Shown here: positions 1 through 64,000 of the stretch, one piece after another | How positions within the stretch are numbered: position 1 is the first letter of the stretch | Layout of the letters: each line of letters begins with the position of its first letter | IMG/VR virus record: IMGVR_UViG_3300020465_001196 | Direction: 5' to 3' (one strand) | DNA: 64,000 bases | Origin: a virus | Taxonomy: Duplodnaviria > Caudoviricetes | Notes under the pieces: model-generated | Database searches by the model: none | Told to the model about the DNA's origin: nothing | The model's input: only the letters and a program-made list of their open reading frames with translations | Program-made: the position numbers and the translations under genes

Positions 1-5
1 ATTAT

Positions 6-3000
6 CTACGACCCCTTTTTCAAATTCTGATCGGTATATGCGTTTACAATTTCGATATTATCTACTGTTGCTGTTGAATAAAATAATTCGTTTGATGCAG
101 ATACAATTTCAAATAAATCTCCAAATGTTGATTCAGCATCTGCTCCAACAATTACCACTGAACTAATCTGTGTTGATAATTGATTGTGTATGTACGCACT
201 TAACTCAGTATAGTAAAAACTTTCACCAAAGTTCCAATTGGATATATCAAAAAATGTATTAATTGCTGTAATTGTTCTTGCTTTAATTTCATTGTCTGTC
301 ATTGTTGCACCAACGGCTTTTACAACTTTAAATTTAGATTGTAATGTTGTATCTGCTGACGAACCAAATAGCAATTTAAATTTAGCTGGAGTATAAATTA
401 TTTGGTCTCCAATTGCTTTGTATGAATTTAGATTTGATGCAAACATTTCATTTAATTCTTCAACTGTTGGTTCTGTTGGAAATTCACTTACTGCTTTGTC
501 GTTTGCTGTCCAACTTAAAACATCATCATAATATTTTGATGTTAAAACTTGTAGTTCAATAATATTTGAAATACTTGGATCAATTCTTTGATCTCTTGGT
601 GCTGTGTGCTTCCATTGGAAGAACATTGGATCACTAACACCTGCTGGAGTATAATATGATCTACCAACGAATGCTTTATAAGTTATTGAACTTATAGTAG
701 ATTGGTATGCTCCGCCTGAGCCAGTTGTTGTTTGTACTGCACCATCTTTATAAAACTTGTTATCAGTTGTTAAAAATTCTAAACCATTATTAGTTAATGT
801 TGAACGTTGCATAACTGACGTTGTTAATTTGTAATAAACATAATTGTCAAAGTCTGTGTAACTTTCAAAGAACACATAGTTTTTACCATTTGATGTGTCA
901 TGAACTAATTGGTCAATTGCTAAAGGAAGATCTGGCATACCATCTTCATCTGAATCATATGTTGATACTTTTATTTTTCTATCATCAACATAACCATCTT
1001 GTTCTACAGCACTATCAACTACTGCTAGAGAAATTGTTTCACTTAATTTTCCGCCAACTGATTGTGGAGTAATTGTTACTGTTGGTGGTGACTCATAACT
1101 TGAACCACCGTCAATAATTGTAAAGTCAACTATTGCACCTTGATATACTGTTGTAATTGCTGTTGCACCAGAACCTCCTCCACCTGAAAAAGAAACTGTA
1201 GGTGCTGATGTATAATTTAATCCTGTTGTATTTAAAGCATTAATTTGTGCTCCTGCTGAATCAGTAAAGCCAGTTACTGCTCCTCCTGTTATAACATTTG
1301 GATATCTATTATAAGCACCGTTTACTGATCCTGTTAATAGATCTGATGCATTAGTTGTAAATGTTCCTGACACATTAGTTAATTGTAAATTTGTTGATCC
1401 TGAACTACTAACTTTTACTTTTCCTTTTGCACCTGAGTTTGCTTGAGTTACTATTTCATCTTTAGTTGCTGTTCCAATTGCTCCGCTGGCTGTTATTGTT
1501 AAATCAATAGTTGCTAAAGCTGACGCTCCAGTTCCTTCTTCAATTTTACTGTTTACATCTGCCAACACATCAATTTTATCTTGTACACTTAACCCTGTTG
1601 CACTATCTAATGTTTTATAATCTTTTACATAAAAGAATCTAACATCGTCTGTTGATTGGAATATATAATCTAATCCTCTTGATGTAAATGTAAATTTAGC
1701 ATTTGTGTTCGAACCTTTTTCTGTAAACTCTGATTTTATTAACCAACTTGAGTCATTGTTTGTACCAGCAGTTCCACTACCAATTGAATTGTTAATTACA
1801 TCAAATTCACTTGTAGTATCAATTTTGTCAGCATCAATAATATACCATGCTTCTTCTTTTGATGATGAATCAAAATAATTATAACCAATACCAAACTTAC
1901 TTAATATTGCTGTCGATTCGCTTAACTTAGATTTAATTGCAGTTTTTTCTGCTGAAGTTAATGTAGTTCTTAAATTTGGTATAATGGCTCTAGCTCTATA
2001 TCCTGCCGGAATAGATTCACTTAATTGGATTGGTCCTGTTGTTAAGTTTGCAGGATCACCATTTGCTGTAACACCTTTAACTGTTGCCCAAATTATTTTT
2101 GTTGGGTTTGCATAGTCATCAACAAATTCAATTCTTGAACCTTTACGTATTAAACCATGTTTATCAGTTGTTGGTGCTTTATGAACCTTTTTCAAATTTG
2201 TAGAATTTTTTGCAGTTGATTCTGATTCGCTCGGTAACGATTGTGTAATATAACCGTAGTAACTAGACGTTGCAACTGGCATAGGTCTCCAATATACAAT
2301 ATCACTACCACCTGTTAAGAATATAAATTTTGCAGGATAGCCTGAAATTGGTACTGCCTCAATTGCTTTTTTGTAAGGATCAAAATAAAAGTTTTGTGTT
2401 TGAATTAATTGAATCATTTTTTCAATTTCTAAAACCATATTATCATATGAACTTGAATCAATTACATTTTCAACTTTTTCTGCGTTGTTTGGTTCTTTAT
2501 AAAGAATTCCATCTTCTCCAATGCAGTTTACATTTGCAACTGTACCAGTTGGATCTTGTACGTCAATAAATCTAGAATGACCTGCGTGTGTTTTGTTTAT
2601 TGCTTTTAATTTTTGTATACCAGAAACTTTTGTAATTGGAAATACATTATAATCTTCTGCATTAATCATTCTGTCTTGAGTGTAATACCCTTGACTTGCA
2701 TTTGTTCTAACTTCTTCAATTGATTCTCTTACTGATGAATTGTTTATGCTATATTCTAAACTAAATGTTAAAGATAAATCATAAGTTTGATCAGCTGAAT
2801 TAGAATAACTAAATCCAATTGCTTTGTTTTTAATATCCGATGGTGAAATTGTTTCGCCTTTTGATTGACTTGCTCTATACCATATTCTATATAAACCAAC
2901 TGGTATATCACCAAACTGTCCATCTGAGAATCTAATATCTATTTGATCATCTGTTTTTGATTGTACATCAAATATTGTTCTTGTACCTAATGCTAAACTA

Positions 3001-3959
3001 TTGTATATAATATTTTGTCCTGCAAGTGTTGGAACTTTTGTCCATTGTGTTTGTGTTAAACCATTTGAATTAATTTCTTGTACCCAAACATCTAAATCAT
3101 TAATGTCATCAATATCAATTGCTTGTACTCTATCAACAACTGGAGAAGCAAAGTTAAAATCTTGATATGCTAATGATCCTTCTTTCATGTACATGAAGAA
3201 GCCTGTGTTTATGCTATCAAAACCTTTGCTATCATTTTTATAAACTACACCTACTGCGTTTAACGGATTAGGTGCCGCCTCTTCAATATATCCTGCACTA
3301 TTAAATGCTGGTGGAACAATTTCAAACGACATTGATTTATTATCTACTCTTGCTGTAAAAGGATGTGCTACAGCAATTGCTTTTGTATTATTAACAGTAT
3401 ACAAATCATTTTGTATAGCATTAATTGATTTTGATGCAGTTGGATTACCAAATTTATTTGTTGATACCAAAGTTGTATTTAAAACTGTAATAAATTGTTC
3501 GTACCAATTTGGATTGTTTGGATCATTCCATTTAACTTCAACATTACTTAAATTATTTCCTAATGAATCAGTAACTGGTTCACTAGTTTGTATTGCTTGT
3601 AATTTTACTAAACCTCTTGCTGGCATATTTCTTTTTGGTTTGTAGCTCAGCATATTTGCTAACTTCAATATTGAATCTCTTCTTGAAGCTGTATCTATAA
3701 AATTTTCTCTTGCGTTTATATCAATTCTAAATGATAAACTTTGTCCAAGGTATGCTAATAAATCTAATATAGCAATAAACTCAGATGAGTTAATATAATC
3801 ATTAAAGTTTTCAGGATAGTTTCTTGAAATATAATTTAACATAGATGCTCTGATAGTTTCAAAGTCATATGATTTAAAATCAGAATCTCTAAATGATCTA
3901 TAAATTACTTTCCAGTCTTCTGCCGCAAACAAATTTGATTGTCTAACTAATTGGCTCAT
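6..3959 (-). CDS. Baseplate wedge subunit, T4 gp6-like, with long insertions
   Basis: 1317 aa ORF; N-terminal DFKSYDFETIRASMLNY...LAYLGQSLSFRIDINARENFIDTASRRDSILKLANMLSYKP and DRMINAEDY motifs typical of gp6-like wedge proteins; adjacent to a gp25-like gene. Confidence 0.75.
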   Translation of the reverse strand: MSQLVRQSNLFAAEDWKVIYRSFRDSDFKSYDFETIRASMLNYISRNYPENFNDYINSSEFIAILDLLAYLGQSLSFRIDINARENFIDTASRRDSILKLANMLSYKPKRNMPARGLVKLQAIQTSEPVTDSLGNNLSNVEVKWNDPNNPNWYEQFITVLNTTLVSTNKFGNPTASKSINAIQNDLYTVNNTKAIAVAHPFTARVDNKSMSFEIVPPAFNSAGYIEEAAPNPLNAVGVVYKNDSKGFDSINTGFFMYMKEGSLAYQDFNFASPVVDRVQAIDIDDINDLDVWVQEINSNGLTQTQWTKVPTLAGQNIIYNSLALGTRTIFDVQSKTDDQIDIRFSDGQFGDIPVGLYRIWYRASQSKGETISPSDIKNKAIGFSYSNSADQTYDLSLTFSLEYSINNSSVRESIEEVRTNASQGYYTQDRMINAEDYNVFPITKVSGIQKLKAINKTHAGHSRFIDVQDPTGTVANVNCIGEDGILYKEPNNAEKVENVIDSSSYDNMVLEIEKMIQLIQTQNFYFDPYKKAIEAVPISGYPAKFIFLTGGSDIVYWRPMPVATSSYYGYITQSLPSESESTAKNSTNLKKVHKAPTTDKHGLIRKGSRIEFVDDYANPTKIIWATVKGVTANGDPANLTTGPIQLSESIPAGYRARAIIPNLRTTLTSAEKTAIKSKLSESTAILSKFGIGYNYFDSSSKEEAWYIIDADKIDTTSEFDVINNSIGSGTAGTNNDSSWLIKSEFTEKGSNTNAKFTFTSRGLDYIFQSTDDVRFFYVKDYKTLDSATGLSVQDKIDVLADVNSKIEEGTGASALATIDLTITASGAIGTATKDEIVTQANSGAKGKVKVSSSGSTNLQLTNVSGTFTTNASDLLTGSVNGAYNRYPNVITGGAVTGFTDSAGAQINALNTTGLNYTSAPTVSFSGGGGSGATAITTVYQGAIVDFTIIDGGSSYESPPTVTITPQSVGGKLSETISLAVVDSAVEQDGYVDDRKIKVSTYDSDEDGMPDLPLAIDQLVHDTSNGKNYVFFESYTDFDNYVYYKLTTSVMQRSTLTNNGLEFLTTDNKFYKDGAVQTTTGSGGAYQSTISSITYKAFVGRSYYTPAGVSDPMFFQWKHTAPRDQRIDPSISNIIELQVLTSKYYDDVLSWTANDKAVSEFPTEPTVEELNEMFASNLNSYKAIGDQIIYTPAKFKLLFGSSADTTLQSKFKVVKAVGATMTDNEIKARTITAINTFFDISNWNFGESFYYTELSAYIHNQLSTQISSVVIVGADAESTFGDLFEIVSASNELFYSTATVDNIEIVNAYTDQNLKKGS

Positions 3960-4444
3960 TAATATCCGCCTCCACTTGTATTTCCGTTAACGTTAAATTC
4001 TATTGACATTTTTTCTACCATATTTTGAGGTAATATTATTAGTGCTAAATTAACAATAATACCGTGTTCAAAACCAACAACGTTTACACTTGTTAACGAT
4101 ACTCTTGGATCTTGTGCAACAATTTGTCTAGCATCTTCTTCGACAATTGATTTTGTTTGTTCATCTAATGGATTATATAAATGGTCCCAGATAATGCTAC
4201 CAAAATCAGGTAGCATTACTCTTTCGCCTTTTGCAGTCATAAAGTGATTGTAAATGTCTTGTTTTATGAGGTCAGCATCGTATAACATATTATTTTTTGC
4301 ATTAGGATTATTGGAACTAAATCCTTTATAAATCCTTTGACTTACATACGTACTATTAGTAGTTGCTCCGCTATCAGAAGGAGAGATTGTTCTGGATGCA
4401 ACTGTTCTATCTGTTCCGTAATTAACCGGTGTATTATATGCCAT
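3959..4444 (-). CDS. Baseplate wedge subunit, gp25-like
   Basis: DADLIKQDIYNHFMTAKGERVMLPDFGSIIWDHLYNPL...DPRVSL matches the gp25 family pattern. Confidence 0.8.
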   Translation of the reverse strand: MAYNTPVNYGTDRTVASRTISPSDSGATTNSTYVSQRIYKGFSSNNPNAKNNMLYDADLIKQDIYNHFMTAKGERVMLPDFGSIIWDHLYNPLDEQTKSIVEEDARQIVAQDPRVSLTSVNVVGFEHGIIVNLALIILPQNMVEKMSIEFNVNGNTSGGGY

Positions 4445-4533
4445 TTTTTACCTCAATAATAACTGCTATGTTATTAAATATTTATGTACGAAATAATGTA
4501 CGTATATAATTATCTAATATAAATAACTTTGTT

Positions 4534-4746
4534 ATGAAAATAAAAGATATTGATGAAAGTTTTAGTGGTGCAATTGCTGGTGTGGCTATGCCTTTAGGTG
4601 GTAAAAAAAAGAAAAAACCTAAATCCGAAGATGCACAAATTGGTGGATATATTAGCAATACTAAGAAAAGATACGGACCAGCAAAGGGTCCTAAATTTAC
4701 TGCTGGTGCTGGCATGAAAAATGCAACATATCCTGGAAAACAATAA
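4534..4746 (+). CDS. Small basic hypothetical protein
   Basis: 70 aa ORF directly after late promoter TATAAATA (4518-4525). Confidence 0.55.
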   Translation: MKIKDIDESFSGAIAGVAMPLGGKKKKKPKSEDAQIGGYISNTKKRYGPAKGPKFTAGAGMKNATYPGKQ

Positions 4747-4805
4747 ATTATAATAATATACTATAATATTCAAAATACACTAAATACTGCATATAGGTGC
4801 ATTAA

Positions 4806-5369
4806 ATGAGTAAAAAATATGATCAGTATACAGCGGCGGAAAGAATAGACGCCCATTTACACGACAATGATATTCATTATCTGACAGGTGAAATTACTCA
4901 AAGCAACGTTGAAGATGCAATCAAATGGATACTATCTTGTAACCTAAACAAAAAACCAAAGAAAACATTAAAGTTATATATTAATACAGTTGGTGGAGAT
5001 TTATACGAAGCATTTGCACTAATTGATGTTATGAAAAACAGTTATCATCATATATCTACTATTGGAATTGGTGCTGTTATGAGTGCAGGATTTTTAATTT
5101 TTGCAAGTGGTAAGCAAGGTGAAAGATATATTGCTAAAAATACCGGAATATTAAACCACCAACATTCAGATGCTATGGAATCAAAAATGCACGATATGAG
5201 ATCACAGATGAAAGAAAATAACAACTGTGAATTAAGATGTTTAAACATATTACGTGAAGCAACTGGGTTTAGTTTGGCCGATGTACGTAAAAAACTTAAT
5301 ACTCCAAGTGATCAATATTTTACTGCTAGACAGTTAGTTGATTTAAAAATAGCAGACCATATTTTATAA
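4806..5369 (+). CDS. clpP: ATP-dependent Clp protease proteolytic subunit
   Basis: LYINTVGG, GAVMSAG (catalytic Ser), ILNHQ (catalytic His), DQYFTA...IADHIL. Confidence 0.85.
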   Translation: MSKKYDQYTAAERIDAHLHDNDIHYLTGEITQSNVEDAIKWILSCNLNKKPKKTLKLYINTVGGDLYEAFALIDVMKNSYHHISTIGIGAVMSAGFLIFASGKQGERYIAKNTGILNHQHSDAMESKMHDMRSQMKENNNCELRCLNILREATGFSLADVRKKLNTPSDQYFTARQLVDLKIADHIL

Positions 5370-5395
5370 TAATATTTGCTTTTTTCCAATTATTT

Positions 5396-6097
5396 GTGTA
5401 TAATACTTGTATGACCAATAGAATCAATGTGATTACTTCTGGGTGTAGTTTCACATATAACAGTGAAATGACCTGGGTAGGTAAATTAGAAGAATTGTGG
5501 AACGTACACAATGTGGCTTCTTGTGCCGCAGGCCAAGATTATATTTCAAGACAAGCAATTGCAAAATGTGAAGAACTACAAGGTCAAAAAAATATTTTAA
5601 TTTGTCAATGGAGTGGAATTCATAGACGTGCATTTTTAACTGAACATGATTTTGGTTTTGAACAAGGTTCTCCATATATGGATAAAACACAAAATGGTTA
5701 TTGGGTAAAGAATGGTGGTAATGGTGTAGACAGTCAAGTATCTGAAAATGATTTAGCAGAAAAACATTTGTTTGAACCTTACAGAAAAATTTATAACGAA
5801 CAACAAGGTGCTATAGAAAGTTTAGAACACATAGCAAGAACACAATGGTATTGTAAACTTAATAGAATACCAATGTTAAACTTTTGGTGGAAAGATGAAT
5901 TATCAAATATCGATATAGATGTATCATTAGTTGATTGGAAACAATTTTGGTTTTACAAGAAAACAGGTGGTATGGCAGAATGGTGTGTAGATGAAATGTG
6001 GGATCCTGGATTTGCTGACGGCAATCATCCTACAAAAGAACACCATGATAAATTTGCAGAAGATGTTATTATTCCTTGGATAGGAGATAATATATGA
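5396..6097 (+). CDS. SGNH/GDSL-like hydrolase or acyltransferase
   Basis: N-terminal TSGCSFT block and C-terminal DGNHP block; true start may be 5411. Confidence 0.55.
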   Translation: MYNTCMTNRINVITSGCSFTYNSEMTWVGKLEELWNVHNVASCAAGQDYISRQAIAKCEELQGQKNILICQWSGIHRRAFLTEHDFGFEQGSPYMDKTQNGYWVKNGGNGVDSQVSENDLAEKHLFEPYRKIYNEQQGAIESLEHIARTQWYCKLNRIPMLNFWWKDELSNIDIDVSLVDWKQFWFYKKTGGMAEWCVDEMWDPGFADGNHPTKEHHDKFAEDVIIPWIGDNI

Positions 6098-6651
6098 TAG
6101 ATTCATTTGGACATGGTGGAAAATTATATTCAAACAAAGATTGGAATTATATTGCTGTTCCTAAATGTGCATCATCAGTTATAATAGATACTTTAAAAAT
6201 GAAAGAAGTAAAAAACAAAAAAAATAATAAGTCTTTTACTTTTATAAGATTACCATTTGCTCGTTTAAAAAGTTATTTGTATCAAGAAAAATGTTTTACA
6301 GAAAAACTAACTGAAGAAAAAATAAGAAGTATAATTAATAACTTTGACCGCTTTAACGAACATTGTGTACCTTACAGTCTTTACATAAAAAAAGATAACT
6401 TTGACTTTATTGGAACATTAGAAAACTTTTACGAAGATTGGAAAAACATTTCTGATATTCACATTGAGCATATGACCGAAAGACAAAATTTTGATAACAA
6501 AGTACAAAAAGATCCAAAAACTAAAAAGTTTGTTAAAGTAGATAATAAAAAAATAGAAGATATGCATAACACAGTAATTAAAAAATATTCAAATGAATTA
6601 AGTCGTTTATATTCAGGTGACTTTGCATTATACAGTAAGGTAACAAAATGA
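6094..6651 (+). CDS. Sulfotransferase family 2-like protein
   Basis: YIAVPKCASS (5'-PSB-like), FTFIRLPFARLKSY (3'-PB-like), DFIGTLENFYEDW. Confidence 0.65.
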   Translation: MIDSFGHGGKLYSNKDWNYIAVPKCASSVIIDTLKMKEVKNKKNNKSFTFIRLPFARLKSYLYQEKCFTEKLTEEKIRSIINNFDRFNEHCVPYSLYIKKDNFDFIGTLENFYEDWKNISDIHIEHMTERQNFDNKVQKDPKTKKFVKVDNKKIEDMHNTVIKKYSNELSRLYSGDFALYSKVTK

Positions 6652-7796
6652 CTCCATTAACTATTGGACAATATATTAAAGAAGAGTCAATAAGTCAATT
6701 TATTAAAAGCAATGAACATTATGAACTAGCCTTTTATGGAAGTGATGTTGATTATCCTTTTATACATCATGACGTTTGGTATCATGGAGTAATGAATGCT
6801 ATCAAATTTAGTAAAAAACTAGCAATATGTTATATGCGTGAACCTGCGTTTGCTCATGATGAACACGTTGAAAAACAAATACTATTGGGACATGATTTAG
6901 TTAAAGAAGGTGTACCTGCACATAAAATATATTACTTTTATTCAACTGACTTAGGTAAAGAAACGCATGAAGTTATAGCAAAGAAACATAATTTAAAACC
7001 AAAAGGATTTAATATTATTACGTTTCCTTATTATGAAGTTGACGCTTATAAAAAAATATTAGAACAAAAAGTATGCGAACACGTTCCTCCATTTGAAGCA
7101 AAACGTAAAGTTGCTGTTAGATCATTTTTGTCATTAAATGGTAAGCCAGATAAGTTTATGAGATTAAGACAAATTGTTTTATATTGGCAACGTAGATTAA
7201 TGAACAATGGATTAATTACATTAACCAGAACTGAAGAAGATATTGAAAAATATCCTAACTTAGAAGATTATTATAACGAAGTCAAAGACTTAATTAGTAA
7301 AACAGACTACGATAAATTATGTAAGCATTGGCCACATTCATTAGATGAACACAATGTTAAACAAGGATTATATGGAAAACACTTTAGTGGTTATCCTTTT
7401 GATAAAAAATTATATTTAGATACTTACTTTAGTGTAGTATCAGAAACACATAGTGGTGCACATAATTGTAATCCACAATTCTTTCCAACAGAAAAAATAT
7501 ATAAAGCAATAATAAACTGTCATCCATTTATTGCATTATCAACACAAAACTTTTTACATAATTTAAAAGAACAAGGATATAAATCTTTTAGTCCATTTAT
7601 AAACGAAGAGTACGATCAAGAACCAGATGCATATAAAAGAATGAACCTAGCAATTGATCAAGTTGAAAAATTATGCAAGGACGGTGTGCCAATAGATATG
7701 TTTTCAAATGCAATTTACAATTACACTAACTTAATTAACAGAGCTGAATCAAGTATAAAATTAGTAGAAGGAATATTTAATGAGAGTACTGTATAA
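6648..7796 (+). CDS. GT10/fucosyltransferase-like glycosyltransferase
   Basis: C-terminal YFSVVSET...FFPTEKIYKAI...HPFI resembles the GT10 E...TEK...P motif; SLNGK..R motif shared with paralogs. Confidence 0.45.
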   Translation: MTPLTIGQYIKEESISQFIKSNEHYELAFYGSDVDYPFIHHDVWYHGVMNAIKFSKKLAICYMREPAFAHDEHVEKQILLGHDLVKEGVPAHKIYYFYSTDLGKETHEVIAKKHNLKPKGFNIITFPYYEVDAYKKILEQKVCEHVPPFEAKRKVAVRSFLSLNGKPDKFMRLRQIVLYWQRRLMNNGLITLTRTEEDIEKYPNLEDYYNEVKDLISKTDYDKLCKHWPHSLDEHNVKQGLYGKHFSGYPFDKKLYLDTYFSVVSETHSGAHNCNPQFFPTEKIYKAIINCHPFIALSTQNFLHNLKEQGYKSFSPFINEEYDQEPDAYKRMNLAIDQVEKLCKDGVPIDMFSNAIYNYTNLINRAESSIKLVEGIFNESTV

Positions 7797-8808
7797 CAGT
7801 TATCCTTATTGGAGATATACTCCAAGTCAAAACGGAGAACGTGAAGGATTGTTTAGTGGACATCCTTTACCATTAATGGTTACACATGAAAACATATATA
7901 ACAAAGCTAAAAAAGATAACGAAGAATGTAAATTTATTATTGAAGAATTAACAGAAGCTGATATTCCTGGACCATCGTTAGATGACGGACTTCCTGTTTT
8001 TGAAATGTTACATAAGATACTTAACGAAAGTAATATTGATAAAAATGATATTCATATGATTATGCCAAGTATTAATTTTGATCAGCAATATATTACTTGG
8101 TGTAAAAAAAATAATCACAAAGAAATTATAAAGCATAGACACACATACCCATTTTATTTTTTAGATGTACAAAAGAAATATGAATACGTAAACAACTTTA
8201 ATCATAATAGAATTTGTCATATGATGAGTTTAAATGGTGCTATGAAACCTAAACGTGTAGAGTTTGTAAATTTTTGTAAAGAAAACAGACTAATGGACAA
8301 TTATATTAGTTTAGTTGGAAATTATAATACAACCGGAGAAGAAGTTGAACCTGTAATATTAGATACTAATATAAACAATTTAAAAGAAGATGATAAACCT
8401 GTTCCATTAGATATGATGTATCAATCTTGGTTAAATGTTATTAATGAAACACACGAAGATGATACAATATTCTTTACTGAGAAATCATGGAAGCCAATAT
8501 TAAATTTACAATTGTTTTTATATTATGGAGTTGGTAATCCATCTGCATACTATAAAGCATTAGAATCATTTGGATTTAAGTTGTATGATGAAATATTTGA
8601 TTACAATAATGATCCTAAAAAAGAAATATTAAAATTTTGTTCAACACCTTTGCCACTTATACAGTCTGAAATAGTTGAGCAAGTTAAAGATAAAATGTTA
8701 TATAATCAACGTTTAGCTCTTGACACAGATTGGAGAGACGTATATCATAAGAAAATATACAAAGGAATATATGGAAAAGAAAAAGTATCTAATAACGTCT
8801 GGATGTAG
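7780..8808 (+). CDS. GT10-like glycosyltransferase paralog
   Basis: SLNGAMKPKR and WLNVINET...FFTEKSWKPI motifs. Confidence 0.45.
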   Translation: MRVLYNSYPYWRYTPSQNGEREGLFSGHPLPLMVTHENIYNKAKKDNEECKFIIEELTEADIPGPSLDDGLPVFEMLHKILNESNIDKNDIHMIMPSINFDQQYITWCKKNNHKEIIKHRHTYPFYFLDVQKKYEYVNNFNHNRICHMMSLNGAMKPKRVEFVNFCKENRLMDNYISLVGNYNTTGEEVEPVILDTNINNLKEDDKPVPLDMMYQSWLNVINETHEDDTIFFTEKSWKPILNLQLFLYYGVGNPSAYYKALESFGFKLYDEIFDYNNDPKKEILKFCSTPLPLIQSEIVEQVKDKMLYNQRLALDTDWRDVYHKKIYKGIYGKEKVSNNVWM

Positions 8809-9589
8809 TTTTACAGCTCATGCTGTTGAATCAAACATTGCTTGGCCAAATCATATTAAAGATTGGCAAGTAATTAACTGTGCCGAAATGGCAAGTAGTA
8901 ACGCACTTATAAGTCGTAACTTAATAGCAAACATTCCACATTACTTAGATAAAGATCCAACTGTGGCTGTGATGTGGTCAAACCCAAATCGTTTTGAATT
9001 GTTTTATAATCGAGAAGCAAACAACTATGATAAAATTTATAGAGATATGAAAGGCCAAGGAGGATTTCAAAATCAACCATTAACAGGTAAATGGCAAACA
9101 CATGACTCTTCCAATTGGGCAAAGAGCGGAGGAGGATTTGGTCATTGGGAATTTGATAGCAAAGAATTAAACCAAGATATGAAATTATATCTTACTAACT
9201 TTCATCACGAAGAATTACAATTTGTGCAAACACTAGAACATATATTAAGAATACAATGGTACTGTAAAGCACACAATTTAAAATTAATTAATATGTGTTG
9301 GCAAGATATATTCACAGGACAAAATAGTCCGGACGGAAATAATTCAACACAGAGTGGTCAATTAATAATAAACAAATATGAAAATGCTATACACCTTTGG
9401 GAATTAGTTGATTGGTCAACTTGGTGGTTTCATCACAGTCATAAACAAGAATGGTCACGCCAATATGGTGGGCTAAAAGAATGGTGTATTGATAACGGAC
9501 ATGAACAGTTTCCAGGAAGTCATCCTACAACAGAAGCACAAAAAGATTTTGCTTCTACAATTGTAGAAAGGTTAATTAATGAAACGTAA
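8771..9589 (+). CDS. SGNH/GDSL-like protein
   Basis: TSGCSFT and GSHPT; start set at 8771 after SD-like AAGGA (ORF track begins 8720). Confidence 0.55.
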   Translation: MEKKKYLITSGCSFTAHAVESNIAWPNHIKDWQVINCAEMASSNALISRNLIANIPHYLDKDPTVAVMWSNPNRFELFYNREANNYDKIYRDMKGQGGFQNQPLTGKWQTHDSSNWAKSGGGFGHWEFDSKELNQDMKLYLTNFHHEELQFVQTLEHILRIQWYCKAHNLKLINMCWQDIFTGQNSPDGNNSTQSGQLIINKYENAIHLWELVDWSTWWFHHSHKQEWSRQYGGLKEWCIDNGHEQFPGSHPTTEAQKDFASTIVERLINET

Positions 9590-10016
9590 AATATTAATAA
9601 TGGGTTTACCAGGATCAGGTAAAACAACATTAGCAAAGCATTTGGCTCCATTGTTTAATGCAGTATTACTAAATGCAGATACAGTAAGAAAAGAAGCAAA
9701 CGATTGGGACTTTAGTCTAGAAGGTAGAGATAGACAAGCATTAAGAATGTGGACATTGGCCCAAGAAGCATTAGATGATGGTAAAACTGTTGTTGCCGAC
9801 TTTGTTTGTCCTACTGTAAAAACAAGAAAAGAATTTAATGCAGATTATACTATATGGATGAACACCATCGAAGAATCAGAATATCAAGATACAAATGATA
9901 TGTTTGAAAGACCAATTGTTGCTAATGGCGATAGTGCAGATATTGTTATTACACAGAAAGATGCAGAAACTTGGGCATATACAATCTTTCAAATAGTTGC
10001 AGGAGAAGTTGTATGA
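9579..10016 (+). CDS. cysC: Adenylylsulfate (APS) kinase-like, short form
   Basis: ILIMGLPGSGKTTLA P-loop, LNADTVR, DWDFSLEGRDRQALRM, VADFVCP, FERP. Confidence 0.7.
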   Translation: MKRKILIMGLPGSGKTTLAKHLAPLFNAVLLNADTVRKEANDWDFSLEGRDRQALRMWTLAQEALDDGKTVVADFVCPTVKTRKEFNADYTIWMNTIEESEYQDTNDMFERPIVANGDSADIVITQKDAETWAYTIFQIVAGEVV

Positions 10017-10327
10017 AAAAACTTTGGGAAAAATATAAAGCACACGATAAAAAAGTAAAAGAAGCACAGGCAAATTTTAAAGTGTCTGATATAAAGAACA
10101 AATACTTTAGAGCATTAATGTGGATCTTTATGTTGAGATTTGTATGGGATATTACTACACTATTTGAAAAGTATTTGCCTATGCCTAAAGTATACAAAGT
10201 ATTAGGCTTAGGTTGGACAAAATTAGGTTACTATGTGTTTTGGTTATTATGGTTTATATTCTTAGGAGTATTGTTATATAACATACTAGGCGAACAATTA
10301 TTTGATCAGGTAATAAACGAACTATGA
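10013..10327 (+). CDS. Hypothetical membrane protein
   Basis: Two hydrophobic segments; start 10013 after GGAG. Confidence 0.55.
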   Translation: MKKLWEKYKAHDKKVKEAQANFKVSDIKNKYFRALMWIFMLRFVWDITTLFEKYLPMPKVYKVLGLGWTKLGYYVFWLLWFIFLGVLLYNILGEQLFDQVINEL

Positions 10328-11094
10328 AAAAAATATTAACTACAGGATGTTCATTTACTCACGCACCAAACAGTTGGGCAAATTATTTGAAAGAAGAATA
10401 TGATTTAGTTAATGTTGCTGAAGGCGGTGCTGGTAATGAAATGAATTTAAGAAATGCCAGCCTAGAAGTATTATCAGAATCATACTCTCATGTTATTGCA
10501 CAAATTAGTGGTATAAACAGATTTGAAATTATATATGATGAAAAAATGGAATCAAAAAATAATTATATACTTCCTAAAGAATATTACACTTGGATTAAAA
10601 GTACAGGAGATCAACGTTGGTGGCGAGGACTTGAACAAAACAATTTTGATTTATTTCGAACAAGTAAACATATCAGTGATAGACTAGATGCGTATATAAA
10701 ATATACACATTCGGATGTACAGCAAATATTAAGAACACTTATGAACATTGTGTTTTTACAAAAACTATGTAAAGAAAAAAATATTAACTGCTTGTTCTTT
10801 TGTTGGAAAAATGAATTTGCAATATATGAAAAACAAATTAATGAATCTGCAGAACTTACAAATTGGTGGGATCAAATTGATTGGTCAAAATTTTGGTTCC
10901 ATGGAGCAATGGGTGGACTTGCAGAATGGGGAATAGCAAATGGTTTTACTGGAGCATTACATGAAGATAAAATAAATGTTCCAGCAAAAGGTTGGCATGA
11001 TGTTGACGGGCAAAAAATTATGATTGGTCATCCGTCGACAGACTGCCACTGGAACTTTGCAAAGAAAGTAATTAAACCTTGGATTGAACAATGA
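10324..11094 (+). CDS. SGNH/GDSL-like protein
   Basis: TTGCSFT, GGAGN, IGHPS. Confidence 0.55.
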   Translation: MKKILTTGCSFTHAPNSWANYLKEEYDLVNVAEGGAGNEMNLRNASLEVLSESYSHVIAQISGINRFEIIYDEKMESKNNYILPKEYYTWIKSTGDQRWWRGLEQNNFDLFRTSKHISDRLDAYIKYTHSDVQQILRTLMNIVFLQKLCKEKNINCLFFCWKNEFAIYEKQINESAELTNWWDQIDWSKFWFHGAMGGLAEWGIANGFTGALHEDKINVPAKGWHDVDGQKIMIGHPSTDCHWNFAKKVIKPWIEQ

Positions 11095-11321
11095 CAAAAA
11101 CATACATACACGTTAACCAACATAAAATTAGGAGTAATAAAAAACATGGGACTAATGAACCTGTTATCACTATTAAACGTGGAAGTAGGAATGACTATTG
11201 TCATGCCGTTAAAATATTGGGCGATAGTACTGTTCGTTATGGTGGCAATGATAAGCCTATCCTTAGTTGCGGTGCTAGAGTTGTTATAGAAACTGAAGCG
11301 GAAGTTAAAATTGTAGAATGA
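11091..11321 (+). CDS. Conserved phage hypothetical protein
   Basis: Coupled ORF; IHVNQHKIRSNKK...LSCGARVVIET pattern recalled from marine T4-like phages. Confidence 0.6.
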   Translation: MTKTYIHVNQHKIRSNKKHGTNEPVITIKRGSRNDYCHAVKILGDSTVRYGGNDKPILSCGARVVIETEAEVKIVE

Positions 11322-12637
11322 TCAATTTATTATATCAAACTTGGATTAATGAAGTACCTATTTCAAATAGTGTACCTCCACACAAACGCAAAATAAATTC
11401 TAATGGTTACGGAAATGTTAAATGTAATTACATAGAAAAAATGTTTGAAGTTGAAGATATTAAATGGAATTCAAAAAACATAGACACAGTTAATCCAAAC
11501 GAAATTACATATTATCATATACAACCAGAATGGATTGACTTGGCTTTCTTTTATGAAAATGTATTTCATCATATTGATGACAATGTGTTAAACTTGTTAC
11601 GTGATCCAAATAATAAAGTAAGAGTATTAATATGGTTTCCAAGTGAAGGCTTTCATTTATCAATGCCAAGATTCTTAGATGATATAACTTGGAGTATTAC
11701 TGATAAAGGAATTCCTTTTGAAAAAGTATATATGGTTTATGGTGATTTAAATATCGAACAAAATTATAAAACATACATGAAAGTAAAACGTTTTGGTAAT
11801 GATCAAAAAATTAATATGTATCCTTTTAATATATTTGAAACAAACTACAGACATGAATGCGATGTAAGATACTTTATGAATCATAAACATAAAGGTGTAT
11901 CTAATGAATTAATTGATGCTTCTGAACTATCAAAAGATCATATACGTTCACACAAATTTTTATGTAAGAATGCAAATCCAAGAGAACACAGAATTTATAT
12001 ATTAAGCGAGTTATATCGTAAAGGCTATCAAGATCAAACTATACATAGTTTTTTAAATAGATATTTTACACCAGACAGTATTGGTAATTTAAGAAGTTAC
12101 CTAACACAAGAAGATATGCATTTAGCAAAGACTATTGACAGTTATGGTAAGCAATGGCTAAAAGAAAAAACACCAATAATACTTGATCATAATGCTGATA
12201 CGATTGGTGATGATATGAACCAACGTATACTAACTAAAGAACATTTTACTGAAACATATTTTAGTTTTGTAACTGAAACTGTATTTGAATCACAACCAGG
12301 TTCTCCATTATTTGTTACTGAAAAAACATATATGCCTTTTGTAAATTATCATCCTTTTATTATTACAAGTGGTACTGGGTGTTTACAATATTTAAAGGAC
12401 CAAGGATACGAAACGTTTCCAGAAATATTTGATGAGTCATATGACAATATTAATAACAGGGCAGAAAGATTAAAATCTATAATGAATAATATCGAACGTA
12501 TATGCAAAATGGATATTAAAGAATTGCATAAACTATATTGGAGTGTTTGGGATAAACTAGAACACAATAGAAATCATTTTTTTCAAAGGAGTCACGCTAA
12601 TCGTTGGACTAAATTATTGGAATTTTTATCCAGATAA
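11318..12637 (+). CDS. GT10-like glycosyltransferase paralog
   Basis: FLCKNANPREHR and YFSFVTET...FVTEKTYMPF...HPFI. Confidence 0.45.
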   Translation: MINLLYQTWINEVPISNSVPPHKRKINSNGYGNVKCNYIEKMFEVEDIKWNSKNIDTVNPNEITYYHIQPEWIDLAFFYENVFHHIDDNVLNLLRDPNNKVRVLIWFPSEGFHLSMPRFLDDITWSITDKGIPFEKVYMVYGDLNIEQNYKTYMKVKRFGNDQKINMYPFNIFETNYRHECDVRYFMNHKHKGVSNELIDASELSKDHIRSHKFLCKNANPREHRIYILSELYRKGYQDQTIHSFLNRYFTPDSIGNLRSYLTQEDMHLAKTIDSYGKQWLKEKTPIILDHNADTIGDDMNQRILTKEHFTETYFSFVTETVFESQPGSPLFVTEKTYMPFVNYHPFIITSGTGCLQYLKDQGYETFPEIFDESYDNINNRAERLKSIMNNIERICKMDIKELHKLYWSVWDKLEHNRNHFFQRSHANRWTKLLEFLSR

Positions 12638-12648
12638 GTATATACATC

Positions 12649-13263
12649 ATGTCAAAGAAAACAGAAAAAGAACTAAAAAGAGTCAGAGGAAGAATGTTAA
12701 TTTCAATGCCACACATGGCTGACCCACGATTCTATAAAACTACATTAGCAGTTATACGGCACGATGCCAGTGGTGCAAGTGCTATTATTTTTAACAAGCC
12801 ATCTAAAAGTTTAATCTTTAGTGAAGTATGTTTAGACATGGGATTAAAATGTCATCCTAAATGGAAAAATCAACCAATATATTATGGCGGCCCAATTAAC
12901 ACATCACAAATATTTGTTATACATAGTAGCGACTATCATGATAAAGATACAATGAACGTTGCTCCAAGTATATCACTAACTTCAAATAAAGCAATAATAC
13001 AAACCATTGCAGAAGACAAAGGTCCTAATTTATTTAAAGTTGCAGTTGGTTGTGCAATATGGAGTCCAGATCAACTTGATGATGAAATAGAAGGAGCATG
13101 GCCACGTGATGGAGTTATCAGTTGGTTGCATACAGATTTAAATCCAGCTAACGTATACTCTACAAAAGATAATTGGAATGACGCTATAGAATTATACAGC
13201 CAGTCAATGGCTTCAAACATATTAAAAAGGTTAGAAGTAGAAGATGCCAAATATAATTTCTAA
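12649..13263 (+). CDS. YqgE/AlgH (UPF0301) family protein
   Basis: LISMPHMADPRF, IIFNKP, YYGGP, FVIHS, GCAIWSPDQLDDEI. Confidence 0.8.
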   Translation: MSKKTEKELKRVRGRMLISMPHMADPRFYKTTLAVIRHDASGASAIIFNKPSKSLIFSEVCLDMGLKCHPKWKNQPIYYGGPINTSQIFVIHSSDYHDKDTMNVAPSISLTSNKAIIQTIAEDKGPNLFKVAVGCAIWSPDQLDDEIEGAWPRDGVISWLHTDLNPANVYSTKDNWNDAIELYSQSMASNILKRLEVEDAKYNF

Positions 13264-14272
13264 AAATAATAAAAAATATCTTGTTTATGATTTTGATTGT
13301 GGCCGAGAAAAAGGTTTTGGTGACCTGTTGCAAACAAAAGACTTATGGATAAAATCAAAAGATAAACCATACGTTGTTATTTCAAATGCATATGAAGGTG
13401 AAATACATCACAAACAAGCTGATCAATTTTTAGAAAGACTTCATGCTGAACTACGAGGTTATGAACATGATAAAATTGTATTAGTAATGGCAGATGCTAA
13501 TTTAGAAAAAAATTACAAACGTTGGTATAAAAATTACAAAGAGCCAAGAGTAATTGGGCATTGTGTATACTATCCATATACATTATTAAAAAGATCTATC
13601 GAAAGTTTTAACAAATATAAAATTAATAAAAAGTATATGACTAGGAAGCCAAAGTATTTTATTTGTATGAATGGTGCCGCAAAGCCTCACAGATTTCATA
13701 TGGTAGAAACATTATATTCAAACGACTGGCATCACAAAGGTCATATTACATATCTAAACAGATATGGTGAAAACACAAAACATATGGCTAATGAAAACTT
13801 TCAAGGACAAACATTAAAATTAGACTTTGATGCTAAAACTATTGACGAAGGTGATAATCAAGAAATACTTCCACCAGAATATAGAGAAGCAATATTTGAT
13901 GTTGTAACTGAAAGTATTGTTAGTGATAGTAGTGTATTCATAACTGAAAAAACTTGGAAACCAATATTACAAAAAGTTCCTTTTTTACCATTAGGTTCAA
14001 AAAAAATGTGTAAACATTTAGAAGAATTTTTTGGAATTAAATTGTATAACAATCTATTCAATTATAGTTTTGATTATATTGATTATCCAAATAGACTACA
14101 CAGAATCAAAGAAGATAACTTAAGAAGGTTAATCAATACTCCTTTAGCGGACCTTAACGATATAATTAATTCAGATAAAATGCAAAAACAATTATCATAC
14201 AATCAAACGCAATTAATTAATTTTAAAATTCCAATGCTAATAGATGCTATTGATAAAGAGGTCAATGGATAA
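13244..14272 (+). CDS. GT10-like glycosyltransferase paralog
   Basis: FICMNGAAKPHR and FDVVTES...FITEKTWKPI...VPF. Confidence 0.45.
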   Translation: MPNIISKNNKKYLVYDFDCGREKGFGDLLQTKDLWIKSKDKPYVVISNAYEGEIHHKQADQFLERLHAELRGYEHDKIVLVMADANLEKNYKRWYKNYKEPRVIGHCVYYPYTLLKRSIESFNKYKINKKYMTRKPKYFICMNGAAKPHRFHMVETLYSNDWHHKGHITYLNRYGENTKHMANENFQGQTLKLDFDAKTIDEGDNQEILPPEYREAIFDVVTESIVSDSSVFITEKTWKPILQKVPFLPLGSKKMCKHLEEFFGIKLYNNLFNYSFDYIDYPNRLHRIKEDNLRRLINTPLADLNDIINSDKMQKQLSYNQTQLINFKIPMLIDAIDKEVNG

Positions 14273-15494
14273 AGATACTGCATTAAAAAAATCAAAACGT
14301 TTCTGTATGTTACCTTGGACACATTTACACTCATGGCCAGATGGCAGAGTGTTACCATGTTGTATGGCCCCAATGGACGAAATACTTGGTAACTTAAAAG
14401 ATCAATCATTTGAAGATATTTGGAATTCAGATAAGTTAAAGAAAATGCGTGTAGCAATGTTAAAAGATAAACCAACAAAAGAATGCACTCGTTGTTATTC
14501 TATGGAATCAAGTGGATTGAATACAACAAGAACTTGGGCTAATGAAACATTTGAAAATCATTTTGATAAAGTAGGAACTACACAAGAAGATGGTACCGTT
14601 GATAAAATTAACTTACCATATATTGATTTTAGATTTTCAAATTTATGTAACTTTAAATGTAGAACTTGTGGACCAGATTTATCATCAAGCTGGTACGAAG
14701 ATAATATTAAACTGTATGGTCCATTAAAACATCCAAAAATTATAAGGCCATATAAAGATGAAGAAACATTTTGGCAAAAAGTCGAACCATACATGGACGG
14801 ATTAGAAGAAATATATTTTGCAGGTGGTGAACCACTTATCATGGAAGAACATTATAGAATTCTTAAAAAACTTGATGAACGTAAAATGTATCACGTAAGA
14901 TTAAAATACAACACAAACTTTTCACAAATGACATTTAAAAAATTAGATGTTATGGAAATATGGAATCGTTTTGAATCTGTTAAAATAGGTGCTTCGTTAG
15001 ATGGCATGGGTAAACGTGGAGAATACTTACGTAAAGGACAATCATGGGAACAAGTTGAAGAAAATAGAAAACGTATGTTTGATATTTGTCCAGATGTATA
15101 TGTGTTCCTTGCAACTTGTTTAAATGTATATAATAGTTTCCATGTACCAGACTTTCATCATGAATGGATACAAAAAGGTTGGATTGACGCTGTTGGTGGC
15201 AGTTTGATTAATCCGTTGTTTGTACCAGAAGAACTTTCTATACAAATACTCCCAATGGAAATGAAAAAACGATTAGAAGAAAGATATGTGCAAGAACAAG
15301 AATGGTTTGACAAGTATACGCAAAATAAAGAAAAACGTTATGATAAACTAATTCATTTTATGTATGAAAAAGATTCATCACATCTTATTCCAAAGTTTTG
15401 GGAAAGAACAAATATGGTCGATAAGTTACGTAACGAAGATGTTATTTCATTGTTCCCAGAATTGATGGACCTAAAAAATCATCAACCAGTTTAG
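14265..15494 (+). CDS. Radical SAM protein with N-terminal SPASM/twitch-like Cys cluster
   Basis: CMLPW...PCC...CTRC, then CNFKCRTC (CX3CX2C), FAGGEP, YNTN; start 14265 after GAGG. Confidence 0.85.
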   Translation: MDKDTALKKSKRFCMLPWTHLHSWPDGRVLPCCMAPMDEILGNLKDQSFEDIWNSDKLKKMRVAMLKDKPTKECTRCYSMESSGLNTTRTWANETFENHFDKVGTTQEDGTVDKINLPYIDFRFSNLCNFKCRTCGPDLSSSWYEDNIKLYGPLKHPKIIRPYKDEETFWQKVEPYMDGLEEIYFAGGEPLIMEEHYRILKKLDERKMYHVRLKYNTNFSQMTFKKLDVMEIWNRFESVKIGASLDGMGKRGEYLRKGQSWEQVEENRKRMFDICPDVYVFLATCLNVYNSFHVPDFHHEWIQKGWIDAVGGSLINPLFVPEELSIQILPMEMKKRLEERYVQEQEWFDKYTQNKEKRYDKLIHFMYEKDSSHLIPKFWERTNMVDKLRNEDVISLFPELMDLKNHQPV

Positions 15495-16278
15495 CATTTC
15501 CTTCATTGCTAAAATGATACCCGTTATCTATTTGATAAGATTCAAAATTCTTTTTACCAAATAAACCTTCTATAGATGGAAAAGGTCTAAGCTCAAAAAG
15601 ATTTGAACGAAATTCTGGTTTATACTTTAACCAATAAAATGGTAATACATCTTTACCTTTGGATTGCAAGTAATCTATTAAACTATATGTTTGTGAATAA
15701 TAAAAATATTTTTGATAATCTGTTTCACTTTGTTGTTCATACCAAGTTGCAATATAACTTTTAAAATTTGTTAAAGACAATTGTGGAGTAACTTTATCTT
15801 TTATTTTATCATTATATAATTTTTCTATAAATGATTCCCATCTCTTTTCTTTATGATGTTCACTTGCACTTGCTCCAATTCCTTGACTTAAATGTATTAT
15901 GTGACCACTTAAATCCCATATTTTATAATAGCTTCGATCTCCTTTATCAACTTCATCAAAACCAAAACGTATTCTTTTTTCTTTTTCTTCAATTGGATCT
16001 AACGCAAGTATTGATCTATCATGTGTTGTAATTTGAAATACAAACATATCTGGATCAAACTCTTTTAAAAGATAGTCAGCAACTAAATGACAATACTCAA
16101 CTCCTGCACCTGGTCTACCAGCTTGTATTATATCAGCTTTTATTCCATTATTACCTAAGTAAGTCATTAAATGATAAGGGTAAGTTTCATTATCTGGCAT
16201 ATCACCATTACCTGTTGAACTTAATCCTCTAGTCCAACTGCAACCTAAACAGGCTATCTTTAAATTTTTATTTGGCAT
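15442..16278 (-). CDS. SGNH/GDSL-like protein
   Basis: CLGCSWT, GRPGAG, DNGYHFS. Confidence 0.5.
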   Translation of the reverse strand: MPNKNLKIACLGCSWTRGLSSTGNGDMPDNETYPYHLMTYLGNNGIKADIIQAGRPGAGVEYCHLVADYLLKEFDPDMFVFQITTHDRSILALDPIEEKEKRIRFGFDEVDKGDRSYYKIWDLSGHIIHLSQGIGASASEHHKEKRWESFIEKLYNDKIKDKVTPQLSLTNFKSYIATWYEQQSETDYQKYFYYSQTYSLIDYLQSKGKDVLPFYWLKYKPEFRSNLFELRPFPSIEGLFGKKNFESYQIDNGYHFSNEGNAKLVDDFLGPSILGTMK

Positions 16279-16669
16279 ATTCTTTTACTTTATGAAACAT
16301 ATTATACGCACCATTTCTTCTGTTAGGTGACAAAATATTTATTAACTGTAGACTTTCAATAACGTTATCAATATCTGTGTTTTGTATTTCTTTTTTAGTT
16401 ACATCGCTAAAGATATCTGCAACCATTGTTACTATTCCTTTAGTAATATGTGCATCTGAATCTGCCATAAATGATATTGTACTTTCGTTATATTTTGGAA
16501 CTAACCATACTTGACTCATACATCCGTGAACTTTAAATGTATCTAATCTATACTCTTCTGACATAGAACTTTTACTACCTAATGTTATTAGATATTGATA
16601 TTTGTCCATATTATTATCAAATAATTCTAAATCTGTTTTATATTTTTCTAATTTTTCTTGTATAGACAT
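16268..16669 (-). CDS. sufE: SufE family sulfur-acceptor protein
   Basis: KYQYLITLG, KVHGCMSQVWL (active Cys), ADSDAHITKG, LSPNRRNG. Confidence 0.85.
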   Translation of the reverse strand: MSIQEKLEKYKTDLELFDNNMDKYQYLITLGSKSSMSEEYRLDTFKVHGCMSQVWLVPKYNESTISFMADSDAHITKGIVTMVADIFSDVTKKEIQNTDIDNVIESLQLINILSPNRRNGAYNMFHKVKEYAK

Positions 16670-16701
16670 TTTATCCTTTTTGTGCTATGTTAAATATAGT
16701 T

Positions 16702-17883
16702 ATGCACACACCAAAATCATTTTGTATACTACCATGGATATCATTAGAGTCCACAGCCGCAGGGTGGGTTAAACCTTGCTGTATGTATAATAATAACATG
16801 ACTGATGAAAACAATCAACCATTCAATTTACAAAAAAATACATTTAATGATGCTTGGAATAGTGATTATTATAGAAACCTAAGACAAGAATTCTTAGATG
16901 GTAAAATGCCAAAAGGTTGTACAAAATGTTGGAGTGAAGAAGCAAGTGGTAAAGTATCTAAACGTATTAGAGATAATCAAAAATACAAACATCATATTAC
17001 TGAAGAAATAATACAGGAACCTAAATTAAAATATTTAGATCTAAAACTAGGAAACATTTGTAATTTAAAATGTCGTATATGTGGAACACATTCAAGTTCA
17101 AAATGGATAGCAGAACAAAAGCACTATGACAAGCAAGACAATCACGAAGAAGAACACACACGTCATGGCTGGCCTGAAACTAACAAAAAGTTTTGGGAAG
17201 AACTTGAAGAACTGTTGCCAACATTAGAATACATCGACTTTACTGGTGGTGAACCATTTATGATTAAAGAACAATTTGAACTATTAAAGTTTTGTGTTGA
17301 AAAGGGTTATGCAAAAGATATTGGCATACACTATAACACAAATGGAACACAATTACCAAATGATGCATTACAAAACATATGGCCGCACTTTAAATCAGTT
17401 GACGTGCAGTTTTCAATTGATGGAATAGAAAATCATTTTGAATATCAAAGACATCCTGCTAAATGGAAAAATGCTTTACACGTTATAAATGAATTTAAGA
17501 ATAAACAAAGCAAAAAGTTTACTGTTGGTATATGTCATACAATTAACATCTTTAACGTGCTATACATACCCAAATTTTTAACATGGGCAAAAGAATTTGG
17601 TATAAGTGTATACTTGAACAGTTTACATTATCCATCGCATTATAATATTAAGTGTTTACCAAATGAGGCTAAAAGAAACATTACTAATAGGTTACAAGAA
17701 AACAATAACAAAGACATACAAACGTTCATTGATTATATGAATCAAGATGATAATGGATATCATGATTGGATGAAATTTGTACATTGGACTATGCGTGTTG
17801 ATAAATTTAGAAGCGAAAACTTTGAACAAGTTTTTCCAGAACTAGCAGAAGCAACTGAATATAAATATTATAAAAGGAAATAA
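16702..17883 (+). CDS. Radical SAM protein with N-terminal SPASM/twitch-like Cys cluster
   Basis: CILPW...PCC...CTKC, CNLKCRIC, FTGGEP, YNTNG; start 16702 chosen (ORF track 16687). Confidence 0.85.
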   Translation: MHTPKSFCILPWISLESTAAGWVKPCCMYNNNMTDENNQPFNLQKNTFNDAWNSDYYRNLRQEFLDGKMPKGCTKCWSEEASGKVSKRIRDNQKYKHHITEEIIQEPKLKYLDLKLGNICNLKCRICGTHSSSKWIAEQKHYDKQDNHEEEHTRHGWPETNKKFWEELEELLPTLEYIDFTGGEPFMIKEQFELLKFCVEKGYAKDIGIHYNTNGTQLPNDALQNIWPHFKSVDVQFSIDGIENHFEYQRHPAKWKNALHVINEFKNKQSKKFTVGICHTINIFNVLYIPKFLTWAKEFGISVYLNSLHYPSHYNIKCLPNEAKRNITNRLQENNNKDIQTFIDYMNQDDNGYHDWMKFVHWTMRVDKFRSENFEQVFPELAEATEYKYYKRK

Positions 17884-17885
17884 CA

Positions 17886-17996
17886 ATGTTTATTATAAAT
17901 TGGTTTAAAAACAAGTGGCAAGATTATAAAATTTGGCGAGCTTACAAAAAGAAAATTAAAAAATTAAAAAAACAAGATCCTTTTATTTACAGATAA
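17886..17996 (+). CDS. 36 aa basic microprotein ending KKQDPFIYR
   Basis: Open frame fills the gap between flanking genes and abuts the next ATG; not in the ORF track. Confidence 0.6.
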   Translation: MFIINWFKNKWQDYKIWRAYKKKIKKLKKQDPFIYR

Positions 17997-18332
17997 ATGA
18001 TTAACAAATCTGTTCTTTTAAAAAATATTAAAAAGGTTATTGAAGGAAATGTTATGGATCCAGATTGGACGTATGATGATTGTCGTTTAGAAAACAATGG
18101 ACTTATTCGCAAAGGCTGTGGATATAATCAATCTTTTAAATATAATGTTCCGTTAGTTAAAATGGACATCAATATGAAAATTATAGAATGGTGTAACAAA
18201 TATTGTGATGGCAAATTTGGTTGGTACTTTGAAGATTGTGAACCTTCACGTTCTTGGCCAGCAAGGCAACGAGCAATAATAACTTTTCAACGTAAAGCAG
18301 ATTGCTTTAATTTTAAATTAAAAATTTTATAG
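17997..18332 (+). CDS. Hypothetical protein
   Basis: 111 aa ORF in operon. Confidence 0.55.
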   Translation: MINKSVLLKNIKKVIEGNVMDPDWTYDDCRLENNGLIRKGCGYNQSFKYNVPLVKMDINMKIIEWCNKYCDGKFGWYFEDCEPSRSWPARQRAIITFQRKADCFNFKLKIL

Positions 18333-18367
18333 TTGACAAACATATCTCTGTAGTTTATTATGGCGTT

Positions 18368-18577
18368 ATGTTTAACAATGAGGATCAAGTAGTTAAAATA
18401 ACCTGTACTGATAATGGTGCAACTGCTACCGGAATAGTAATTAAAGATCATCCAAACGGAGATAAAACAATCATACTTGAAAAGACAATGAAAATGACTT
18501 TTAAAAAGTATCGAGGTAATGTTTGGATTTGTCAAATGCTAGGACGTGAGTATGTTTACGACACAAGGGTTACATAA
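18368..18577 (+). CDS. Hypothetical protein
   Basis: 69 aa ORF behind a TTGACA-N17-TATTAT element. Confidence 0.55.
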   Translation: MFNNEDQVVKITCTDNGATATGIVIKDHPNGDKTIILEKTMKMTFKKYRGNVWICQMLGREYVYDTRVT

Positions 18578-18591
18578 TAAATACTCTTATT

Positions 18592-18903
18592 ATGTATAGA
18601 CCATTACCAGACGGATTAACAATTAAAGAATCTAATGTGCAAGGCTTAGGCTTGTTTGCTACAAAAGATTTTGAAGCATGGACCATTTTAGGAATTGTTC
18701 ATATTATGGATAAAAACTTTCCACATGGTGCTATACGAACTGCCTTGGGTGCTTTTTATAATCATTCAGATGATCCTAATTGTAAAAATGTAAAAGGCTT
18801 TTGGCATCAACTTCCTGTAAAGTATCTGCAAACAATTAAACCAATTAAAGCAGGTGAAGAACTTACATCAAAATATACGTTGTACAACGACTTTGACTAT
18901 TAA
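18592..18903 (+). CDS. Minimal SET-domain protein (putative lysine methyltransferase)
   Basis: GLGLFATKD, FYNHSDDPNC, IKAGEELTSKY. Confidence 0.8.
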   Translation: MYRPLPDGLTIKESNVQGLGLFATKDFEAWTILGIVHIMDKNFPHGAIRTALGAFYNHSDDPNCKNVKGFWHQLPVKYLQTIKPIKAGEELTSKYTLYNDFDY

Positions 18904-19019
18904 CCAAAACCAGTCCAGTTCCAAGGATCTTTAAATTTATCTTCTTCTGATTTGTGTGGTGGAGACATTGCAACTCTAAATGCAAAGCCAATTGCTATAC
19001 CAATTAACATCCAGGTCAT
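18900..19019 (-). CDS. 39 aa membrane microprotein ending DPWNWTGFG
   Basis: Start overlaps the SDR stop; hydrophobic N-terminus. Confidence 0.5.
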   Translation of the reverse strand: MTWMLIGIAIGFAFRVAMSPPHKSEEDKFKDPWNWTGFG

Positions 19020-19570
19020 TGTATTGGATCCATATGTAATTCATTTATGTTAATATTCACTGGAGCATCAATAATCCATTTAATATATTCTGCGGCTTGT
19101 ATTACGTTCATTAGTTTTCTATCAGGATGTTTTTCATGTACTTTTTTAGTTTCTAATGAACCAAATGATATATAACTTACTCTAATACCACTGTCTCCCC
19201 ATATACCTAACATTGCATATTGATGACTCATACTTTTAAGTGCTTTCTTTTCTTGCGGATAAATCCATTCAGCACCTTTTGTTGATCTATCTACTGTTGA
19301 ACCAATATTAATAATAAGACCTTTTTTATTTTCTTCTTGCCATTTTTTCCAAACAGTTTCTAATACTAATGATTGATTAAATTGATGTAACGCACTACTG
19401 TTAATAAACACATCATAGTGTAGACTAGACTGTGCTATTTTAACACGGCCTTGTTTAGTACATAAGTCGTAATCATTTGTTCTACTTGCAAAATCAGTTT
19501 GCGTATGAACAATAGAAAACTTCTCAGCAAGTCCGTATGTTGGATTGCCTGTCATTAATACTTTTAACAT
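19016..19570 (-). CDS. Short-chain dehydrogenase/reductase-like protein
   Basis: VLMTG...GLA, DVFINSS, LIINIGST, YxxxK (YPQEK), IRVSYISFG. Confidence 0.7.
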   Translation of the reverse strand: MLKVLMTGNPTYGLAEKFSIVHTQTDFASRTNDYDLCTKQGRVKIAQSSLHYDVFINSSALHQFNQSLVLETVWKKWQEENKKGLIINIGSTVDRSTKGAEWIYPQEKKALKSMSHQYAMLGIWGDSGIRVSYISFGSLETKKVHEKHPDRKLMNVIQAAEYIKWIIDAPVNININELHMDPIQ

Positions 19571-19882
19571 TTATACCTCTAGCTGTTTTTCAATTGCAAC
19601 GTCTTTAAGTTCTTCTGGTATGCCTTTAGGATATGATGGGCTTATTTGAAACTCTTCACCTGTTTCTTCATTTTTACATCCTGCTACTAACCAATCCCAT
19701 TTAAAGTTCATATCATCTACAAATTCCCACAATACATCATACGTACCATTATCACGAGTTTGCATTAACAACTCTGCTTTACATTCTTCCATAGTATCAA
19801 ATGTTTTTTCCATTTGGAAAGTTTGTTGAGTTGCTATAGGATCTTGTCCAATTAAATAAGCTAAAATTAATATCTTAAACAT
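19571..19882 (-). CDS. Hypothetical exported protein
   Basis: Hydrophobic N-terminus, two Cys. Confidence 0.5.
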   Translation of the reverse strand: MFKILILAYLIGQDPIATQQTFQMEKTFDTMEECKAELLMQTRDNGTYDVLWEFVDDMNFKWDWLVAGCKNEETGEEFQISPSYPKGIPEELKDVAIEKQLEV

Positions 19883-20260
19883 TTACTTTAACTCCACTTG
19901 TCCACCTGCGTCTTCAATTTCTTTTTTAAATTTTTCAGCTTGGTCTTTAGCAACTTCAGTATCAACTGTTGCAGGCATATCACCTTCAACAAATTGTTTG
20001 GCTTCCATTAAACCAATACCTTTGATTGTTTTAATTGCTTTCAACACGTTAATTTTTTTACTACTGTCAAAGCCTGTTAGTATTACATTAAATTCTGTTT
20101 TACTTGCATCAACAGGTGCCGCCGCTGGCGCTCCTGCTGTTAAATTGGCTAAATCTAAATCCCATTCTTTTTCTAATTGCTTTGCAAGTTGACCTGCTTC
20201 TACTACTGTTAGTTGTCCTAATTGTTCTATTAGTATATCTAATTTGTTTGTTTCTGTCAT
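19883..20260 (-). CDS. rplL: 50S ribosomal protein L7/L12 (bL12)
   Basis: LTVVEAGQLAKQLEKEW, AGAPAAAP hinge, KTEFNVIL, KINVLKAI...GLMEAKQFVE, KEIEDAGGQVELK. Confidence 0.92.
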   Translation of the reverse strand: MTETNKLDILIEQLGQLTVVEAGQLAKQLEKEWDLDLANLTAGAPAAAPVDASKTEFNVILTGFDSSKKINVLKAIKTIKGIGLMEAKQFVEGDMPATVDTEVAKDQAEKFKKEIEDAGGQVELK

Positions 20261-20323
20261 AAATCCTTTTATATTATAACTGTTGTTTTAATTACTTATA
20301 TTAATATTGTATTATAATTGGGG

Positions 20324-20584
20324 TTATATGTCAATCTGCTCATTGTAAACTTTAAAAGCATCTGGGTCCAACGTTGATATAGTGTACTCCCCAAGTATCT
20401 TACCATTTTTATTATCTTGTTCAGTAATTGACATATGGCATTTCTTACACTTCCAACCTTCTACCCAAAACTTATCTTTATATATTGGTAGTTCAGTTTC
20501 TTTATTAATGCAATGAGTATGTAGCCAAACAGGTATGCCTGTTAGTTTATACCACATCCTGCGTTTGTGCAATGTCCATTTCAT
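20324..20584 (-). CDS. Hypothetical protein with HTHC/CKKC motifs
   Basis: 86 aa coupled ORF. Confidence 0.5.
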   Translation of the reverse strand: MKWTLHKRRMWYKLTGIPVWLHTHCINKETELPIYKDKFWVEGWKCKKCHMSITEQDNKNGKILGEYTISTLDPDAFKVYNEQIDI

Positions 20585-20799
20585 TATGGTGTATACCTTT
20601 TTATTCTTTTATCAAATTCTTCTTTAGTTATATCGTCAAATACTATACAAGTCCATTTGTTTGAATCTCTTAATTTTTCAAATTCTTGCCAAGCCATACG
20701 TTTAGTAAAGTAACCTAAATAAATCGTATCAGTTTTTCCATTATCAGCATTGTGCATATAAACTTTATGAAATTGATTATGTGTTTTTTCAAAACTCAT
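20584..20799 (-). CDS. Hypothetical protein
   Basis: 71 aa coupled ORF. Confidence 0.5.
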   Translation of the reverse strand: MSFEKTHNQFHKVYMHNADNGKTDTIYLGYFTKRMAWQEFEKLRDSNKWTCIVFDDITKEEFDKRIKRYTP

Positions 20800-20800
20800 A

Positions 20801-20887
20801 TTATAACCAAATCAATGTTTCATGAATGTAACCTAGCCAGAGTGCTATTAAGATTGCTAATGCAAAAAACCCTAGTAACAGTTTCAT
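20801..20887 (-). CDS. 28 aa single-TM microprotein
   Basis: MKLLLGFFALAILIALWLGYIHETLIWL; GGAG upstream. Confidence 0.45.
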   Translation of the reverse strand: MKLLLGFFALAILIALWLGYIHETLIWL

Positions 20888-20900
20888 CAACTCCATACAT

Positions 20901-20981
20901 CTACCAAACATATACTCCTAGGTAGAAAGCCAATACAACCATTGCTATAATCAATAAACCTTGTACTACATATGAGTTCAT
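20901..20981 (-). CDS. 26 aa single-TM microprotein
   Basis: MNSYVVQGLLIIAMVVLAFYLGVYVW. Confidence 0.4.
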   Translation of the reverse strand: MNSYVVQGLLIIAMVVLAFYLGVYVW

Positions 20982-20989
20982 GATAATAT

Positions 20990-21316
20990 TTATTGGAAAT
21001 ACTTAAATAGGCCTACCATTAAGAATCCTGTAATTATGACTGAAGTAATCATAGATAACCAAAATCCATAGTTAGGTATCATATAAACAAATATAGGAAA
21101 GAATAATAAACTTACTAAAACAAAATATACAGTTTGAATACTAATCATTTTAAACGTCTGTACGTCAACTCCTGCATAATGCATAAAGATAAATGAAACA
21201 AATGTTGCTAAAGGTATGCCTAACACAAAGGCTCCTATAGTAGGATAACGTCCTCCTATAGTACTAACTGTTGCAATAATAATACCGCCAATGATTGCTT
21301 TAAGTAATAGTTCCAT
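20990..21316 (-). CDS. DUF3147-like small multi-pass membrane protein
   Basis: KAIIGGIIIATVSTIG...GAFVLGIPLATFVSFI pattern. Confidence 0.55.
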   Translation of the reverse strand: MELLLKAIIGGIIIATVSTIGGRYPTIGAFVLGIPLATFVSFIFMHYAGVDVQTFKMISIQTVYFVLVSLLFFPIFVYMIPNYGFWLSMITSVIITGFLMVGLFKYFQ

Positions 21317-21317
21317 T

Positions 21318-21548
21318 TTATATTGTATTGCCTGTTATATTCCACCATTCTTTTTCATCAACGTTATGGCATCTAGACATCATAACTCCTGGCTTAGGCA
21401 TAGTATTAAAGAACTCCATATGTTCAATACATTCTTCTTCAGTATTGAAAAACTTACGTTCGCTTTCGTACCATCCACCTTCGGGACCTGCGATAAAAAA
21501 TAATATGATTAATGCCCATTTCATAGTACTACTTATTGAACACACCAA
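21318..21548 (-). CDS. Hypothetical exported protein
   Basis: Hydrophobic N-terminus; F.TEEECI motif shared with 19571-19882; true start probably MKWALII. Confidence 0.5.
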   Translation of the reverse strand: MVCSISSTMKWALIILFFIAGPEGGWYESERKFFNTEEECIEHMEFFNTMPKPGVMMSRCHNVDEKEWWNITGNTI

Positions 21549-21751
21549 ACTTTTAATGACTCTACTTCAATACGAGCTTCATTAAACTTTGCTAATGTTT
21601 CTTCAGCTCTTTGTTGTGCTACAACTTCACATTGTTCTAAATTAACATATGAGGTATTACTAGCATCTTCAAACTGCGTACATTCTAATTCAGATAGCAT
21701 TGTGTAGTCTGGCCATTCAAGCATACAAATTACTGCAACGATTTTCCACAT
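21533..21751 (-). CDS. Hypothetical exported protein
   Basis: Cys-containing ORF with GAGG SD and late promoter at 21771-21776. Confidence 0.55.
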   Translation of the reverse strand: MWKIVAVICMLEWPDYTMLSELECTQFEDASNTSYVNLEQCEVVAQQRAEETLAKFNEARIEVESLKVWCVQ

Positions 21752-21774
21752 AGTAACCTCTCTCTCAAAGTATT

Positions 21775-21965
21775 TAGTGGGCAGGGGCTCATATATTGTA
21801 TTTTGTGTATGCGAAAAATTTTTTTGCAGGGGTGTTTATATTGCATAGTTTGTATTAGCGATTTTTTGTATGTGCGGGGTTATATATTGTATTTGTGTGT
21901 ATGTGGCGGTTATATTGTATAGTTTGTATGTGCGGCGGTTAGTTTGTATTTGCTTGTATTTGCGG
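21775..21965. repeat. Degenerate ~30-bp tandem repeats (minus-strand consensus CCGCACATACAAAnTATrCAATATA)
   Basis: About five units read directly; exact TTGTATGTGCGG at 21866 and 21924. Confidence 0.7.
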
Positions 21966-22306
21966 AAAATTATAAGCAATCTAATTAACTTTACAAAAGG
22001 ATATAACATAGCTCGTCTATACGGATATATCTGCTCGCTAGTGGAACGGAACTTACGTTCCTTTTCCAGCTCTCGCAGAAGACTCTAATTACAGCAACCA
22101 CCATGCCCCACCATAGCAAATAGTAATAAAGATTTCATTACAGTATGTTACACGCCTTAGACTAATTGTTCACCGTGTGTGTATGCTGTTATATGTGCTA
22201 ACACTAACAAGTACAGAGCATTACTAGTACTACGTATATCATAGCCTTTAATCCTGTTTTAAAGCCCGTGTATCCTATATCCTGACAGTTCTGCTTAAAT
22301 AGTGCT

Positions 22307-22393
22307 ATGAACGATCGTATAGTTGAAATAGTGTTGTATGTACTTGCCGCTTTATGGTGGTTTATATTTGTGTATATGATATTTGTGGGTTAG
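22307..22393 (+). CDS. 28 aa single-TM microprotein
   Basis: MNDRIVEIVLYVLAALWWFIFVYMIFVG; TAAATA 5 nt upstream. Confidence 0.5.
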   Translation: MNDRIVEIVLYVLAALWWFIFVYMIFVG

Positions 22394-22528
22394 AAACCTA
22401 TATAGTTGAAGCCAACACAGTTATTACAGTTTTCCAAGATAGTGCCAGTGTGATCCATTAAGTTATACCTCTCGCCGCGAGGTATTGTTATAAATGCTAT
22501 TTTTTATAGCATTTTAATTTGTAGCATC

Positions 22529-22652
22529 ATTCACAATGGTTCATAGTAGTTCATAGTGTTCACAGTTCTTTACTGTTGATCACATCACAGTACTGCGTGT
22601 AGGCTCATAGTAGCTCACAGTTGAATAACTGTCGTTTCTGTTGAGTTCATGG
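22529..22652. repeat. Helically phased GYTCAYAG repeats
   Basis: Units at 22529 (degenerate), 22539, 22549, 22558, 22603, 22613, 22645. Confidence 0.65.
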
Positions 22653-22917
22653 TTCTTACCGCGGGGTATACCTGTTATATTAGTTGTTTTATATTTAAAA
22701 TAGTACATTACAGAATTCTATACATTTAGCTAAAAATTTTTTACTGCAATTTTTTTAGCACCGCCCTATACATTACGTCTTACCTTTTTTGCCCAAAAAA
22801 TATAACAGCCGCCATAACCCTGGTCCCTAGGATTTGTCCTAGCGAATATTTACATGGTCGGCCAGGGGAAAATTATTTTATTTTTCTTTTTTCTTTTACG
22901 AAATAAATTTCATAAAA

Positions 22918-22937
22918 AAAGGCCCCGTAGGGCCTTT
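22918..22937 (-). terminator. Intrinsic terminator
   Basis: AAAGGCCC-CGTA-GGGCCTTT with minus-strand T tract, after gene 22964-23257. Confidence 0.8.
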
Positions 22938-22963
22938 AGTGTAGGAGTGTTCTGTATAGTACT

Positions 22964-23257
22964 CTATGCTACCTTGCTTAACATAGTAGCTGGTACATTG
23001 TATCGCATAGGGAATCCACCCTTGCTGTCAACATTAACAAGTATGTACTTCTGCTTGATCTTATCAATAGTACCCTTGTATGTCTGTCCGTTTCTGCTAG
23101 TGAACTGTACTCTGTCTCCAGCTACAAAGTTCCTTCTAGCTTCTGAAGCCAAATAGTTCTGCTTCAGTTTAATAGCATCAATAACCTGTGATACTTCATA
23201 TGTGCTATCCAAGTTCATGATAGCATCTATTATAGTTCCTATTGCCAGTTTAGCCAT
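22964..23257 (-). CDS. Early hypothetical protein, possible SH3-like C-terminus
   Basis: GGAGG SD; GDRVQF...KGTIDKIKQKYILV. Confidence 0.65.
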   Translation of the reverse strand: MAKLAIGTIIDAIMNLDSTYEVSQVIDAIKLKQNYLASEARRNFVAGDRVQFTSRNGQTYKGTIDKIKQKYILVNVDSKGGFPMRYNVPATMLSKVA

Positions 23258-23266
23258 TTGACCTCC

Positions 23267-23635
23267 TTAGTCTGCTCTACTACCCATATGAGCATCAAAC
23301 CCATATTTGTTTAATACTTCTGCATAAGCTGAAGCACCTACCTCTTTACAATCCATTGATTGTCCTCTGTGTTGGGCAGGATCCCACAGTTGCATTGCTC
23401 TACCTCTATAACTAGGTTTAAAGCCAATTGAACTTAATTGCTTTGCCTCTTGGCTATTAGTTCTTGTTACAGAGACTTCAACCCAAGCAAACCCACAATA
23501 CATAGGTTCACCATACTCATTTCCACCTGTTGTTTTAGTCCAGTTGTCCAAGTAGTTTACTACTGCCTGTTTCGCGGCATTTGTAGCTTCTGTGTGTATT
23601 TGATCTATTTGCATATCTGCTCCTTTGTTTTGCAT
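23267..23635 (-). CDS. Conserved phage early protein (YCGFAWV motif)
   Basis: Behind early promoter; true start probably MQIDQ after GGAG. Confidence 0.65.
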   Translation of the reverse strand: MQNKGADMQIDQIHTEATNAAKQAVVNYLDNWTKTTGGNEYGEPMYCGFAWVEVSVTRTNSQEAKQLSSIGFKPSYRGRAMQLWDPAQHRGQSMDCKEVGASAYAEVLNKYGFDAHMGSRAD

Positions 23636-23645
23636 TATATTAATA

Positions 23646-23673
23646 ATAATAACATAATATAGGATTCTGTCAA
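23646..23673 (-). promoter_or_regulatory. Early sigma70-type promoter
   Basis: TTGACA-N16-TATTAT. Confidence 0.8.
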
Positions 23674-23693
23674 GTGTTTATTTGCCATAAAAA

Positions 23694-23725
23694 AGTGGCG
23701 TAAACCTTGGTAGATCTACGCCACT
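23694..23725 (-). terminator. Intrinsic terminator
   Basis: AGTGGCGTA/TACGCCACT stem with minus-strand T tract. Confidence 0.7.
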
Positions 23726-23756
23726 ATATGCGTCATATTACGAAAGGAACAGAATA

Positions 23757-24818
23757 TTATGACGCAATTCTGTTGGCCGCCATGCTTCTCTTCATACAAG
23801 TAGCACTAGCCAGCTTCTTCCAATCTGTGCTCATTCTCATTAGATCAGCTATTTTGGTGACCATTCTCAAACTTATTTCGTTTAAGCTATCTCTGTTATC
23901 CCATAGGAAATCAATAAGCTCTTGCTCTTGTTCCGGGGCGAACTTGTATGGAGTAAGCATTTCTCCATCTGCTATGATCTGTTTACATCTAAGCATTCTA
24001 TCACGAATACTATCCATTGTTAAATCCAAATAGTGACATCTGGACATTACCGCTTGTAAGTGGTCCTGTAGCTTTTTAGATTTAACATAATCAAACTTGA
24101 TGTTTGTTATCATGATCACAGATCCTTGGAATTCAAATCTATCTGGCACACCCTCATTGGCTAATACTCTGGATTCTGTATTCCAACTTATGTATCTCTT
24201 CTTGCTTGAATCTAAAGCCGCTTTAAGTATGTTAAGAGCAACATCATCAAATAGGATACTGTCGCAGTCATCTAATACTAGGATATGTCCTCTATTAGAA
24301 AACTTAAATAGTTTCTGATACAATCCTATGGCACTCATAGCACCTCTAACTATTTCCCATTTGGGTTGAGCTTCTGAGATCTTATCGAAGATGTTGGCCT
24401 CGTTTAGTTTCTCTTCTACTCCGTAACTTTTACCAACTCCTGGAGGGCCACTAACTATCATAGCTCTAACAGTCCCTTCCATAGTTGCTTCCGTCATAGT
24501 ATCTAGGATATCGAATCTTTCTCTGATTCTATCAATTGCTTGTTCTTCTGTTTCACCAGGTATGTTACTGTCGACGTGTTTGTTTTGCTTTTCAAAATCA
24601 GACTCGTTAACGAACTCGTAACTCTTAGGTGATTCACATCTTACCTTAATTGTACGAGCTGGAAAGTTAGGCACGTCAATGGCATCAACTGTAACAAAGC
24701 CACCTTGCTTATCAGTAGCAAATGCTTTTGTCATAGGAAATATTGTGCCAGCAACCGAAATAGGTTTGCCTGCTTTCTTACCGTAGGTTCCTTCTACGAT
24801 CTTTACAAATGTTTGCAT
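23757..24818 (-). CDS. P-loop/AAA-type ATPase
   Basis: VSGPPGVGKS (Walker A), ILVLDDCD (Walker B), SRC arginine-finger region. Confidence 0.8.
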   Translation of the reverse strand: MQTFVKIVEGTYGKKAGKPISVAGTIFPMTKAFATDKQGGFVTVDAIDVPNFPARTIKVRCESPKSYEFVNESDFEKQNKHVDSNIPGETEEQAIDRIRERFDILDTMTEATMEGTVRAMIVSGPPGVGKSYGVEEKLNEANIFDKISEAQPKWEIVRGAMSAIGLYQKLFKFSNRGHILVLDDCDSILFDDVALNILKAALDSSKKRYISWNTESRVLANEGVPDRFEFQGSVIMITNIKFDYVKSKKLQDHLQAVMSRCHYLDLTMDSIRDRMLRCKQIIADGEMLTPYKFAPEQEQELIDFLWDNRDSLNEISLRMVTKIADLMRMSTDWKKLASATCMKRSMAANRIAS

Positions 24819-24854
24819 AGTGTTCCTTTCTTTGCAATGTTAATTTATAATATT

Positions 24855-24882
24855 ATAATAGCATGGATCTAAGATCTGTCAA
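24855..24882 (-). promoter_or_regulatory. Early sigma70-type promoter
   Basis: TTGACA-N16-TATTAT. Confidence 0.8.
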
Positions 24883-24885
24883 CCA

Positions 24886-25137
24886 TTAATTATTGTTCTC
24901 GATCTTTTCTCCTAATACATTACCAGCTTTACATCCAGCTAATGTTCCTAAAATAGTTGCCGCAGTTTTACCTGATCCGCTACCTACTTTAGATCCTAAT
25001 ACTCCACCTGCTACACACCCACCTGCAGTTGATACATCCTTTTTAGATATAGTTCCTGTAGTTGCATAACAACCTGATAACATAATCATAGCCGTTAATA
25101 ATAATACAAGTGATATTAATGTTTTCTTATAGTACAT
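24886..25137 (-). CDS. Glycine-zipper lipoprotein
   Basis: Lipobox LSGC; GGCVAGGVLGSKVG...TILGTLAG. Confidence 0.7.
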   Translation of the reverse strand: MYYKKTLISLVLLLTAMIMLSGCYATTGTISKKDVSTAGGCVAGGVLGSKVGSGSGKTAATILGTLAGCKAGNVLGEKIENNN

Positions 25138-25357
25138 ATTGACCCTCTCTCTTTAAGTTAATAAAAGGATAACCTAAGTTTTTAAAGTGTCCCAGCTTTC
25201 TGGCTCTTACTAACATCCTAGCAAGAATCGATGTTTCATGGTTATCACTACTTTGCATCAATTGGTTAAATTTATAGAGTAAACCAGGCGCATCGCCGAA
25301 ACCTCTCTGAGCACTTTTAAGTCTGCCGACTATTAGCTTCTTGCTTCTAATTCTCAT
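25127..25357 (-). CDS. Hypothetical protein
   Basis: Coupled 76 aa ORF. Confidence 0.5.
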   Translation of the reverse strand: MRIRSKKLIVGRLKSAQRGFGDAPGLLYKFNQLMQSSDNHETSILARMLVRARKLGHFKNLGYPFINLKREGQYVL

Positions 25358-26336
25358 ATGTGTCTACCTTTATAGATTGACTTTCTAACTCTGAACAACT
25401 ATATCCTAGTTCTTCTAATTTTAATTTAGAACATTTCTTTTTTGCAAATCTTATTTCATCATAATAACTAACCTGCGTACCTCTAGTATCATGATAGTCT
25501 GTTCTGTATATTCCAAATTGCATTGTAGACCAATTACTCCAAGTACCATTCTTTTTACCTGCTGGAGGAATAATTGAACCTTGGTAATGATAAACTAACT
25601 TACCATTAATCCATAATTTTAAAAATCCACTATCCTTTGTTGTGTAGTTGACATTCATTACTACATCATTCCATTGGTTAAACAATTCTGATATGTCTAA
25701 TGCTTTTTGGTTTGTATTCTCTTTCCAACTAACTGAACAACCTTCATTACCTTTGGCACCATACTTTTTATAAATCTTAGGTTCATTACAAGCAGTTCTT
25801 CTTTGTGTATAAAGACCATCGCTTTCAATTGACCAGTTAAACATTGGTGCCCAATCACCATCGTTATGTATCTGCCAAATAGAATTGTGTCCTTCTTCAT
25901 GTGGAATCTCTTCTACATAAAACGATAGTGTTTGCCAAACATTACCTTTGAAACCAATTTGTGAATTATCATTTGCAGGAGTTAATTCATTTCTTTCTGA
26001 ATCTTGTCCGCAGTCCCATGATGTATTATTTGCTACATCATTTTTTGTAGCACCACAACTGCCTTTTCTAAGTTCAAACCTTAAAGCACTATCTCCATAT
26101 CTAGTGTTGCTAGATACTTCTTGTATCATCCAAGGTTTCCAAAAAGACATATCATAATTGTATTTCCATTTATGAGGCCACTTCTGGAAAACGTCACCAT
26201 CAGTTTTAATTACTTGATTTTTAATTTTTAAAGTATTTGCTTCTGCTTTGTTGCAACCACCTAATCCCCATGCAAAGAAATACACGGCAAAGAATAGTAT
26301 TGCTATTGTTTTAAAGTTTGGTTTATTGTTTTCCAT
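25347..26336 (-). CDS. Polysaccharide lyase-like (jelly-roll) exported protein
   Basis: N-terminal TM; GDSALRFELRKG, ERNEL, IWQIH, LKLWINGKLVYHYQG, QFGIYR. Confidence 0.6.
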   Translation of the reverse strand: MENNKPNFKTIAILFFAVYFFAWGLGGCNKAEANTLKIKNQVIKTDGDVFQKWPHKWKYNYDMSFWKPWMIQEVSSNTRYGDSALRFELRKGSCGATKNDVANNTSWDCGQDSERNELTPANDNSQIGFKGNVWQTLSFYVEEIPHEEGHNSIWQIHNDGDWAPMFNWSIESDGLYTQRRTACNEPKIYKKYGAKGNEGCSVSWKENTNQKALDISELFNQWNDVVMNVNYTTKDSGFLKLWINGKLVYHYQGSIIPPAGKKNGTWSNWSTMQFGIYRTDYHDTRGTQVSYYDEIRFAKKKCSKLKLEELGYSCSELESQSIKVDTYEN

Positions 26337-26363
26337 CTGTTCTGTTCCTTTTGTTATACTATT

Positions 26364-26391
26364 ATAATAGCATATTATAGGATTCTGTCAA
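26364..26391 (-). promoter_or_regulatory. Early sigma70-type promoter
   Basis: TTGACA-N16-TATTAT. Confidence 0.8.
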
Positions 26392-26394
26392 CCC

Positions 26395-26490
26395 CTAAAA
26401 TCCCCAACAAGTAATGCCCATAATACATAAGGTTTCTGTTGTCCACAGAATGTATATTGTACAGATTATACCCAAAATTACTTTTAAAAT
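26395..26490 (-). CDS. Candidate 31 aa membrane peptide with ATT start
   Basis: Own promoter, GGGAGAG SD, ATT, open hydrophobic frame to TAG. Confidence 0.45.
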   Translation of the reverse strand: MLKVILGIICTIYILWTTETLCIMGITCWGF

Positions 26491-26508
26491 GTTCTCTCCC
26501 ATATAATA

Positions 26509-26536
26509 ACTATAGCACAATGTATAGATAAGTCAA
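26509..26536 (-). promoter_or_regulatory. Early sigma70-type promoter
   Basis: TTGACT-N16-TATAGT. Confidence 0.75.
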
Positions 26537-26544
26537 CCACAAAA

Positions 26545-26569
26545 AAAGCCCCATATTTCAGGGGCTTTT
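26545..26569 (-). terminator. Intrinsic, possibly bidirectional, terminator
   Basis: AAAGCCCC...GGGGCTTTT. Confidence 0.75.
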
Positions 26570-26577
26570 AAATTTGT

Positions 26578-26865
26578 TTAAGCACCAGCTACAGCAGTAG
26601 CTTTTACTGAATCGATGTACTCTGATTTTGTCATCGGTTCTGATAATGCAATGAACTCTACTTTTGAGTGTTCATCTTTTGGTGTATAACCATTATTGAT
26701 TAACACCTGAGCTCTGTTATCTGGTTTGTTAGTGAATCTTTTTACCAACTTACCATCGGCTCTTTTTGCTTCAAGTACGAATGTGTACTTTGTATTTGAG
26801 TCAGCCATTATAACCTCCTGTAGATTTAATTGACTATTTGTTTTAGTATAACACACTTTGGCCAT
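26578..26865 (-). CDS. Early hypothetical protein
   Basis: True start probably MADSNTKY after GGAGG. Confidence 0.6.
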   Translation of the reverse strand: MAKVCYTKTNSQLNLQEVIMADSNTKYTFVLEAKRADGKLVKRFTNKPDNRAQVLINNGYTPKDEHSKVEFIALSEPMTKSEYIDSVKATAVAGA

Positions 26866-26872
26866 TTGTCAA
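26845..26872 (-). promoter_or_regulatory. Early sigma70-type promoter
   Basis: TTGACA-N16-TATACT. Confidence 0.75.
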
Positions 26873-26898
26873 CCAAAATGTTTTGGCCTAACATAGGC

Positions 26899-27549
26899 CT
26901 ATTTCATAAATGTGTGGTTGCCCAACACACCTATATACTCTTTAGAACCAGCCCAGTAAGGTGATACTAAATTGTGATTATAATAGAAAACCGCACCGTG
27001 CGTGTTATCATTTATAACTAGTTTTCCCCAACCTGTAATATAAATTGCAAGTTGAATAGAATCTTTCCAAGCTCTGGCATTGCCTTCGATGACTTGGCCA
27101 GTCTTTTCATAGTTGGCCCATACAACATCTTTCTTACCATCGCAGTACCAACTGAATTGACATTTGTGTTTAATTGGCCAGAACACTCTATCTTCTTCAG
27201 CAACATCTTTACCTCTGGTCTTCCAAGACTCTCTTATAGGTCCTTGGTAGATAACTTCACAATAGGTAGACGGCCATCTAGAATCTGCAATTCGATTCTT
27301 AACAACATTACCAACGGCCGCCTTACCTGATTCACCTTCAGCTCTGGCTTCAAAGTAGATGTTCTCTGCTAAACACATAATTTGTTTTATTTTTTCTTTA
27401 TCATGAATATTGTTTTCTTCTAATTCAATCTTTAGAATTGTTTTGGCGTGCGTTGTAAGTGTTGCGGCTTGTGCCTTCTGATCAAAGAACCAAAGCACAA
27501 CCATCAACGCCATTAAGAAGTAAGCAACCTTTGTAATCAACTTATCCAT
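26899..27549 (-). CDS. SleB-like cell wall hydrolase (Hydrolase_2)
   Basis: CLAENIYFEARAE, AVGNVVKNR, CEVIYQ, CQFSWYCDGK, GNHTF; N-terminal TM. Confidence 0.85.
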   Translation of the reverse strand: MDKLITKVAYFLMALMVVLWFFDQKAQAATLTTHAKTILKIELEENNIHDKEKIKQIMCLAENIYFEARAEGESGKAAVGNVVKNRIADSRWPSTYCEVIYQGPIRESWKTRGKDVAEEDRVFWPIKHKCQFSWYCDGKKDVVWANYEKTGQVIEGNARAWKDSIQLAIYITGWGKLVINDNTHGAVFYYNHNLVSPYWAGSKEYIGVLGNHTFMK

Positions 27550-27905
27550 TAAGCAACCTCTTCTTTCTTCCATTCATAATCATCTGTAGACCATTCATAG
27601 TCTCCATAATCAATACTATCGCTATCTTCGTATGGAATACATTCAGCAACCTTTTTTGCTTCGAAGCTTTCTGAATGATCACCATTCCAATCACTAGCAT
27701 AAACTTCTACAGGTTCATCTTTATGATAACCTTCTTGCCATTCAATTTTATCAATACCACCTTCTTCGATAACAGCATCAACGGCTTCATCTCTACTATC
27801 AGCTACAACATCATATTCAACCCATGCTGTGTAAGCCATTCTAACTCTGTATTTTGATTTACCGATATCCTTGTGTGGATTATCTTTGCTATATTCTTTT
27901 TTCAT
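27549..27905 (-). CDS. Acidic early hypothetical protein
   Basis: V.ADSRDEAVD motif like paralogs 28411-28656 and 29633-29902. Confidence 0.6.
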   Translation of the reverse strand: MKKEYSKDNPHKDIGKSKYRVRMAYTAWVEYDVVADSRDEAVDAVIEEGGIDKIEWQEGYHKDEPVEVYASDWNGDHSESFEAKKVAECIPYEDSDSIDYGDYEWSTDDYEWKKEEVA

Positions 27906-27931
27906 ATTCTTGTTCCTTTTGTTATATTATT

Positions 27932-27959
27932 AATATAGCACATATTGGCCAATTGTCAA
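27932..27959 (-). promoter_or_regulatory. Early sigma70-type promoter
   Basis: TTGACA-N16-TATATT. Confidence 0.8.
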
Positions 27960-27984
27960 GACCCTAAATGACTCGCAGTTTTGC

Positions 27985-28185
27985 TTAATATTCGTCAAAC
28001 AATACTCCTTCATCTTCATCTAGATCGCTGAAATACGTGGCATTATCTAATGCATCATCGGAACCTTGCTTATCCATACATTGGATACAATTCCATTTCT
28101 CATTATCTTCTGCATATTGTCTATCGTCAAAATGCTCTGTTGTCTCTTGACAAGTTTCACAGAACTTTGTTTTATATGGTACCAT
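27985..28185 (-). CDS. Small zinc-ribbon-like protein
   Basis: CETC...CIQC. Confidence 0.55.
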   Translation of the reverse strand: MVPYKTKFCETCQETTEHFDDRQYAEDNEKWNCIQCMDKQGSDDALDNATYFSDLDEDEGVLFDEY

Positions 28186-28411
28186 TTAATCTTTCCTCCT
28201 CTTCCATTCTATAATTGGCTTCACCGGCAGGTGTTCTCCAAATGTTAATAACCTTTACACGATGTTTCATATCTCTGTAGAACTCTTTCAACACCTTATG
28301 AAATGGTGTAGGTTCATCTACTTCAACTAAAGTGTATCCTCTAGTCATTCTCTCATCTTCAAGGTAATGATCTTTCTCCTTGTAGAATCTATATCTAATA
28401 TGAACTGACAT
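28172..28411 (-). CDS. Hypothetical protein
   Basis: Coupled ORF. Confidence 0.55.
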   Translation of the reverse strand: MSVHIRYRFYKEKDHYLEDERMTRGYTLVEVDEPTPFHKVLKEFYRDMKHRVKVINIWRTPAGEANYRMEEEERLNGTI

Positions 28412-28656
28412 TATCTAACTATACCTTTCTGCATTATTAAATGCTTGTCCCTTGCATCAGCAATAGGCTTGTCCTCATCTTCATCTTCTACTAAAGTCCA
28501 ATAAGGTCCTCCATACATTAATTCTTTTACTTTTGCATCAACTAATCTTTCTGCTTCGACTTCATCGTCTGCACTAAAAGAATTAAATAGACTTTCTAAA
28601 TGTTGTCCTTCTTCTCTAGGTGAATCAAAGTCTACTATTAATCTATATTTTGGCAT
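28411..28656 (-). CDS. Hypothetical protein
   Basis: Coupled ORF; SADDEVEAE motif. Confidence 0.55.
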   Translation of the reverse strand: MPKYRLIVDFDSPREEGQHLESLFNSFSADDEVEAERLVDAKVKELMYGGPYWTLVEDEDEDKPIADARDKHLIMQKGIVR

Positions 28657-28838
28657 TACGCATCCTCCTCTTCTGTTTGATGATATCTGTCTGTAAAGTC
28701 CAAAGGTAAACCATTTGGATCGTGTTCGTCTTTTATTTCAGACTCTTTCCATGTGTTGCCATTTGCAATACTTGGTGTACCGCTTCTACCTGTTAAGGCA
28801 TATATTTTACCTGCTTCTGGTTTTCCTTTATCTGACAT
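28656..28838 (-). CDS. Hypothetical protein
   Basis: Coupled ORF with GGAGG. Confidence 0.55.
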   Translation of the reverse strand: MSDKGKPEAGKIYALTGRSGTPSIANGNTWKESEIKDEHDPNGLPLDFTDRYHQTEEEDA

Positions 28839-29365
28839 TACGCAACCTCCCCTAGTTTGTAACTTCTTTTTAATATATCGATATGATCTTTAACAGCATC
28901 TATTTCTAAAGACTTAAACGGTCCTTCAACATACTTGCCATTGTCTGTGTATATCGATTCTGAATAAAACCAAGTGCCAATTGGATTACCTAAATAATCT
29001 TTATGACCCGTATCTTTCATTAGATAAACAAATTGCTCACCCGACTTAAATCCGTTAGCAATAAAGTCTGCTTCATCTTTGTACACTTTGTACCCGCAGT
29101 TCTTCTCGCCTCTGTCTCTGCCATAATAAACATTTTGCACTTCGTATAATGGATCTTGTCTGTTGTCAAAATCAATTTTGTTTCCAACAATCATTCCCCA
29201 TTTACTTGCGTCGCCAAGTTTAATTGCTTCTGTTACTTTCTTAGGGTCAGTCCAATAATCAATTAAGTTATAGCCCAAGCCGCCTGTATAGCCGTCCCAG
29301 TGTTGATAACTTGCTATGATTCTTCCTGACTTTTGTTGTATTCCTATTCTAGCTCTAGTTGACAT
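28838..29365 (-). CDS. Conserved phage protein (MSTRARIG...YQHWDGY family)
   Basis: Motif recalled from large phages; coupled ORF. Confidence 0.65.
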   Translation of the reverse strand: MSTRARIGIQQKSGRIIASYQHWDGYTGGLGYNLIDYWTDPKKVTEAIKLGDASKWGMIVGNKIDFDNRQDPLYEVQNVYYGRDRGEKNCGYKVYKDEADFIANGFKSGEQFVYLMKDTGHKDYLGNPIGTWFYSESIYTDNGKYVEGPFKSLEIDAVKDHIDILKRSYKLGEVA

Positions 29366-29565
29366 TACGCTTCCCTCCTATTTGCAAATAATATTGCAGT
29401 ACCAGTTGTCATAAACGCAACACCTATACCAACCAGCATAAGCATTTCTGGTAAAGTGTTTGCAGTTTCCATACACTTGCCATCGCAGTCGTTAGCACTA
29501 CCCGCCATTACTATAAGTCCTATGGCAATTAGTATTGTTGCTAAAGTATTAAAAATGTTTTTCAT
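29365..29565 (-). CDS. Small membrane protein with DCDGKC motif
   Basis: Two hydrophobic segments flanking a Cys pair. Confidence 0.6.
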   Translation of the reverse strand: MKNIFNTLATILIAIGLIVMAGSANDCDGKCMETANTLPEMLMLVGIGVAFMTTGTAILFANRREA

Positions 29566-29590
29566 TGTTTGTTCCTTTTGTTATATTATT

Positions 29591-29618
29591 AATATAGCAT
29601 AGGTTTCTATGTTGTCAA
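29591..29618 (-). promoter_or_regulatory. Early sigma70-type promoter
   Basis: TTGACA-N16-TATATT; spacer holds CATAG-N4-CTATG palindrome. Confidence 0.8.
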
Positions 29619-29632
29619 CCATTAATTTTCCC

Positions 29633-29902
29633 TTATTTTGTGGGCGAATATGTGCCATCATCTTCGCAGTAAACCATAGGATCTACATATTCTTGCAGTT
29701 CTGCATGATCAACAACATTAACTCTAGGCTCGTTTTTACCTACTTTAACTGTCAAGTCAAATTCAGCATTACAAGCCAAGTCAGTTGCTTCATCCTCATC
29801 CTTTGCATCTACATCAACCCAAACAATGTAAGGTATGCCAATGCTGTATTTTTTATATGGTGATTTAAGATATGCTGTTTCTTCTTCTTGAGTCCAAACC
29901 AT
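29633..29902 (-). CDS. Hypothetical protein
   Basis: VDVDAKDEDEATDLA motif. Confidence 0.55.
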   Translation of the reverse strand: MVWTQEEETAYLKSPYKKYSIGIPYIVWVDVDAKDEDEATDLACNAEFDLTVKVGKNEPRVNVVDHAELQEYVDPMVYCEDDGTYSPTK

Positions 29903-30069
29903 TATTCTTCCTCCTGTACATCAACTGTTATTGTATAACTAATTCCTGTTATACCAGGACTATCTTTGAAATATTTGTGTTCTCTAACAGCTTCCCATAT
30001 TATTTCAGAAACTGTTTCTTTATCTCTTTTATTAAAGTTTTCGTTGATTCCTATTATTTGCTTTGGCAT
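29902..30069 (-). CDS. 55 aa hypothetical protein
   Basis: MPKQIIGINE... fills the gap with coupled start/stop; not in the ORF track. Confidence 0.5.
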   Translation of the reverse strand: MPKQIIGINENFNKRDKETVSEIIWEAVREHKYFKDSPGITGISYTITVDVQEEE

Positions 30070-30383
30070 ATTGGATCCTCCTCATATGGTTCCCATGGTA
30101 GCTCTCCATCTTCGTACAGCTGAAACCATCTTCCTTCTGCACCATCAAGCCACTCATCTCTTAATTGTTGTTTAGTATATTTGTGAAAGCCTCTAAAGCC
30201 TCCCTCGAGTATATAAATTAATGTTTCGCTTTGCGGATCCATATCGTCAGTTATATCTTTGTACTCGACTTGTATCAATCGTTCAGCTAATACATAATGC
30301 GTTAAGAAGTGACCCTCCTTATCGACGATCACTTCTTCATCAGCACTACAATCTCTATAGTCTACAGGTAAGTTATTTGGCAT
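30054..30383 (-). CDS. Hypothetical protein
   Basis: Start MPNNL at 30383 after GAGGA (ORF track 30449). Confidence 0.55.
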   Translation of the reverse strand: MPNNLPVDYRDCSADEEVIVDKEGHFLTHYVLAERLIQVEYKDITDDMDPQSETLIYILEGGFRGFHKYTKQQLRDEWLDGAEGRWFQLYEDGELPWEPYEEDPICQSK

Positions 30384-30969
30384 TCGCTTCTTCCTTTTCC
30401 TCTGCTTCATATTCAATAAGTCTTTCAACGCAACCCATATAGTCATCAATCAACTTACCATCTTCTGTATCCCAAAAGTCTGAATCTGATCTAGGTCCAT
30501 CTTCGCTACAATTATAGCAACGATCATCAAAGTCTTCATACACACCCATGAAGTCACAACCTGGTTCGTAATATACTAGACGAATTGAAACATCATCATT
30601 ATTAGTAAGGTAATGTTCTATAGCCCCTAATGGTGGTGCCCAAGCACTATCAAAACCAAAGTCGACTTTCTTATCTCCATCGTCTTTACCAAATAGTTCT
30701 TCTTGTTCTTGTATTGAACCTTCGTAGATATCTACATCCCATTTGGTACCCCAATTGTCTACTCGCCAATCGTACCAGTTGTTATGTCCGTCCACGGTAG
30801 GTTGTTTCTTCATTACCTTTTCATCACTTGTGCTTTGCGTATCTTCAAGTTGTTTAGGCATTGGATAGAGTGCGTTTACGAACTCACCCTTTTTTGCACT
30901 ATCAACAAGTTTGTCAACCTTTGCTTTAGGTCCAACTATTGAGATATTATTATTACACCAATTTGGCAT
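30373..30969 (-). CDS. DUF1281/Api92-like ferredoxin-fold protein
   Basis: MPNWCNN, WYDWRVDNWGTKWD, FDSAWAPP, YYEPGCDFMG. Confidence 0.75.
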   Translation of the reverse strand: MPNWCNNNISIVGPKAKVDKLVDSAKKGEFVNALYPMPKQLEDTQSTSDEKVMKKQPTVDGHNNWYDWRVDNWGTKWDVDIYEGSIQEQEELFGKDDGDKKVDFGFDSAWAPPLGAIEHYLTNNDDVSIRLVYYEPGCDFMGVYEDFDDRCYNCSEDGPRSDSDFWDTEDGKLIDDYMGCVERLIEYEAEEKEEANAK

Positions 30970-31184
30970 TATTGCTCCTCTCCTGGTTTGTTGATTAATT
31001 GAACATACTCACAAAAGTTATGTTCAAATACCGTAAGCAAATCATTATATGATCCTTGCATCATATCAACAACAATGCCTTCGGTCTTGTCCATAGGAAA
31101 CGCAAGTTGCTTACCTAAAGATTTTGCAATCCCTATCAATGCGTATGCGTTGCCTTGTGGTCCTTGTAAGTCTATAGTTTGCAT
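30969..31184 (-). CDS. Conserved phage protein (IDLQGPQGNAYAL motif)
   Basis: Motif; first gene behind early promoter. Confidence 0.65.
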   Translation of the reverse strand: MQTIDLQGPQGNAYALIGIAKSLGKQLAFPMDKTEGIVVDMMQGSYNDLLTVFEHNFCEYVQLINKPGEEQ

Positions 31185-31218
31185 TTTTTCTGCTCCTTTT
31201 TAAGTTAAACTATAATTA

Positions 31219-31246
31219 AATATAACATAGAAACCTATATTGTCAA
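31219..31246 (-). promoter_or_regulatory. Early sigma70-type promoter
   Basis: TTGACA-N16-TATATT. Confidence 0.8.
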
Positions 31247-31326
31247 CCATTTATTTTAGTCTAAATACCCCAAAAAAATGTAATGATTTCAATGACTTAC
31301 GTGAGGCATTTTTATTAAAAAGAGGC

Positions 31327-31354
31327 TTGACATAACAGTATACTGTGTTATAGT
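31327..31354 (+). promoter_or_regulatory. Early sigma70-type promoter, divergent from 31219-31246
   Basis: TTGACA-N16-TATAGT. Confidence 0.8.
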
Positions 31355-31386
31355 TAATAATACAATTTACAACAAAAGGAGCAGTA

Positions 31387-31974
31387 ATGTATACAACACA
31401 ACAAGTACAAGCAGGTATTAAGTTTTTGCAGAATGCTAATGTTAACATGGAAGTAGAGTATGATGGTGATGAGAAGCAAATACACATACACATACATACT
31501 CCTGAGGGCACTCGTTTTTGGACTAGTGGAGATAGCATATGGAGTGACAGGGGTGTTAAAAAAGGTGTACTAGTAGAAGGTATTGGTATGTGTGCTACGT
31601 ACACAGACTACGAAGAAGACAACTATTGGAGTGGAGGACTTGCGGGCAACATTAACTATGATGGTAGTGGAAAAAACGGCACATGGTATGATGGAATTGA
31701 CGATCCCTCTGCGTTAATTAATAGGAACCCTAGTAAAGCAAGTGATGGATTAATTTATACAGACTATGGCTTTATTGAGAATGCATTTAAATATATGGAA
31801 GAGCATTGCGACTTTAACAGCAAACTGTTAAGGGAAAAGTTTTTAGACTTTGACTATAGCGAACAGGGAATGCAAGATGAGGGTAACGTTAACTTAGACG
31901 TTGACTTAGATGGAGACTTTTGGATACATTGTAATGACGAGTTAGTAAAGTTTACAGCAACTAAAGTTGCATAA
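31387..31974 (+). CDS. Acidic early hypothetical protein
   Basis: AAGGAG SD; own promoter and terminator. Confidence 0.7.
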   Translation: MYTTQQVQAGIKFLQNANVNMEVEYDGDEKQIHIHIHTPEGTRFWTSGDSIWSDRGVKKGVLVEGIGMCATYTDYEEDNYWSGGLAGNINYDGSGKNGTWYDGIDDPSALINRNPSKASDGLIYTDYGFIENAFKYMEEHCDFNSKLLREKFLDFDYSEQGMQDEGNVNLDVDLDGDFWIHCNDELVKFTATKVA

Positions 31975-31986
31975 CACGTAAAAAGA

Positions 31987-32022
31987 AAAAGCCCCTTTGC
32001 TAAATGCATTAGGGCTTTTTTT
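31987..32022 (+). terminator. Intrinsic terminator, probably bidirectional
   Basis: AAAAGCCC...GGGCTTTTTTT between convergent genes. Confidence 0.7.
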
Positions 32023-32033
32023 ATGATTTAAAT

Positions 32034-32147
32034 TTAATTTAAGATTAAAGGGCCGAATAGGATCAGCAGTAACATTCCTGGCACAACTATAGTCATGGGC
32101 CAGAAATGCAGTAACTCTAATAATGCACGTTTAGTACTTCTCTTCAC
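32034..32147 (-). CDS. 37 aa membrane microprotein (GTG start)
   Basis: GGAGG SD; start overlaps the preceding TGA. Confidence 0.45.
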   Translation of the reverse strand: MKRSTKRALLELLHFWPMTIVVPGMLLLILFGPLILN

Positions 32148-32485
32148 GCAACCTCCAAGAAAGCTTCGTTGATTGGCTCCCAATCAATACCGTTATCGCT
32201 ATAGTGCCATACACCTTTCATGTGTACAAACAAACCTTCTAGGTTCTCTTTGTTCTTTACACCGCTGATTTGCGTACATAAAGGATCACCATAACCATCT
32301 ATACCAGCATGATCATCAACTAGATCCCATTGAGCTAAATGTACAAAGTACTTGGCATCCTTATGTGTAGGTGCAACCTTTTGCAATTGTTCAGCAAGTT
32401 GTACAGCTGAATCCTTTTGATACAATGTAGAAGTAACCGATTCACGCACATTGTAGTAACCAACTCTAAAGTTTTTTATTTCCAT
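32144..32485 (-). CDS. Early hypothetical protein
   Basis: GAGG SD; own promoter. Confidence 0.65.
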   Translation of the reverse strand: MEIKNFRVGYYNVRESVTSTLYQKDSAVQLAEQLQKVAPTHKDAKYFVHLAQWDLVDDHAGIDGYGDPLCTQISGVKNKENLEGLFVHMKGVWHYSDNGIDWEPINEAFLEVA

Positions 32486-32512
32486 ATGTTATATTCCTCT
32501 CTGTTATTATTA

Positions 32513-32540
32513 ATAATAGCACGAGTTACAGATCTGTCAA
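32513..32540 (-). promoter_or_regulatory. Early sigma70-type promoter
   Basis: TTGACA-N16-TATTAT. Confidence 0.8.
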
Positions 32541-32577
32541 GTGTAAAAATTCCTTCCATTTTACACTACAAATTGTA

Positions 32578-32605
32578 TTGACGTAACGTGTAACTATGCT
32601 ATAAT
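32578..32605 (+). promoter_or_regulatory. Early sigma70-type promoter
   Basis: TTGACG-N16-TATAAT. Confidence 0.8.
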
Positions 32606-32625
32606 TTAAATAAAGAAAGGAACAA

Positions 32626-32838
32626 ATGGGAATAATATCTAAAGAGGCCGTAGATCTCTTAAACAAACTATGCAAATATAAATCATATACAGTACATCAC
32701 AAATATGCTAGACCTAGTCGTATACAGTTTAGATTAAAAAGAGATGCTAAAAAGTACTGTATACAACATAACCTAGATCACAGTAGCAGTTGGGTCTTAA
32801 CAACTTGTCATCATTATATTAAACCTAAAATAAAATAA
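32626..32838 (+). CDS. Small basic early protein
   Basis: AAGGA SD; own promoter. Confidence 0.6.
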   Translation: MGIISKEAVDLLNKLCKYKSYTVHHKYARPSRIQFRLKRDAKKYCIQHNLDHSSSWVLTTCHHYIKPKIK

Positions 32839-32847
32839 ATTAGGCTC

Positions 32848-32875
32848 TTGACAATATAGAAACCTATGCTATTAT
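32848..32875 (+). promoter_or_regulatory. Early sigma70-type promoter with no downstream ORF
   Basis: TTGACA-N16-TATTAT. Confidence 0.75.
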
Positions 32876-32880
32876 AATAT

Positions 32881-32966
32881 TATATCCGGTCGTAATTAAC
32901 TAGAGCAGAGAAAATTTAGAAAGAAAAGATCGTTACTCAAAGGTTGGGCCGAACTCTGACCTTTTT
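32881..32966 (+). ncRNA. Candidate ~85-nt small RNA
   Basis: Strong promoter upstream, no ATG, ends in hairpin AGGTTGGG/CTCTGACCT followed by TTTT. Confidence 0.4.
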
Positions 32967-33139
32967 ACCATGGCACATGATATAGTCATGACTTGACTAC
33001 ATATTGTTTGTCGCTGTTGTTCGCCGCGGTAAGTCATTGAAATTATTAGTCTTTTTTCACACAAGATGTTGTGTCGCGTTTATCACGATGATCACTATAT
33101 CTAGTGGCCAATTGTTACTGTACAGCAATGCGTACAGAC

Positions 33140-33236
33140 TGTTGTATTTTTGCAACACTCTGTGACTAATGTGTTGTAATTATGCAACACCCGAAATCTG
33201 TTGTATTTTTGCAACAGGTGTTGCAATTGTGCAACT
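33140..33236. repeat. Four 18-bp palindromic operators TGTTGYAWWWWTGCAAC(A/T)
   Basis: Copies at 33140, 33172, 33199, 33219. Confidence 0.75.
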
Positions 33237-33239
33237 CAT

Positions 33240-33545
33240 CAAAAACCCCAGAATTTCTCAACCTCCCGGCCCCTTCTCTCCTCTTTGAACCTATCCCCTC
33301 TTTGAGGCCCTTTGAACCTCTTTGAAGCCTTTGAGTGCTTTGAACCGCTTTGAGTGTCTTTGAGTGCTTTGAACGTCTTTGAAGGTGTAGCTGTTATCAC
33401 CTAACCATCCCCGTCATAACAGCTACTAGTATCTCTGGGCTCCATCATCTTTGTTGTAACACTGACCGCTGAGCATACTGAGTATACCAACTTGATCAAA
33501 ACAGTTCAGCACGGTTAGGATGTGTAACTCCTTCGATCCATAATG
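33240..33545 (-). ncRNA. Candidate structured RNA: ~165-nt folded domain plus UCAAAG repeat tail
   Basis: Own promoter; 11-bp perfect stem 33387-33397/33416-33426; 7-nt loop complementarity 33400-33406/33513-33519; closing helix 33381-33386/33529-33534; 3' end is an estimate. Confidence 0.45.
33283..33382. repeat. Ten CTTTGA copies, nine of them at 9-10 bp period
   Basis: 33283, 33300, 33310, 33320, 33329, 33338, 33348, 33358, 33367, 33377. Confidence 0.85.
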
Positions 33546-33551
33546 TTATTT

Positions 33552-33580
33552 AATATAGCAGTATACGATCATCATGTCAA
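33552..33580 (-). promoter_or_regulatory. Sigma70-type promoter with no long downstream ORF
   Basis: TTGACA-N17-TATATT. Confidence 0.75.
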
Positions 33581-33754
33581 CCATTTAATTAGTCTCGGAG
33601 AGACCACTAGATATAGTCATAATTAAATGAGGCCATTTTCAGAGGCTATAGGGGCCACCACAACATATAGTCATGGTGAAACCTACGCAGGTCTGGCGTA
33701 AATGACTACATATAGTCTCGGGGTTGACAATATCCTGACTAATCCTGGGATCCC

Positions 33755-33809
33755 TACAGCGGGGTCTGTATATGTTACAGCGGGGTCTACCGGCTTTACA
33801 GCGGGGTCT
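33755..33809. repeat. Three iteron-like TACAGCGGGGTCT repeats at exact 21-bp period
   Basis: Copies at 33755, 33776, 33797. Confidence 0.85.
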
Positions 33810-34210
33810 TCGCTATACAGCGTATATAAGATGATCACATATTCAAGCGAACAAATGATCAGGGGCCACAATCGTATGTGCTACGCCATGCAAAGAGTGA
33901 AACGTTTTGCATAAGAGCACATATGAAGCCGAAGGCCTGTGCGAAGCACAGTTGCAAGGAAGAGGTACGCTCTGTTTGTGAGCCATATGGCCATGGTAGG
34001 AAGCGATGATCAATGGTGATTATATGGTTAAGAGGCCATGGTTTACAGCATAGGTAATTACTTTTTTGATGGTGAAAAACGGGTAATGAGAGACGCGGTT
34101 TCTCTTTTTGAGTACCCTGTAATCATCATGCTCTGTATACTGTCTTATAGTGTTCATCTTGTACTATTCACTAGTATGTCGTATAGTGTGTCATTGAGTG
34201 TAATCGTGCT

Positions 34211-34525
34211 TTAACTAGGAAAGAAAAGCGTTTTTAATTGACGTGAATATTTCTTTATATCGTCTATTAATTCAATCTTTATTGGCTTCAAGTAGTTTTT
34301 GCAGAGATCATACCAGTAAATCCCTGAACTTCTTAAGGCATCATTTGCACATCTTAGACGCTCTAGTTTACGTGTGATTTTGATGATTTCTCTTCTTCTA
34401 ATAGTGAGGTGTTCTGCCCGCAAATTGTTGAGATCTTCTATGCAATCATCTATAATAGGACAGGTATGATCAGGGACTTTGGGTGCTTTTTTCTTCCATT
34501 TTGACCAATGCTTGTTAGTAGCCAT
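34211..34525 (-). CDS. Hypothetical protein (KAPKVPDHTCPIID)
   Basis: 104 aa ORF; late-type TAAGTA upstream. Confidence 0.6.
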   Translation of the reverse strand: MATNKHWSKWKKKAPKVPDHTCPIIDDCIEDLNNLRAEHLTIRRREIIKITRKLERLRCANDALRSSGIYWYDLCKNYLKPIKIELIDDIKKYSRQLKTLFFPS

Positions 34526-34595
34526 CAGCTGTATCTCCCTGCTAATAGTACTTAATGAGATTGAGGGTATGGATTAAAATTAATGTTAATTAATT

Positions 34596-34994
34596 CTATT
34601 GATTATCGGCTTCTTGTGCTTTTAAACGTTCGTTAATGTCCGTTAACTCTTGTTCTAAATCATTTATCATGAACTCTGCAGTCTGTACATCGTTGTTTAG
34701 TGCAGTTACTTTGGCTTCTAAATCAGCATTATAAGCCTTCATATCTGATAATGTGTTCAAATATATAGTTGCTTCATCCTCTAATTCACGTATTTTTTTA
34801 GCCGCGGAAGTTAATGCTTTCTCTAAGGCTACGACTTCTAGTTGTACTGTATTATAAGATTGTTCTGCCGCAGTAGCAATCATTTTGTACGAACTTACTC
34901 GCGAACCCTGATAGAATATTACAGCAATTAATATGATAATTCCTATCGCTTGAGCTACACCCATTTTAAATAATTCACGTATTTTCTTTTCCAT
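34596..34994 (-). CDS. Membrane-anchored coiled-coil protein
   Basis: N-terminal TM then long heptad region; start uncertain (34964 or 34994). Confidence 0.6.
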   Translation of the reverse strand: MEKKIRELFKMGVAQAIGIIILIAVIFYQGSRVSSYKMIATAAEQSYNTVQLEVVALEKALTSAAKKIRELEDEATIYLNTLSDMKAYNADLEAKVTALNNDVQTAEFMINDLEQELTDINERLKAQEADNQ

Positions 34995-35086
34995 ATATAA
35001 AATATAGCAGTTTTCCAAGAAAAAATCAACCATTTATTTTCTATGCCAAAATTAAATGACATCATTTTCGGTGCTAAATATAATGT

Positions 35087-35380
35087 ATGCAAAAAAAATA
35101 CCATCATTTAATTGAGAAGTTAAAACTAGATCATAAAAAATACCGTGAATTAATTAATGAATGTCATCGCATAGTAGAGAAAATACTCGAAATAGATGAC
35201 CATTTAGATGACTTGTATTCAATGGAAAACTATGATGAAGATGTTGAGCAAGGCTATTGGGAAGGCCGTGATCATTTAATGGGTCACTTAGATGAAAATT
35301 GGGATCAATTAAAAAGCATGGGAATCACCATGAGCAAACAAGAATACTTCGACCTTATAGATTACCAAAATGTGCGATAA
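35087..35380 (+). CDS. Hypothetical protein
   Basis: TAAATA upstream. Confidence 0.55.
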   Translation: MQKKYHHLIEKLKLDHKKYRELINECHRIVEKILEIDDHLDDLYSMENYDEDVEQGYWEGRDHLMGHLDENWDQLKSMGITMSKQEYFDLIDYQNVR

Positions 35381-35456
35381 ATACAGCAGTTAGTGGTCTA
35401 GTGGGCTTACTCGATCACTAACAATTAAACCCTATTTTAAATAAATACTAATCGCT

Positions 35457-35867
35457 ATGAAACGATTAGATGTATCAGATAACACTTCTATTAGTATGCC
35501 AATCCGTAATATGATTGCCATCATTGGTGCCGTATGTTTGGGTGTTTGGGCTTACTTTGGTGTTACTGAAAAGATCAATCAACATAGCACTACTCTACAA
35601 TTAATTGATAAAGAAATAAAAGCAAACACAGAATTTAGAATCAAATATCCACGTGGCGAATTAGGTCAATCACAAAACGATCTAGAACAATTTATGCTTA
35701 TTGAAGAACTATACAAGTCAGTGGAAAAAATGGAAAAAGTATTAGAATCAAATATGACTAACAAAGTTAACATTGACTTCTTATCTAAACAAGTTGAAAA
35801 GATGTTAAATGATATTGAAAAGTTAAAAGACAAGCAAAGAGATTTTGCTAATGGAGATCACCAATGA
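35457..35867 (+). CDS. Membrane coiled-coil protein of a type recalled from SAR11 phages
   Basis: SDNTSISMPIRNMIAII...GVWAYFGV. Confidence 0.6.
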   Translation: MKRLDVSDNTSISMPIRNMIAIIGAVCLGVWAYFGVTEKINQHSTTLQLIDKEIKANTEFRIKYPRGELGQSQNDLEQFMLIEELYKSVEKMEKVLESNMTNKVNIDFLSKQVEKMLNDIEKLKDKQRDFANGDHQ

Positions 35868-36076
35868 TTGAAACAGTTGTAGCCTTACTAATGTTTATTA
35901 ATAATGAAATTAAAGAACATAGAATACAAGATAGTATGGGTGTATGTTTAAGAGGTAAACGTACAGCAGAAAGACAGTATTCAGAAGGCGTAAAATACCA
36001 ATGCATCAAATCTAAAGCTGAACTAGAATTAAACATTGATGGTTCTAAAACAATTAAAGCATTAATATTAGAATAA
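35864..36076 (+). CDS. Small Cys-containing protein of a type recalled from SAR11 phages
   Basis: [10 protein letters not shown]...[16 protein letters not shown]. Confidence 0.6.
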
Positions 36077-36137
36077 TTATCTATTTGTTTTACGCATAGC
36101 AGATATGCAGATAAATACTAGCTTACCAAAGGATATT

Positions 36138-36368
36138 ATGAAAAAAGATATACACCCTGACTATCATGAAATCACAGTTAAAAGAACTGATGGCTCTACG
36201 TTTAAAACTAAATCAACTTGGGGCAAAAAGGGTGATACCATGAATCTAGAAACTGATCCAACAGACCATCCAGCATGGAATCCTGGTAAGAAAGCAAGGA
36301 TGAAAGAAAAGGGTCGTGTTGCAAGTTTTCAATCTAGATATGGTAATATATTTTCTAAAAAGGATTAG
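36138..36368 (+). CDS. rpmE: 50S ribosomal protein L31 (bL31), Zn-free form
   Basis: [14 protein letters not shown]...[10 protein letters not shown]...DPTDHPAW...[11 protein letters not shown]; no Cys; start 36138 after AAGGA. Confidence 0.9.
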
Positions 36369-36370
36369 TT

Positions 36371-36565
36371 ATGAGAGATACAAAAGGCTTAGAAGCATAT
36401 ACTAAAAATCTTAATAAGAAAAACAAAGAAAAGTTACTTAATAAAGTATTACGTAGAGAAGTAGAAACTGGTGCTAATGGAACACAACAATACGTAATTA
36501 AAAAAGGCACAAACAAAGGCAAAGTAGCCAAAGGCTTTAGTGGTAACAATGGATCAACAAACTAA
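36371..36565 (+). CDS. Small basic protein
   Basis: REVETGANGTQQYVIKKGTNKGK. Confidence 0.6.
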   Translation: MRDTKGLEAYTKNLNKKNKEKLLNKVLRREVETGANGTQQYVIKKGTNKGKVAKGFSGNNGSTN

Positions 36566-36782
36566 ACTAGCTTCTATAATTTGGATTATTGTAGTGGTGT
36601 CTGCATTCTTTATTCTTACTGGATGTAGTGGAATGTCAGTATCAGGTAATTGCTGTGGTTCAAGCAATATTAAAATTGAAAAAACATGGGTGTTACCTAC
36701 ACCTACTACGTATGAAGAAGAACGTACAGTCCACGACAAATACCCAGTTTTAGAAGTAATAGTGGAAAATCTAGCTAAATAG
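36549..36782 (+). CDS. Lipoprotein
   Basis: Hydrophobic N-terminus with LTGC lipobox. Confidence 0.6.
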   Translation: MDQQTKLASIIWIIVVVSAFFILTGCSGMSVSGNCCGSSNIKIEKTWVLPTPTTYEEERTVHDKYPVLEVIVENLAK

Positions 36783-36786
36783 CATT

Positions 36787-36975
36787 ATGAAAAACTTTTT
36801 TAAAAATATTACAGACTCGGCTAAAAAAGCAGGTTCTAAGATAACTGATGGTGCTAAAAACATTACATCTAAAACAGTAGATGGTGTTAAAGGCGTTGGC
36901 GATAAAGCCAAAAGATCAATGGATCTTGCCAAAGGTAAAGTTACTAAACTGACTCAGTTTAAACCTAAAAAATAA
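36787..36975 (+). CDS. Small amphipathic-helix repeat protein
   Basis: KNITDSAKK/KITDGAKN/KTVDGVKG quasi-repeats. Confidence 0.55.
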   Translation: MKNFFKNITDSAKKAGSKITDGAKNITSKTVDGVKGVGDKAKRSMDLAKGKVTKLTQFKPKK

Positions 36976-37215
36976 TTATTTTTTAGCAAAACTTTCTTTT
37001 GTTATCCCAGCTTTAGCGAATGCTTCAGCAAATGCATTATTCAAAGGTGCATTATTAGATTCATTTGATTTAAAACTTTTTTGATTGTGAGAAGGCTTTT
37101 TTCTTTTTTGAGGTTTAGATTTCTTCTTAGGTAAAGGCTCAATTGAGTGAGTGATTTTCTTTACTGACTTTTTTTGAGGTTCACCTATGGTGTATGTTTG
37201 TTTCTTTTTAGCCAT
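36976..37215 (-). CDS. Lys-rich small protein
   Basis: Late promoter and AAGGA SD upstream. Confidence 0.55.
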   Translation of the reverse strand: MAKKKQTYTIGEPQKKSVKKITHSIEPLPKKKSKPQKRKKPSHNQKSFKSNESNNAPLNNAFAEAFAKAGITKESFAKK

Positions 37216-37264
37216 ATATGTTTTAGGTTCCTTAACTGTATTTAACCATTATCATTGAAATGAA

Positions 37265-37730
37265 GCATATAATATGCAAAAACCTTGGGCTTATGTCCTA
37301 AGACTGCCAAGGTACTATATGCAAGAAGGCCGTTTTAAGTACTTTAGTACACCTTCGGTGTAGACCAAATGTCTACGAAATGGAAGTATCTAAGACTTCC
37401 TATGGAAGCTACTGTGGCTTCCTAAAATGAGAAGCTTCAATGCTTCTCTAAATGAGAACAACTAAGGTTCTCTAAAACGGTGCAATTTTTAAAGACATTT
37501 TTAAACTTTATAAGTCGTCTAGCACCTCTATAAACATTATAGGTTATTATTGTTTAGTGTAAGAATTTATAAGCATTTTTAAAGTATTATACTAGCTAAC
37601 TTACTAATAATAAACCTAACTAAATGAGCATCTGTGGCTCTCTTTTCCTAGTAGGTGTAAGTAATTATCTCTTACATACCTCCATTAAAATATTTGATAA
37701 TGGATATCGTTACACTTTATCAAATATTTT
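37265..37730. repeat. Tandem hairpin (inverted repeat) array
   Basis: At least 11 stems, including four consecutive related units at 37382-37472. Confidence 0.8.
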
Positions 37731-37799
37731 TTAGAGGTTAAGTTAGCGATAATTCACATGACATTTACATTAAATATTATAGCAGAGAGAGGTTGTATC

Positions 37800-38402
37800 G
37801 TGGATAAAATTATTTTAACAGACATAGACGGTGTTGTTTTTGATTGGCATACAGCATTCGTTAAATGGATGGAACTTCAAGGTTATTCGTCAACAGGTGT
37901 GATGCATCATGATGCAGAAATACACAACGAGTTTGGAATTGCTTTTCAAGAAGGTCTTATTAAAAGAGAAGAGTTCAATTCTTCTATGGCGTGTTCTATT
38001 TTAGAACCATTACGCGGCGCCGAGATTTGGATTCCTAAACTTAAAGAAGAAGGTTTTAAATTTATTGCTATTACTTCTTTAAGTGATAAACCAATCGCTC
38101 AATACTATCGTTATTTAAATTTAGAAGATTACTTTGATGTTGAAACTTTTTTAGATGTTAGATGTTTACCTGCAGGTGCAGATAAAACAGAAGCACTAGA
38201 AGAATTCAAAGATAGTGCTTTACTTTACATTGATGATAGAACATTAAATATTGAAATAGCATTAAAACAAAATCTTAATGCTATACTAATGAAACATCCT
38301 TATAACATTCAATACTCAAACCCAAAAGTTAAATTAGTTAGCACTTGGGAAGATATTTACAATTACATTCAAAAAGTATACAACGTAAAACCAAATAAAT
38401 AA
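37800..38402 (+). CDS. HAD-family 5'-nucleotidase-like phosphatase
   Basis: ILTDIDGVVFDW, AITS, YIDDR; GTG start after GAGG (ORF track 37758). Confidence 0.75.
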   Translation: MDKIILTDIDGVVFDWHTAFVKWMELQGYSSTGVMHHDAEIHNEFGIAFQEGLIKREEFNSSMACSILEPLRGAEIWIPKLKEEGFKFIAITSLSDKPIAQYYRYLNLEDYFDVETFLDVRCLPAGADKTEALEEFKDSALLYIDDRTLNIEIALKQNLNAILMKHPYNIQYSNPKVKLVSTWEDIYNYIQKVYNVKPNK

Positions 38403-38406
38403 AAAT

Positions 38407-39015
38407 ATGTTACACAAACATATTTTTCACGTTCCAGAATTAGATCTTAATGATCAACAAAGATCAATCATTAAAGAAAGATATTATAAGTTCAAAGAAG
38501 CCAACCCAGGTGTTGGCTTCGAGAGCGTCGAGAGAGAAGAAGGTGGAAATAATCCAGGAAACATAGCAACAACAAGTTCAGATGGTGAACCTGTGTTTAA
38601 GTATATTACAAGTGGTATAGATTTATTAGAAGGTGTATATACTGACAAACAAATACAGCAAATTAAAAGTTTATGTTCTCCATTAGACAATATGAATGCT
38701 GATGAGCCTTTTGATTTTTTAGAAACACATGGCAAAGTATTAAAACATATTGATGATATGCGATATGGTGTTATTACAGTACCTATTATAGAACTAGGAC
38801 ATACATTAGAGTTTTATGCTAGTGATGATGCTTCTGTAACTGATGATGTTGTTGAAACAATGAAGTATGATAATAAAACTTACATATTCAATCCTAAAAT
38901 ACCGCATGGAGTAAGAACATCAGATCATATGAGATTGTTTTGGCAAGGTAGCATTTTTAATAAAAACTTTGAACAAATAAAACAAGAATATGAACAAGGT
39001 AAATTGTTTAGATAA
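38407..39015 (+). CDS. 2OG-Fe(II) oxygenase-like protein
   Basis: KHID...PHGV...R pattern; FHVPELDL N-terminus shared with 51101. Confidence 0.5.
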   Translation: MLHKHIFHVPELDLNDQQRSIIKERYYKFKEANPGVGFESVEREEGGNNPGNIATTSSDGEPVFKYITSGIDLLEGVYTDKQIQQIKSLCSPLDNMNADEPFDFLETHGKVLKHIDDMRYGVITVPIIELGHTLEFYASDDASVTDDVVETMKYDNKTYIFNPKIPHGVRTSDHMRLFWQGSIFNKNFEQIKQEYEQGKLFR

Positions 39016-39023
39016 GTATTAAT

Positions 39024-39818
39024 ATGGCACATTCAAAAATAGGATTATATGGAGACAGTTTTGTTGAAGTATGGCCGGAAGAAAAAAAGAAATATAAAGA
39101 AGAAGAACATTATTCATTAACACCGTGGCCAAAAATAGTTGCGGACAAATTTAATTTAGAAATTGTTCATTCAGGTAAAGGTGGAACATCATATTGGGAT
39201 ATTCCATTACAACAGTTTTCATTAGATAATGTTCCTGATATATTAATATTTTCTTGGACCTCTAGTGCTAGACTTTATAACAAACAAGGAATCCAATTAC
39301 ATCCTAACCCAGGTAAAATTTGGTGGCAAGACGGTGATGTTAAAGATAGTTATGTAGATGCAAGTAAACAATATTTCAAATACATTCATGATACTGAAAA
39401 AGAAATAGCAGAGTACAAGGCTTGTTTATATTGGTTTGATGAAACTATATTAAGTCAAATACCATCAGATAGAAAAATAATTCACTTGTGGTCATTTGGA
39501 CATGATAACACAGACACTAAATTAGGTGGAACATATCATCCTGGCAATTTAACTTATTTGCACAATTGGAAAAATGGTTGCGAAATAAGACCAAGTTGTA
39601 TGAGTATTGCTTTGATGGATGGTGCAGGGTTTGATGATGTTGATCCATTTGAAAATCATATGAATACACAAACTAAACATAATCTTATGGCAGACTTTAT
39701 AATGCATTCTTTAATTGATACTAATGTTAACGGAGGATATGATAGAGAAGCATTAAATGACTATTCAGAAAACGTAATTAAAAATCACATTTATTCTACA
39801 ATGCCCCCTTCTAAATAA
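39024..39818 (+). CDS. SGNH/GDSL-like protein
   Basis: LYGDSFV, GKGGTS, ENHMN. Confidence 0.55.
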   Translation: MAHSKIGLYGDSFVEVWPEEKKKYKEEEHYSLTPWPKIVADKFNLEIVHSGKGGTSYWDIPLQQFSLDNVPDILIFSWTSSARLYNKQGIQLHPNPGKIWWQDGDVKDSYVDASKQYFKYIHDTEKEIAEYKACLYWFDETILSQIPSDRKIIHLWSFGHDNTDTKLGGTYHPGNLTYLHNWKNGCEIRPSCMSIALMDGAGFDDVDPFENHMNTQTKHNLMADFIMHSLIDTNVNGGYDREALNDYSENVIKNHIYSTMPPSK

Positions 39819-39851
39819 CAAATAAATATACTATAACAGGAGTCAATTAAA

Positions 39852-40580
39852 ATGAAGTGGACAACTTTAATACAAACAAAATACTATAATATAGATAAAA
39901 CTGAATCAATTGATCTTATTATACCTAGAACTGTTAAAGATGATCAACAAATTGCTGGTAGGCAGGTTGATACATTAGGTATATGGTGTTCAGGTGGTGC
40001 TGACTCAAGTGCTTTATTATATTTGCTTTGTAAAGAAATAAAAAAGAATAATTTAAGTATAAAAGTACAACCAATGACAGTTAGAAGACAACGTCCATGG
40101 AACCCTGTAAAAGCAACTCATGTTATTAATAAAATTACTGAAATTTGTGAAGCACAAGAAATTGTGTTACCTCATTTAATTTACTATCCTGACTTAAAAG
40201 ATGAGCATCAAACTGAATGGCAAGAATTTCAAGATAGAAATAAAGAAAATGAAGAAACAGGAGTGTGGGATGTTCTATATGATGGTATAACATCTAACCC
40301 ACCAGAAGGGGCAATGCCTTATGACACAGATCAAAAAGATAGACGTGATCCAAATGTAGACCATGAATTGATTACTCCAGATGGATGTTCTCATAGACCA
40401 TTTTTTAATACAAATAAAAAATTTATTGCTGACATTTATAAGCAAGAAAATTTAATGAGTAATTTATTTCCTTTAACTTGGTCATGTGAAGGAACGTTTG
40501 AACAAACAAATGGTTACCTAACACCTTGTGAAAACTGTTGGTGGTGTCATGAAAGATATTGGGCATTCAATAGATATTAA
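39852..40580 (+). CDS. QueC-like PP-loop ATPase
   Basis: CSGGADS; TWSCEG...PCENCWWCHER Zn-site-like motif. Confidence 0.65.
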   Translation: MKWTTLIQTKYYNIDKTESIDLIIPRTVKDDQQIAGRQVDTLGIWCSGGADSSALLYLLCKEIKKNNLSIKVQPMTVRRQRPWNPVKATHVINKITEICEAQEIVLPHLIYYPDLKDEHQTEWQEFQDRNKENEETGVWDVLYDGITSNPPEGAMPYDTDQKDRRDPNVDHELITPDGCSHRPFFNTNKKFIADIYKQENLMSNLFPLTWSCEGTFEQTNGYLTPCENCWWCHERYWAFNRY

Positions 40581-41905
40581 TGTCAGAAATTATTGCAATC
40601 GATAACGATATACAAAATCCTTATTCATTTGAAGTAACATGGGATTTAGGTTTACGATGTAATTTTGATTGTACTTACTGTCCTTCACACAGACATAACA
40701 ACACATCACCTCATGCAAGTTTAGAAACATTAATTAAAACAAGTAAGTTTGTTTTTGATTATAAAAAATTATTACAATCGTATATGACATATTCTCGTAA
40801 ATGGAATATTGGATTTACAGGAGGTGAACCAACTGCCAATCCAAACTTTTTAGCAATGTGTGAATACATACATGATCAAGGTGACCAAGATGTAGTTGTT
40901 GATGTAACAACAAATGGAGCCATAGGAGAAAAATATTGTAAAAAATTAATTGATAATGTTGATAGTATTACTGTAAGTTATCACAGCGAAGTAGATCAAA
41001 AAACAAAAGATAGAGTTGTAGATAGAATTTATCAATTAAAAGAATCAAATATTAGACATAAAGTTAATTTAATGTTTCATGCTAAAGAAGAATACTTTAA
41101 TGAATGTATTGATTTAGTTGGAAAATTTACTAGAGATAATGTAAAGTTTGTACCAAGAATTATTGGAGAAAGTTATGATAATGACAAGTACAATCATAGA
41201 TATACTCCAGAACAACATAAATGGTTTAGAGACTTTTGGGCAATTAGAAACAAAAAAGAAAACAATCAAAAGCAACCTAAAAAGATAGATGAAAATAATG
41301 ATGCCGAATATGAGTATACAGATGATCAAAAGAAAGTACAAGAAAAAAGATTAGCACAAAAGGCAAAAGATATTGCAGTAGGTGAAAGAATTAAAACCAA
41401 AGACCTATCAAAACCTATAAAAGATTTACTACCAAAAAAACAAGAAGGTAGAAAAAGTTTAGGTAGACCTTGTTGTGGGCAAAGAACATTTTATACATTA
41501 ACAGAAGAACATTATACACAAAATAATAAAAAATTAGATACAGATAAATGGAATAAAAGTGTATTTGCTTGTTCAACAGAATATAAAGATTGGTCTTGTT
41601 TAATTAATTGGAATTGGTTACATATTGAACAAGAATATGATAATATACTACATCATCAAACTTGTCGTGCAAATTTTGGTGGGGAACGTGGGCCTATTGG
41701 TAAGATATCTGAAAGTGAAATAGTTTTAGAAAGATTAGAAAAACAATTAGCAACAGGTAAAATGCCTGTAATAACTTGCCCTAATAAAGTTTGCGGTTGT
41801 GGTTTATGTGTACAAAAATCAAAACATCATGATATGACAGAAGCAATGTTTAATAAAGCAGTAAAAGGTTTAACTCCTGTTATTGGAGCAAAACTAAATG
41901 GATAA
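40580..41905 (+). CDS. Radical SAM protein with C-terminal Cys cluster
   Basis: CNFDCTYC, FTGGEPT, TTNG, CPNKVCGCGLC. Confidence 0.85.
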   Translation: MSEIIAIDNDIQNPYSFEVTWDLGLRCNFDCTYCPSHRHNNTSPHASLETLIKTSKFVFDYKKLLQSYMTYSRKWNIGFTGGEPTANPNFLAMCEYIHDQGDQDVVVDVTTNGAIGEKYCKKLIDNVDSITVSYHSEVDQKTKDRVVDRIYQLKESNIRHKVNLMFHAKEEYFNECIDLVGKFTRDNVKFVPRIIGESYDNDKYNHRYTPEQHKWFRDFWAIRNKKENNQKQPKKIDENNDAEYEYTDDQKKVQEKRLAQKAKDIAVGERIKTKDLSKPIKDLLPKKQEGRKSLGRPCCGQRTFYTLTEEHYTQNNKKLDTDKWNKSVFACSTEYKDWSCLINWNWLHIEQEYDNILHHQTCRANFGGERGPIGKISESEIVLERLEKQLATGKMPVITCPNKVCGCGLCVQKSKHHDMTEAMFNKAVKGLTPVIGAKLNG

Positions 41906-43184
41906 AGAAGTAAAAAACTTTAATGAAAAGTATGGTAACACCTTCTGTATAAAACCTTTTTCAGAAGTAGCATCTACACCACTTGGTGCAATTAAGTTGT
42001 GCTGTTACTCTGGAACAATTGATCCTAAAGAAGAATATTTCAGCAAAGATAAAACTATCAAACAAGTGTTTAACAACAACGCAGGATTGATACAAGCAAG
42101 AAAAGATTTACTTGCTGGTAAAAAAATAAAACAATGTCAAGGTTGTTGGAAAGACGAAGAAGCTGGAAACAAATCAATGAGGATAAATCACACACAATAT
42201 TACGATGAGATGGATCCAGAGTTTGTGCAACAAGCAAAACAACAAGGCAAAGCAGAAGTTAAAAGTATAGACATAAAATTTGGTAACAAATGCAATTATG
42301 CCTGCGTTATGTGTGCACCAGACAACAGCAGTTTGTGGGGAAAAGAAATACAAAAAAATCCAATAGACGTAGATTTATATCAAGGTGGCTTTAATAATTT
42401 TGTTCAATTAGTTGATTACCCAGAACACAAATATGATGAGCTTTTAGAAATATCTAAAAGTATTAGAAGAGTGAAAAGCACTGGTGGTGAACCAATGTTG
42501 CTAGATGGATTCAAAGGTTACATAAAAAAAATAGTAGACAAAGGATATGCCAAATACATGAACTTTAAAACTGTAACAAATGGTACAGTTGATTGTTCTG
42601 AATTACTACCTTACATGAATGAGTTCAAAAGGTTTGAAATGGATTGGAGTGTTGATGGCACCGGCGAAGTTTATAATTATATTAGGTGGCCTGGCAACTT
42701 TAATAGGATGAAAAGAATACACGAAAAATTAGCATCAGAAATTATCAACAACAATTATAAAAATATTGAAATTACTATGCACCCAACTATACAAGTTTTT
42801 AATCTACATAATATTCCTGAAATAATACAATATGCAAAAGATCTACAGGTTGTTAATTTTGTAGATTTTGGATACATTTTTGATGAGCCAAGTTATTTAA
42901 ACACTGGTGTATTTCCTGATAAAATGCTAGAAGATATTATTCAAGAAAACAATAAAAAAGTTGGTAAAATAGAAACATCAAACAATTTTAATCATTCATA
43001 TGATAATCTTGTGTCGACTGTACGTAGAGATCAAAAATTATTTAATAAAAAGTACAACAAAAAAGAATTGTTTGATAAAACTAAAAGAATAGCAAAATGG
43101 TTTGATAAAAGTAGGAAACTAGATATTCACAATCACATATCAACATATAAAGAGCTTGAAAATTACTATCTACACCTACAATAA
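41898..43184 (+). CDS. Radical SAM protein with N-terminal SPASM/twitch-like Cys cluster
   Basis: CIKPF...LCC...CQGC, CNYACVMC, TGGEP. Confidence 0.85.
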   Translation: MDKEVKNFNEKYGNTFCIKPFSEVASTPLGAIKLCCYSGTIDPKEEYFSKDKTIKQVFNNNAGLIQARKDLLAGKKIKQCQGCWKDEEAGNKSMRINHTQYYDEMDPEFVQQAKQQGKAEVKSIDIKFGNKCNYACVMCAPDNSSLWGKEIQKNPIDVDLYQGGFNNFVQLVDYPEHKYDELLEISKSIRRVKSTGGEPMLLDGFKGYIKKIVDKGYAKYMNFKTVTNGTVDCSELLPYMNEFKRFEMDWSVDGTGEVYNYIRWPGNFNRMKRIHEKLASEIINNNYKNIEITMHPTIQVFNLHNIPEIIQYAKDLQVVNFVDFGYIFDEPSYLNTGVFPDKMLEDIIQENNKKVGKIETSNNFNHSYDNLVSTVRRDQKLFNKKYNKKELFDKTKRIAKWFDKSRKLDIHNHISTYKELENYYLHLQ

Positions 43185-43327
43185 AACCCAATAGTTTTTG
43201 GCCTATAATTTGTTCTATTACACCTCTAATAAACAAACAGCACTTTGGTACATAATACATCATAAAAGCGGACACACGGTGCTTAAAAGCGGATATAGAC
43301 GGTGATTTAGATGTGTTTTAAGTGTCT

Positions 43328-43353
43328 GACAAGGGGGCAATGCCCCGCTTGTC
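43328..43353. terminator. GC-rich hairpin terminator
   Basis: GACAAG-GGGGC-AAT-GCCCC-G-CTTGTC followed by TTTATT on the plus strand. Confidence 0.7.
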
Positions 43354-43481
43354 TTTATTGCAATTTGAGTAAAATAATGTTAAGACCTTTATTGGAATCG
43401 GAAAACTATCTGACGCGAGTCTTGTTTTCCCTTTGTGTGCATTATTTATAGAACTCTATATGCACATTAACTTGTAATGTT

Positions 43482-43555
43482 TGGTAGCACTACCGGGAAT
43501 TGAACCTGGGTCTTAACCTCCTGAAAGTTACGTTCTACCATTGAACTATAGTGCA
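43482..43555 (-). tRNA. Atypical tRNA, anticodon CAG (nominally Leu), short variable loop
   Basis: Cloverleaf TGCACTA / GTTC D-arm / TAACT-TTCAGGA-GGTTA / AGAC / CCAGG-TTCAATT-CCCGG / TAGTGCT-A-CCA. Confidence 0.7.
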
Positions 43556-43686
43556 TACAGTATTTAAAGGTATAGGCACCTATGTTAAAACTATAGAATT
43601 CTATATTAAATATAGACTTTTAAAAATATAAATGTTATAATAAACTGTAGATTAGATACACACAAACATACACAAAGGAGGATATT

Positions 43687-43914
43687 ATGTCTACAAATAA
43701 AAACGCATACGAAATCCGTGCTGACATCTTAGGTCAAGCTCAGGGATTAATTCACGAAAAATATAATAGAGCATATCAAACTTGGGAAATGTCTGTAACA
43801 CGACATCCTGAAACAGGAGTTATACTTTCAACAAAAGATGCTCCAGTATTTCCTACTACTAAAGAAATACTTGATTGTGCTAATGAATTATATTCATTCG
43901 TAGATAAAAAATAA
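43687..43914 (+). CDS. Conserved T4-like phage small protein
   Basis: NKNAYEIRADIL...FPTTKEILDCANELYSFV; GGAGG SD. Confidence 0.7.
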   Translation: MSTNKNAYEIRADILGQAQGLIHEKYNRAYQTWEMSVTRHPETGVILSTKDAPVFPTTKEILDCANELYSFVDKK

Positions 43915-43923
43915 TCAACAAAA

Positions 43924-43951
43924 AACCCGGGCCTATTTCTAGACCCGGGTT
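43924..43951. terminator. Hairpin terminator between convergent genes
   Basis: AACCCGGG/CCCGGGTT stem. Confidence 0.7.
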
Positions 43952-44001
43952 CAATTATTAATTAGTGTTTGAGCTTAACAAGTTAGCTCTATACTAACCT
44001 A

Positions 44002-47000
44002 TTAAGTTAATGCTTTGTATTCAACAGTAACTATACCAGCACCACCTGTTGGAGTTGACGCCGCACCACCTGACTGTAAGTAAGCCATTGTGAATGTAGC
44101 ACCACCTGCCGTAGCAGTTGCAAATGGAACATCAATTACGTATGTACCTGCTGTTTTAATATCAGCGTCAGCATTAGCTACGAAAGTAGTAGTACCGTCT
44201 GATAAAGTAACGTGATCAATTGAACCACCTGAGAAAGCAGTAGTTACGTGAACAGTCACTTTAGCAACATAGTAAGTTGTTGAACCTGCATTTGGCATAG
44301 AACCAATTGTAGTAGTTGTAGCACCTGAGGCGATCGCAGTTCTAATAGTTAGATCGTCTGTAGTAGTTACAACGTTAGCATTTACCCATGCTTTTGTAAC
44401 AAGAGTATCATCAGTAATAGTTAATGACTCATAGTTAGCTGGAACGTTAACAACACCATTACCTTTTGGAGAAAGTAATAAGTCGATGTGTGAATCACCA
44501 CCTGTAGTTGAGATCGCTGGAGCATTTGAAGTAGCCGCGTTCGTGATTGTAACTTCGTTTACAGCTGAAGCTGTTCTTTCGAAAATTGCAATCTCGTTGT
44601 TAGAAGAATCGTTAATTTTAACTTTACCTTCTGCAGAACCACCTGTACCACCTCTGATGATTACATCACCTGAAGCATTACCACCAGTACCGTTACCACC
44701 TTTGATAACCGCATCACCAGCCGCGCCACTGTTAGCCGCACCACCAGATACTGTTAAGTCCATATTATCGTCACCCATTACAAGTGAGTTACCACCTGCC
44801 GCTTCAGAGATAACAACAACACCATCGCCTTGTCCTTTAAGAACTAAATCGATATCTGCTGAGTTGTCATCTGGATCTGTTGCAGTAAGAGTTACGTTAG
44901 AAGCCGTGTTAGTCATTACTAACTTGATGTTATCAGTTAATGTACCTGATACTTCAATAGCTGATTTACCAGCCGCGTCTCTAAGAGCTGATACATAGTC
45001 ATATTGGTTAGCTGAACCAGTAGATCTTAAGTATTTGTTTACTGTTCCAACTGCCGCTAAACCTGTACCACCATTGCCTACTGGTAGTGTACCAGTAACA
45101 TCAGCAGTCAAGTCAGCTTGTGCATATTGTAATGTACCGCCTGAAGATACTTTAAGAACAGTTGAGTTAGAACCTTTTGCTAATTCAGATACTGTACCGT
45201 CACCATCAGTTGTGATGATTGAACTTGCCGCGAAAGCAGAAACGTTTGTACCTAAACCACCATTAGCCGCCGCAACAGTACCAGATAAATCTGATGCCGA
45301 TAAAGCAGAAGCTGAGAAGTTAGTTCCGTCTGATCTTAAGTATTGACCTGTTGAACCTACAGCGATTTCGCCACCGTCTGCTTCAACAAGTGAGTTGTTA
45401 CCATGACCTGAGATAGATGCACCGAAGCCACCATATGCTCTGCCGATAACTGTACCATTCCAAGTACCAGCCGCAATTGTTCCAAAACGCATAGTTGCAT
45501 CTGAAACAGAAGCTTGGTTAGCCGAACCAGTTTTGAACGTGAATGAATCTGTTGAATCATCAAAGTTCATGAATGCAAATTGGTTAGTGTTTGCTGTTGA
45601 TGATCTTTTGATCTCAACACCACCTGCTAAACCAGTTTCTTGCGAAGTTGCACCACTGTTTACTTGAATGTATTTGTCTTCTGAAGTTACAGTTCCAACG
45701 TCTAATGTAATAGAGTTACCTGAAACTGTTAAGTCACCTGTTACTGCTAGGTCACCAGTGATAGCCATTGAACCATCAATAGTTGCTGTTGAACCTAATG
45801 TACCAGTTGAGAAAGTAGTAACACCAGTGATTGAACCACCAGTTAGTGCTACTGAACCTGCGTCCTGAGTAGCAATTGAACCTAAGCCCAATGATGTTCT
45901 AGCAGTTGCGCCTGACTCTGCAACCCAAGTTGAACCATTACCAACGATAATGTTACCATCACCTTTAGCCAATGCCGCAATTGCGTCTAAGTCTGCATCG
46001 TATGCCTGAACGTTAGTGCCAATAGTTAAACCTAATGACGCTCTAGCAGTTGCACCAGTTTCTAACACGAAGTTAGAACCGTCACCAACGATGATACCAC
46101 CGTCTGTAACAGCCAAACCAGCAACGTCTGCCAATTGTGCATCATAAGCCTGAACATCTGAACCAATTGCTAAACCTAAGTTAGATCTAGTTGAGTTAGA
46201 GTCAGTTAATGTGATAGCACCTGTGTCTGCCAATGTTGCGTCACCTGACATAACATTGTCAATCCAAACTGAGTTACCTGTGTCATATAATAACATAGAT
46301 CCGTCAGCTGGAGTAGTTAAAGTAACATCACCCATTTCAGCCAGTGTGTTTGAAGCCGCAACAGAATCATCTACATATTTTTTAGTTGATGCATCTGTAT
46401 CAGCCGTTGGAGCACCCAAGCCAGTGATTTTTGCAGAAGACATTGCCGCACCGTTGAAAGTTGGCGTGTCACCTGTACCAAGACCTAATGAAGTTCTTGC
46501 TGTGTTACCTGATTCAGCAACAAAGTTTGAGCCATCACCAACAATGATGTTACCATCTGATGGAGTTAAGCCCGCAACGTCAGCCAATTGTGCATCGTAC
46601 GCCTGTACATCTGAACCAATAGCCAAACCTAAGTTTGTTCTTGCGTCAGAAGCCGTAGAAGCACCTGTACCACCGTGTGCAACAGCAACGTCAGTTGCCG
46701 CCCAAGTACCAGTTGCAATAGTACCTAGTGTAGTAATTGATGTTTGACCTGCGTAAGTAGATTTAATTTTTAAAGTATCAGAATCGATCTCTAAAGTAGA
46801 ATCATCAACGTTAACACTCAGGTTGTTACCTGATTTTGCTAAACCGTCGCCTGCTGTGATCAAACCAGCACCAGAAAACTGAGTGAAAGTCAATGCAGTT
46901 GTACCAACTGTGATAGAACCGTCATTTGTTAACACCCAACCAGTGTCTGCGTTTACAGTACCTTCTTCAACGAATGAGAAAGCACCAGGAGTTACTTCTG

Positions 47001-47418
47001 AGTTAGCATCGTAGTCAGTTGCTCTGTCTGGAGCGCCTGATGCCTTAACAGTATATATACCGTTTTCAGAACCGTCTGCCTGGTTTTTGATTAATATTCT
47101 GTCACCCGTAGCAAGTGACACACCGTCAATGGTATCACCATTAACGAAGTCTGAAGCAAGTGTTCCTGCCGCAGTAGTTGCCGCTCTAACTGAATCTTTA
47201 ACGTCAAGACCAGCCTTAGTAGCATCTACATATGATTTAGATGTAGCATCATTGGCATTTGATGGAGTTGAAGCAACTCTAACATTTGACAATGTTGAAC
47301 CATCTGTAGTAAATTTGAAGAAAGATGATGATGAATCATAAATTAATCTACCACCACTTTTACCAAATTGTACGTCAGAACCTATACCTGCTAGACCAAA
47401 GTTTTTAACTGTAGCCAT
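44002..47418 (-). CDS. Large Gly/Ala/Ser/Thr-rich virion structural (fibre-like) protein
   Basis: GLDVKDSVRAATTA...GDRILIKNQ...ENGIY domain; three internal repeats of GLAIGSDVQAYDAQLADVAGL...IIVGDGSNFV type. Confidence 0.75.
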   Translation of the reverse strand: MATVKNFGLAGIGSDVQFGKSGGRLIYDSSSSFFKFTTDGSTLSNVRVASTPSNANDATSKSYVDATKAGLDVKDSVRAATTAAGTLASDFVNGDTIDGVSLATGDRILIKNQADGSENGIYTVKASGAPDRATDYDANSEVTPGAFSFVEEGTVNADTGWVLTNDGSITVGTTALTFTQFSGAGLITAGDGLAKSGNNLSVNVDDSTLEIDSDTLKIKSTYAGQTSITTLGTIATGTWAATDVAVAHGGTGASTASDARTNLGLAIGSDVQAYDAQLADVAGLTPSDGNIIVGDGSNFVAESGNTARTSLGLGTGDTPTFNGAAMSSAKITGLGAPTADTDASTKKYVDDSVAASNTLAEMGDVTLTTPADGSMLLYDTGNSVWIDNVMSGDATLADTGAITLTDSNSTRSNLGLAIGSDVQAYDAQLADVAGLAVTDGGIIVGDGSNFVLETGATARASLGLTIGTNVQAYDADLDAIAALAKGDGNIIVGNGSTWVAESGATARTSLGLGSIATQDAGSVALTGGSITGVTTFSTGTLGSTATIDGSMAITGDLAVTGDLTVSGNSITLDVGTVTSEDKYIQVNSGATSQETGLAGGVEIKRSSTANTNQFAFMNFDDSTDSFTFKTGSANQASVSDATMRFGTIAAGTWNGTVIGRAYGGFGASISGHGNNSLVEADGGEIAVGSTGQYLRSDGTNFSASALSASDLSGTVAAANGGLGTNVSAFAASSIITTDGDGTVSELAKGSNSTVLKVSSGGTLQYAQADLTADVTGTLPVGNGGTGLAAVGTVNKYLRSTGSANQYDYVSALRDAAGKSAIEVSGTLTDNIKLVMTNTASNVTLTATDPDDNSADIDLVLKGQGDGVVVISEAAGGNSLVMGDDNMDLTVSGGAANSGAAGDAVIKGGNGTGGNASGDVIIRGGTGGSAEGKVKINDSSNNEIAIFERTASAVNEVTITNAATSNAPAISTTGGDSHIDLLLSPKGNGVVNVPANYESLTITDDTLVTKAWVNANVVTTTDDLTIRTAIASGATTTTIGSMPNAGSTTYYVAKVTVHVTTAFSGGSIDHVTLSDGTTTFVANADADIKTAGTYVIDVPFATATAGGATFTMAYLQSGGAASTPTGGAGIVTVEYKALT

Positions 47419-47521
47419 TATATTATCTCCCTATATAAGCTATATTCAAATTTAGTTTAATTTCGGGAGGGTCTGCCTCATTGTTATTCTATTATCCACT
47501 TTCGTTCGGAGTGGTTAGTAA

Positions 47522-47529
47522 TATTTATA
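47522..47529 (-). promoter_or_regulatory. T4-type late promoter TATAAATA
   Basis: Exact consensus about 100 nt upstream of the fibre gene. Confidence 0.75.
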
Positions 47530-47592
47530 ATGTAATGATGAAAATTATAGTTGTATATTAACATATAACTTAATATTTAATTCAAAAGAAAA

Positions 47593-47613
47593 GGGCTTAT
47601 ATTTCTATAAGCC
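47593..47613 (-). terminator. Intrinsic terminator
   Basis: GGGCTTAT/ATAAGCCC stem with minus-strand T tract. Confidence 0.75.
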
Positions 47614-47633
47614 CCCTCTCAATATTTTAGTTA

Positions 47634-47894
47634 TTATGCGATTGAACCCCAGTCGATTGTATCAACTGATGCTACTGCAATACCGCCCATGTCAAAACTG
47701 TTCGTAAGCATAGTACCTTGTACACCTGCTCCGTGAACGTGTTGTGGAAAGTTAGTGTTTCCTTCAGTTAAAATACCGAAGTTAGTAAAACCATTTCCTG
47801 GATCAAAAACTTTTCTAACATTTGATTTGATTTCAAAGTTCTTGATTTTAACATTGTTTAATGCTTTAAGGTTAAAATATCTAATGTTTGCCAT
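47634..47894 (-). CDS. Small virion-associated protein (C-terminal DWGSIA)
   Basis: In fibre operon; AGGAG SD. Confidence 0.55.
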   Translation of the reverse strand: MANIRYFNLKALNNVKIKNFEIKSNVRKVFDPGNGFTNFGILTEGNTNFPQHVHGAGVQGTMLTNSFDMGGIAVASVDTIDWGSIA

Positions 47895-47916
47895 TGTGAT
47901 TCTCCTATCCTTTAAA

Positions 47917-49269
47917 TTACATTAAGTTAATTAATACTTCGATAACACCTGTTTCGCCATCGAAATCTTCTAATGCTTTACCAATCATGTGACCACATTT
48001 TGCTTCGCCAGCCATAGCATGACCTGCCACGTCTGAAGTGCAAAGTAAATCACCTTTTCTAACTGTACCTGCAACTTTACAAGGAACTCTTCCTGTTAAA
48101 GCCACGTATGGGTGTGTAGCGTCACTACCTGCTTCTGAGTTCATCATGTAAGCTGGAGCTGAAGATACAACACCTGCTACTTTATGATCATAACCTGTTG
48201 AAGACATAGTAATTTCTTTGTCGCCACCGAAGATAACAACTGTACCAGCATCATATTGTGCGTCTGATTCGTATCTCTCAGCCAAATCCGCGTATTGCGC
48301 CGATGTTGCTGTAGCAGTAATAGTACCTGCCGCAAAGTTACCTGAACCATCTCTAATTACAACTTTGTTTGCTGTATTAGCCGTAGCCGCATCATTCATT
48401 GATAATGATTGGTAGTATGTTGTACCGTCTAAAGTTAATTCCCAAACATCTGATGTTTCGTTCCATCTGAAGTCAACGTTTGCAGAAGTACCTCTGTTTA
48501 CTTCGATACCTGCGTTGTCTGATGGTGCACCAGTTTCGTTTGAGTTTAACTCAATAATGTTATCAGCTAATTTGATTGTCTCAGTATTAACTGTTGTAGT
48601 TGTTCCTGATACTGTTAAGTCACCAGATACAATAACGTTGTTTGAAAACGTTTTGTTTCCAGCGATTGTTTGTGTACCAGTTACCATCGCATATCTGGCA
48701 TCCGCATATGATCTAGGTATAGCTGATGAATCACCAACGTTACCTGTACCAACACCAAGGATGTCATTTGAATTTAATTGTAAGTCGTTATTGAAGTCGA
48801 TTTCTGAACCTGTTGATGAAATTGCTTTTCCATCAGTAAGTTGAACGTTACCTTTAAGTGCAATTGCACCTGTAGCCGGAGTTAATTCAACATCACCTGA
48901 ACCTAATGCTTTAACGATAACATTTTCGTTAGTGTCACCTGATAATGTTACATCACCAGAATCAACACCCATCGCCGCTACACCATTAATGTAAAGTGTA
49001 GAAGGACCTACGTAAATATCACCCCACATAGCAGACGATGAACCTAAGTTATAAGTTACGTTTGCTGAAGGTATTAAGTGAGCACCAATTGAAGTAGATG
49101 CTACGTTTGATAAATCGATTTTCGCTAACTCGTGTCCGCCTGCTTGTGAACCGTCATGTACGTGAACTGAATTACGTGTAGTATTGACTGTTAACTCACC
49201 TGCTAAACCAGTAAAAGAACCGTGCTCTGTTGCTGTTCCTCTACGTCTTTGAATTGCATAACTTGCCAT
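47917..49269 (-). CDS. Fibre-like virion protein with Mtd-like N-terminus and C-terminal autoproteolytic chaperone-like domain
   Basis: IQRRRGT...GELTVNT...VHDGSQAGG; ADLAERY...VAGVVS...VALTGRVPCKV...KGDLL. Confidence 0.75.
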   Translation of the reverse strand: MASYAIQRRRGTATEHGSFTGLAGELTVNTTRNSVHVHDGSQAGGHELAKIDLSNVASTSIGAHLIPSANVTYNLGSSSAMWGDIYVGPSTLYINGVAAMGVDSGDVTLSGDTNENVIVKALGSGDVELTPATGAIALKGNVQLTDGKAISSTGSEIDFNNDLQLNSNDILGVGTGNVGDSSAIPRSYADARYAMVTGTQTIAGNKTFSNNVIVSGDLTVSGTTTTVNTETIKLADNIIELNSNETGAPSDNAGIEVNRGTSANVDFRWNETSDVWELTLDGTTYYQSLSMNDAATANTANKVVIRDGSGNFAAGTITATATSAQYADLAERYESDAQYDAGTVVIFGGDKEITMSSTGYDHKVAGVVSSAPAYMMNSEAGSDATHPYVALTGRVPCKVAGTVRKGDLLCTSDVAGHAMAGEAKCGHMIGKALEDFDGETGVIEVLINLM

Positions 49270-49454
49270 TTTATATTGCTCCTATATCGATATATTAGAC
49301 ATATAGTTTATTCTTTTTCCATATGTTTTTGATAAATTCCGAATAGAGTCGCGTCTCCCTACTCAAGTATATTTAACCTTTTTGCTTGAAATTTAAGTGA
49401 TTATTTAATATACATATAATAATTAAACATAATTCATTATCAAAGCACTTAAAT

Positions 49455-50249
49455 ATGTATATGAAGTTCACAGTCAGCAGACATCAATGGAATTTAGACC
49501 TACACAAAGTAGCCGAAGAGCTAGAAATGCCAGTACCTCACACAGCAATTTTGAAAATGAGTGGTGGATTAGACAGCACCGCAATGGGCTATTGTGTAGC
49601 CCTATACAAAAAGCATGAATATCATGATCTTAAATTAAAAGTAGTAACCATCAACGGTTATGCTCCAAAGAATTGGAACAGAATGTATGCTCACAGAATA
49701 CTAGACAGAATCACACATTTAACTGGTGTAGATTTTGATGAAAGAATTGTAGGTGAACAAGCAACACCAGGATTGTCTGCACAACAAGAACGTGAATATG
49801 TTGGTCGCGAAGAGCTGTGGATAGACGGTGATGTTGATCCATATGGTACAGCAGTTCAAAAAACAGCAGAACCTCATTGGACAGAAGGCACAGTTGCATT
49901 CACAGGTGTTACGGCTAATCCTCCTACACATTTAACACAGTTTTACCAAGATTATTTGCCAGAAGTATACGGTGGAGATTATCAAGCACCAGAACTACAG
50001 GTAAGAACTCCTAACAAAATACGTCAAGAATATGACAAATCAAATAGCACAAATAGAATGTGGTGGCAACCGTGGACTAATTGGCACAAACAAGATCTAG
50101 CAGAACTGTATAACAATTTAAGCATTATGGACACACTATTTCCTTTAACAAGATCCTGCGAAGGTATGGGTAGCGAAATAATTGCACAAAAACATTGTGG
50201 CGAATGTTGGTGGTGTCAAGAACGTCTCTGGGGCTTCGGAAAATTGTAA
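49455..50249 (+). CDS. QueC-like PP-loop ATPase paralog
   Basis: MSGGLDS; TRSCEG...HCGECWWCQER. Confidence 0.65.
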   Translation: MYMKFTVSRHQWNLDLHKVAEELEMPVPHTAILKMSGGLDSTAMGYCVALYKKHEYHDLKLKVVTINGYAPKNWNRMYAHRILDRITHLTGVDFDERIVGEQATPGLSAQQEREYVGREELWIDGDVDPYGTAVQKTAEPHWTEGTVAFTGVTANPPTHLTQFYQDYLPEVYGGDYQAPELQVRTPNKIRQEYDKSNSTNRMWWQPWTNWHKQDLAELYNNLSIMDTLFPLTRSCEGMGSEIIAQKHCGECWWCQERLWGFGKL

Positions 50250-50260
50250 TAAGTAATAGT

Positions 50261-50575
50261 ATGAACAAAAAACAAATTCTAGACAGTTTAACAAGTTTAA
50301 TACCATACAAAAAATACGAAAATCTAGGAGAAGAAGCAGAGCATATCAAAGATGTAATAGGTCCAAATAGAAAGTTTAACGACAGATCTATATGCTCATT
50401 GCTAGGTGCTATACACGACATAACAGACGATCCAGACATCAAACAACTAGCATTAGAAGCCATATGGATGTCCGAACGTATGCACAAGAGAATTAGATTG
50501 CTCAAAGGCAGAGAAGATATTTGGTTAGAAATTCTCGACCCATCACATCCAGAAAACGACAAATACAAAAAATAA
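50261..50575 (+). CDS. Hypothetical protein
   Basis: Start 50261, 5 nt after TAAGTA (ORF track 50195). Confidence 0.55.
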   Translation: MNKKQILDSLTSLIPYKKYENLGEEAEHIKDVIGPNRKFNDRSICSLLGAIHDITDDPDIKQLALEAIWMSERMHKRIRLLKGREDIWLEILDPSHPENDKYKK

Positions 50576-51095
50576 GGCAACGCCTTTACTTGCGGATTTT
50601 ATCCGCATTTAGGCCCCTCGGCGGCTATGCAGGAGTAGTAGGTGTATCGTGTTTCAATATAAGATCGTATAGAACAGCTCTAACTCATATTCATCTTTAT
50701 AGAGGACACGTCTATTCAACTCTAGGACTTCATAAAACTACCGTCAGGAACACTTAATCCAGATTCAGTTAACAACATCCATCGAGTCAGAATATTCTCA
50801 AGTACGTCTCCACTCTAGCAATATGTTAGATTAGGCCCCAACGTCCATTCACTCACCATCCATCATATCTCTATCAGATGAGTTGCAGTAGAGCCAGTGA
50901 GATTCTGTTCTTGCACCCCCACTTATAATCTGACACCGTGTTGAGAACGGTGGTGTAGTGTAATGGGAAAACGAATATGAAAATCACGAAGTGATTTGAT
51001 GTTGAGTTTTACATTAAAATAGGACTTCCTAAAAATTTAACCGCACATACAATTATAATGCAATATACCGCGGTATGCCCCCTGGCCAATAAATA
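50576..51095. other. Gene-free, hairpin-containing locus
   Basis: No credible ORF; stems at 50591-50607, 50934-50952, 50981-50997. Confidence 0.6.
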
Positions 51096-51100
51096 ACTAT

Positions 51101-51664
51101 ATGAAAAAGCCTTATTTCCATGTACCAGAATTAGATTTAACTGAAGAACAAAGATCTAAACTATTCAATAAATTTAAATCAAAAAGAAATACTGAATTGT
51201 TTAGACTTAAATTTGAGAAACGTGAAAAACTAATTTATAACTTATCAACATATTACGCAAATATTAATTTTGTATCTGAATTCTTTGCTGATAACTTACT
51301 TAATGATATTAAAACTATTTCATCAGAATTTGATCCAAATGATAAATGGGGAAAGACTTCATCATATGAGTTTATGCAAACTACTGGACCTATTGAAAAG
51401 CATTGTGATAAGGTACGTCATGCTACAATAATAATTCCACTATATGATCCAGAATGTAATAAACTTCAATGGTGGAATAAAAAAGAAACAAAAATTATAG
51501 ATACTTTAGATTATAAATTTAAAACATGGATTCTAAATGTAAAATGTCCTCACAGTATGTTGACTGCTTCTAAAACAAGAATAAGTTTTCAAGCAAGTAT
51601 ATATGGATATACGTTTGATGAAATAAAAGAAATGTATGACTCAGGTAAAATATTTAAAGATTAA
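51101..51664 (+). CDS. 2OG-Fe(II) oxygenase-like protein
   Basis: KHCD...PHSM...RISFQ. Confidence 0.5.
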   Translation: MKKPYFHVPELDLTEEQRSKLFNKFKSKRNTELFRLKFEKREKLIYNLSTYYANINFVSEFFADNLLNDIKTISSEFDPNDKWGKTSSYEFMQTTGPIEKHCDKVRHATIIIPLYDPECNKLQWWNKKETKIIDTLDYKFKTWILNVKCPHSMLTASKTRISFQASIYGYTFDEIKEMYDSGKIFKD

Positions 51665-52821
51665 TGAAACGTCCATTCATACAATTGTGGATTAACTACT
51701 TGCAAACTAGTTTCTCTAACCGTATCTAATTTATGTGTAAAATCTCTATAGTCTTTAAGTGCTTCTTGGTTATAGTAATCGTTATTTAAAAATTTTATTA
51801 ATGGCTCACGTATAATTTCTGTTTTAAGATTACTAACTATTTTAATACATTCATTTATATGTTCTTTGCTTAACACTTTTCTTATATCTGTATAGTGTGG
51901 GCCGCGTACAAATGCATTGTAAGGAGTTAAGTTATTATCAAGTAACCATTCTTCAGTTTCTTCTAATTTATTAACATTGTATACACTATGAGCCATATGC
52001 AATCTTAATTGTATATTTGGATATTCTTTAGATAACTCTTTCCATTTTTTAATATTAGTGTTGTATTGTTCCCAATTTAATCCACTACGTATATACTCTG
52101 CTAAACTGCCAATACTTTCTCCACTAATTCTTAAATCAACAATATCAAATTTAGTTAAGTGATCTATTATAGATTGTTTTGGAAATATACTTGCGTTAGT
52201 ATTAAATTGTATAACTGTTTCATCTGTTTTAGCTCTTTCAGTTATAATTTGTAAGAACTCATCTAGGTGCCTAGTCATAAATGGCTCTCCACCAAACACT
52301 CCAACTTCTCTTAATTTAGATAAATCTAACTTTTTTAAATCATTTATAATTTCTTTTTCACGTACAAATGTTTGTTGAGGTGTTGTTTGAATTGCTAGAT
52401 GATCATAGTCAAATGGTATGTTTCTTTTTTGCATTTCTTCAATGTCTTTGTTCCACTCTGTACTACTATGTGGACCACAATACAAACATTTAAAATTACA
52501 AAATGCACTAAAGGCTACTTGTAAAAATGCAACTTGCCCAGGATTTATTTTGTGTTTGTTAATTGTTTTTACTGAATTAATTCTTGGGCCATATGTTGGA
52601 CTTATTTTTTCTTCTTGAGTACACTTATAACAAATATTGTTTTTAAAATTTTCATAAAGATACTCTGGATCTTTCATTGCTCCAATTTGTTCTTCAATAG
52701 TATTGTGTGTATATTTTTTATCAGGAAATGTTTTTATTAAACAACAAGGCTTAAACTTGCCATCCATTGCTGTTGGTTCAATAAAAATTCCGTTTCTAAG
52801 ATATCCACAATCAGTTTTCAT
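51661..52821 (-). CDS. Radical SAM protein
   Basis: PCC...CYKC, CNFKCLYC, VFGGEP, FNTN. Confidence 0.85.
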   Translation of the reverse strand: MKTDCGYLRNGIFIEPTAMDGKFKPCCLIKTFPDKKYTHNTIEEQIGAMKDPEYLYENFKNNICYKCTQEEKISPTYGPRINSVKTINKHKINPGQVAFLQVAFSAFCNFKCLYCGPHSSTEWNKDIEEMQKRNIPFDYDHLAIQTTPQQTFVREKEIINDLKKLDLSKLREVGVFGGEPFMTRHLDEFLQIITERAKTDETVIQFNTNASIFPKQSIIDHLTKFDIVDLRISGESIGSLAEYIRSGLNWEQYNTNIKKWKELSKEYPNIQLRLHMAHSVYNVNKLEETEEWLLDNNLTPYNAFVRGPHYTDIRKVLSKEHINECIKIVSNLKTEIIREPLIKFLNNDYYNQEALKDYRDFTHKLDTVRETSLQVVNPQLYEWTFH

Positions 52822-54197
52822 TATTGTATCTGCAACATTGTTCTAATAAGCTCAATCCAATAAGTAGTATGATTCTTTTTTAGAAACACTTCTCTATTGT
52901 GTCTTAACTTATCCCAAACTTTAATATACATATTTTGTAGCTCTGTTTGATCTAAAGCACAAACAGTTTTGATATTTTCCATAACATGATAAAATCTTTG
53001 TGAATGATCTGTTATTTTATCATAATGCTCATCAAACCAAATTTGATCAAATGTTTCATATCCTTCTTCATGTAAGTATTCTAAAAGACCAGGATGCCCT
53101 ACAAGTATAAATGGTTGAAGATTCATAATTGGTTTGAACAGTTTTTCTGTAACAAAAAATGATGGCTCTGCTGGCCATGTTTCAGTTGTAACATTAAAGT
53201 AAGTATCAAGATAATGTTGTGCTGTCATACCTCTGTTGTGCCATGCATCATGTTCTGCATTTACATCTAATTGTATTTCTTCAATGTTATTACCATGTTC
53301 TCTATGATAATCTAATACTTCAAGCATAGATCTATCGCCTGTGTATTTTTCTATTGGCTTATACACAAAATGATCAGGATTATAAGGGATATCAAACTTG
53401 TTTAGATAACTTACTACTCCATGCTTCATTAGATCATTTCTTTTTAATTCAGTCATTAGCCATTTACGGTGTGGCCTACCTCCGCCATTCAAACATAAAA
53501 ACTTTTTAGGTCTTGGCTTATACATTGTATCACCATCTAAAGGAACAAGTTCTTTTGATTCTCTTTCTGTTCCTATTACCATGTTTTTGATATAGTCTGA
53601 AAACTCCCAAGCAAAATGATCATACACAAATACATTTTGCAAAAAGTATTCGTAAAAAGGACCTTGACCAGATGACATATACTTTTGATAATTTTCATCA
53701 AACTTTTGATCACCAAATATTAATATAAAGTTTTCTTTTGGTATCTTTAACCAACCCAAACTTCTTTCAACAACATTAATCCAATTTACTTGATTAACTG
53801 GAAAGGCTTCGTACGCATAATACAATATAAGTTTTGCCTGTCCTTTACGTAATGCATCTAGTGTATGCTGTTTTATATTACCAAACATATTTTCTGTAAG
53901 CAATGATATGTCCATATGATTTGGTTCCATTACATACCAATCAGGAGTTCCGCTTATATTAGCACCAATCTCTTCTGGTTTAATATGTGTAATATCTATT
54001 CCTGCTTGATCACACAGCAAAGGAAAAAACCCAAGGTTATATCTTTCCATTGGAATAAAACGGGTTAAAACATTTATATCATATCTGTCTTTCCATTTAG
54101 TATCCCATTCTTTTATATACTTTGGATGTAGTCCGTTTGGCATGGGACCATTATCATTCCAGTTATCCCAAATTAGATTTATTTTTAAATTTTCCAT
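52821..54197 (-). CDS. GT10-like glycosyltransferase paralog
   Basis: FLCLNGGGRPHR; YFNVTTET...FVTEKLFKPI...QPFI. Confidence 0.45.
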   Translation of the reverse strand: MENLKINLIWDNWNDNGPMPNGLHPKYIKEWDTKWKDRYDINVLTRFIPMERYNLGFFPLLCDQAGIDITHIKPEEIGANISGTPDWYVMEPNHMDISLLTENMFGNIKQHTLDALRKGQAKLILYYAYEAFPVNQVNWINVVERSLGWLKIPKENFILIFGDQKFDENYQKYMSSGQGPFYEYFLQNVFVYDHFAWEFSDYIKNMVIGTERESKELVPLDGDTMYKPRPKKFLCLNGGGRPHRKWLMTELKRNDLMKHGVVSYLNKFDIPYNPDHFVYKPIEKYTGDRSMLEVLDYHREHGNNIEEIQLDVNAEHDAWHNRGMTAQHYLDTYFNVTTETWPAEPSFFVTEKLFKPIMNLQPFILVGHPGLLEYLHEEGYETFDQIWFDEHYDKITDHSQRFYHVMENIKTVCALDQTELQNMYIKVWDKLRHNREVFLKKNHTTYWIELIRTMLQIQ

Positions 54198-54324
54198 ATT
54201 TTATAAGCTCTGTTAATAGTATTTATTTGTTATTATAACATAAGTTATTGCGTTATACAAACATTTAACTTGAGGTATAGGTCACCTAAATACTTATGAC
54301 TATTAACATTTTAGGAGAGCTGGT

Positions 54325-54660
54325 ATGTACGATGAAGATAACAAAAACGTTATTGAACAACTAAATGATAGAATAGATTTACTAGAAGAAAAAATCGAAA
54401 GATTGATTGATCTTTTAGAAATGGGTCATGAGTTTGATAATGATGATGAGCATGATGAAGATTACACTGATGAAGAATTAAATGATGAAAGCGACAGCGA
54501 GATTTGTGACGATTGTTACGATGATCCTTGTGCTTGTTTACCTGAAGATTACGATTACGAAAACGAAGACGAAGATGAATCAGATGACGATGATGATTTT
54601 GAGTATGACGAAGACGAAGTAATCGATGGTGATTACGAAGACGAAGACACTAAACACTAA
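54325..54660 (+). CDS. Extremely acidic protein
   Basis: N-terminal coiled coil, D/E-dominated tail with CDDC..PCAC; AGGAG SD. Confidence 0.7.
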   Translation: MYDEDNKNVIEQLNDRIDLLEEKIERLIDLLEMGHEFDNDDEHDEDYTDEELNDESDSEICDDCYDDPCACLPEDYDYENEDEDESDDDDDFEYDEDEVIDGDYEDEDTKH

Positions 54661-54680
54661 AACTTTCTACACGTGAATAT

Positions 54681-54718
54681 AAGGGAGGAGTATAATTAAA
54701 ATACTCCTTCCTTTTTTT
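54681..54718 (+). terminator. Intrinsic terminator
   Basis: GGGAGGAGTAT/ATACTCCTTCC stem followed by T tract. Confidence 0.8.
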
Positions 54719-54723
54719 ATGAT

Positions 54724-54804
54724 TTATAAAAGAAATAAAAGTAATATAGATAATATTGCAATAACAACTGCGACTACCCCTGCTGTAGTATATATTGCAT
54801 TCAT
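54724..54804 (-). CDS. 26 aa single-TM microprotein
   Basis: MNAIYTTAGVVAVVIAILSILLLFLL. Confidence 0.4.
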   Translation of the reverse strand: MNAIYTTAGVVAVVIAILSILLLFLL

Positions 54805-54894
54805 AAATTTTATCATTTTTAACTGCTTATGATCTTATTATAACATATAAAAATAATTTTGCAATACACGAGTTAGTTGTTATCCACAACTATT

Positions 54895-54971
54895 TGGCCT
54901 GCCCGGGAAGATTCGAACTTCCGACCTTCAGTTCCGCAAACTGACGCTCTATCCAACTGAGCTACGGGCAG
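54895..54971 (-). tRNA. tRNA-Arg(GCG)
   Basis: Perfect cloverleaf; loop TTGCGGA, A20, G73, encoded CCA. Confidence 0.92.
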
Positions 54972-54975
54972 TTGT

Positions 54976-55049
54976 TGGCTGGGGTAGATGGATTCGAACC
55001 ACCGATGTCGGTACCAAAAACCGATGCCTTACCACTTGGCGATACCCCA
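54976..55049 (-). tRNA. tRNA-Gln(TTG)
   Basis: Cloverleaf; U1-A72, loop TTTTGGT, G73, CCA. Confidence 0.92.
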
Positions 55050-55050
55050 A

Positions 55051-55127
55051 TGGTAGCAGAGGCTGGGATCGAACCAGCGACCTCCGGCTTATGAGTCCGG
55101 CGCTCTAACCAACTGAGCTACTCTGCC
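55051..55127 (-). tRNA. tRNA with CAT anticodon (elongator Met or Ile2)
   Basis: Cloverleaf; loop CTCATAA, A73, CCA; lacks initiator features. Confidence 0.88.
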
Positions 55128-55128
55128 A

Positions 55129-55617
55129 TTAGTACTCAAAATTAACAGTTGTCTTATTAACTCTTAATTCTTTGGCTCCATTTTTTAAATGAAATTTTCT
55201 TGCCATCTCGGTCATTGGTGATAATGTAACTAGTCTATTAAGATGATGTGATTCTTTAATCATCTTATAAACTTCACGTACAATTTTTTTACCGCCACCT
55301 TTTTTCTTTGACCAAACTGTATATGCAATAGCAATAGATCCTTGCATACCTTCTCTATGTATGGCTTGAGTAAAAGCATCTTTGCTAAACTCATCTAATT
55401 CTTTTATATCTGCTGGTACATCATTTGTAAATGCAAAACACATTACCGCGGCAATCTCGTCACCGTCTTTTAATCCAAAAACTTTTCTACCATATTGATG
55501 TCTAAACCAATTGTCTAGTTCTGGTCTTACTGGGTCTTCTGATGGATCAATCTGATCAAGTTCTACAAGCTCAACCTTTTTTAGCCATTCAAATTGTTTA
55601 AGAAGCCAATCTTTCAT
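55129..55617 (-). CDS. Conserved marine phage protein, possibly GNAT-like
   Basis: YTVWSKKKGGGKKI and RLVTLSP...ARKFHLKNGA resemble acetyl-CoA binding motifs. Confidence 0.45.
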   Translation of the reverse strand: MKDWLLKQFEWLKKVELVELDQIDPSEDPVRPELDNWFRHQYGRKVFGLKDGDEIAAVMCFAFTNDVPADIKELDEFSKDAFTQAIHREGMQGSIAIAYTVWSKKKGGGKKIVREVYKMIKESHHLNRLVTLSPMTEMARKFHLKNGAKELRVNKTTVNFEY

Positions 55618-55629
55618 TTTTAAATCCTG

Positions 55630-56208
55630 TTATAGTTGATTAATTACTGTTGCTACTAGATGAACTCTATCTTCTTCACCGCCATTAAAAGCATTATGAT
55701 ATTTTGTATTGTCAGTTATCCAAACAGATCCATCTGCTGGCATATGACGTACTTCTGTATCAATACACATACGAGCACCAAAGTTGGTAACTATTGGTAT
55801 ATGTAATCTAGGCTCTGGATCTCTATGCCAACTTAATGTTGTACGTGGCAATTTCCAAAGCAATCTAATTCTACCTAGTGTATATTTTTTTGTTAATTCA
55901 TTATACACTTCTTTAAAATAAGTATCTTCAAATAGTTTTACAAACTCTGAATACTTTGATTCATCAATTGGTTCTTCTCTTTGAACTTCTTCATATGTAC
56001 TATTTGGTTTAGTCCAAAATAATCCTCTAACATTACCACCTGTTATTGAATTTGCATCTCCTGGTATTTGTGTTAAGCAAATTGCATTTATATCTCTTTC
56101 ACCTAACGGAGATTGTCTTGCTACTCTTGAATCAACTTCTTTTAATGCTGATTGTAATTTAGCAATATCAAATTTAATATCAGGATCTTTATAAAAGTTT
56201 GTATCCAT
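55630..56208 (-). CDS. Aspartyl/asparaginyl beta-hydroxylase-like 2OG-Fe(II) oxygenase
   Basis: LSWHRDPEPRLHIPIVTN...YHNAFNGGEEDRVHLV. Confidence 0.75.
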   Translation of the reverse strand: MDTNFYKDPDIKFDIAKLQSALKEVDSRVARQSPLGERDINAICLTQIPGDANSITGGNVRGLFWTKPNSTYEEVQREEPIDESKYSEFVKLFEDTYFKEVYNELTKKYTLGRIRLLWKLPRTTLSWHRDPEPRLHIPIVTNFGARMCIDTEVRHMPADGSVWITDNTKYHNAFNGGEEDRVHLVATVINQL

Positions 56209-56519
56209 TATTTAAAAAACTCCTCTGAGTTGTGTGCTTTATCGTCAACCCATATATCATAATGTGGTTTGCCACCAACTCTTACACTTGTATATTTACA
56301 TCCCCAACTGTCTAATTGTTTTGTAGTTAGCTCTGTATAGTCTACACCACTAACGGCACCACGTGCTGTCCAATAATGAATCTCATGTCCTTTATCAAAC
56401 ATTTTGTTTACTTTTTCTATTCTGTCTTTCATAGGTTCATGATTAGCATAATCTTTTTTACCATTTGGTAAAAATACTTCTTTACAAATAGTTCCGTCAA
56501 TGTCAACTATGTATATCAT
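56208..56519 (-). CDS. Small HAD phosphatase (capsule-biosynthesis phosphatase type)
   Basis: VDIDGTIC, YWTARG, GKP.YDIWVDDKA. Confidence 0.75.
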   Translation of the reverse strand: MIYIVDIDGTICKEVFLPNGKKDYANHEPMKDRIEKVNKMFDKGHEIHYWTARGAVSGVDYTELTTKQLDSWGCKYTSVRVGGKPHYDIWVDDKAHNSEEFFK

Positions 56520-56683
56520 CTTTTACGAGACTTCCATATTTTAATTTGATTTACTATTGCATATACGTATAGATATATTCCAAACGGTATAAGCAATAAA
56601 GAATTAAAATACAAAAAGAATTTTGCAATTCCTCCATACTCACCTTGTGCTATTGCAACAAGATTAGTTATGAAGAGATCCAT
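56516..56683 (-). CDS. 55 aa membrane protein
   Basis: Coupled start and stop; hydrophobic. Confidence 0.5.
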   Translation of the reverse strand: MDLFITNLVAIAQGEYGGIAKFFLYFNSLLLIPFGIYLYVYAIVNQIKIWKSRKR

Positions 56684-56940
56684 TAACTTCCTCTTTTAAC
56701 TGTATCTAAAATTGCTTCAATGTCTTCAAACATATCACGTTCTTCAGATAAACTTCTTTTGTGTGCAATTTTAATTGCTTTATTAAGAACTGCTGGTTTT
56801 ACATCTAGTTCTACTGCAATATGTTTAACAGTATCCCTTAACCCAGATCTTAAATCATCTGCTTCTTGTAGTACCTGTGTACCTTCATCGAGCAATTTGA
56901 CTAATTTTGCCTTTTCTTCTGGTCCAATTGTTAATGCCAT
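56683..56940 (-). CDS. T4 DsbA/GapR-like dsDNA-binding protein
   Basis: Helical pattern LRSGLRDTVKHIAVELDVKPAVLNKAIKIAHK. Confidence 0.55.
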   Translation of the reverse strand: MALTIGPEEKAKLVKLLDEGTQVLQEADDLRSGLRDTVKHIAVELDVKPAVLNKAIKIAHKRSLSEERDMFEDIEAILDTVKRGS

Positions 56941-56973
56941 TTTTACTCCTTTTTCTTTATTATAATATATATC

Positions 56974-57171
56974 CTATTGAGAGTCAAGTTTTCTTGTGTC
57001 TTGGATATATATTATCCAATCAATTAATATAAAATTTAAAAACAGGCCGGTAGGTGTTAGTGCTACACCTAAAAAATTTGGTATAATAAAATTCAATAAA
57101 AATTGAAAAACCAAATATTTCCTTGGACTTGTTGGTGTCCAATCTAACCACCTAGGCTTGATTTCATTCAT
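56974..57171 (-). CDS. Small membrane protein
   Basis: Hydrophobic 65 aa ORF. Confidence 0.5.
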   Translation of the reverse strand: MNEIKPRWLDWTPTSPRKYLVFQFLLNFIIPNFLGVALTPTGLFLNFILIDWIIYIQDTRKLDSQ

Positions 57172-57172
57172 A

Positions 57173-57364
57173 TTACTTGTCGCAATGTTCTTGATTTGCT
57201 TTTAACCCTGATTCTTTATTGTATACCCAAACGTGACTTGTAATTACTGTTCCGTCTGGTGTTACTTCACATTTTTTTCCAAATGCCATTCTTGGATTTT
57301 CAGGAATGCTTGAGCAACTTGTAAGAATAAATGCTAATGCAAATATTGATAATATAGTTTTCAT
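57173..57364 (-). CDS. Small lipoprotein
   Basis: LTSC lipobox; GKKC...SHVW. Confidence 0.6.
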   Translation of the reverse strand: MKTILSIFALAFILTSCSSIPENPRMAFGKKCEVTPDGTVITSHVWVYNKESGLKANQEHCDK

Positions 57365-57416
57365 TTGTTTGTTTTCCTTTGTTGTTGTTTAATTGTATGA
57401 CAATATTCTATTTTTG

Positions 57417-58730
57417 TCAATGGTCATATTTCTTTAATACATTATATAATTCTGGAACTTGCTTTTCAAAACTTTGGCCTCTTATTTGATCAAGTATCTT
57501 TGTATGTTCAAAAAACATTGGAAGATACTTTTTCTCTTCATTTGGCCTATCTGCTTCTAAATATTTTAAAACATTATTAACACCCATTTTTAAATTATAG
57601 TGTAGTGAGTCTTTATTACGTTCTCTACACTTATCTAATTTATTCCATGCAAGTTCTCTAATTTCTTTTGGTAAACAGGATATAGCATGATACTCTGGTT
57701 CGTGTACAGGATTTAAATTAGCCAAGTCCATATCATTTTCAAGATGATACTCTATTAAGTTTGGAATATTTAAAATATTTAAAACTTGATATGTAGGATC
57801 ACTATTAACTTTGAATCTATCTGATCTATATTCTTCTAATATTTTTCTATTTTCATGTAAAGTTTCCCATACACCTTTCCATCTTATATATTCATAAACT
57901 GATCCAGTTCCATCCATACTAATTTTTACTTCTACTTTTTTAAAGCCGTCTAACTTCTCCATGTATTTTCTATTGATTTGCATTCCATTAGTTGTAAACT
58001 TAAGAATCATATTTTTATCAATACCTTCACGTTTACAAAAATCAAGTATCTCACTAAAATATTTGTTTACTGTTGGTTCACCACCACTAACTGTAATAGC
58101 ATCTAGTTGTGGTAATAGCTCTTCTATTTGTCTTCTAAACTCTGGATCTTTCCAATAGTCTTTTACTTCTTTAACTCTTGGTAGTGGTTTAATTATATTT
58201 TTATGAAACAGTTCTTTTCCTTTTAATTTATCATTACTAAATTTATCAATATGCTCTAGTGCTTCTTCTTCAATAATAGAACTATTCCATGGATTACACA
58301 TACGACAAGCCAAATTACATAAATTTGCTAATTGAAAATCTATCCATCTTATTTTTGGTTTTTTAATAACTTGTTCTTTAAATTGTTCAACTGTTAAGTT
58401 TTCTAAATTTGCACTTGGAACTTTTGCTTGATCAAGAATTCTTTTTGACATCATACCTTTAGATTCATCTATCCAGCAACGTCTACAACCTGGATCTTTT
58501 TTACCATTTAATAAATTTTGCCTTAGTTTTTCAAGTCCTGAAGATTCCCAATACCCATTTGTAAACCAACCAATGTCGTTTATTCTATGGTGCTCACTAA
58601 TACAGCAAGGATCTGCTTCTCCGCCTGATCCTATATAAGATGTTGTAAATGGAAAATGACAAAAGGTTTTTGAGATTTTATCTTGCCATTTTAAATATTG
58701 CAAATCCTGATTATCTTCTTGTTCACTCAT
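57417..58730 (-). CDS. Radical SAM protein with N-terminal SPASM/twitch-like Cys cluster
   Basis: CHFPF...PCC...CRRC, CNLACRMC, SGGEPT, TTNG. Confidence 0.85.
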   Translation of the reverse strand: MSEQEDNQDLQYLKWQDKISKTFCHFPFTTSYIGSGGEADPCCISEHHRINDIGWFTNGYWESSGLEKLRQNLLNGKKDPGCRRCWIDESKGMMSKRILDQAKVPSANLENLTVEQFKEQVIKKPKIRWIDFQLANLCNLACRMCNPWNSSIIEEEALEHIDKFSNDKLKGKELFHKNIIKPLPRVKEVKDYWKDPEFRRQIEELLPQLDAITVSGGEPTVNKYFSEILDFCKREGIDKNMILKFTTNGMQINRKYMEKLDGFKKVEVKISMDGTGSVYEYIRWKGVWETLHENRKILEEYRSDRFKVNSDPTYQVLNILNIPNLIEYHLENDMDLANLNPVHEPEYHAISCLPKEIRELAWNKLDKCRERNKDSLHYNLKMGVNNVLKYLEADRPNEEKKYLPMFFEHTKILDQIRGQSFEKQVPELYNVLKKYDH

Positions 58731-58739
58731 TGTATATCC

Positions 58740-58940
58740 TTATATTATATTTATTCTGATATAATTCATGAGGATTTTGTACCAAATATTGTGATTTACA
58801 CAATGATTATTTTTTCTTTCTAGCTCTTCTTCTAGCTCTTCTTTTTTTAGAGCCAACTTTTCTACGACCTCTATGAGTCTTATTTTGTCTAGCCATAATT
58901 TCCTTTTATCAAAACTAAGACTATTTAATTGTTTTGGCAT
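58740..58940 (-). CDS. Hypothetical protein
   Basis: Coupled ORF; stop position uncertain. Confidence 0.35.
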   Translation of the reverse strand: MPKQLNSLSFDKRKLWLDKIRLIEVVEKLALKKEELEEELERKNNHCVNHNIWYKILMNYIRINII

Positions 58941-59626
58941 TATTTGATTGTTTTTAAGTTAAATTTCAATGTACTTTGACCTAAATCTTCAAAAGAAGGT
59001 ACAGCATATTTTAAAAGATCTGGAGAACCATATCCTTCATAAGTTGAAAATGGTGGGCAAAATCCAAGATGTATTATTGCATTACTTTTGCAAACTACTT
59101 TTAATTCTTTTACTAAACCCATAAATGATTCATAAACTATTTGTGACGAAATAGCATCTACTGATTCTACATGATCATAAGTTACTTTTTTAACCATTGA
59201 TTCTTTTTTACTATTTTCATTACAATGCATTGCAAATCTTTTAGCAATTACCATATCATATTTTTTATTTGAAAGTGATTTTAATTTTTCTAATTGACTT
59301 GGATTAGTAACTCCCCAATCATAAGTATACTCGTGAACTTTTATATTGTAGTATTCCATTTCTTTTTTTGAATGAAGATATTGACCTTCCCATCCATAAC
59401 CTGAATTAGTTGAAACTACCGAATGCCCTAGATCAATTAGTTGTCTACTTAAATCTCCAAGTCCACATCCTAAATCAAGAATATGTTTTGGCTTACAATT
59501 ATTTAATTTTGCATATTTGATAATTCGATTATTCTTTTCTGTTCGATGACCTCTGTCATGTTTGGAATATTGAGCTAGGTATGGATGCCCTTCACTCCAA
59601 CGTTTTAATACAAATTTTGTTGGCAT
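58940..59626 (-). CDS. Class I SAM-dependent methyltransferase
   Basis: HILDLGCGLG motif I; KYDMVIA. Confidence 0.75.
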   Translation of the reverse strand: MPTKFVLKRWSEGHPYLAQYSKHDRGHRTEKNNRIIKYAKLNNCKPKHILDLGCGLGDLSRQLIDLGHSVVSTNSGYGWEGQYLHSKKEMEYYNIKVHEYTYDWGVTNPSQLEKLKSLSNKKYDMVIAKRFAMHCNENSKKESMVKKVTYDHVESVDAISSQIVYESFMGLVKELKVVCKSNAIIHLGFCPPFSTYEGYGSPDLLKYAVPSFEDLGQSTLKFNLKTIK

Positions 59627-59643
59627 AAAGGTATTTATTTACT

Positions 59644-59937
59644 TTAATAGTTATCGTATTTTTTATCGTAGTTATGAAGGTCTTCAAGATTGCCCATTGC
59701 TAGAGCAGATGTAATTCTTAGATTACCTGTTGACTTACCTATTCTATTTAGGTGTGCCATTGCTGTATCATTAAACTTTATGTTGTAATGATTTTTTATG
59801 TATTTTGCAAACTCAAGAATTTCTCCTTCAAGTTCTTCTAAGTGCCAAACTTTAGGATCATGTTCTGATGCTACAGAATGTTTGACGTGTGGTGGGTCTA
59901 ATTTAATGTGATCGTAGTTTTTAGTTTTTTTTGACAT
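59644..59937 (-). CDS. Hypothetical protein
   Basis: 97 aa ORF in operon. Confidence 0.5.
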   Translation of the reverse strand: MSKKTKNYDHIKLDPPHVKHSVASEHDPKVWHLEELEGEILEFAKYIKNHYNIKFNDTAMAHLNRIGKSTGNLRITSALAMGNLEDLHNYDKKYDNY

Positions 59938-59938
59938 A

Positions 59939-60070
59939 TTATAACACCTTTAGTAATATATAAATTTGTAAGGCCAATATCATTATTGGTAGAATAGTTC
60001 TAATTAATTCCATAGTATGATTGTACTCATCTAATTTTCTTTCTAACCAGTTTCTTCTTTTTTTTGGCAC
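59939..60070 (-). CDS. 43 aa membrane microprotein (GTG start)
   Basis: GGAG SD; ELIRTILPIMILALQIYILL. Confidence 0.5.
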   Translation of the reverse strand: MPKKRRNWLERKLDEYNHTMELIRTILPIMILALQIYILLKVL

Positions 60071-60276
60071 TATTTGACGCTCCTTTTTAAATCATCTCTA
60101 TTGTTAACAAATACTCTAACTAACCTTGAAACATCTACTGTTTCTTCTTTTAATGTTTTTGGGTTTGTAAAAATTACTCTACTTGAATTAGCCTTTAACA
60201 CATTGTCACCTTTGTCATCTACCACAACAGCGTCATCTGTATTCTTTCTCCAATCATGTGAACTATATTCTGTCAT
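60070..60276 (-). CDS. Small hypothetical protein
   Basis: GGAGG SD; HDWRKNTDDAVV. Confidence 0.6.
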   Translation of the reverse strand: MTEYSSHDWRKNTDDAVVVDDKGDNVLKANSSRVIFTNPKTLKEETVDVSRLVRVFVNNRDDLKRSVK

Positions 60277-60283
60277 ATTCCTC

Positions 60284-60406
60284 CTAGTTAAATATTCCTG
60301 TGGTTGATAAAATAAACAACGATACCATAACTATAGCAATACCAATTATCCATGGTAGTGCATCTACAAATAGTTCTTTAATCCAAAACCACATATTATC
60401 AAACAT
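60284..60406 (-). CDS. 40 aa single-TM microprotein
   Basis: Coupled to the upstream stop. Confidence 0.45.
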   Translation of the reverse strand: MFDNMWFWIKELFVDALPWIIGIAIVMVSLFILSTTGIFN

Positions 60407-60591
60407 TACAAATTACCTTCCCATTTTTCTATTTTAGATTTTACTTTTTTCTTAGATAAGTTTTCTCTACCTTCTTCTAAATCACTTACAAGGTCTTTAA
60501 TGTCATCACACAATATTGTAAGGTCTTTTAATTTTCCATCTAACTTATCTGCTATGCTATAAATTTTGTTTAATAATTTTTTATCTTTCAT
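60406..60591 (-). CDS. Small coiled-coil protein
   Basis: Coupled ORF. Confidence 0.5.
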   Translation of the reverse strand: MKDKKLLNKIYSIADKLDGKLKDLTILCDDIKDLVSDLEEGRENLSKKKVKSKIEKWEGNL

Positions 60592-60815
60592 TATTCAAAA
60601 TCCGATCTTACTATATGTTTTCTTAATGCTCTAACAAGTTCTTCGATCTTATCTATACAACCAATCATATCTCTATCAGTAATATATTTTTGTTTTTCTT
60701 TTAACTTATCATATTCTTTTAATGGAATAGTGACTGTACTTTGTTCATTTTCATATGTCATGTCTGTTGCATGATCTTTATGACTGTCATACATTCTTTT
60801 ATCTTCTTCTGTCAT
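60591..60815 (-). CDS. Small hypothetical protein
   Basis: GGAGG SD; VTIPLKEYDKLK. Confidence 0.6.
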   Translation of the reverse strand: MTEEDKRMYDSHKDHATDMTYENEQSTVTIPLKEYDKLKEKQKYITDRDMIGCIDKIEELVRALRKHIVRSDFE

Positions 60816-60827
60816 ACCCCTCCTGGG

Positions 60828-61070
60828 TTAATTTGTTGTTAAAAATTTCTTTTTCCAAATCGTATGCAATACGTAGAACCATACTCCATTTATTGTAGGT
60901 TCAACTAGTGCTACAAGTCCTGCTTCCCATAAACTTGCACCAGTCATCATTGATACTACTGTCATAGCAATAACAATATGTCCCATAGTATAAATTATTG
61001 CTAATACAAAAGAGTTTCCACTAATGAAACTTTTTATTGTTTCAAATATTCCTCTAGTAAATTCTGACAT
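60828..61070 (-). CDS. DUF2061-like membrane protein
   Basis: IYTMGHIVIA...ALVEPTINGVWFYVLH. Confidence 0.65.
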   Translation of the reverse strand: MSEFTRGIFETIKSFISGNSFVLAIIYTMGHIVIAMTVVSMMTGASLWEAGLVALVEPTINGVWFYVLHTIWKKKFLTTN

Positions 61071-61073
61071 AGA

Positions 61074-61346
61074 TTACCCTACTGGTTCAAGTTTACCATT
61101 TTTATCTGTAAACCAAGTATATCCTGCCACTTTGGCCTGTTTGTCTAATCCTTTTAGATTATATGCAAACAATAAATCTGGTTGATGTGTGTTACGGATC
61201 AATCCATATTTTGATTGTCTGTTTCCTTCTAGTATATAAGTTGCCTGTTTTGTTTTTGGATCAGTAACTAATTCAACTTTGAAAGTTCTTTTTCCAATTT
61301 GAATAGTGTTCTGACTAGGCATACTGTTATCAGTTGTTTTATTCAT
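61074..61346 (-). CDS. Early hypothetical protein
   Basis: Behind a TTGACA-N16-TATACT promoter near 61385-61412. Confidence 0.6.
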   Translation of the reverse strand: MNKTTDNSMPSQNTIQIGKRTFKVELVTDPKTKQATYILEGNRQSKYGLIRNTHQPDLLFAYNLKGLDKQAKVAGYTWFTDKNGKLEPVG

Positions 61347-61501
61347 AGTTTTTATTCACCTTTGTTTTAAACATATTATTCTATAGTATAACACATTATA
61401 GATATCTGTCAAGCGAAAAGATGCCTATCTATGTTATTATTTTCTGGCCAATTTTTGGCCAATGCTAAATACACTTGTATATACAAAAAGGAGATCTCAT
61501 T

Positions 61502-61783
61502 ATGTTTATATCTTGGAAAACTGATGGTTCGGCAGATGCAGTAGCAACGATGGAGTCTAGATTAAATGATCTAGATATGAATCGTGCATACTCAGAATGG
61601 GCTAATGCAAACGGCAGAACTAACTTTAAATGGGACAAAGTAGGTGGTGACTTGGTTATTACAGAAGAGTGGAGTATTTCTAGAGAAGAATACGATGCTT
61701 TTGTATCAGGTGGTCAAATTGATCATACACCAGGTGGAATTAGCTTACCAGTAGTTGAAACTACTGATCATTTAACATTCTAA
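61502..61783 (+). CDS. Hypothetical late protein
   Basis: TAAATA and AAGGAG upstream (ORF track 61475). Confidence 0.55.
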   Translation: MFISWKTDGSADAVATMESRLNDLDMNRAYSEWANANGRTNFKWDKVGGDLVITEEWSISREEYDAFVSGGQIDHTPGGISLPVVETTDHLTF

Positions 61784-61801
61784 TAATTAATTATTAAGAG
61801 C

Positions 61802-62383
61802 TCACTGTTGTTCAAACAATGGTGAGCTTTTATAGTATTCATACACTTCATCAATTGTCATACCATAATCAAAATCAAGTTGAAAACCATAACGTGTCAT
61901 AGTTGTGCCACCTTTAGCACTATGCAATTGACCAGTGTTTACTACTACAGGGTGTCCGTAATATAATGTTTTTGTATGTTCTTTTTTATTATTATACCAA
62001 CTAATAGAACCTCCAGCTGGTTTAAATTCTACTAACAATGCAACTTTACGTTCAACATCTCTATGAATATTTAAAAACCATCCAGGAGACATCTTTGTAT
62101 ATTGCTTTCTAACAATTAGTTCTTTAGGCATATTTAAAACTTTACAAGCATCATCTACTATTTGTTCTACTAAAGGGTTACCATTAAATTCTGCACCATG
62201 ATCAACATCTTGATAATAAACCCATTCATTGTCATTTGCATCTTCTTCAATGCCTTCTTCATAAGTTACTTGATGACCTGCGTATGCTACATCAACTTTT
62301 TGAAACTTATCACGCAATTTATCAATAGCATTTATATTTGCTTCATTATCTATTTTTAATTGTGGTAGTTCGAAATATTCCAT
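61802..62383 (-). CDS. 2OG-Fe(II) oxygenase-like protein
   Basis: IHRD...LHSA...RYGFQ. Confidence 0.55.
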   Translation of the reverse strand: MEYFELPQLKIDNEANINAIDKLRDKFQKVDVAYAGHQVTYEEGIEEDANDNEWVYYQDVDHGAEFNGNPLVEQIVDDACKVLNMPKELIVRKQYTKMSPGWFLNIHRDVERKVALLVEFKPAGGSISWYNNKKEHTKTLYYGHPVVVNTGQLHSAKGGTTMTRYGFQLDFDYGMTIDEVYEYYKSSPLFEQQ

Positions 62384-62391
62384 AATACTCT

Positions 62392-62697
62392 CTACTTTAA
62401 CATTTCCTCTAGTGATCCATCTTTTTGCATTTCTCTAACAATATCACAACCACCAACAAATTCTTTATTAATATAAAGTTGAGGTATAGTTGGCCAATCA
62501 CTAAATGTTTTAATTTGTTGTCTTAAATCTCCATTTGCTTCATCTAACACATTTACATCTGTAAAGTCAGTACCAAGGTTAGTTAATATTTTAGAAACTA
62601 ATCCTGAAAACCCACATTGTGGAGAGTGTTTAGTACCTTTCATAAAAAGTACAACTTTGTTTTCATTAATTATTTTTTGTATTTCATCGTTTGTCAT
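62392..62697 (-). CDS. grxD: Monothiol glutaredoxin (Grx4/GrxD)
   Basis: VVLFMKGT...PQCGFS, WPTIPQLY...FVGGCDI; start after GAGGAG (ORF track 62724). Confidence 0.92.
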   Translation of the reverse strand: MTNDEIQKIINENKVVLFMKGTKHSPQCGFSGLVSKILTNLGTDFTDVNVLDEANGDLRQQIKTFSDWPTIPQLYINKEFVGGCDIVREMQKDGSLEEMLK

Positions 62698-62698
62698 A

Positions 62699-63493
62699 TT
62701 ACTCCTCATCATATTGAATTGCATAGTCTTTGTATTTTTTTAAACTACGATCTAATACTTCAATATGTTCTTTTGGTTTTATTGCTCCTGTTGTTGTAAC
62801 AACAAATTTTTGTTCATCAATTTTATCTGCTCCATGTGGATGCCATAATTCATTAATAACAAATGTATTTGTATCCATAGGTAAGTCAATAAAATCTTTT
62901 TCTTCAGGATGTGTTTCAATATGCTTTCTATGTTCTTCAATTGGCATACTGTTTTTATGTTTACAAAAATAAAAACTTGGCTTACGTATATCATTTATTA
63001 ATAATCTGTATCCTGATGGTTCAAAAGGCATCAACTGTGAATGTTGGTCTGCTCCTAGTTTACTAACGTCATGATGTATAGCAACATCTTTTCTTTGTCT
63101 AATTAATTCTGCATGATTACATTGTATAGGTAATTGTTCTATTAATTTAATTACTCCATACAGTTCTTTTGGTAATGCAGGATTTATTTTTACAGGTTGT
63201 TTTCTTTCTAATCTATTAACCCAAGAACGTCTTACTGCTTTAGGATCATTAAATTCGTTATCATCAAGTTGACCTAGTAAACAAACTATTCTCCAAATCT
63301 GATGTGGATGTTCTTCTACATATGGTGCATCTTTAACTGCTCCTCCACCATATGATTCTTGTATTACATCAGGTGGCCATAGATAGTTTCTATCATGGAA
63401 TACTTCTAGTTCATCTAAATTAATTTTTTCGTATGGTAAGTCTATTGGTAGAAAACTTAACTTACTAAATTTTTCTGTTTCTGATGACATCAT
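62699..63493 (-). CDS. 2OG-Fe(II) oxygenase-like protein
   Basis: IHHD...HPHGADK. Confidence 0.45.
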   Translation of the reverse strand: MMSSETEKFSKLSFLPIDLPYEKINLDELEVFHDRNYLWPPDVIQESYGGGAVKDAPYVEEHPHQIWRIVCLLGQLDDNEFNDPKAVRRSWVNRLERKQPVKINPALPKELYGVIKLIEQLPIQCNHAELIRQRKDVAIHHDVSKLGADQHSQLMPFEPSGYRLLINDIRKPSFYFCKHKNSMPIEEHRKHIETHPEEKDFIDLPMDTNTFVINELWHPHGADKIDEQKFVVTTTGAIKPKEHIEVLDRSLKKYKDYAIQYDEE

Positions 63494-64000
63494 CTTTCCT
63501 CATAAAGAATGTTTTAATTACCCAACCAGGAAAATCTATTTCCCACCATTTAACTTTGTTAGTCCAACTTGTAGGTTTTTCATGATGAGTGTTATGCAAC
63601 CCACTACCTAATGTTAATAAATTTACTATTGTGTTGTTTGTACTATGATCTGGAGTATCAAATAGTCTGTACCCCCATCTATGACATATAGTATTAACCA
63701 TACCTGCACTATGAAACGTTATTACAGCAGGTATAGACACTAAAAACACAGCAATACGCCAGTCAAGTAAGAATAAGGCGCTGTATGACGCTAATAATAG
63801 GATTAAATAGTGGTTATGTATGTATTTTATCCATTTGTCTTTAATTAAATCTGCTACATATTTTCGTTCAATTGTAAACGGCTCCCAGAACGTACTCCAT
63901 ATTCTCCACATTGGTTGACCACCATGTGGATCTGCTTCTGTTTCAGGAGCGGCATGATGCTTTCTGTGTATTCCACACCAAGCAATAGGTGAGCCAAAAC
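63465..64000 (-). CDS. Membrane fatty acid (delta-9-type) desaturase, 5' end outside window
   Basis: Frame extends past 63911: GSPIAWCGIHRKHH...DPH; NTICH.WGYR; GLHNTHH. Confidence 0.85.
   Translation of the reverse strand, partial: FGSPIAWCGIHRKHHAAPETEADPHGGQPMWRIWSTFWEPFTIERKYVADLIKDKWIKYIHNHYLILLLASYSALFLLDWRIAVFLVSIPAVITFHSAGMVNTICHRWGYRLFDTPDHSTNNTIVNLLTLGSGLHNTHHEKPTSWTNKVKWWEIDFPGWVIKTFFMRKDDVIRNRKI

Follow-up and report, generated by a model that had tools for sequence, protein, structure and literature searches.

The DNA analysed here (64,000 nucleotides, hereafter the window) comes from an uncultured marine jumbo myovirus whose baseplate proteins are closest to those of the jumbo phages Atu_ph07, SCTP-2 and PA5oct. 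An enzyme island at 5396-17883 adjoins the baseplate genes, and the enzyme operons of the window lie among baseplate and fibre genes (Table 1). The near-continuous coupled run described in an earlier note on this DNA is real: by ORF coordinates it extends on the plus strand from 4534 to 15494, and neighbouring genes in it either overlap by 4-29 nt or are separated by no more than 26 nt. The gene order that follows, an inverted SGNH and SufE pair and then a second radical SAM gene, is also as that note had it, and its SufE and AlgH/YqgE labels correspond to clear Pfam matches. The island enzymes all lack hydrophobic segments and are soluble; the small hydrophobic protein encoded among them shows no conservation in relatives. 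A T4-type late-promoter-like motif stands at the head of the operon, and a second one, CTAAATA, lies at 4780, 19 nt upstream of ClpP. The motif (A/C/T)TAAATA is concentrated 12.6-fold just upstream of gene starts, with sites that include gp25, the island head, the glycosyltransferase at 54197 and the radical SAM gene at 58730. Judging by this motif, the island is probably expressed late.

Table 1. Features of the island and of the other enzyme blocks in the window
Feature	Position	Strand	Remarks
T4-type late-promoter-like motif	4518..4525	+	TATAAATA; head of plus-strand operon
Small basic Gly/Lys-rich ORF, 70 aa	4534..4746	+	kept in three closest relatives
ClpP-family serine protease	4806..5369	+	Pfam CLP_protease E 2.2e-27
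SGNH-fold paralog 1 (family A)	5396..6097	+	likely start ATG 5411
Sulfotransfer_2-like sulfotransferase, 185 aa	6094..6651	+	5'-PSB Lys and 3'-PB Arg/Ser motifs
GT-B paralog 1 (family B)	6648..7796	+	
GT-B paralog 2 (family B)	7780..8808	+	
SGNH-fold paralog 2 (family A)	8720..9589	+	likely start ATG 8771
APS-kinase-like P-loop kinase, 145 aa	9579..10016	+	P-loop; LNAD replaces LDGD; C-terminal half shortened
Small hydrophobic protein	10013..10327	+	about 2 predicted membrane helices
SGNH-fold paralog 3 (family A)	10324..11094	+	member modelled
76-aa protein	11091..11321	+	phrog_8676
GT-B paralog 3 (family B)	11318..12637	+	member modelled
AlgH/YqgE (DUF179) protein	12649..13263	+	Pfam E 8.4e-28
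GT-B paralog 4 (family B)	13244..14272	+	overlaps next radical SAM gene start by 29 nt
N-twitch radical SAM (NF033640)	14244..15494	+	radical SAM family; 56-95% identity to orthologs
SGNH-like paralog 4	15442..16278	-	divergent (GCSWT ... H); joins family A more weakly
SufE sulfur-acceptor protein	16268..16669	-	Pfam E 4e-34
N-twitch radical SAM (NF033640)	16687..17883	+	radical SAM family
Second enzyme block	37758..43184	+	HAD-like, two function-unknown ORFs, QueC-like PP-loop (weak), two radical SAMs
Radical SAM without twitch domain	40580..41905	+	
N-twitch radical SAM	41898..43184	+	radical SAM family
Coupled pair	51661..54197	-	GT-B paralog 5 (family B, 52821-54197), then N-twitch radical SAM (radical SAM family, 51661-52821); ATAAATA at 54220 heads the pair
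Third stretch	55630..59626	-	oxygenase, N-twitch radical SAM, weak methyltransferase
Asp/Asn beta-hydroxylase-type oxygenase	55630..56208	-	
N-twitch radical SAM	57417..58730	-	radical SAM family
Methyltransferase	58940..59626	-	weak match

What are these enzymes? Self-BLASTP of the window ORFs defined the SGNH-like (A), glycosyltransferase-like (B) and radical SAM paralog families marked in the table. The island members of family B had been called GT10-like. A structure model of one of them (11318-12637) has a confident GT-B fold (pLDDT 91.7), and ten positions, among them N218, R225, D290, E320, E335 and K336, are invariant in 37 family members, all five window paralogs included. On this modelling, family B consists of predicted GT-B enzymes with catalytic-type residues, and 'GT10-like' holds for fold and motif resemblance only. 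GT10 fucosyltransferases, such as H. pylori alpha1,3-FucT (5zoi; Z 10.9) and human FUT9 (8d0o; Z 10.5), have the GT-B fold in common with it, and a conserved acidic-basic T-E-K motif in its C-terminal domain, with the invariant Arg upstream, presumably resembles the GDP-fucose-binding motif of GT10. The GT10 assignment itself fails: none of the 37 members matches PF00852 at E<=1, and family B matches no glycosyltransferase HMM and nothing in a PDB sequence search. Other viral proteins fuse the family B fold to NDP-sugar epimerase/dehydratase, UDP-glucose/GDP-mannose dehydrogenase or methyltransferase domains.

The best and seventh structural matches of the model are also phage GT-B enzymes, T4 beta-glucosyltransferase (1c3j; Z 11.4) and alpha-glucosyltransferase (1y6f; Z 10.3), at about 8-10% identity. 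Could the island then serve the hypermodification of DNA (or tRNA), with a base adduct built by the radical SAM, kinase and QueC-like proteins and the GT-B enzymes glycosylating the modified bases? The window does encode a P-loop kinase and QueC-like PP-loop proteins, and the kinase has homologs in nucleotide-metabolism regions of Sano-like phages. However, the structural scores tie among many GT-B families, T4 DNA glucosyltransferases included, and those T4 enzymes act on hydroxymethylcytosine DNA and not late, whereas a complete 328-kb relative of this phage has no ThyA-type pyrimidine hydroxymethylase and the operons lie in the structural region with late-type promoters at their heads. For SGNH and carbohydrate-type sulfotransferases a role in DNA modification would be unprecedented, and what adjoins the module in relatives is a set of NDP-sugar enzymes that belong to the deoxy-amino-sugar type. 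Of the three targets proposed earlier this is the least favoured, and we consider it highly unlikely.

Both island ORFs called radical SAM are confirmed as such by full-length matches to the N-terminal-twitch family NF033640 (N_Twi_rSAM), at 410.7 and 393.1 bits far above the cut-off of 170; the CxxxCxxC motif and the N-terminal Cys cluster are kept, and with them all eight Cys ligands. A full-text literature search for NF033640 returned no paper; the family is catalogued only. The Vibrio phages K566/K567 have NF033640 genes as well. Peptide maturation is the commonest role of SPASM/twitch radical SAMs, and the best PDB profile match here is SkfB (E 2.7e-7, core only), so a RiPP-like maturation deserves consideration, with a structural protein or a small phage peptide as the substrate for crosslinking or epimerisation by these enzymes and the GT-like proteins as scaffolds. 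The small conserved ORFs of the operon (4534-4746 and 11091-11321) would suit it, but they are not conserved together with the core; RRE and leader-peptide features did not turn up, the invariant residues of GT type point to active transferases and the context is consistently one of nucleotide-sugar enzymes. We give peptide maturation the slimmest chance of all the readings.

Three island paralogs form family A, and the inverted fourth is more divergent. A model of one member (10324-11094; pLDDT 89.1) has the SGNH fold by structural match, and all four keep Ser, Gly, Asn and His (Ser10 and His236 are invariant in family A, with the block II Gly and block III Asn also kept), which bears out their earlier SGNH-like label. 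PatB (7tjb, a peptidoglycan O-acetyltransferase) and TesA (1jrl) have the same fold and signature. Unlike such SGNH/GDSL acyl enzymes, family A has GCSFT as block I and lacks the triad Asp (there is none three residues upstream of the His), and no paralog matches Pfam GDSL; unlike periplasmic PatB, it is predicted to be cytoplasmic.

The sulfotransferase call is supported through homologs. ORF 6094-6651 itself has no Pfam match, but 10 of 11 aligned family members match PF03567 (Sulfotransfer_2; best 8.9e-22), and its PAPS-binding motifs are conserved, the 5'-phosphosulfate and 3'-phosphate motifs aligning with those of heparan sulfate 2-O-sulfotransferase (3f5f/4ndz), from which it differs in being much shorter and below Pfam detection. 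Does the neighbouring kinase make the PAPS donor, as was claimed? It is an APS-kinase-like P-loop kinase whose match to APS kinase is confined to the N-terminal half. Its nearest relatives occur in Sano-like phages of Xylella, Stenotrophomonas and Xanthomonas that lack sulfotransferases, where they adjoin genes for MazG and topoisomerase, and the PAPS role is therefore unproven. ATP sulfurylase is absent from the complete relative.

Islands like this one occur widely among aquatic phages. The earlier note had seen its proposal as vulnerable to wrong or non-catalytic folds and to a lack of co-conservation; the folds are as predicted and retain residues of catalytic type, and glycosyltransferase and radical SAM genes pair in 45 of 53 de-duplicated viral loci (34 of the 37 with at least 18 kb fetched). 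The coupling through the 29-nt overlap of GT-B paralog 4 and its radical SAM gene is kept in 8 related loci. SGNH recurs in 18 of the 53 loci, radical SAM arrays reach 7 genes, and the complete relative carries 14 N-twitch radical SAM genes and 6 family B glycosyltransferases. In one cassette swap between close relatives, the glycosyltransferase is 86% identical but the radical SAM gene that follows it has been exchanged. The sulfotransferase (3 clusters), the kinase (2), AlgH and SufE are found only in the closest relatives and are therefore accessories; sulfation drops out of the conserved set. The families do recur within the window, at 38-43 kb and at 49-63 kb; of the matches in these parts, those to QueC-like, HAD and methyltransferase proteins are weak. 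A glutaredoxin gene lies elsewhere in the window, as do genes for a polysaccharide lyase and a cell-wall hydrolase.

Apart from a truncated SDR-like ORF (19016-19570), the window has no nucleotide-sugar synthesis gene. In relatives the module is flanked by a GDP-mannose pyrophosphorylase/isomerase-type gene, epimerase/dehydratase, DegT aminotransferase and carbamoyltransferase; in a Bdellovibrio MAG the flanking genes are four epimerase/dehydratases, DegT, a GDSL gene and genes of the TPP-dependent E1/transketolase-like kind. Pathways to aminoglycoside and nucleoside antibiotics are known to use twitch radical SAMs, and cytosylglucuronate decarboxylase is a weak profile match here. Is the product then a small molecule that stays free (a modified nucleotide sugar, say, or an oligosaccharide or a natural product of aminoglycoside-like type), with no macromolecule decorated? 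The clusters look rich in tailoring enzymes (many radical SAMs, plus carbamoyltransferase, aminotransferase and TPP enzymes in relatives), but exporter, resistance and regulator genes are absent, what a lytic phage would gain from a late diffusible product is not obvious, and the island sits inside structural modules. We judge this improbable.

From the gene content, folds, conserved residues, co-conservation and context, we infer a late, cytoplasmic phage pathway that would assemble a short glycan and then tailor it chemically (probability roughly 0.55); its catalytic steps, timing and acceptor are our reading. The earlier idea of a kit for building and tailoring carbohydrate thus survives in its GT-B, SGNH, Sulfotransfer_2-type and twitch radical SAM parts. 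Family B would transfer sugars from nucleotide-sugar donors. The N-twitch radical SAMs, each usually coupled to a glycosyltransferase, may perform radical chemistry on the sugar or sugar nucleotide, for which epimerisation, dehydration/deoxygenation and C-alkylation are precedented. The SGNH paralogs could attach or remove O-acyl groups, the sulfotransferase might add PAPS-derived sulfate, and SufE and glutaredoxin may assist in loading the Fe-S enzymes, which are numerous. The weakest link of the proposal is a possible increase of PAPS through the APS-kinase-like protein.

Where would such a glycan go? The enzymes are soluble, lipid-carrier and export genes are lacking, the setting is baseplate and fibre and the promoters are late-type; therefore the phage's own virion proteins are the likeliest acceptor, a tentative choice that falls somewhat short of even odds. 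The pathway might instead act at the cytoplasmic face and modify glycan intermediates of the host's LPS, capsule or S-layer, blocking superinfection or stopping progeny from adsorbing again to cells that are lysing. For the host recognition clusters of pelagimyophages, glycosyltransferases have been read this way (PMC7029224), surface-polysaccharide loci typically contain families of the GT, SGNH and sulfotransferase kinds, and the lyase and hydrolase of the window would fit. Yet the complete relative lacks both an initiating phosphoglycosyl transferase and a flippase (no Bac_transf, WecA-type or Wzx genes), the island enzymes are all soluble, late-type promoters suit exclusion, usually an early function, poorly, and 14 radical SAM paralogs seem extravagant for receptor masking. 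Host-surface remodelling ranks second among the targets and is, in our view, rather unlikely.

Decoration of virion proteins by the phage itself would have precedents. Phage-encoded glycosyltransferases glycosylate mycobacteriophage virions, and giant viruses carry glycan coats. Both are virus-encoded, host-independent, cytoplasmic and directed at structural proteins, as the pathway proposed here from genes would be; they use known glycosyltransferase families and are not known to have radical SAM arrays. The island type was not undescribed, as first thought, but already published without function (PMC7029224; PMC5332604). Zaragoza-Solas et al. (2020) described a hypervariable fibre-region island with glycosyltransferase and radical SAM cassettes in pelagimyophages and cyanomyophages (PMC7029224). 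Like that host recognition cluster, this island is large, variable, placed within the structural region with fibre genes intermixed, and subject to cassette gain, loss or swap between close relatives. Unlike those phages, this one is no pelagimyophage, given its Atu_ph07-, SCTP-2- and PA5oct-like baseplate and 328-kb relative, and that paper names GT8-type LPS enzymes, not the GT-B family, N-twitch radical SAMs, SGNH or sulfotransferase found here. Nishimura et al. (2017) reported T4-like marine viral genomes with up to 12 radical SAM genes each, Fe-S assembly/handling genes, ClpP and glutaredoxin, and read the radical SAM genes as Fe-S related auxiliary metabolism, with no glycosyltransferase link or product proposed (PMC5332604). 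The window, with 6 radical SAM genes, SufE, ClpP and glutaredoxin, and the complete relative, with 14 plus 7 radical SAM genes, are comparable with those genomes.

Glycan tailoring is the best supported reading of the island, the enzyme gene run at 5396-17883 beside the baseplate genes, and we give it a probability of roughly 0.55. How are its genes arranged? The near-continuous, coupled run described in the earlier note is real: a plus-strand block at 4534-15494 opens directly opposite gp6/gp25, and its junctions are overlaps of 4-29 nt or gaps of at most 26 nt. An inverted gene pair and one further gene follow it and complete the island. The window is AT-rich, with a G+C of about 30% in the island; gp6/gp25 occupy 6-4444, and the fibre genes (44002-49269) lie between enzyme blocks. 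Self-BLASTP of the window resolves three paralog families among the ORFs: family A (SGNH fold), with three members and a divergent fourth; family B (GT-B glycosyltransferase-like, referred to here as GT), with four island members and a fifth at 52821-54197; and a radical SAM family, with two island members and three others at 41898-43184, 51661-52821 and 57417-58730. Identity between window paralogs is only 22-30%, so these are old, separately conserved genes rather than recent copies.

Genes that border and close the island, in window coordinates
Feature	Position	Strand
gp6-like baseplate wedge gene	6-3959	minus
gp25	3959-4444	minus
Inverted gene pair after the plus-strand block	15442-16278 and 16268-16669	minus
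Radical SAM gene closing the island	16687-17883	plus

Several neighbouring genes deserve mention in their own right. The first gene after the TATAAATA motif encodes a 70-aa Gly/Lys-rich basic protein (4534-4746, plus strand), found at 62-71% in the three closest relatives. Just past the island lies a 103-aa SET-domain protein (18592-18903, plus; E 2.9e-11), 79-89% conserved in several related loci, and further on a full-length ribosomal protein bL12 (19883-20260, minus; Ribosomal_L12 at E 3.5e-22 and the N-terminal dimerisation domain). A polysaccharide lyase (25347-26336, minus; E 2.9e-21) and a cell-wall hydrolase (26899-27573, minus; E 1.7e-17) share a neighbouring minus-strand block and possibly provide envelope-degrading functions (25347-27573). 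At its right-hand end, the third enzyme block carries a glutaredoxin (62392-62724, minus; E 4.3e-16) and a fatty-acid-desaturase-like fragment (63465-63911, minus; E 9e-8).

What kind of phage carries the island? None of 50,697 phage records was matched when the island was compared with them by megablast. For the baseplate proteins, the nearest counterparts belong to the jumbo phages Atu_ph07, SCTP-2 and PA5oct, which does not place the phage in the pelagimyophage/cyanomyophage lineage. Its nearest relative is a complete IMG/VR genome of 328,149 bp with terminal repeats, which encodes 14 NF033640 genes above cut-off, seven weaker radical SAM matches and six family B genes. Marine metagenomes from at least 11 studies contain the stretch itself. 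Contigs of 148 and 183 kb from a MAG labelled Haliscomenobacter (L084/L085/L104-L106) carry 12 NF033640 genes. An initial reading of these loci as bacterial context was dropped: ThyX, SHMT, a series of ORFs of 46-79 aa and a 4907-aa protein give them a viral look, and the bacterial MAG may have taken in contigs of a jumbo phage during binning.

The window ORFs of families A and B have no match in Pfam, PHROGs or NCBIfam, and their identification comes from structure. A family B model built with a 37-member alignment (pLDDT 91.7) shows two Rossmann-like domains with an interdomain cleft, the arrangement of GT-B, and the 83 PDB structures matching it at E<=1e-3 are all GT-B glycosyltransferases. 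Exhaustive structure alignment gave whole-length VIA Z values of at most 11.4, the best being T4 beta-glucosyltransferase (Z 11.4), followed by Helicobacter pylori alpha1,3-fucosyltransferase (10.9), FUT9 (10.5, rmsd 4.0) and T4 alpha-glucosyltransferase (10.3); on a predicted model, these top scores are ties. Ten positions are invariant in 37/37 sequences, every window paralog included, among them R225 and the Glu-Lys pair E335, K336 (C-terminal domain), and E320 likewise. These four residues entered the comparison with GT10, whose structures rank second and sixth when compared at whole-fold level. Are the four island proteins then GT10-like enzymes, as first proposed? The GT-B fold and the invariant catalytic-type residues stand, but GT10 membership does not: the GT10 HMM PF00852 matches 0 of the 37 members at E<=1, and the label therefore describes a resemblance. 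A Pfam scan of the 37 members returned no GT family, PDB sequence and profile searches with the GT gave chance matches only (thymidylate synthase, sphingomyelinase), and tblastn of the GT against phage records gave no match.

In other viral proteins the family B fold is fused to an NDP-sugar epimerase/dehydratase, a UDP-glucose/GDP-mannose dehydrogenase domain or a methyltransferase, and family B is therefore tied to nucleotide-sugar chemistry. The gene context of the relatives also points to sugars. There the module adjoins a gene of the nucleotidyltransferase/mannose-6-phosphate isomerase type; neighbours in relatives also include an NDP-sugar epimerase/dehydratase, a DegT aminotransferase and a carbamoyltransferase; and those in a Bdellovibrio MAG are four epimerase/dehydratases, DegT, TPP-dependent E1/transketolase-like genes and a GDSL protein.

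For family A, the SGNH-like assignment is supported by the fold and by the block I Ser, block II Gly, block III Asn and block V His, all present, with the triad Asp missing. The model (pLDDT 89.1) has an SGNH fold matched by PatB, TesA and other GDSL esterases, and by AFDB SGNH clusters at E 3e-9. Ser10 of the GCSFT motif is invariant, as is His236, and the block II Gly (G35/G37) nearly so; the ISGINR block has an invariant R66 and a nearly invariant G63, while the block III Asn is the consensus residue, its conservation judged by eye. No Asp stands three residues before the His (DxxH), where the consensus reads M-I-G-H-P-S, implying a Ser-His dyad. The two island radical SAM enzymes are full-length members of NF033640 (N_Twi_rSAM, the N-terminal twitch radical SAM family), at 410.7 and 393.1 bits against a cut-off of 170, and C13, C31, C32, C78 and C81 together with C125, C129 and C132 (CxxxCxxC) are invariant in all five window paralogs. 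NF033640 genes are also carried by cultured phages, namely Vibrio phages K566/K567 and Ralstonia phage RsoM2USA. The radical SAM assignments of the earlier note are borne out, as are SufE and AlgH/YqgE, both clear Pfam assignments (SufE: PF02657, E 4e-34, profile positions 3-120 of 121). A complex prediction for GT 13244-14272 with radical SAM 14244-15494 scored 0.00, a value that gives no verdict either way. Full-text literature searches on N-terminal twitch/SPASM or NF033640 found no paper, and a search on jumbo phage and radical SAM gave nothing relevant.

Do these families travel together? A pattern scan finds family B in at least 509 IMG/VR loci; 83 loci were analysed (79 from that scan and the four loci L001-L004), which collapse to 53 distinct clusters. 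An N-twitch radical SAM lies within the fetched flank in 45/53 clusters, and in 34 of the 37 for which at least 18 kb was fetched; family A occurs in 18/53. Sulfotransferase (3), kinase (2), AlgH (3) and SufE (3) are rare among the 53. The expected co-conservation across related phages therefore holds for GT and radical SAM but not for the sulfotransferase and kinase, and the locus separates a core (GT and radical SAM pairs, often with SGNH) from strain accessories (sulfotransferase, kinase, AlgH, SufE). Radical SAM genes form tandem arrays of up to seven. The overlap of GT 13244 with radical SAM 14244 is kept in eight related loci, in which the GT falls to 35-38% identity and the radical SAM still shows 56-65%; this compact, conserved, translationally coupled pair (13244-15494) would be useful for biochemical reconstitution. 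Between the window and the 328-kb relative (L027), GT 52821-54197 is 86% identical, but the radical SAM behind it differs (window 51661-52821, minus strand, versus L027:11380-12618). The relative's gene is 44% identical to window 41898-43184, no match between it and the adjacent window gene was reported, and the difference is a cassette replacement by a different paralog.

Among the accessories, the sulfotransferase ORF (6094-6651) has no Pfam match at E<=1, PF03567 (Sulfotransfer_2) included, and its proposed identity is supported through its homologs and its kept PAPS motifs. An exhaustive search found 14 relatives, and ten homologs found at E 1.8e-39 to 5e-4 were aligned with it; PF03567 matches 10 of these 11 aligned members, namely the ten homologs (best 8.9e-22), and is carried by 56 of the 100 nearest Atlas clusters. 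K24, R52, S60 and H90 are invariant, and the motifs align to the PAPS-binding loops (5'-PSB Lys, 3'-PB Arg/Ser) of heparan sulfate 2-O-sulfotransferase. The ORF is accepted as a predicted small sulfotransferase; tblastn with it against phage records gave no match.

Is the kinase (9579-10016) an APS kinase that makes the PAPS donor? This part of the earlier note is now doubtful, as a full-length HMM match, the LDGD motif and lid, and linkage to a sulfotransferase are all lacking. Only about residues 5-86 of its 145 aa match APS kinase; PF01583 scores 35.1 bits (cut-off 21.1) over profile positions 5-92 of 152 only, with AAA_33 scoring higher, and TIGR00455 scores 25.6, far under its cut-off of 138.7. 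The protein reads LNAD where APS kinase has LDGD, its lid region is missing, and only its residues 6-83 can be aligned with the 186-aa APS kinase 2yvu, whose C-terminal half is longer by about 40-50 residues. Sano-like siphophages of Xylella, Stenotrophomonas and Xanthomonas supply its nearest relatives, at about 50% identity; there the gene lies beside MazG and topoisomerase genes, and no sulfotransferase is present. The nearest cultured-phage homolog, a 245-aa 'kinase' of Xylella phage Sano (15406-16143, L107) whose N-terminal half is matched, has MazG, cysteine dioxygenase and topoisomerase genes as neighbours, a placement implying that unrelated phages widely share this short kinase family. 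Across the 53 clusters, kinase and sulfotransferase occur together only in the closest relative, and ATP sulfurylase was not found in the complete relative. As a separate observation, 6230 is joined to 10324, with 16-17 other letters between, in one metatranscriptome and one metagenome contig, and this joint may stem from a strain without the sulfotransferase end, two GTs, one SGNH and the kinase; a deletion variant was not called, the anchor on one side being just 19-20 nt and too weak.

Where would the enzymes act, and on what? No island enzyme has a hydrophobic segment. In the complete relative, initiating phosphoglycosyl transferases and a Wzx flippase were not found, nor was a ThyA-type hydroxymethylase. 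The motif (A/C/T)TAAATA is rarer than expected overall, and 17 of its 77 copies (22%) fall in the 41-nt intervals that precede gene starts (odds ratio 12.6), versus 4-13% for control motifs of the same composition. Among its sites are those ahead of gp25, the island (4518 and 4780), GT 54197, radical SAM 58730 and the fibre gene 47418; a scan for sigma70-type promoters and terminators did not rise above shuffles. We infer that the island is probably co-expressed late with the structural genes, and for this reason virion proteins are favoured as the putative glycan acceptor. Short pieces identical to island genes occur in metatranscriptome contigs of two studies, RNA libraries in which DNA carry-over is possible and gaps are uninformative, so that these pieces are no proof of transcription. 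Among the fibre genes, a fibre-like protein (47917-49269, minus) has an Mtd_N (major tropism determinant N-terminal) domain (E 2.2e-13), and the adjoining gene, with TATAAATA ahead of it at 47522, encodes a fibre protein of 1138 aa.

A more detailed scheme can be drawn, which we regard as speculative and rather improbable as a whole. Each cassette of GT and N-twitch radical SAM would add one sugar and rewrite it by radical chemistry; with the SGNH and sulfotransferase accessories, this would yield, in the cytoplasm and without lipid carriers, a chemically new glycan that bears sulfate and acyl groups and is attached to the phage's own baseplate/fibre proteins, and cassette swaps between strains would change the virion coat. 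Why does this matter? In jumbo phages that abound in oceans and lakes, such islands span tens of kilobases, and the complete relative devotes about 21 genes to radical SAM enzymes. We know of no reaction for either the family B GT-B proteins or NF033640. Identifying the product would define new radical sugar chemistry, and could bring to light a glycan coat on virions or an alteration of the host surface, with consequences for host range, for immunity to other phages and for the stability of particles at sea.

The earlier note put the island forward as a candidate for an undescribed system, but the island type is already published: glycosyltransferases and radical SAM cassettes are found in the host recognition clusters of pelagimyophages and cyanomyophages (PMC7029224). 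Radical SAM genes, up to 12 of them, are also on record in T4-like marine viral genomes, together with Fe-S helpers, ClpP and glutaredoxin (PMC5332604). Neither paper tests function or names the families described here. Like a host recognition cluster, the window has a variable island in the structural/fibre region, with GT and radical SAM cassettes and a cassette swap relative to the 328-kb genome; unlike the phages with those clusters, the window phage is closest to jumbo phages. What is new is the jumbo-phage lineage, the recognition of the GT and SGNH families by their folds, the split between core and accessories, the doubt over the kinase and the recognition of the sulfotransferase as a rare accessory.

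Follow-up and report, generated by a model that had tools for sequence, protein, structure and literature searches.

The best reading of positions 33240 to 33580 of the 64,000-nt stretch of phage DNA that we analyzed (the window) is that they hold the gene for a previously undescribed early phage non-coding RNA, a predicted transcript of ~300 nt that is read leftward, on the minus strand, from a near-consensus early promoter. The predicted RNA consists of a structured 5′ domain of ~160 nt (33385..33545), an array of ten YUCAAAG units (33283..33383) and a G-rich tail (33240..33282). We consider it very probable that the element is a functional structured RNA. Its homologs show what is generally seen in structured non-coding RNAs, namely helices with compensatory changes and no conserved reading frame.

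The original prediction had a TTGACA-N17-TATATT promoter firing leftward into this region, and such a promoter is indeed present on the minus strand (33580..33552). It is of the early sigma-70 type, with a -35 TTGACA, a 17-nt spacer and a -10 TATATT, and it has 11 of 12 consensus matches plus a TG extension of the -10 element. In all six variants of the element described below it is kept as TTGAC[AT]-N17-TG[CT]TATATT, and transcription would start at approximately 33544-33546. A weak hairpin and U-run had been proposed near 33240 for the 3′ end; the U-run is there (33241-33245), but a terminator scan of the minus strand found no terminator-like site. The tail sequence varies among variants, and in that of L001 a GC hairpin, GGCCCC/GGGGCC, takes this place. 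Contigs assembled from metatranscriptome libraries of three studies span 33220-33371, 33295-33446, 33382-33529 and 33405-33608, so that one extends to 33608, beyond the promoter on its upstream side, and another to 33220, beyond the U-run. These contigs are a weak sign of transcription, with DNA carry-over possible and with strand, ends and level not readable from them, and parts of the locus left uncovered in those RNA-library runs carry no meaning.

The element is present in 12 sequences, namely the window, the complete genome of a 328-kb phage (L001/G001) and ten metagenome contigs. Promoter, domain and array follow one another in identical order in 12 of 12, and the sequences amount to six independent variants only, all of one narrow clade. 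Because of the way in which the metagenome homologs were found, two blocks of 11 nt, GGAGCCCAGAG and CACCTTCAAAG, are invariant by construction. The carriers form a small group among the uncultured giant phages of the sea. A distant syntenic relative, L193, has retained the promoter in its place and orientation, followed by a leader of ~155 nt and, oriented alike, a mixed array of 11 units; its leader has diverged past reliable detection and scores 5.4 bits with a covariance model of the element (R1) that gives 161-173 bits in every copy. No further copies were found when R1 was run over 46 related loci, and cultured phage genomes gave no match to the element. The family had not been recognized in the original prediction, and no Rfam family matches it: with Rfam 15, the whole window returned four tRNAs and nothing else at gathering thresholds, and the region 32800-34100 returned four chance-level matches of 11-17 bits at E<=10. 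A scan of contigs with an invariant 26-nt block found one contig of the array-less type that is binned as a Porticoccaceae MAG. This contig may be mis-binned phage and is no firm pointer to the host.

The fold of the 5′ domain was derived from RNAalifold, pair counts and model R1. It comprises three covarying elements, helix P1 (33532-33538 with 33494-33500), hairpin P2 (33468-33491) and hairpin P3 (33387-33426), together with an invariant unpaired block, GGAGCCCAGAG (33433-33443). Pair counts further define a loop-loop (kissing) pseudoknot, in which CCUAACC in the apical loop of P1 (33513..33519) pairs with GGUUAGG in the loop of P3 (33400..33406), all of these features being on the minus strand. 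The homologs contain compensatory changes in P1, P2, P3 and the pseudoknot. Across the six variants, 99.4% of the cells for the 28 pairs of these four elements are paired, compared to 25-47% in a control in which the partners were slid by 1-3 columns. Changes on both sides were observed in 9 of the 28 pairs, a number matched by none of 500 shuffles, and RNAalifold agrees on the fold. All seven pairs of the pseudoknot are kept (100%), two of them having changed on both sides (A-U/G-C/G.U and A-U/U.G/U-A). The inner part of P3 has an additional double change, from A-U to G-C, and one variant lacks one base in each P3 arm, which preserves the stem. G.U pairs account for 18 of 168 cells, among them an invariant U.G in P2; since these would be A.C mismatches on the plus strand, they fit a minus-strand RNA only. 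Folding energy is modest, with z = -2.7 for the 162-nt domain and z = -2.3 for the whole RNA versus -1.2 for the opposite strand. The covariation supports a predicted compact body made of three hairpins and a kissing pseudoknot between the apical loops of P1 and P3.

Part of the structure proposed earlier survived this comparison. The perfect 11-bp hairpin is the P3 stem (33387-33397 with 33416-33426), which grows to 13 pairs around one G.G, and the loop GGUUAGG is the exact complement of the upstream CCUAACC; both the hairpin and the pseudoknot show compensatory changes across the six variants. The proposed closing helix GAAGGA/ACCUUC competes with P1, and the proposed stem GCUGA/UCAGC competes with P2, and both are lost in other variants. 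All that is kept of the pairing GUUACAC/GUGUUAC is a 4-bp core, in four of the six variants. P1 and P2 themselves were absent from the earlier structure.

The array always begins 5 nt after the covarying domain. In the window, ten exact TCAAAG hexamers lie on the minus strand between 33283 and 33382 at spacings of 17, 10, 10, 9, 9, 10, 10, 9 and 10, separated by spacers of 2-4 nt and by one 11-nt spacer before the last unit, which bears out the ten units that had been predicted. The entire 64-kb window contains 58 copies of TCAAAG on both strands against 52.8 expected, so ten of them inside 100 nt is far beyond chance. The units are conserved hexamer by hexamer, 59 of 59 being exact in the six variants (9-10 units per variant), while the sequence between them drifts: from 12 to 50% of the spacer columns differ between variants, and spacer length at orthologous places ranges from 2 to 4 nt. 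Unit spacings across the six variants are 8-10, plus one of 16-19, with a mean of 9.6-10. This mean, ~10, is also one turn of duplex DNA. In 52 of 53 unit-preceding spacers the base directly before the unit is a pyrimidine; the other spacer bases (A46 C47 G91 T3) are 69% G+C in a genome of ~31% G+C, and the array overall, at ~45-50% G+C, is the local maximum. Spacers that are G/C-rich and nearly U-free fit a need to stop the A-rich motif from pairing with the spacers. A thermodynamic model, however, gives the motif an unpaired probability of about 0.45-0.6 only. The strand asymmetry and the flexible spacing would suit a single-stranded ligand better than phased duplex sites.

The RNA sits inside a 1.7-kb gene-free hub that contains several sets of DNA repeats. 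Directly downstream of the RNA are four 16-bp palindromes, GTTGYA-N4-TRCAAC (33139..33239), whose half-sites change independently (C/T) and without compensation; they are probably DNA operator sites outside the RNA fold. Directly upstream of its promoter are NrdR-box-like palindromes, [CG]ACTATAT-N-TAGT[CG] (33583..33720), which are candidate operators of that promoter. There is no gene directly behind the RNA, the downstream palindromes being followed by a conserved convergent promoter 400 bp downstream of the RNA. In the 328-kb relative, three 21-bp-spaced GACCCCGCTGT iterons, the GTTGYA-N4-TRCAAC palindromes and full NrdR-like palindromes occur in the hub only, and all three sets are conserved in every variant. 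An invariant block of 28 nt, 350 bp from the array, contains a lone extra CTCAAAGG. The ten flanking ORFs had no informative family in Pfam, PHROGs, PADLOC or NCBIfam, an Atlas search with both flanking small proteins returned nothing, and an AlphaFold model of a co-occurring 113-aa neighbor (pLDDT 42) was not usable.

The original prediction read a scaffold followed by a repeated single-stranded motif as protein-sponge logic, and this is still our best guess. We tentatively favor, at somewhat less than an even chance, an RNA that works as a protein-binding platform or sponge, on which an RNA-binding protein that is oligomeric or titratable would find many single-stranded sites. The tail would be a multivalent single-stranded platform with one of two uses: it would wrap or assemble an RNA-binding protein that is oligomeric, or, early in infection, it would titrate numerous molecules of an RNA-binding protein of host or phage origin. 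The folded body would be a nucleation site or would protect the 5′ end. A more specific form of this proposal is possible but doubtful: the kissing-loop body would nucleate the wrapping or polymerization of a roughly decameric protein on the ten UCAAAG units, and the free-standing RNA would capture a host RNA-handling factor or build a phage ribonucleoprotein early in an abundant marine bacterium. In this proposal, the array might compete with a natural target in the neighboring convergent transcript, which is conserved more widely and has the site once. In the 5′ leaders of phage genes of the 328-kb relative, TCAAAG occurs 4 times versus a mean of 7.3 for permuted hexamers; it is not enriched there, and thus no phage mRNA target set is visible. 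Pairing of the motif with the anticodon loop of tRNA-Gln, for which the phage tRNA-Gln loop would need two wobbles, was dropped as numerology.

Several known systems resemble the RNA in part. In the T4 gene 32 operator, a 5′ pseudoknot is followed by unstructured UUAAA/UAAA repeats, and the pseudoknot nucleates cooperative protein binding along the tract (PMC535899). The resemblance (T4-type phage, 5′ pseudoknot, then repeated short motifs) is architectural only: the operator is an mRNA leader of ~70 nt with the gene 32 ribosome-binding site at its end, whereas here we have a free-standing RNA without a gene behind it, in which a 160-nt three-hairpin kissing body precedes 9-11 copies of UCAAAG. 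The gp32-like gene of the 328-kb relative lies at a distance of ~105 kb behind a different leader, which contains a hairpin and four repeats; we rejected a gp32 sponge since those repeats are AGGCWAW, not UCAAAG. TRAP binds 9-11 NAG repeats with non-conserved spacers, and the RNA wraps an 11-mer ring (PMC1474065). The TRAP-binding trp leaders of Bacillus are similar in having 9-11 short motifs with short non-conserved spacers in single-stranded RNA, and in that system the motif copy number equals the number of subunits in the ring protein that the RNA wraps. The copy number fits here but the motif does not: TRAP targets are NAG triplets with ~2-3-nt spacers and a period of 5-6 in mRNA leaders of Firmicutes, whereas the phage non-coding RNA has hexamers with a period of 8-10. 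Titration by non-coding RNAs with many copies of one protein-binding motif is also the mode of action of CsrB/RsmZ (CsrA) and CrcZ (Hfq/Crc). In CsrB/Rsm RNAs the motif is GGA (ANGGA), displayed mostly in hairpin loops, and in CrcZ it is the A-rich AANAANAA; the RNA described here, in contrast, repeats UCAAAG rather than GGA at regular spacing, has a separate pseudoknotted body and lacks an Rfam match.

The main rival of the platform reading stems from the genomic surroundings: the hub repeat sets are unique in the genome, and a replication-control or DNA-level role is therefore possible for the array or its transcript. We regard it as rather unlikely that the hub is an origin or copy-control locus and that the transcript is a primer, an R-loop former or a control RNA, with the folded 5′ body steering hybrid formation by the purine-rich tail. 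What speaks for such a role is that the three repeat sets are restricted to the hub and conserved in every variant, that a strong promoter points into ORF-free DNA, and that the tail RNA is purine-rich and nearly U-free. T4-type phages have promoter-driven R-loop origins (T4 oriF/oriG), and ColE1 RNA II requires a folded 5′ domain, which governs the action of its 3′ part; like the phage RNA, these are promoter-driven, ORF-free transcripts in a locus full of DNA repeats. However, neither ColE1 RNA II nor the T4 origin transcripts have an exact short-repeat array, and an R-loop or primer function leaves 59 of 59 exact hexamers unexplained. T4 origins need an AT-rich unwinding element, whereas the tract here is the most G+C-rich DNA nearby. 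Cumulative GC skew across the 328-kb genome tracks the direction of transcription and has no origin-like extreme at the hub, and no adjoining initiator, helicase or primase gene was recognized.

The same neighborhood could be read at the level of duplex DNA, with ten CTTTGA/TCAAAG sites serving as an iteron array for a DNA-binding protein, for instance a winged-helix regulator, an initiator or a partition-type protein, and with transcription being incidental or regulatory. Winged-helix and centromere-binding proteins typically bind direct repeats that are one helical turn apart. The mean spacing of the array, 9.6-10 bp, agrees with this, and the neighborhood is rich in other DNA-site-like repeats, including the extra CTCAAAGG. 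Nevertheless, we consider duplex sites unlikely. Spacing shifts by 1-2 bp (8, 9 or 10) at orthologous positions, so that duplex sites would rotate by up to ~70 degrees, and neither the strand asymmetry of the spacers (A46 vs T3; G91 vs C47) nor their high G+C content would be expected. The array is also invariably placed behind a covarying RNA domain, and the promoter upstream is conserved even in L193. Iteron-type origins have direct repeats at a fixed spacing that are bound as duplex DNA, beside an AT-rich unwinding element and usually an initiator gene; the 21-bp-spaced iterons of the hub are separate from the UCAAAG array, which has variable spacing, strand-asymmetric G/C-rich spacers and no recognizable initiator gene adjoining it.

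It is very unlikely that the RNA is a decoy substrate or inhibitor of a sequence-specific host endoribonuclease in the manner of toxin-antitoxin or abortive-infection systems, which includes the type III antitoxin mimic suggested in the original prediction. Phages carry pseudo-ToxI repeats, a repetitive non-coding RNA that can be used against a host RNase, and a competitive substrate would benefit from early expression and from numerous short, identical, single-stranded sites. The units of ToxI and other type III antitoxins, however, are ~34-36 nt long, pseudoknotted, cut out and bound to ToxN, with the gene beside toxN, whereas the units here, unlike those of ToxI, CptI and TenpI, are ~10 nt long (period 8-10 nt), and the ten flanking ORFs include no toxN/cptN/tenpN, no toxN/abiQ-like gene and no other defense family. 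No RNase specific for UCAAAG is known to us, and a text search for the motif found nothing relevant. We give marginally less weight still to a cis-acting transcription element that heads the early region, either a put/nut-like antiterminator, through which the RNA would modify RNA polymerase, or a Rho-loading (rut-like) tract with spaced YC dimers, at which Rho would end the transcript ahead of the convergent unit. The position is suitable: the promoter directly before the RNA is the first one upstream of the early island on the minus strand, the RNA has no intrinsic terminator after it, and the conserved convergent promoter is 400 bp downstream. Every unit also has a YC dimer at ~10-nt spacing. 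But rut sites are C-rich and G-poor and are not conserved to the base, whereas the array is G-rich (G > C), and operators and a convergent transcription unit intervene between the RNA and the next gene.

With regard to coding potential, the prediction of an 8-codon ORF only holds for ATG starts near the 5′ end, but GTG and TTG ORFs are also there: a mechanical search of the minus strand gave ORFs of 53 aa (GTG, 33239-33400) and 32 aa (TTG), in a frame that is not conserved. The ATG ORF in the conserved block has 15, 7 or 0 codons, depending on the variant, and between variants every reading frame is shifted by indels, in the array as well as in the domain, which excludes coding. A small repeat-containing protein or peptide encoded over the array has next to no likelihood: the 53-aa ORF of the window and a ~95-codon ORF of the L001 variant do traverse the array, and TCAAAG has no stop codon in any frame, but the period of 8-10 nt is no multiple of 3, single-base indels within the array break the frame between variants, and start codons are unconserved, with no ribosome-binding site.

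The regulatory RNAs of phages that are understood are very few, and among them the uncultured giant phages of the open ocean are hardly represented. The RNA described here has a distinctive set of properties: a covariation-backed fold, a strong conserved promoter and a clean ligand signature. As ten identical hexamers are under strict selection while the intervening sequence drifts, the partner should be findable by RNA pull-down. Capture of a host factor by the tail would amount to a new anti-host or anti-defense strategy made of RNA. Should the RNA instead be part of an origin-like hub, it would give a first indication of how replication is started or controlled in 300-kb marine phages. In both cases, the family is missing from current RNA databases.

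Pattern scans of viral contigs for TCAAAG arrays yielded mostly perfect tandem 9-10-mers in unrelated viruses. A TTCAYAGT array at 22529-22654 is less regular and fails the array detector, and we read it as a different element. TCACTR arrays in L192 and L196-L198 have an irregular spacing of 11-26 and resemble half-sites of CACTATAT..TAGTG boxes, and we do not count them as homologs of the UCAAAG array.

Every feature of the original prediction was present in the window sequence, and the observation as a whole was confirmed there. The minus-strand promoter at 33580..33552 had 11 of 12 matches and a TG extension, and ten exact UCAAAG copies lay on the same strand at 33283-33382, with spacings of 17, 10, 10, 9, 9, 10, 10, 9 and 10. 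The loop GGUUAGG of a perfect 11-bp hairpin was complementary to CCUAACC about 107 nt upstream. The U-run placed near 33240 was found at 33241-33245, but a terminator scan did not support it as a terminator. The proposed Rfam comparison was run and returned no match to any known family, even at E≤10. The folding energy of the domain alone was mildly unusual (z = -2.7), and predicted folding was better on the minus than on the plus strand.

The RNA lies within a 1.7-kb hub (32486-34210) without an ORF of at least 100 aa, flanked on one side by a 104-aa gene and on the other by a minus-strand island of early genes, whose first gene adjoins it. The window has a G+C content of about 30% and encodes an endolysin, members of PHROG families, radical-SAM genes and four tRNAs. 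By single genes, its best cultured relatives are Pelagibacter phages (45-58% amino-acid identity for the anchor gene at 35457-35867), and HTVC010P shares a 215-bp DNA match with it; its AAA protein has matches in T4-like and jumbo phages. The closest relative found was IMG/VR contig 3300020477_000990 (G001), a complete genome of 328 kb bounded by direct terminal repeats, and near-identical DNA occurred in marine and seawater metagenome runs of several studies. A 450-aa protein of the window (47917-49269, minus strand) carries the N-terminal domain of the major tropism determinant (Mtd_N, E = 2e-13); its region has raised G+C and adjoins a 1138-aa ORF (44002-47418, minus strand), and the protein may be a target of a diversity-generating retroelement.

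We fetched 35 loci around relatives of the anchor gene and found the element in one, L001, a part of G001 with a hub DNA identity of 72%. Aligned with the window, this locus showed no difference in the promoter, in a 30-nt block or in any of the ten hexamers, but it diverged in the first 100 nt and in the spacers. A metagenome scan for the conserved 11-mers GGAGCCCAGAG and CACCTTCAAAG, 35-60 nt apart, identified ten further contigs with the element; because of this ascertainment, the 22 invariant bases of the two 11-mers were not counted as evidence of conservation. The twelve sequences represent six variants. Each retains the promoter TTGAC[AT]-N17-TG[CT]TATATT and has 9-10 hexamers and a domain 161-166 nt long. 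So far the element is known from a single clade of uncultured marine phages; apart from contig L193, discussed below, the RNA was not found in the other relatives examined.

RNAalifold analysis of the twelve domains gave three helices, with compensatory changes in 7 of 21 pairs. Pairs were counted over P1 (33532-33538 with 33494-33500), P2 (33468-33491), P3 (33387-33426) and the originally predicted loop-loop pairing, 28 pairs in all. Across the six variants of this one narrow clade, from whose sequences the structure itself was derived, standard pairs filled 99.4% of cells, versus 25-47% when the 3' partners were slid by 1-3 columns. Both sides had changed in nine pairs (two in P1, two in the pseudoknot, four in P2 and one in P3), a number matched by 0 of 500 shuffles. 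The central pseudoknot pairs appeared as A-U, G-C or G.U and as A-U, U.G or U-A. An additional A-U to G-C exchange was seen by eye in inner P3 in the model-based alignment, and in the L001 variant a base is missing from either arm of P3, which leaves the stem intact. G.U pairs occupied 18 of 168 cells, including an invariant U.G in P2, so the structure exists only in the minus-strand sense, which favors RNA and counts against both a DNA cruciform and a plus-strand transcript. By comparative prediction, the apical loops of P1 and P3 would pair with each other in a kissing pseudoknot. Covariation was thus found in three helices and the loop-loop pseudoknot, and these comparisons support the predicted pseudoknotted RNA with a corrected fold. 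The closing helix GAAGGA/ACCUUC and the stem GCUGA/UCAGC were not upheld, as they take bases of the covarying P1 and P2, respectively; of GUUACAC/GUGUUAC, a 4-bp core with one compensatory change stood in four of six variants, but the full stem was not kept.

Across the six variants, 59 of 59 hexamers were exact, while 12-50% of spacer columns differed between variants. Orthologous spacers were 2, 3 or 4 nt long, so that units recur every 8-10 nt, with one long spacer of 10-13 nt (spacing 16-19) before the last or second-last unit. C or U directly preceded the hexamer in 52 of 53 unit-preceding spacers, and the other spacer bases (46 A, 47 C, 91 G and 3 T) were 69% G+C, compared with about 31% for the genome. 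Such asymmetry, in which U is nearly absent and G is twice as frequent as C, suggests that selection acts on one strand. That U avoidance keeps the A-rich motif from local pairing is something we infer, because a thermodynamic model gave the motifs an unpaired probability of only 0.45-0.6. The array is not coding: its period is not divisible by three, all reading frames are shifted by indels between variants, and a short ATG ORF within the conserved block has 15, 7 or 0 codons, depending on the variant. Throughout G001, adjacent hexamer pairs occurred only in this array.

The entire hub is conserved in all variants and contains other repeats. Three iterons with the core GACCCCGCTGT, exactly 21 bp apart (33754-33809), are invariant in all variants. 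NrdR-box-like palindromes, [CG]ACTATAT-N-TAGT[CG], flank the RNA gene, some just upstream of the promoter and others downstream (32974-32990, 33091-33107, 33605-33621, 33659-33675 and 33702-33716), with the nearest abutting the -35; irregular arrays of the half-site TCACTR take their place in L192, L196-L198 and L216. Directly after the UCAAAG array, four 16-bp palindromes, GTTGYA-N4-TRCAAC, lie within 100 bp (33139-33239). Their half-sites vary independently and without compensation, and we therefore take them for DNA sites and not RNA hairpins; operators bound by a dimeric DNA-binding protein would be expected to vary in this way. In G001, the iterons, the GTTGYA-N4-TRCAAC palindromes and full NrdR-like boxes occur in the hub only.

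A scan with the conserved block of a neighboring convergent transcript region returned eight viral contigs, one of which, L193, is syntenic and has iterons, boxes, palindromes and flanking genes in common with the window hub. Its TTGACA-17-TATACT promoter is followed by a leader of about 155 nt and an 11-unit array (5 UCAAAG, 4 UCAAUG, 1 UCAAGG and 1 UCAUUG) with spacings of 8-11 and one gap of 19. R1, the covariance model of the structured 5' domain, matched this leader weakly (5.4 bits, filters off), the P1 ends, GAUCAG and GAGCCC-GAGA being shared in the same order. Since promoter, leader and array occur in L193 in one orientation, the arrangement predates the strict UCAAAG family, which favors a transcribed function.

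The element sequence is present in RNA libraries. Metatranscriptome-library contigs from three studies covered 33220-33371, 33295-33446, 33382-33529 and 33405-33608 at depths of 2-7, although as assembled contigs they are silent on strand, ends and abundance, and DNA carry-over is possible. Two RNA-library contigs extend past the proposed RNA start or end.

Judged by comparison of the variants, the element is a promoter-led, conserved non-coding gene whose fold covaries and fits one strand only, and whose short sites are strictly kept among free spacers. We tentatively propose, at a little short of an even chance, that it is a multivalent protein-binding RNA. The UCAAAG sites would be bound single-stranded by many copies, or an oligomer, of one protein, and this binding would start from the folded body, or the body would shield the 5' end. 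By analogy, the two nearest precedents in logic would be the RNA targets of TRAP, in which 9-11 NAG repeats, set apart by spacers that are not conserved, wrap round a ring of 11 subunits (PMC1474065), and the T4 gene 32 operator, whose 5' pseudoknot is the nucleation site for cooperative binding to a run of UUAAA/UAAA repeats (PMC535899). The element belongs to neither, as motif, period and context all differ from both. G001 has a gp32-like gene with a sigma-70-type promoter, whose leader (locus L190, 1270-1386; G001 ~232.9 kb) has a hairpin and then four AGGCWAW repeats, spaced at about 10 nt and unlike UCAAAG, that run into the ribosome-binding site; this leader may correspond to the autoregulatory operator of T4 gene 32. 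Sponge RNAs of the CsrB/CrcZ type act by titration, an idea the element would share with them, but it shares neither motif nor family (no Rfam match); a sponge mechanism is a plausible hypothesis. A partner protein was not found among the flanking small proteins, which lack informative relatives; a 113-aa gene co-occurs with the RNA in all longer contigs. The TCAAAG motif was not enriched in phage 5' leaders. The element is a new RNA family with a logic of a known kind.

A replication-linked role is the main rival to protein binding. The RNA could act as a primer, form R-loops or control copy number, in a hub to which the invariant, hub-only iterons give what looks like an origin signature; with several repeat sets unique to it in G001, the hub looks like an origin or master control region, and the purine-rich, U-poor tail would suit hybrid formation. 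This role leaves the exact hexamers unexplained, however. The array tract is locally the most G+C-rich and therefore no unwinding element, the whole-genome GC skew of G001 tracks transcription without an origin signal, and no recognizable initiator gene lies nearby. A reading of the array purely as duplex DNA is weakened by its variable spacing, its strand asymmetry and its fixed linkage to the promoter and RNA domain. The originally suggested type III antitoxin does not fit: the repeat units are too short, and no toxin gene was found among the flanking genes.

The hub contains other conserved non-coding sequences. A convergent plus-strand promoter, TTGACA-N16/17-TATTAT (32848-32875), heads an ORF-free plus-strand region of about 90-125 nt (window 32848-32986) that is also conserved in L001, L176, L174, L193, L192, L195-L198 and L216. 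The 3' part of the region holds an invariant block of about 28 nt, TACTCAAAGG-N-TGGGCCGAACTCTGACC, including CUCAAAGG; the block has one copy of the array motif and is kept even in relatives without the UCAAAG-array RNA. RNAalifold detected no covarying structure in the region, and Rfam no match. The block also occurs on L216 (PBJN01000001.1), a 19.7-kb contig with an array-less hub that was binned as a Porticoccaceae MAG; this contig either is phage DNA placed in the wrong bin or gives a hint of that relative's host. Upstream of the iterons, 33830-34210 (minus strand) contains more conserved non-coding sequence, including an invariant AAAAAGAGAAACCGCGTCTC hairpin block. Hairpins there look compensating (for example, ACTGTGCTTCGCACAG versus AATGACCTTCGGTCATT), an RNA-library contig covers 33752-34043, and this stretch may be a further structured RNA.

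We also observed, at the far end of the early island, a looser TTCAYAGT array (22529-22654, plus strand) whose units recur about every 10 bp and which directly follows two terminator hairpins of the plus strand; its motif and regularity are unlike those of the UCAAAG array, and the two were therefore not read as a matched pair. Seven unrelated viral contigs (L055, L069, L146, L161, L162, L165 and L171), some binned as giant-virus MAGs, have a TTGACA-type promoter followed immediately, at the transcript start, by 4-6 perfect tandem TCAAGCAAS-like 10-mers, in the form TCAAAGCAAG or TCAAAGCAAC.

Follow-up and report, generated by a model that had tools for sequence, protein, structure and literature searches.

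The stretch of DNA analysed here (hereafter, the window; 64,000 nucleotides from an uncultured marine phage of low GC content, about 31%) contains a gene-free gap of some 540–585 nt (positions 37216–37799), with a 79-aa open reading frame (ORF) to its left and a HAD-like gene to its right. In this gap, four short hairpins with perfect stems follow one another in tandem, and further hairpins stand on either side. Does such an array act as DNA, e.g. as a cruciform or single-stranded origin, or does it act as RNA and, if so, in what kind of molecule? Here, we argue, with a probability of roughly 0.7, that the array is a copy-number-variable module in an expressed, structured non-coding RNA. To our knowledge, almost nothing is known about the non-coding RNAs of giant marine phages, which are abundant and uncultured; in these phages, a single-copy gene would give rise to a stable, highly structured RNA of about 340–380 nt.

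The four units, a fifth one, a trio of overlapping hairpins, the CCTTGG/CCAAGG pair, and a long inverted repeat, all of them listed in the original prediction, were recovered in the sequence, each in its predicted place (Table 1). The linkers of the array are A/U-rich and read AAAU on the plus strand and AUUU on the minus strand. Direct-repeat families in the region are only 11–22 nt long and 73–87% alike, and the stems vary between units. The fifth hairpin has a folding energy of −4.7 kcal/mol, and shuffled sequence folds equally well; among relatives, it is swapped for other hairpins (L001, L027, and L031) or deleted (L019, L020, and L024). The long inverted repeat (−15 kcal/mol, z = −4.5) comes with T7–T8 in most window-type relatives and is absent from L001; it may terminate plus-strand transcription, act as an AT-rich upstream element of a promoter, or bind a protein. 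Right of the array, the long covarying hairpin encloses an AU palindrome, TTTAAA-gacatt-TTTAAA (37488–37505), and the long-range helix of the scaffold domain encloses the GCATTTTTAAA box together with a small hairpin, AGTA-tta-TACT (37583–37593).

Table 1. Positions in the window of the hairpin array, of the RNA that carries it, and of the flanking features.
Feature	Position	Strand	Description
79-aa ORF	36976–37215	minus	lysine-rich, fast-evolving; AAGGAA ribosome-binding site and TTAAATAC late-type box
Hairpin A	37278–37313	minus, probable	CCTTGG/CCAAGG (37283–88 / 37307–12), inner 3–4 bp stem, A5 run
RNA core	37311–37651	minus, probable (contigs strandless)	metatranscriptome contigs
RNA contig X15	37311–37651		single 341-nt piece, depth 86, 100% identical, no loose ends
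RNA contigs X17	37324–37474, 37488–37644		
RNA contigs X18	37353–37504, 37489–37639		
RNA contigs X20	37332–37482, 37488–37638		
Three small hairpins	37341–37376	minus, probable	3-nt overlap each; pairing and compensatory variants
First of the three	37341–52		GTAC-ttta-GTAC
Second of the three	37348–62		TACACC-ttc-GGTGTA
Third of the three	37360–76		GTAGAC-caaat-GTCTAC
Tandem hairpin array H1–H4	37382–37472	minus, probable	6–7 bp stems, 6–8 nt loops
H1	37382–37400		GGAAGT-atctaag-ACTTCC, perfect stem
H2	37404–37422		GGAAGC-tactgtg-GCTTCC, perfect stem
H3	37429–37448		GAGAAGC-ttcaat-GCTTCTC, perfect stem
H4	37454–37472		GAGAAC-aactaag-GTTCTC, perfect stem
Long covarying hairpin	37479–37526	minus, probable	GGTGC/GCACC and inner AGAC/GTCT; strongest covariation of the region
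Conserved scaffold domain	37541–37617	minus, probable	long-range helix AGGTTATTATT with AATAATAAACCT
Fifth hairpin	37626–37640	minus, probable	GAGC-atctgtg-GCTC, weak
Invariant box	37647–37669	minus, probable	CCTAGTAGGTGTAAGTAATTATC; minus strand contains GATAATTA (37669 to 37662)
14-bp inverted repeat and T-run	37687–37700 / 37717–37730, to 37736	none	AT-rich; between the RNA gene and the HAD-gene promoter
HAD-superfamily phosphatase-like gene	37753–38402	plus	probable conserved start GTG at 37800, behind TTCACA-16-TATTAT and GAGAGAGG

Homologous gaps were collected from IMG/VR, from a metagenome scan (L017–L019), and from contigs with homologues of the 79-aa ORF (L020–L034). Among complete genomes, the nearest relative is L001/G001, which comes from IMG/VR, is 328 kb long, and has terminal repeats. 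The whole gap is conserved in about fifteen metagenomic or viral loci, aligns end to end, and keeps the order HAD gene, gap, basic ORF in all of them. Identity to the window is 87–93% in the RNA-covered part, 85–92% in the HAD gene, and 76–90% in the basic ORF; the RNA part is thus as conserved as the flanking coding DNA, which argues for purifying selection at least equal to that on its neighbours. The homologues of the 79-aa ORF (50–84% identity), which lies downstream of hairpin A, always adjoin the RNA in the window-type lineage; Pfam and PHROG hold no family for this ORF, and it found no match by tblastn in cultured phages or by pattern search of IMG/VR. Across subfamilies, no protein is linked to the RNA, no neighbouring protein being conserved throughout.

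A covariance model (R1), built on the 3′ domain of the RNA, finds one copy each in the genomes G001, G002, and G003, also detects the element in L035–L038, and recognises the scaffold domain in all subfamilies. The copy in L039 is still more divergent and was recognised by eye. Shared by the divergent copies are hairpin A, an AU palindrome box (UUUAAA(A)GNCNUUUUUAAA), the small covarying hairpin, the long-range helix, and a GATAAYTA box. Scanning IMG/VR for the TTTAWAAGCMTTTTTAAA box yielded at least 120 loci; on 100 of these (L044–L143), R1 accepted only the known G002 and G003 copies, and L050 was discarded as a false positive in a coding region. A 17-mer scan with GTAGACCAAATGTCTAC gave a single chance match, inside a coding region (L007), and a DNA search of 50,697 cultured-phage records, in which the window region and the divergent versions from L039 and L037 served as queries, returned nothing similar.

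The alignment of these homologues reveals that structure, not sequence, is selected in the hairpins, as the original prediction had concluded from the compensatory differences between stems. All 180 stem pairs in thirty array units from ten loci are Watson–Crick, and the loops occur in eleven variants, some of which differ in length by 1 nt. RNAalifold, run on nine distinct sequences, gives 99 pairs, of which thirteen show compensatory double changes. Pairing in the 3′ domain reaches 95.7% of cells, against at most 48% when the partners are slid by one to three columns; compensatory changes occur in eleven pairs, against zero to two in the slid controls, and none of 500 shuffles reaches the observed covariation. 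The 5′ half behaves likewise, with 96.4% of cells paired against at most 43% in the slid control. In all, at least ten helices are kept by compensatory changes. Orthologues of H1 show a double change from GGAAGT/ACTTCC to GGAAGA/TCTTCC, and the stem of hairpin A passes from CCTTGG/CCAAGG through CCTCGG/CCGAGG and CCCCGG/CCGGGG to CCCCGC/GCGGGG. The overlapping hairpins have their own compensatory variants (GTGC/GCAC and GGAGA/TCTCC in L027; TGTAGA/TCTACA in L031), the long-range helix covaries between subfamilies (TAGGTT/AACCTA versus CTGGGT/ACCCAG in L039), and so does the small hairpin inside it. The highest covariation sits outside the array, in the long hairpin that follows it, where up to three pair types occur per position and 100% of cells are paired. 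Conserved secondary structure with compensatory changes, by which a non-coding RNA gene is recognised, is therefore present at this locus.

The same stretch is found in RNA libraries. Six marine metatranscriptome runs hold 0.31–0.50 of the sampled words of a 585-nt gap query, and DNA runs hold 0.73–1.00. Contigs from four RNA runs, belonging to four marine studies (X15, X17, X18, and X20), were placed on positions 36500–38500; such contigs carry neither strand nor exact ends, and missing cover of the flanks is no evidence. The RNA is thus seen as a discrete piece in the metatranscriptomes of several independent ocean studies. Where the contigs break, near 37488, a strain variant is known, GGTGCGTG, which is also seen in L018 and L023. 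On 36500–37310 and 37652–38500, no RNA contig from this phage was placed, the few short, loose-ended pieces there belonging to other sequences. Because the 341-nt contig spans the array and its flanks, the array lies in one long RNA, and neither a cruciform nor a set of unit-length products is supported. Of the processed multi-hairpin RNA suggested by the original prediction, the RNA has held up, with contigs from four studies that carry the array; the processing into units has not, the 341-nt contig being unbroken across all of them, with the proviso that communities free of a cognate toxin may not show cleavage.

To judge from the terminator and the GATAAYTA box, the RNA is probably read from the minus strand. 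In that orientation, hairpin A (−10.8 to −19.6 kcal/mol across versions) ends in a tail of U5 in the window and L001 and of U8 in G003/L042 and L039, and hairpin and U-run together are the probable intrinsic terminator of the RNA; for an A5–A8 tract before a hairpin on the plus strand, we know of no role. The array units are followed by UAAA (plus strand) or AUUUA (minus strand), and a U5–U8 tail is found only on hairpin A, on the minus strand. Terminator prediction called no site in 36700–38000, and an array of intrinsic terminators was rejected since the units lack a direct U-run. The RNA contigs end at 37311 and lack hairpin A, although a terminated minus-strand RNA would be expected to include it; random-primed libraries could be biased against a 3′-terminal hairpin, or the end could have been trimmed or processed. 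Gene orientation also speaks for the minus strand: in L035, L002, and G003, minus-orientation genes enter the RNA from the right, and hairpin A is followed, in the window, L035, and L039, by one that has a late-type box of its own.

At the other end, the GATAAYTA box is invariant in every subfamily (window, L019, L001, L037, L002, L039, and G003), with C as its sixth position in several members. It lies 11–18 nt beyond the right end of the RNA contig, so that a start 6–8 nt downstream would fall about 3–5 nt outside that end, and it is a candidate for the −10-type element of the RNA's promoter. No −35 element was seen to go with the box, an early promoter of the sigma-70 type is absent, and the box is not enriched elsewhere in the window. 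A weak minus-strand promoter that had been proposed earlier (TTTATT-N17-TATAAT, 37585–37615) falls away: it falls within the part covered by RNA contigs, and L019-type relatives have lost its −35 element. The recurrent promoter-like motifs TATWATATGCAA, ACATTAAATATTATA, and GATAAYTANNTAY occur window-wide at chance level. Single-sequence folding energy is equal on both strands, and neither base skew nor the composition of unpaired bases decides between them.

The number of units differs among relatives. None is present in L035 and L037, one in L002 (AAAUG-AAGAC-cuaaa-GUCUU-CUAAGG), two in L023 and L027, three in L001, L019, L020, L024, L031, and L032, and four in the window and L018. H2 (GGAAGC) and H4 (GAGAAC) occur in all window-type relatives, i.e. 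the units have positional identity; H1 (GGAAGW) is missing in three such relatives, and H3 (GAGAAGC) is present in three. All units are simple hairpins of 22–25 nt, with loops AWCUAAG, ACUGUG, or UUCAAU on the plus strand (CUUAGWU or CACAGU on the minus strand). The alignment of homologues that the original prediction had put forward thus yields both variation in unit number and stems kept by compensatory changes. With zero to four units on a common scaffold, the array is a lineage-specific, expandable module; it is thus an addition to an older scaffold, and an exact unit count is not required. The range of zero to four copies on a fixed scaffold also constitutes a natural dosage series for testing hairpin binding.

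One aspect had been overlooked in the original prediction, namely that a larger conserved RNA, which also exists without units, contains the array as just one variable module.

This RNA is a new family with an unusual expandable hairpin module, and no catalogued RNA family matches it. Permissive scans of Rfam 15 (E up to 10; positions 36000–39000 and 37260–37760), in families including CsrB/Rsm, ToxI, GOLLD, ROOL, IMES, 6S, tmRNA, and ribozymes, gave chance matches only, namely mir-95 (24 bits versus 67.5) and sroE (14 bits versus 51). ARAGORN found no tRNA or tmRNA in 37200–37800; the four tRNAs of the window lie elsewhere, and mimicry of their anticodon stem-loops was rejected since the anticodon arms are unlike the units. 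A CRISPR array was rejected for want of near-identical repeats of ~28–37 nt with spacers. A reading of each unit as a mini-ORF (ATG, six codons, and TAA) also fails: the ‘codons’ are altered by compensatory changes in the stems, loops of 8 nt throw the units out of frame, and in L027 ATG is replaced by ACG.

Among known systems, the CsrB, RsmY, and RsmZ RNAs are abundant non-coding RNAs that consist of many short hairpins and single-stranded linkers, end in an intrinsic terminator, and act by valency, with a varying number of sites. The RNA described here resembles them in its short hairpins on linkers, its probable terminator end, its varying site number, and the valency proposed below. However, the binding motif of those RNAs, GGA, sits in loops and linkers, whereas here it is hidden within the H1 and H2 stems (GGAAGN) and does not occur in H3 and H4; those RNAs are carried by bacteria, this one by a phage; and Rfam gives no match. 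A sponge for CsrA/RsmA was accordingly rejected, no GGA being exposed in loops or linkers. GOLLD and ROOL are multi-helix, covarying RNAs of phages and prophages, roughly 600–800 nt long, with high levels and of unknown function. Our RNA is likewise phage-borne, multi-helix, and strongly covarying, and falls in the same broad class, but it has no Rfam match or homology to them, is about 340–380 nt long, and has the copy-number-variable tandem hairpin module. The boxB hairpin of lambda nut and the HK022 put hairpins are single mRNA hairpins beside boxA that are read by a protein or by RNA polymerase; they, too, are short phage RNA hairpins with conserved loops, but here a tandem array with other loops lies in a separate stable RNA without a boxA-like element.

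A further likeness is to phage phiTE, in which pseudo-ToxI repeats neutralise ToxN and an intergenic repeat of 36 nt grows from 1.5 copies to 4.5–5.5 in escape mutants (PMC3475682). Both are transcribed tandem repeats in a phage intergenic region with a copy number that shifts between close relatives. There, a host protein is countered by mimicry, which here is only a proposal; ToxI units are 36 nt long and form pseudoknots after cleavage, whereas the present units are plain hairpins of 22–25 nt in a larger conserved scaffold, with no sequence match, no sign of unit cleavage in the contigs, and no known cognate toxin. A type III antitoxin (ToxI-like) was rejected on the absence of both pseudoknot repeats of ~34–45 nt and a toxin gene alongside. 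By analogy, then, the RNA would work most like the CsrB/Rsm sponges or pseudo-ToxI, yet it fails defining features of both. A catalogue of 10,006 candidate viral structured RNAs of 29–151 nt has been compiled from IMG/VR (PMC10690425) and could contain fragments of this RNA.

We propose that the minus-strand RNA would start a few bases past GATAAYTA (near 37652–37658) and end at hairpin A and its U-run (near 37279), with the array in its 3′ half presenting CUUAGAU-type loops between AUUU(U)A linkers. Each hairpin may be a docking site for one and the same protein, of host or phage, for which the RNA would serve as sponge, decoy, or scaffold. Judging by the anatomy of the array, its units may act by valency, with function scaling with unit number; we hold this tentatively, at somewhat less than an even chance. 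It is suggested by stems that are always perfect, by the motif shared among loops and linkers, and by units that are added or lost with the scaffold untouched. The stem sequences differ by position, which would lessen misfolding and register slippage between neighbours.

Should its partner prove to be a host protein of defence or RNA handling, the RNA would count as a new RNA-based tool of takeover or counter-defence; otherwise, it is still a well-supported new family of phage RNA, with an alignment and a model for annotation. A narrower version, which we regard as unlikely, makes the array an RNA decoy with a valency tuned in an arms race. The units would mimic the natural hairpin substrate or partner of a host defence or RNA-processing protein, e.g. 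an abortive-infection endoribonuclease, and lineages would gain or lose units (zero to four) as host defences change. Were this true, the pseudo-ToxI principle would have a second natural example, of different structure, in abundant ocean phages.

An RNA of this shape may also regulate by base pairing, its loops (CUUAGAU/AUCUAAG type) being repeated seed or kissing-loop sites for phage or host mRNAs and its linkers and terminator tail serving an RNA chaperone. Hairpins, AU-rich linkers, and a U-tailed terminator form the architecture of chaperone-dependent small RNAs, which is the architecture seen here, and the loops are the best-conserved single-stranded parts. However, the window shows no enrichment of the loop motif or its complement (15 matches versus 24 expected), and targets of the loops within it were accordingly rejected; the loops accept many substitutions as well as 1-nt changes in length, and no target was found. 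We therefore consider such a regulator improbable.

Slightly more doubtful is a decoy transcribed from the plus strand of the same gene. The RNA would start at TATAAT (37268) with hairpin A first, and the AAAU-separated units would be a processed decoy or antitoxin mimic, like pseudo-ToxI, directed against a host endoribonuclease. ToxN cuts at AAAU, and AAAU precedes 25 of the 30 units, but this tetramer is frequent by expectation in DNA of 30% GC. A TAnnAT hexamer (TATAAT, TATTAT, TAAAAT, or TAGAAT) is kept upstream of hairpin A in two subfamilies, but G003 and L039 have A8 in its place, which makes sense only as the U8 tail of a minus-strand terminator. In the window and L002 types, a plus-oriented AT hairpin with a run of T6–T8 lies downstream, to the right of the RNA; the fifth hairpin, considered as a plus-strand terminator at the right end of the contig, does no better than shuffled sequence. 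The plus-strand consensus permits more G–U pairs (62 cells versus 26), and unit number varies between relatives as it does for the phiTE repeats. Against these points stand the units themselves, plain hairpins of 22–25 nt rather than 36-nt pseudoknots and without an Rfam ToxI match, and the RNA contig that runs unbroken across the array. Among the neighbours (the basic 79-aa ORF and the HAD-like gene), no ToxN/AbiQ-like family is reported.

The RNA could, instead of being independent, be a cis-acting leader, 3′ trailer, or insulator of the HAD/radical-SAM operon or of the 79-aa gene; we think this very unlikely. True, no subfamily has it farther than 0–9 kb from the HAD-like gene, it is flanked on both sides by terminator-like hairpins that face outward, and in L035, L002, and G003 a minus-orientation gene runs straight into it from the right. 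However, its place relative to the HAD gene varies: it is directly upstream in the window and L037, behind a QueC-like gene in L035 and L002, 2 kb downstream on the other strand in L039, and 9 kb away in G003. Furthermore, both flanking genes have separate promoter-like boxes outside the RNA, in agreement with the earlier claim that the array belongs to neither flanking mRNA.

This leaves the cruciform or single-stranded origin of the original prediction, i.e. a DNA element with iteron-like palindromes by an AT-rich unwinding region, or with primosome or single-strand hairpins or cruciforms, for which transcription would be incidental or priming. Four palindromic units of 19–20 bp, spaced at 22–25 bp and followed by AT-rich DNA, do recall the layout of lambda ori, with its palindromic repeats and then AT-rich DNA, and L037 carries three direct AAAAAATGGCATCATTT repeats beside the element; but a 6-bp stem with a 7-nt loop is too short to extrude as a cruciform, the cumulative GC skew of the window reaches its minimum at about 32–34 kb, a protein-bound half-site needs no symmetric double changes that keep pairing, helices spanning up to 75 nt also covary, and the RNA libraries of four studies carry the array, all of which renders a DNA element highly improbable. 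An iteron-type origin was rejected because the stem sequence varies between units and orthologues with pairing always kept, and members without any unit retain the scaffold.

The tandem-hairpin array may switch between alternative folds, because the invariant box AAGAAGGCC within the same structured RNA is complementary to one arm of a hairpin and because neighbouring hairpin units can cross-pair. The box is complementary to the 3′ arm, GGCUUCCU, of H2 (one of the array's hairpins H1–H4), with G–U pairs on the plus strand, and the 3′ arm of a unit can also pair with the 5′ arm of the adjacent unit. The features discussed here are collected in the table.

Features in and around the RNA gene (window positions unless a relative is named)
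Feature	Position	Strand	Remark
79-aa lysine-rich ORF	36976-37215	minus	adjoins RNA
Invariant box AAGAAGGCC	37324-37331		
H2 3′ arm GGCUUCCU	37416-37423		
AT-rich inverted repeat (14 bp, perfect; 16-nt spacer; T6-T8 run)	37687-37736		between RNA gene and HAD promoter
HAD-like phosphatase, two unknown proteins, PP-loop/QueC-like protein, two radical-SAM proteins	37800-43184	plus	operon-like row downstream of RNA
Stretch with box TTTAAATAC in front of the tRNA(CAG) gene	43545-43570	minus	box of the same late type as at 79-aa ORF
Three direct repeats, ~20 nt, AAAAAATGGCATCATTT-like	L037 1350-1415		just left of RNA in L037-type phages

The 79-aa protein could be an RNA-binding partner of the RNA. 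Its ORF, which has the late-type box GTTAAATAC in front of it and matched no Pfam or PHROG family, is fast-evolving (50–84% identity among loci versus about 90% for the neighbouring RNA), and its linkage to the RNA is confined to the window-type lineage. L035, a more divergent relative that shares the RNA scaffold, has a 274-aa gene with CATAAATAC.

On the other side of the RNA gene, the inverted repeat (folding energy –15 kcal/mol, z –4.5) could terminate transcription on the plus strand, form an upstream element of a promoter, or act as an operator between divergent promoters. L001, the locus from the closest complete relative, has not kept it.

Identity across the region is a mosaic when the window is compared with L031 (another window-type locus) and L001, a pattern suggesting that recombination is frequent near the RNA gene. 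Over the leftmost 95 nt of the gap that holds the RNA, L031 and the window share 97.9% identity, but only 78% in the adjoining basic ORF. In the divergent L037-type phages, a strong minus-oriented terminator (AAGGGGAT...ATCCCCTT followed by U7) precedes the three direct repeats; the window lacks these repeats.

The public contig of L033, also window-type, terminates in CTGTCTCTTATACACATCT (positions 1–30, reverse strand end). This is a Nextera adapter remnant and so an artefact of the assembly rather than a biological feature.

Together, the operon-like row downstream of the RNA and five further ORFs with radical-SAM matches elsewhere in the window (among them 14244-15494, 16687-17883, 51661-52821, and 57417-58730) suggest that the window encodes an unusual pathway for modifying nucleotides or RNA/DNA.
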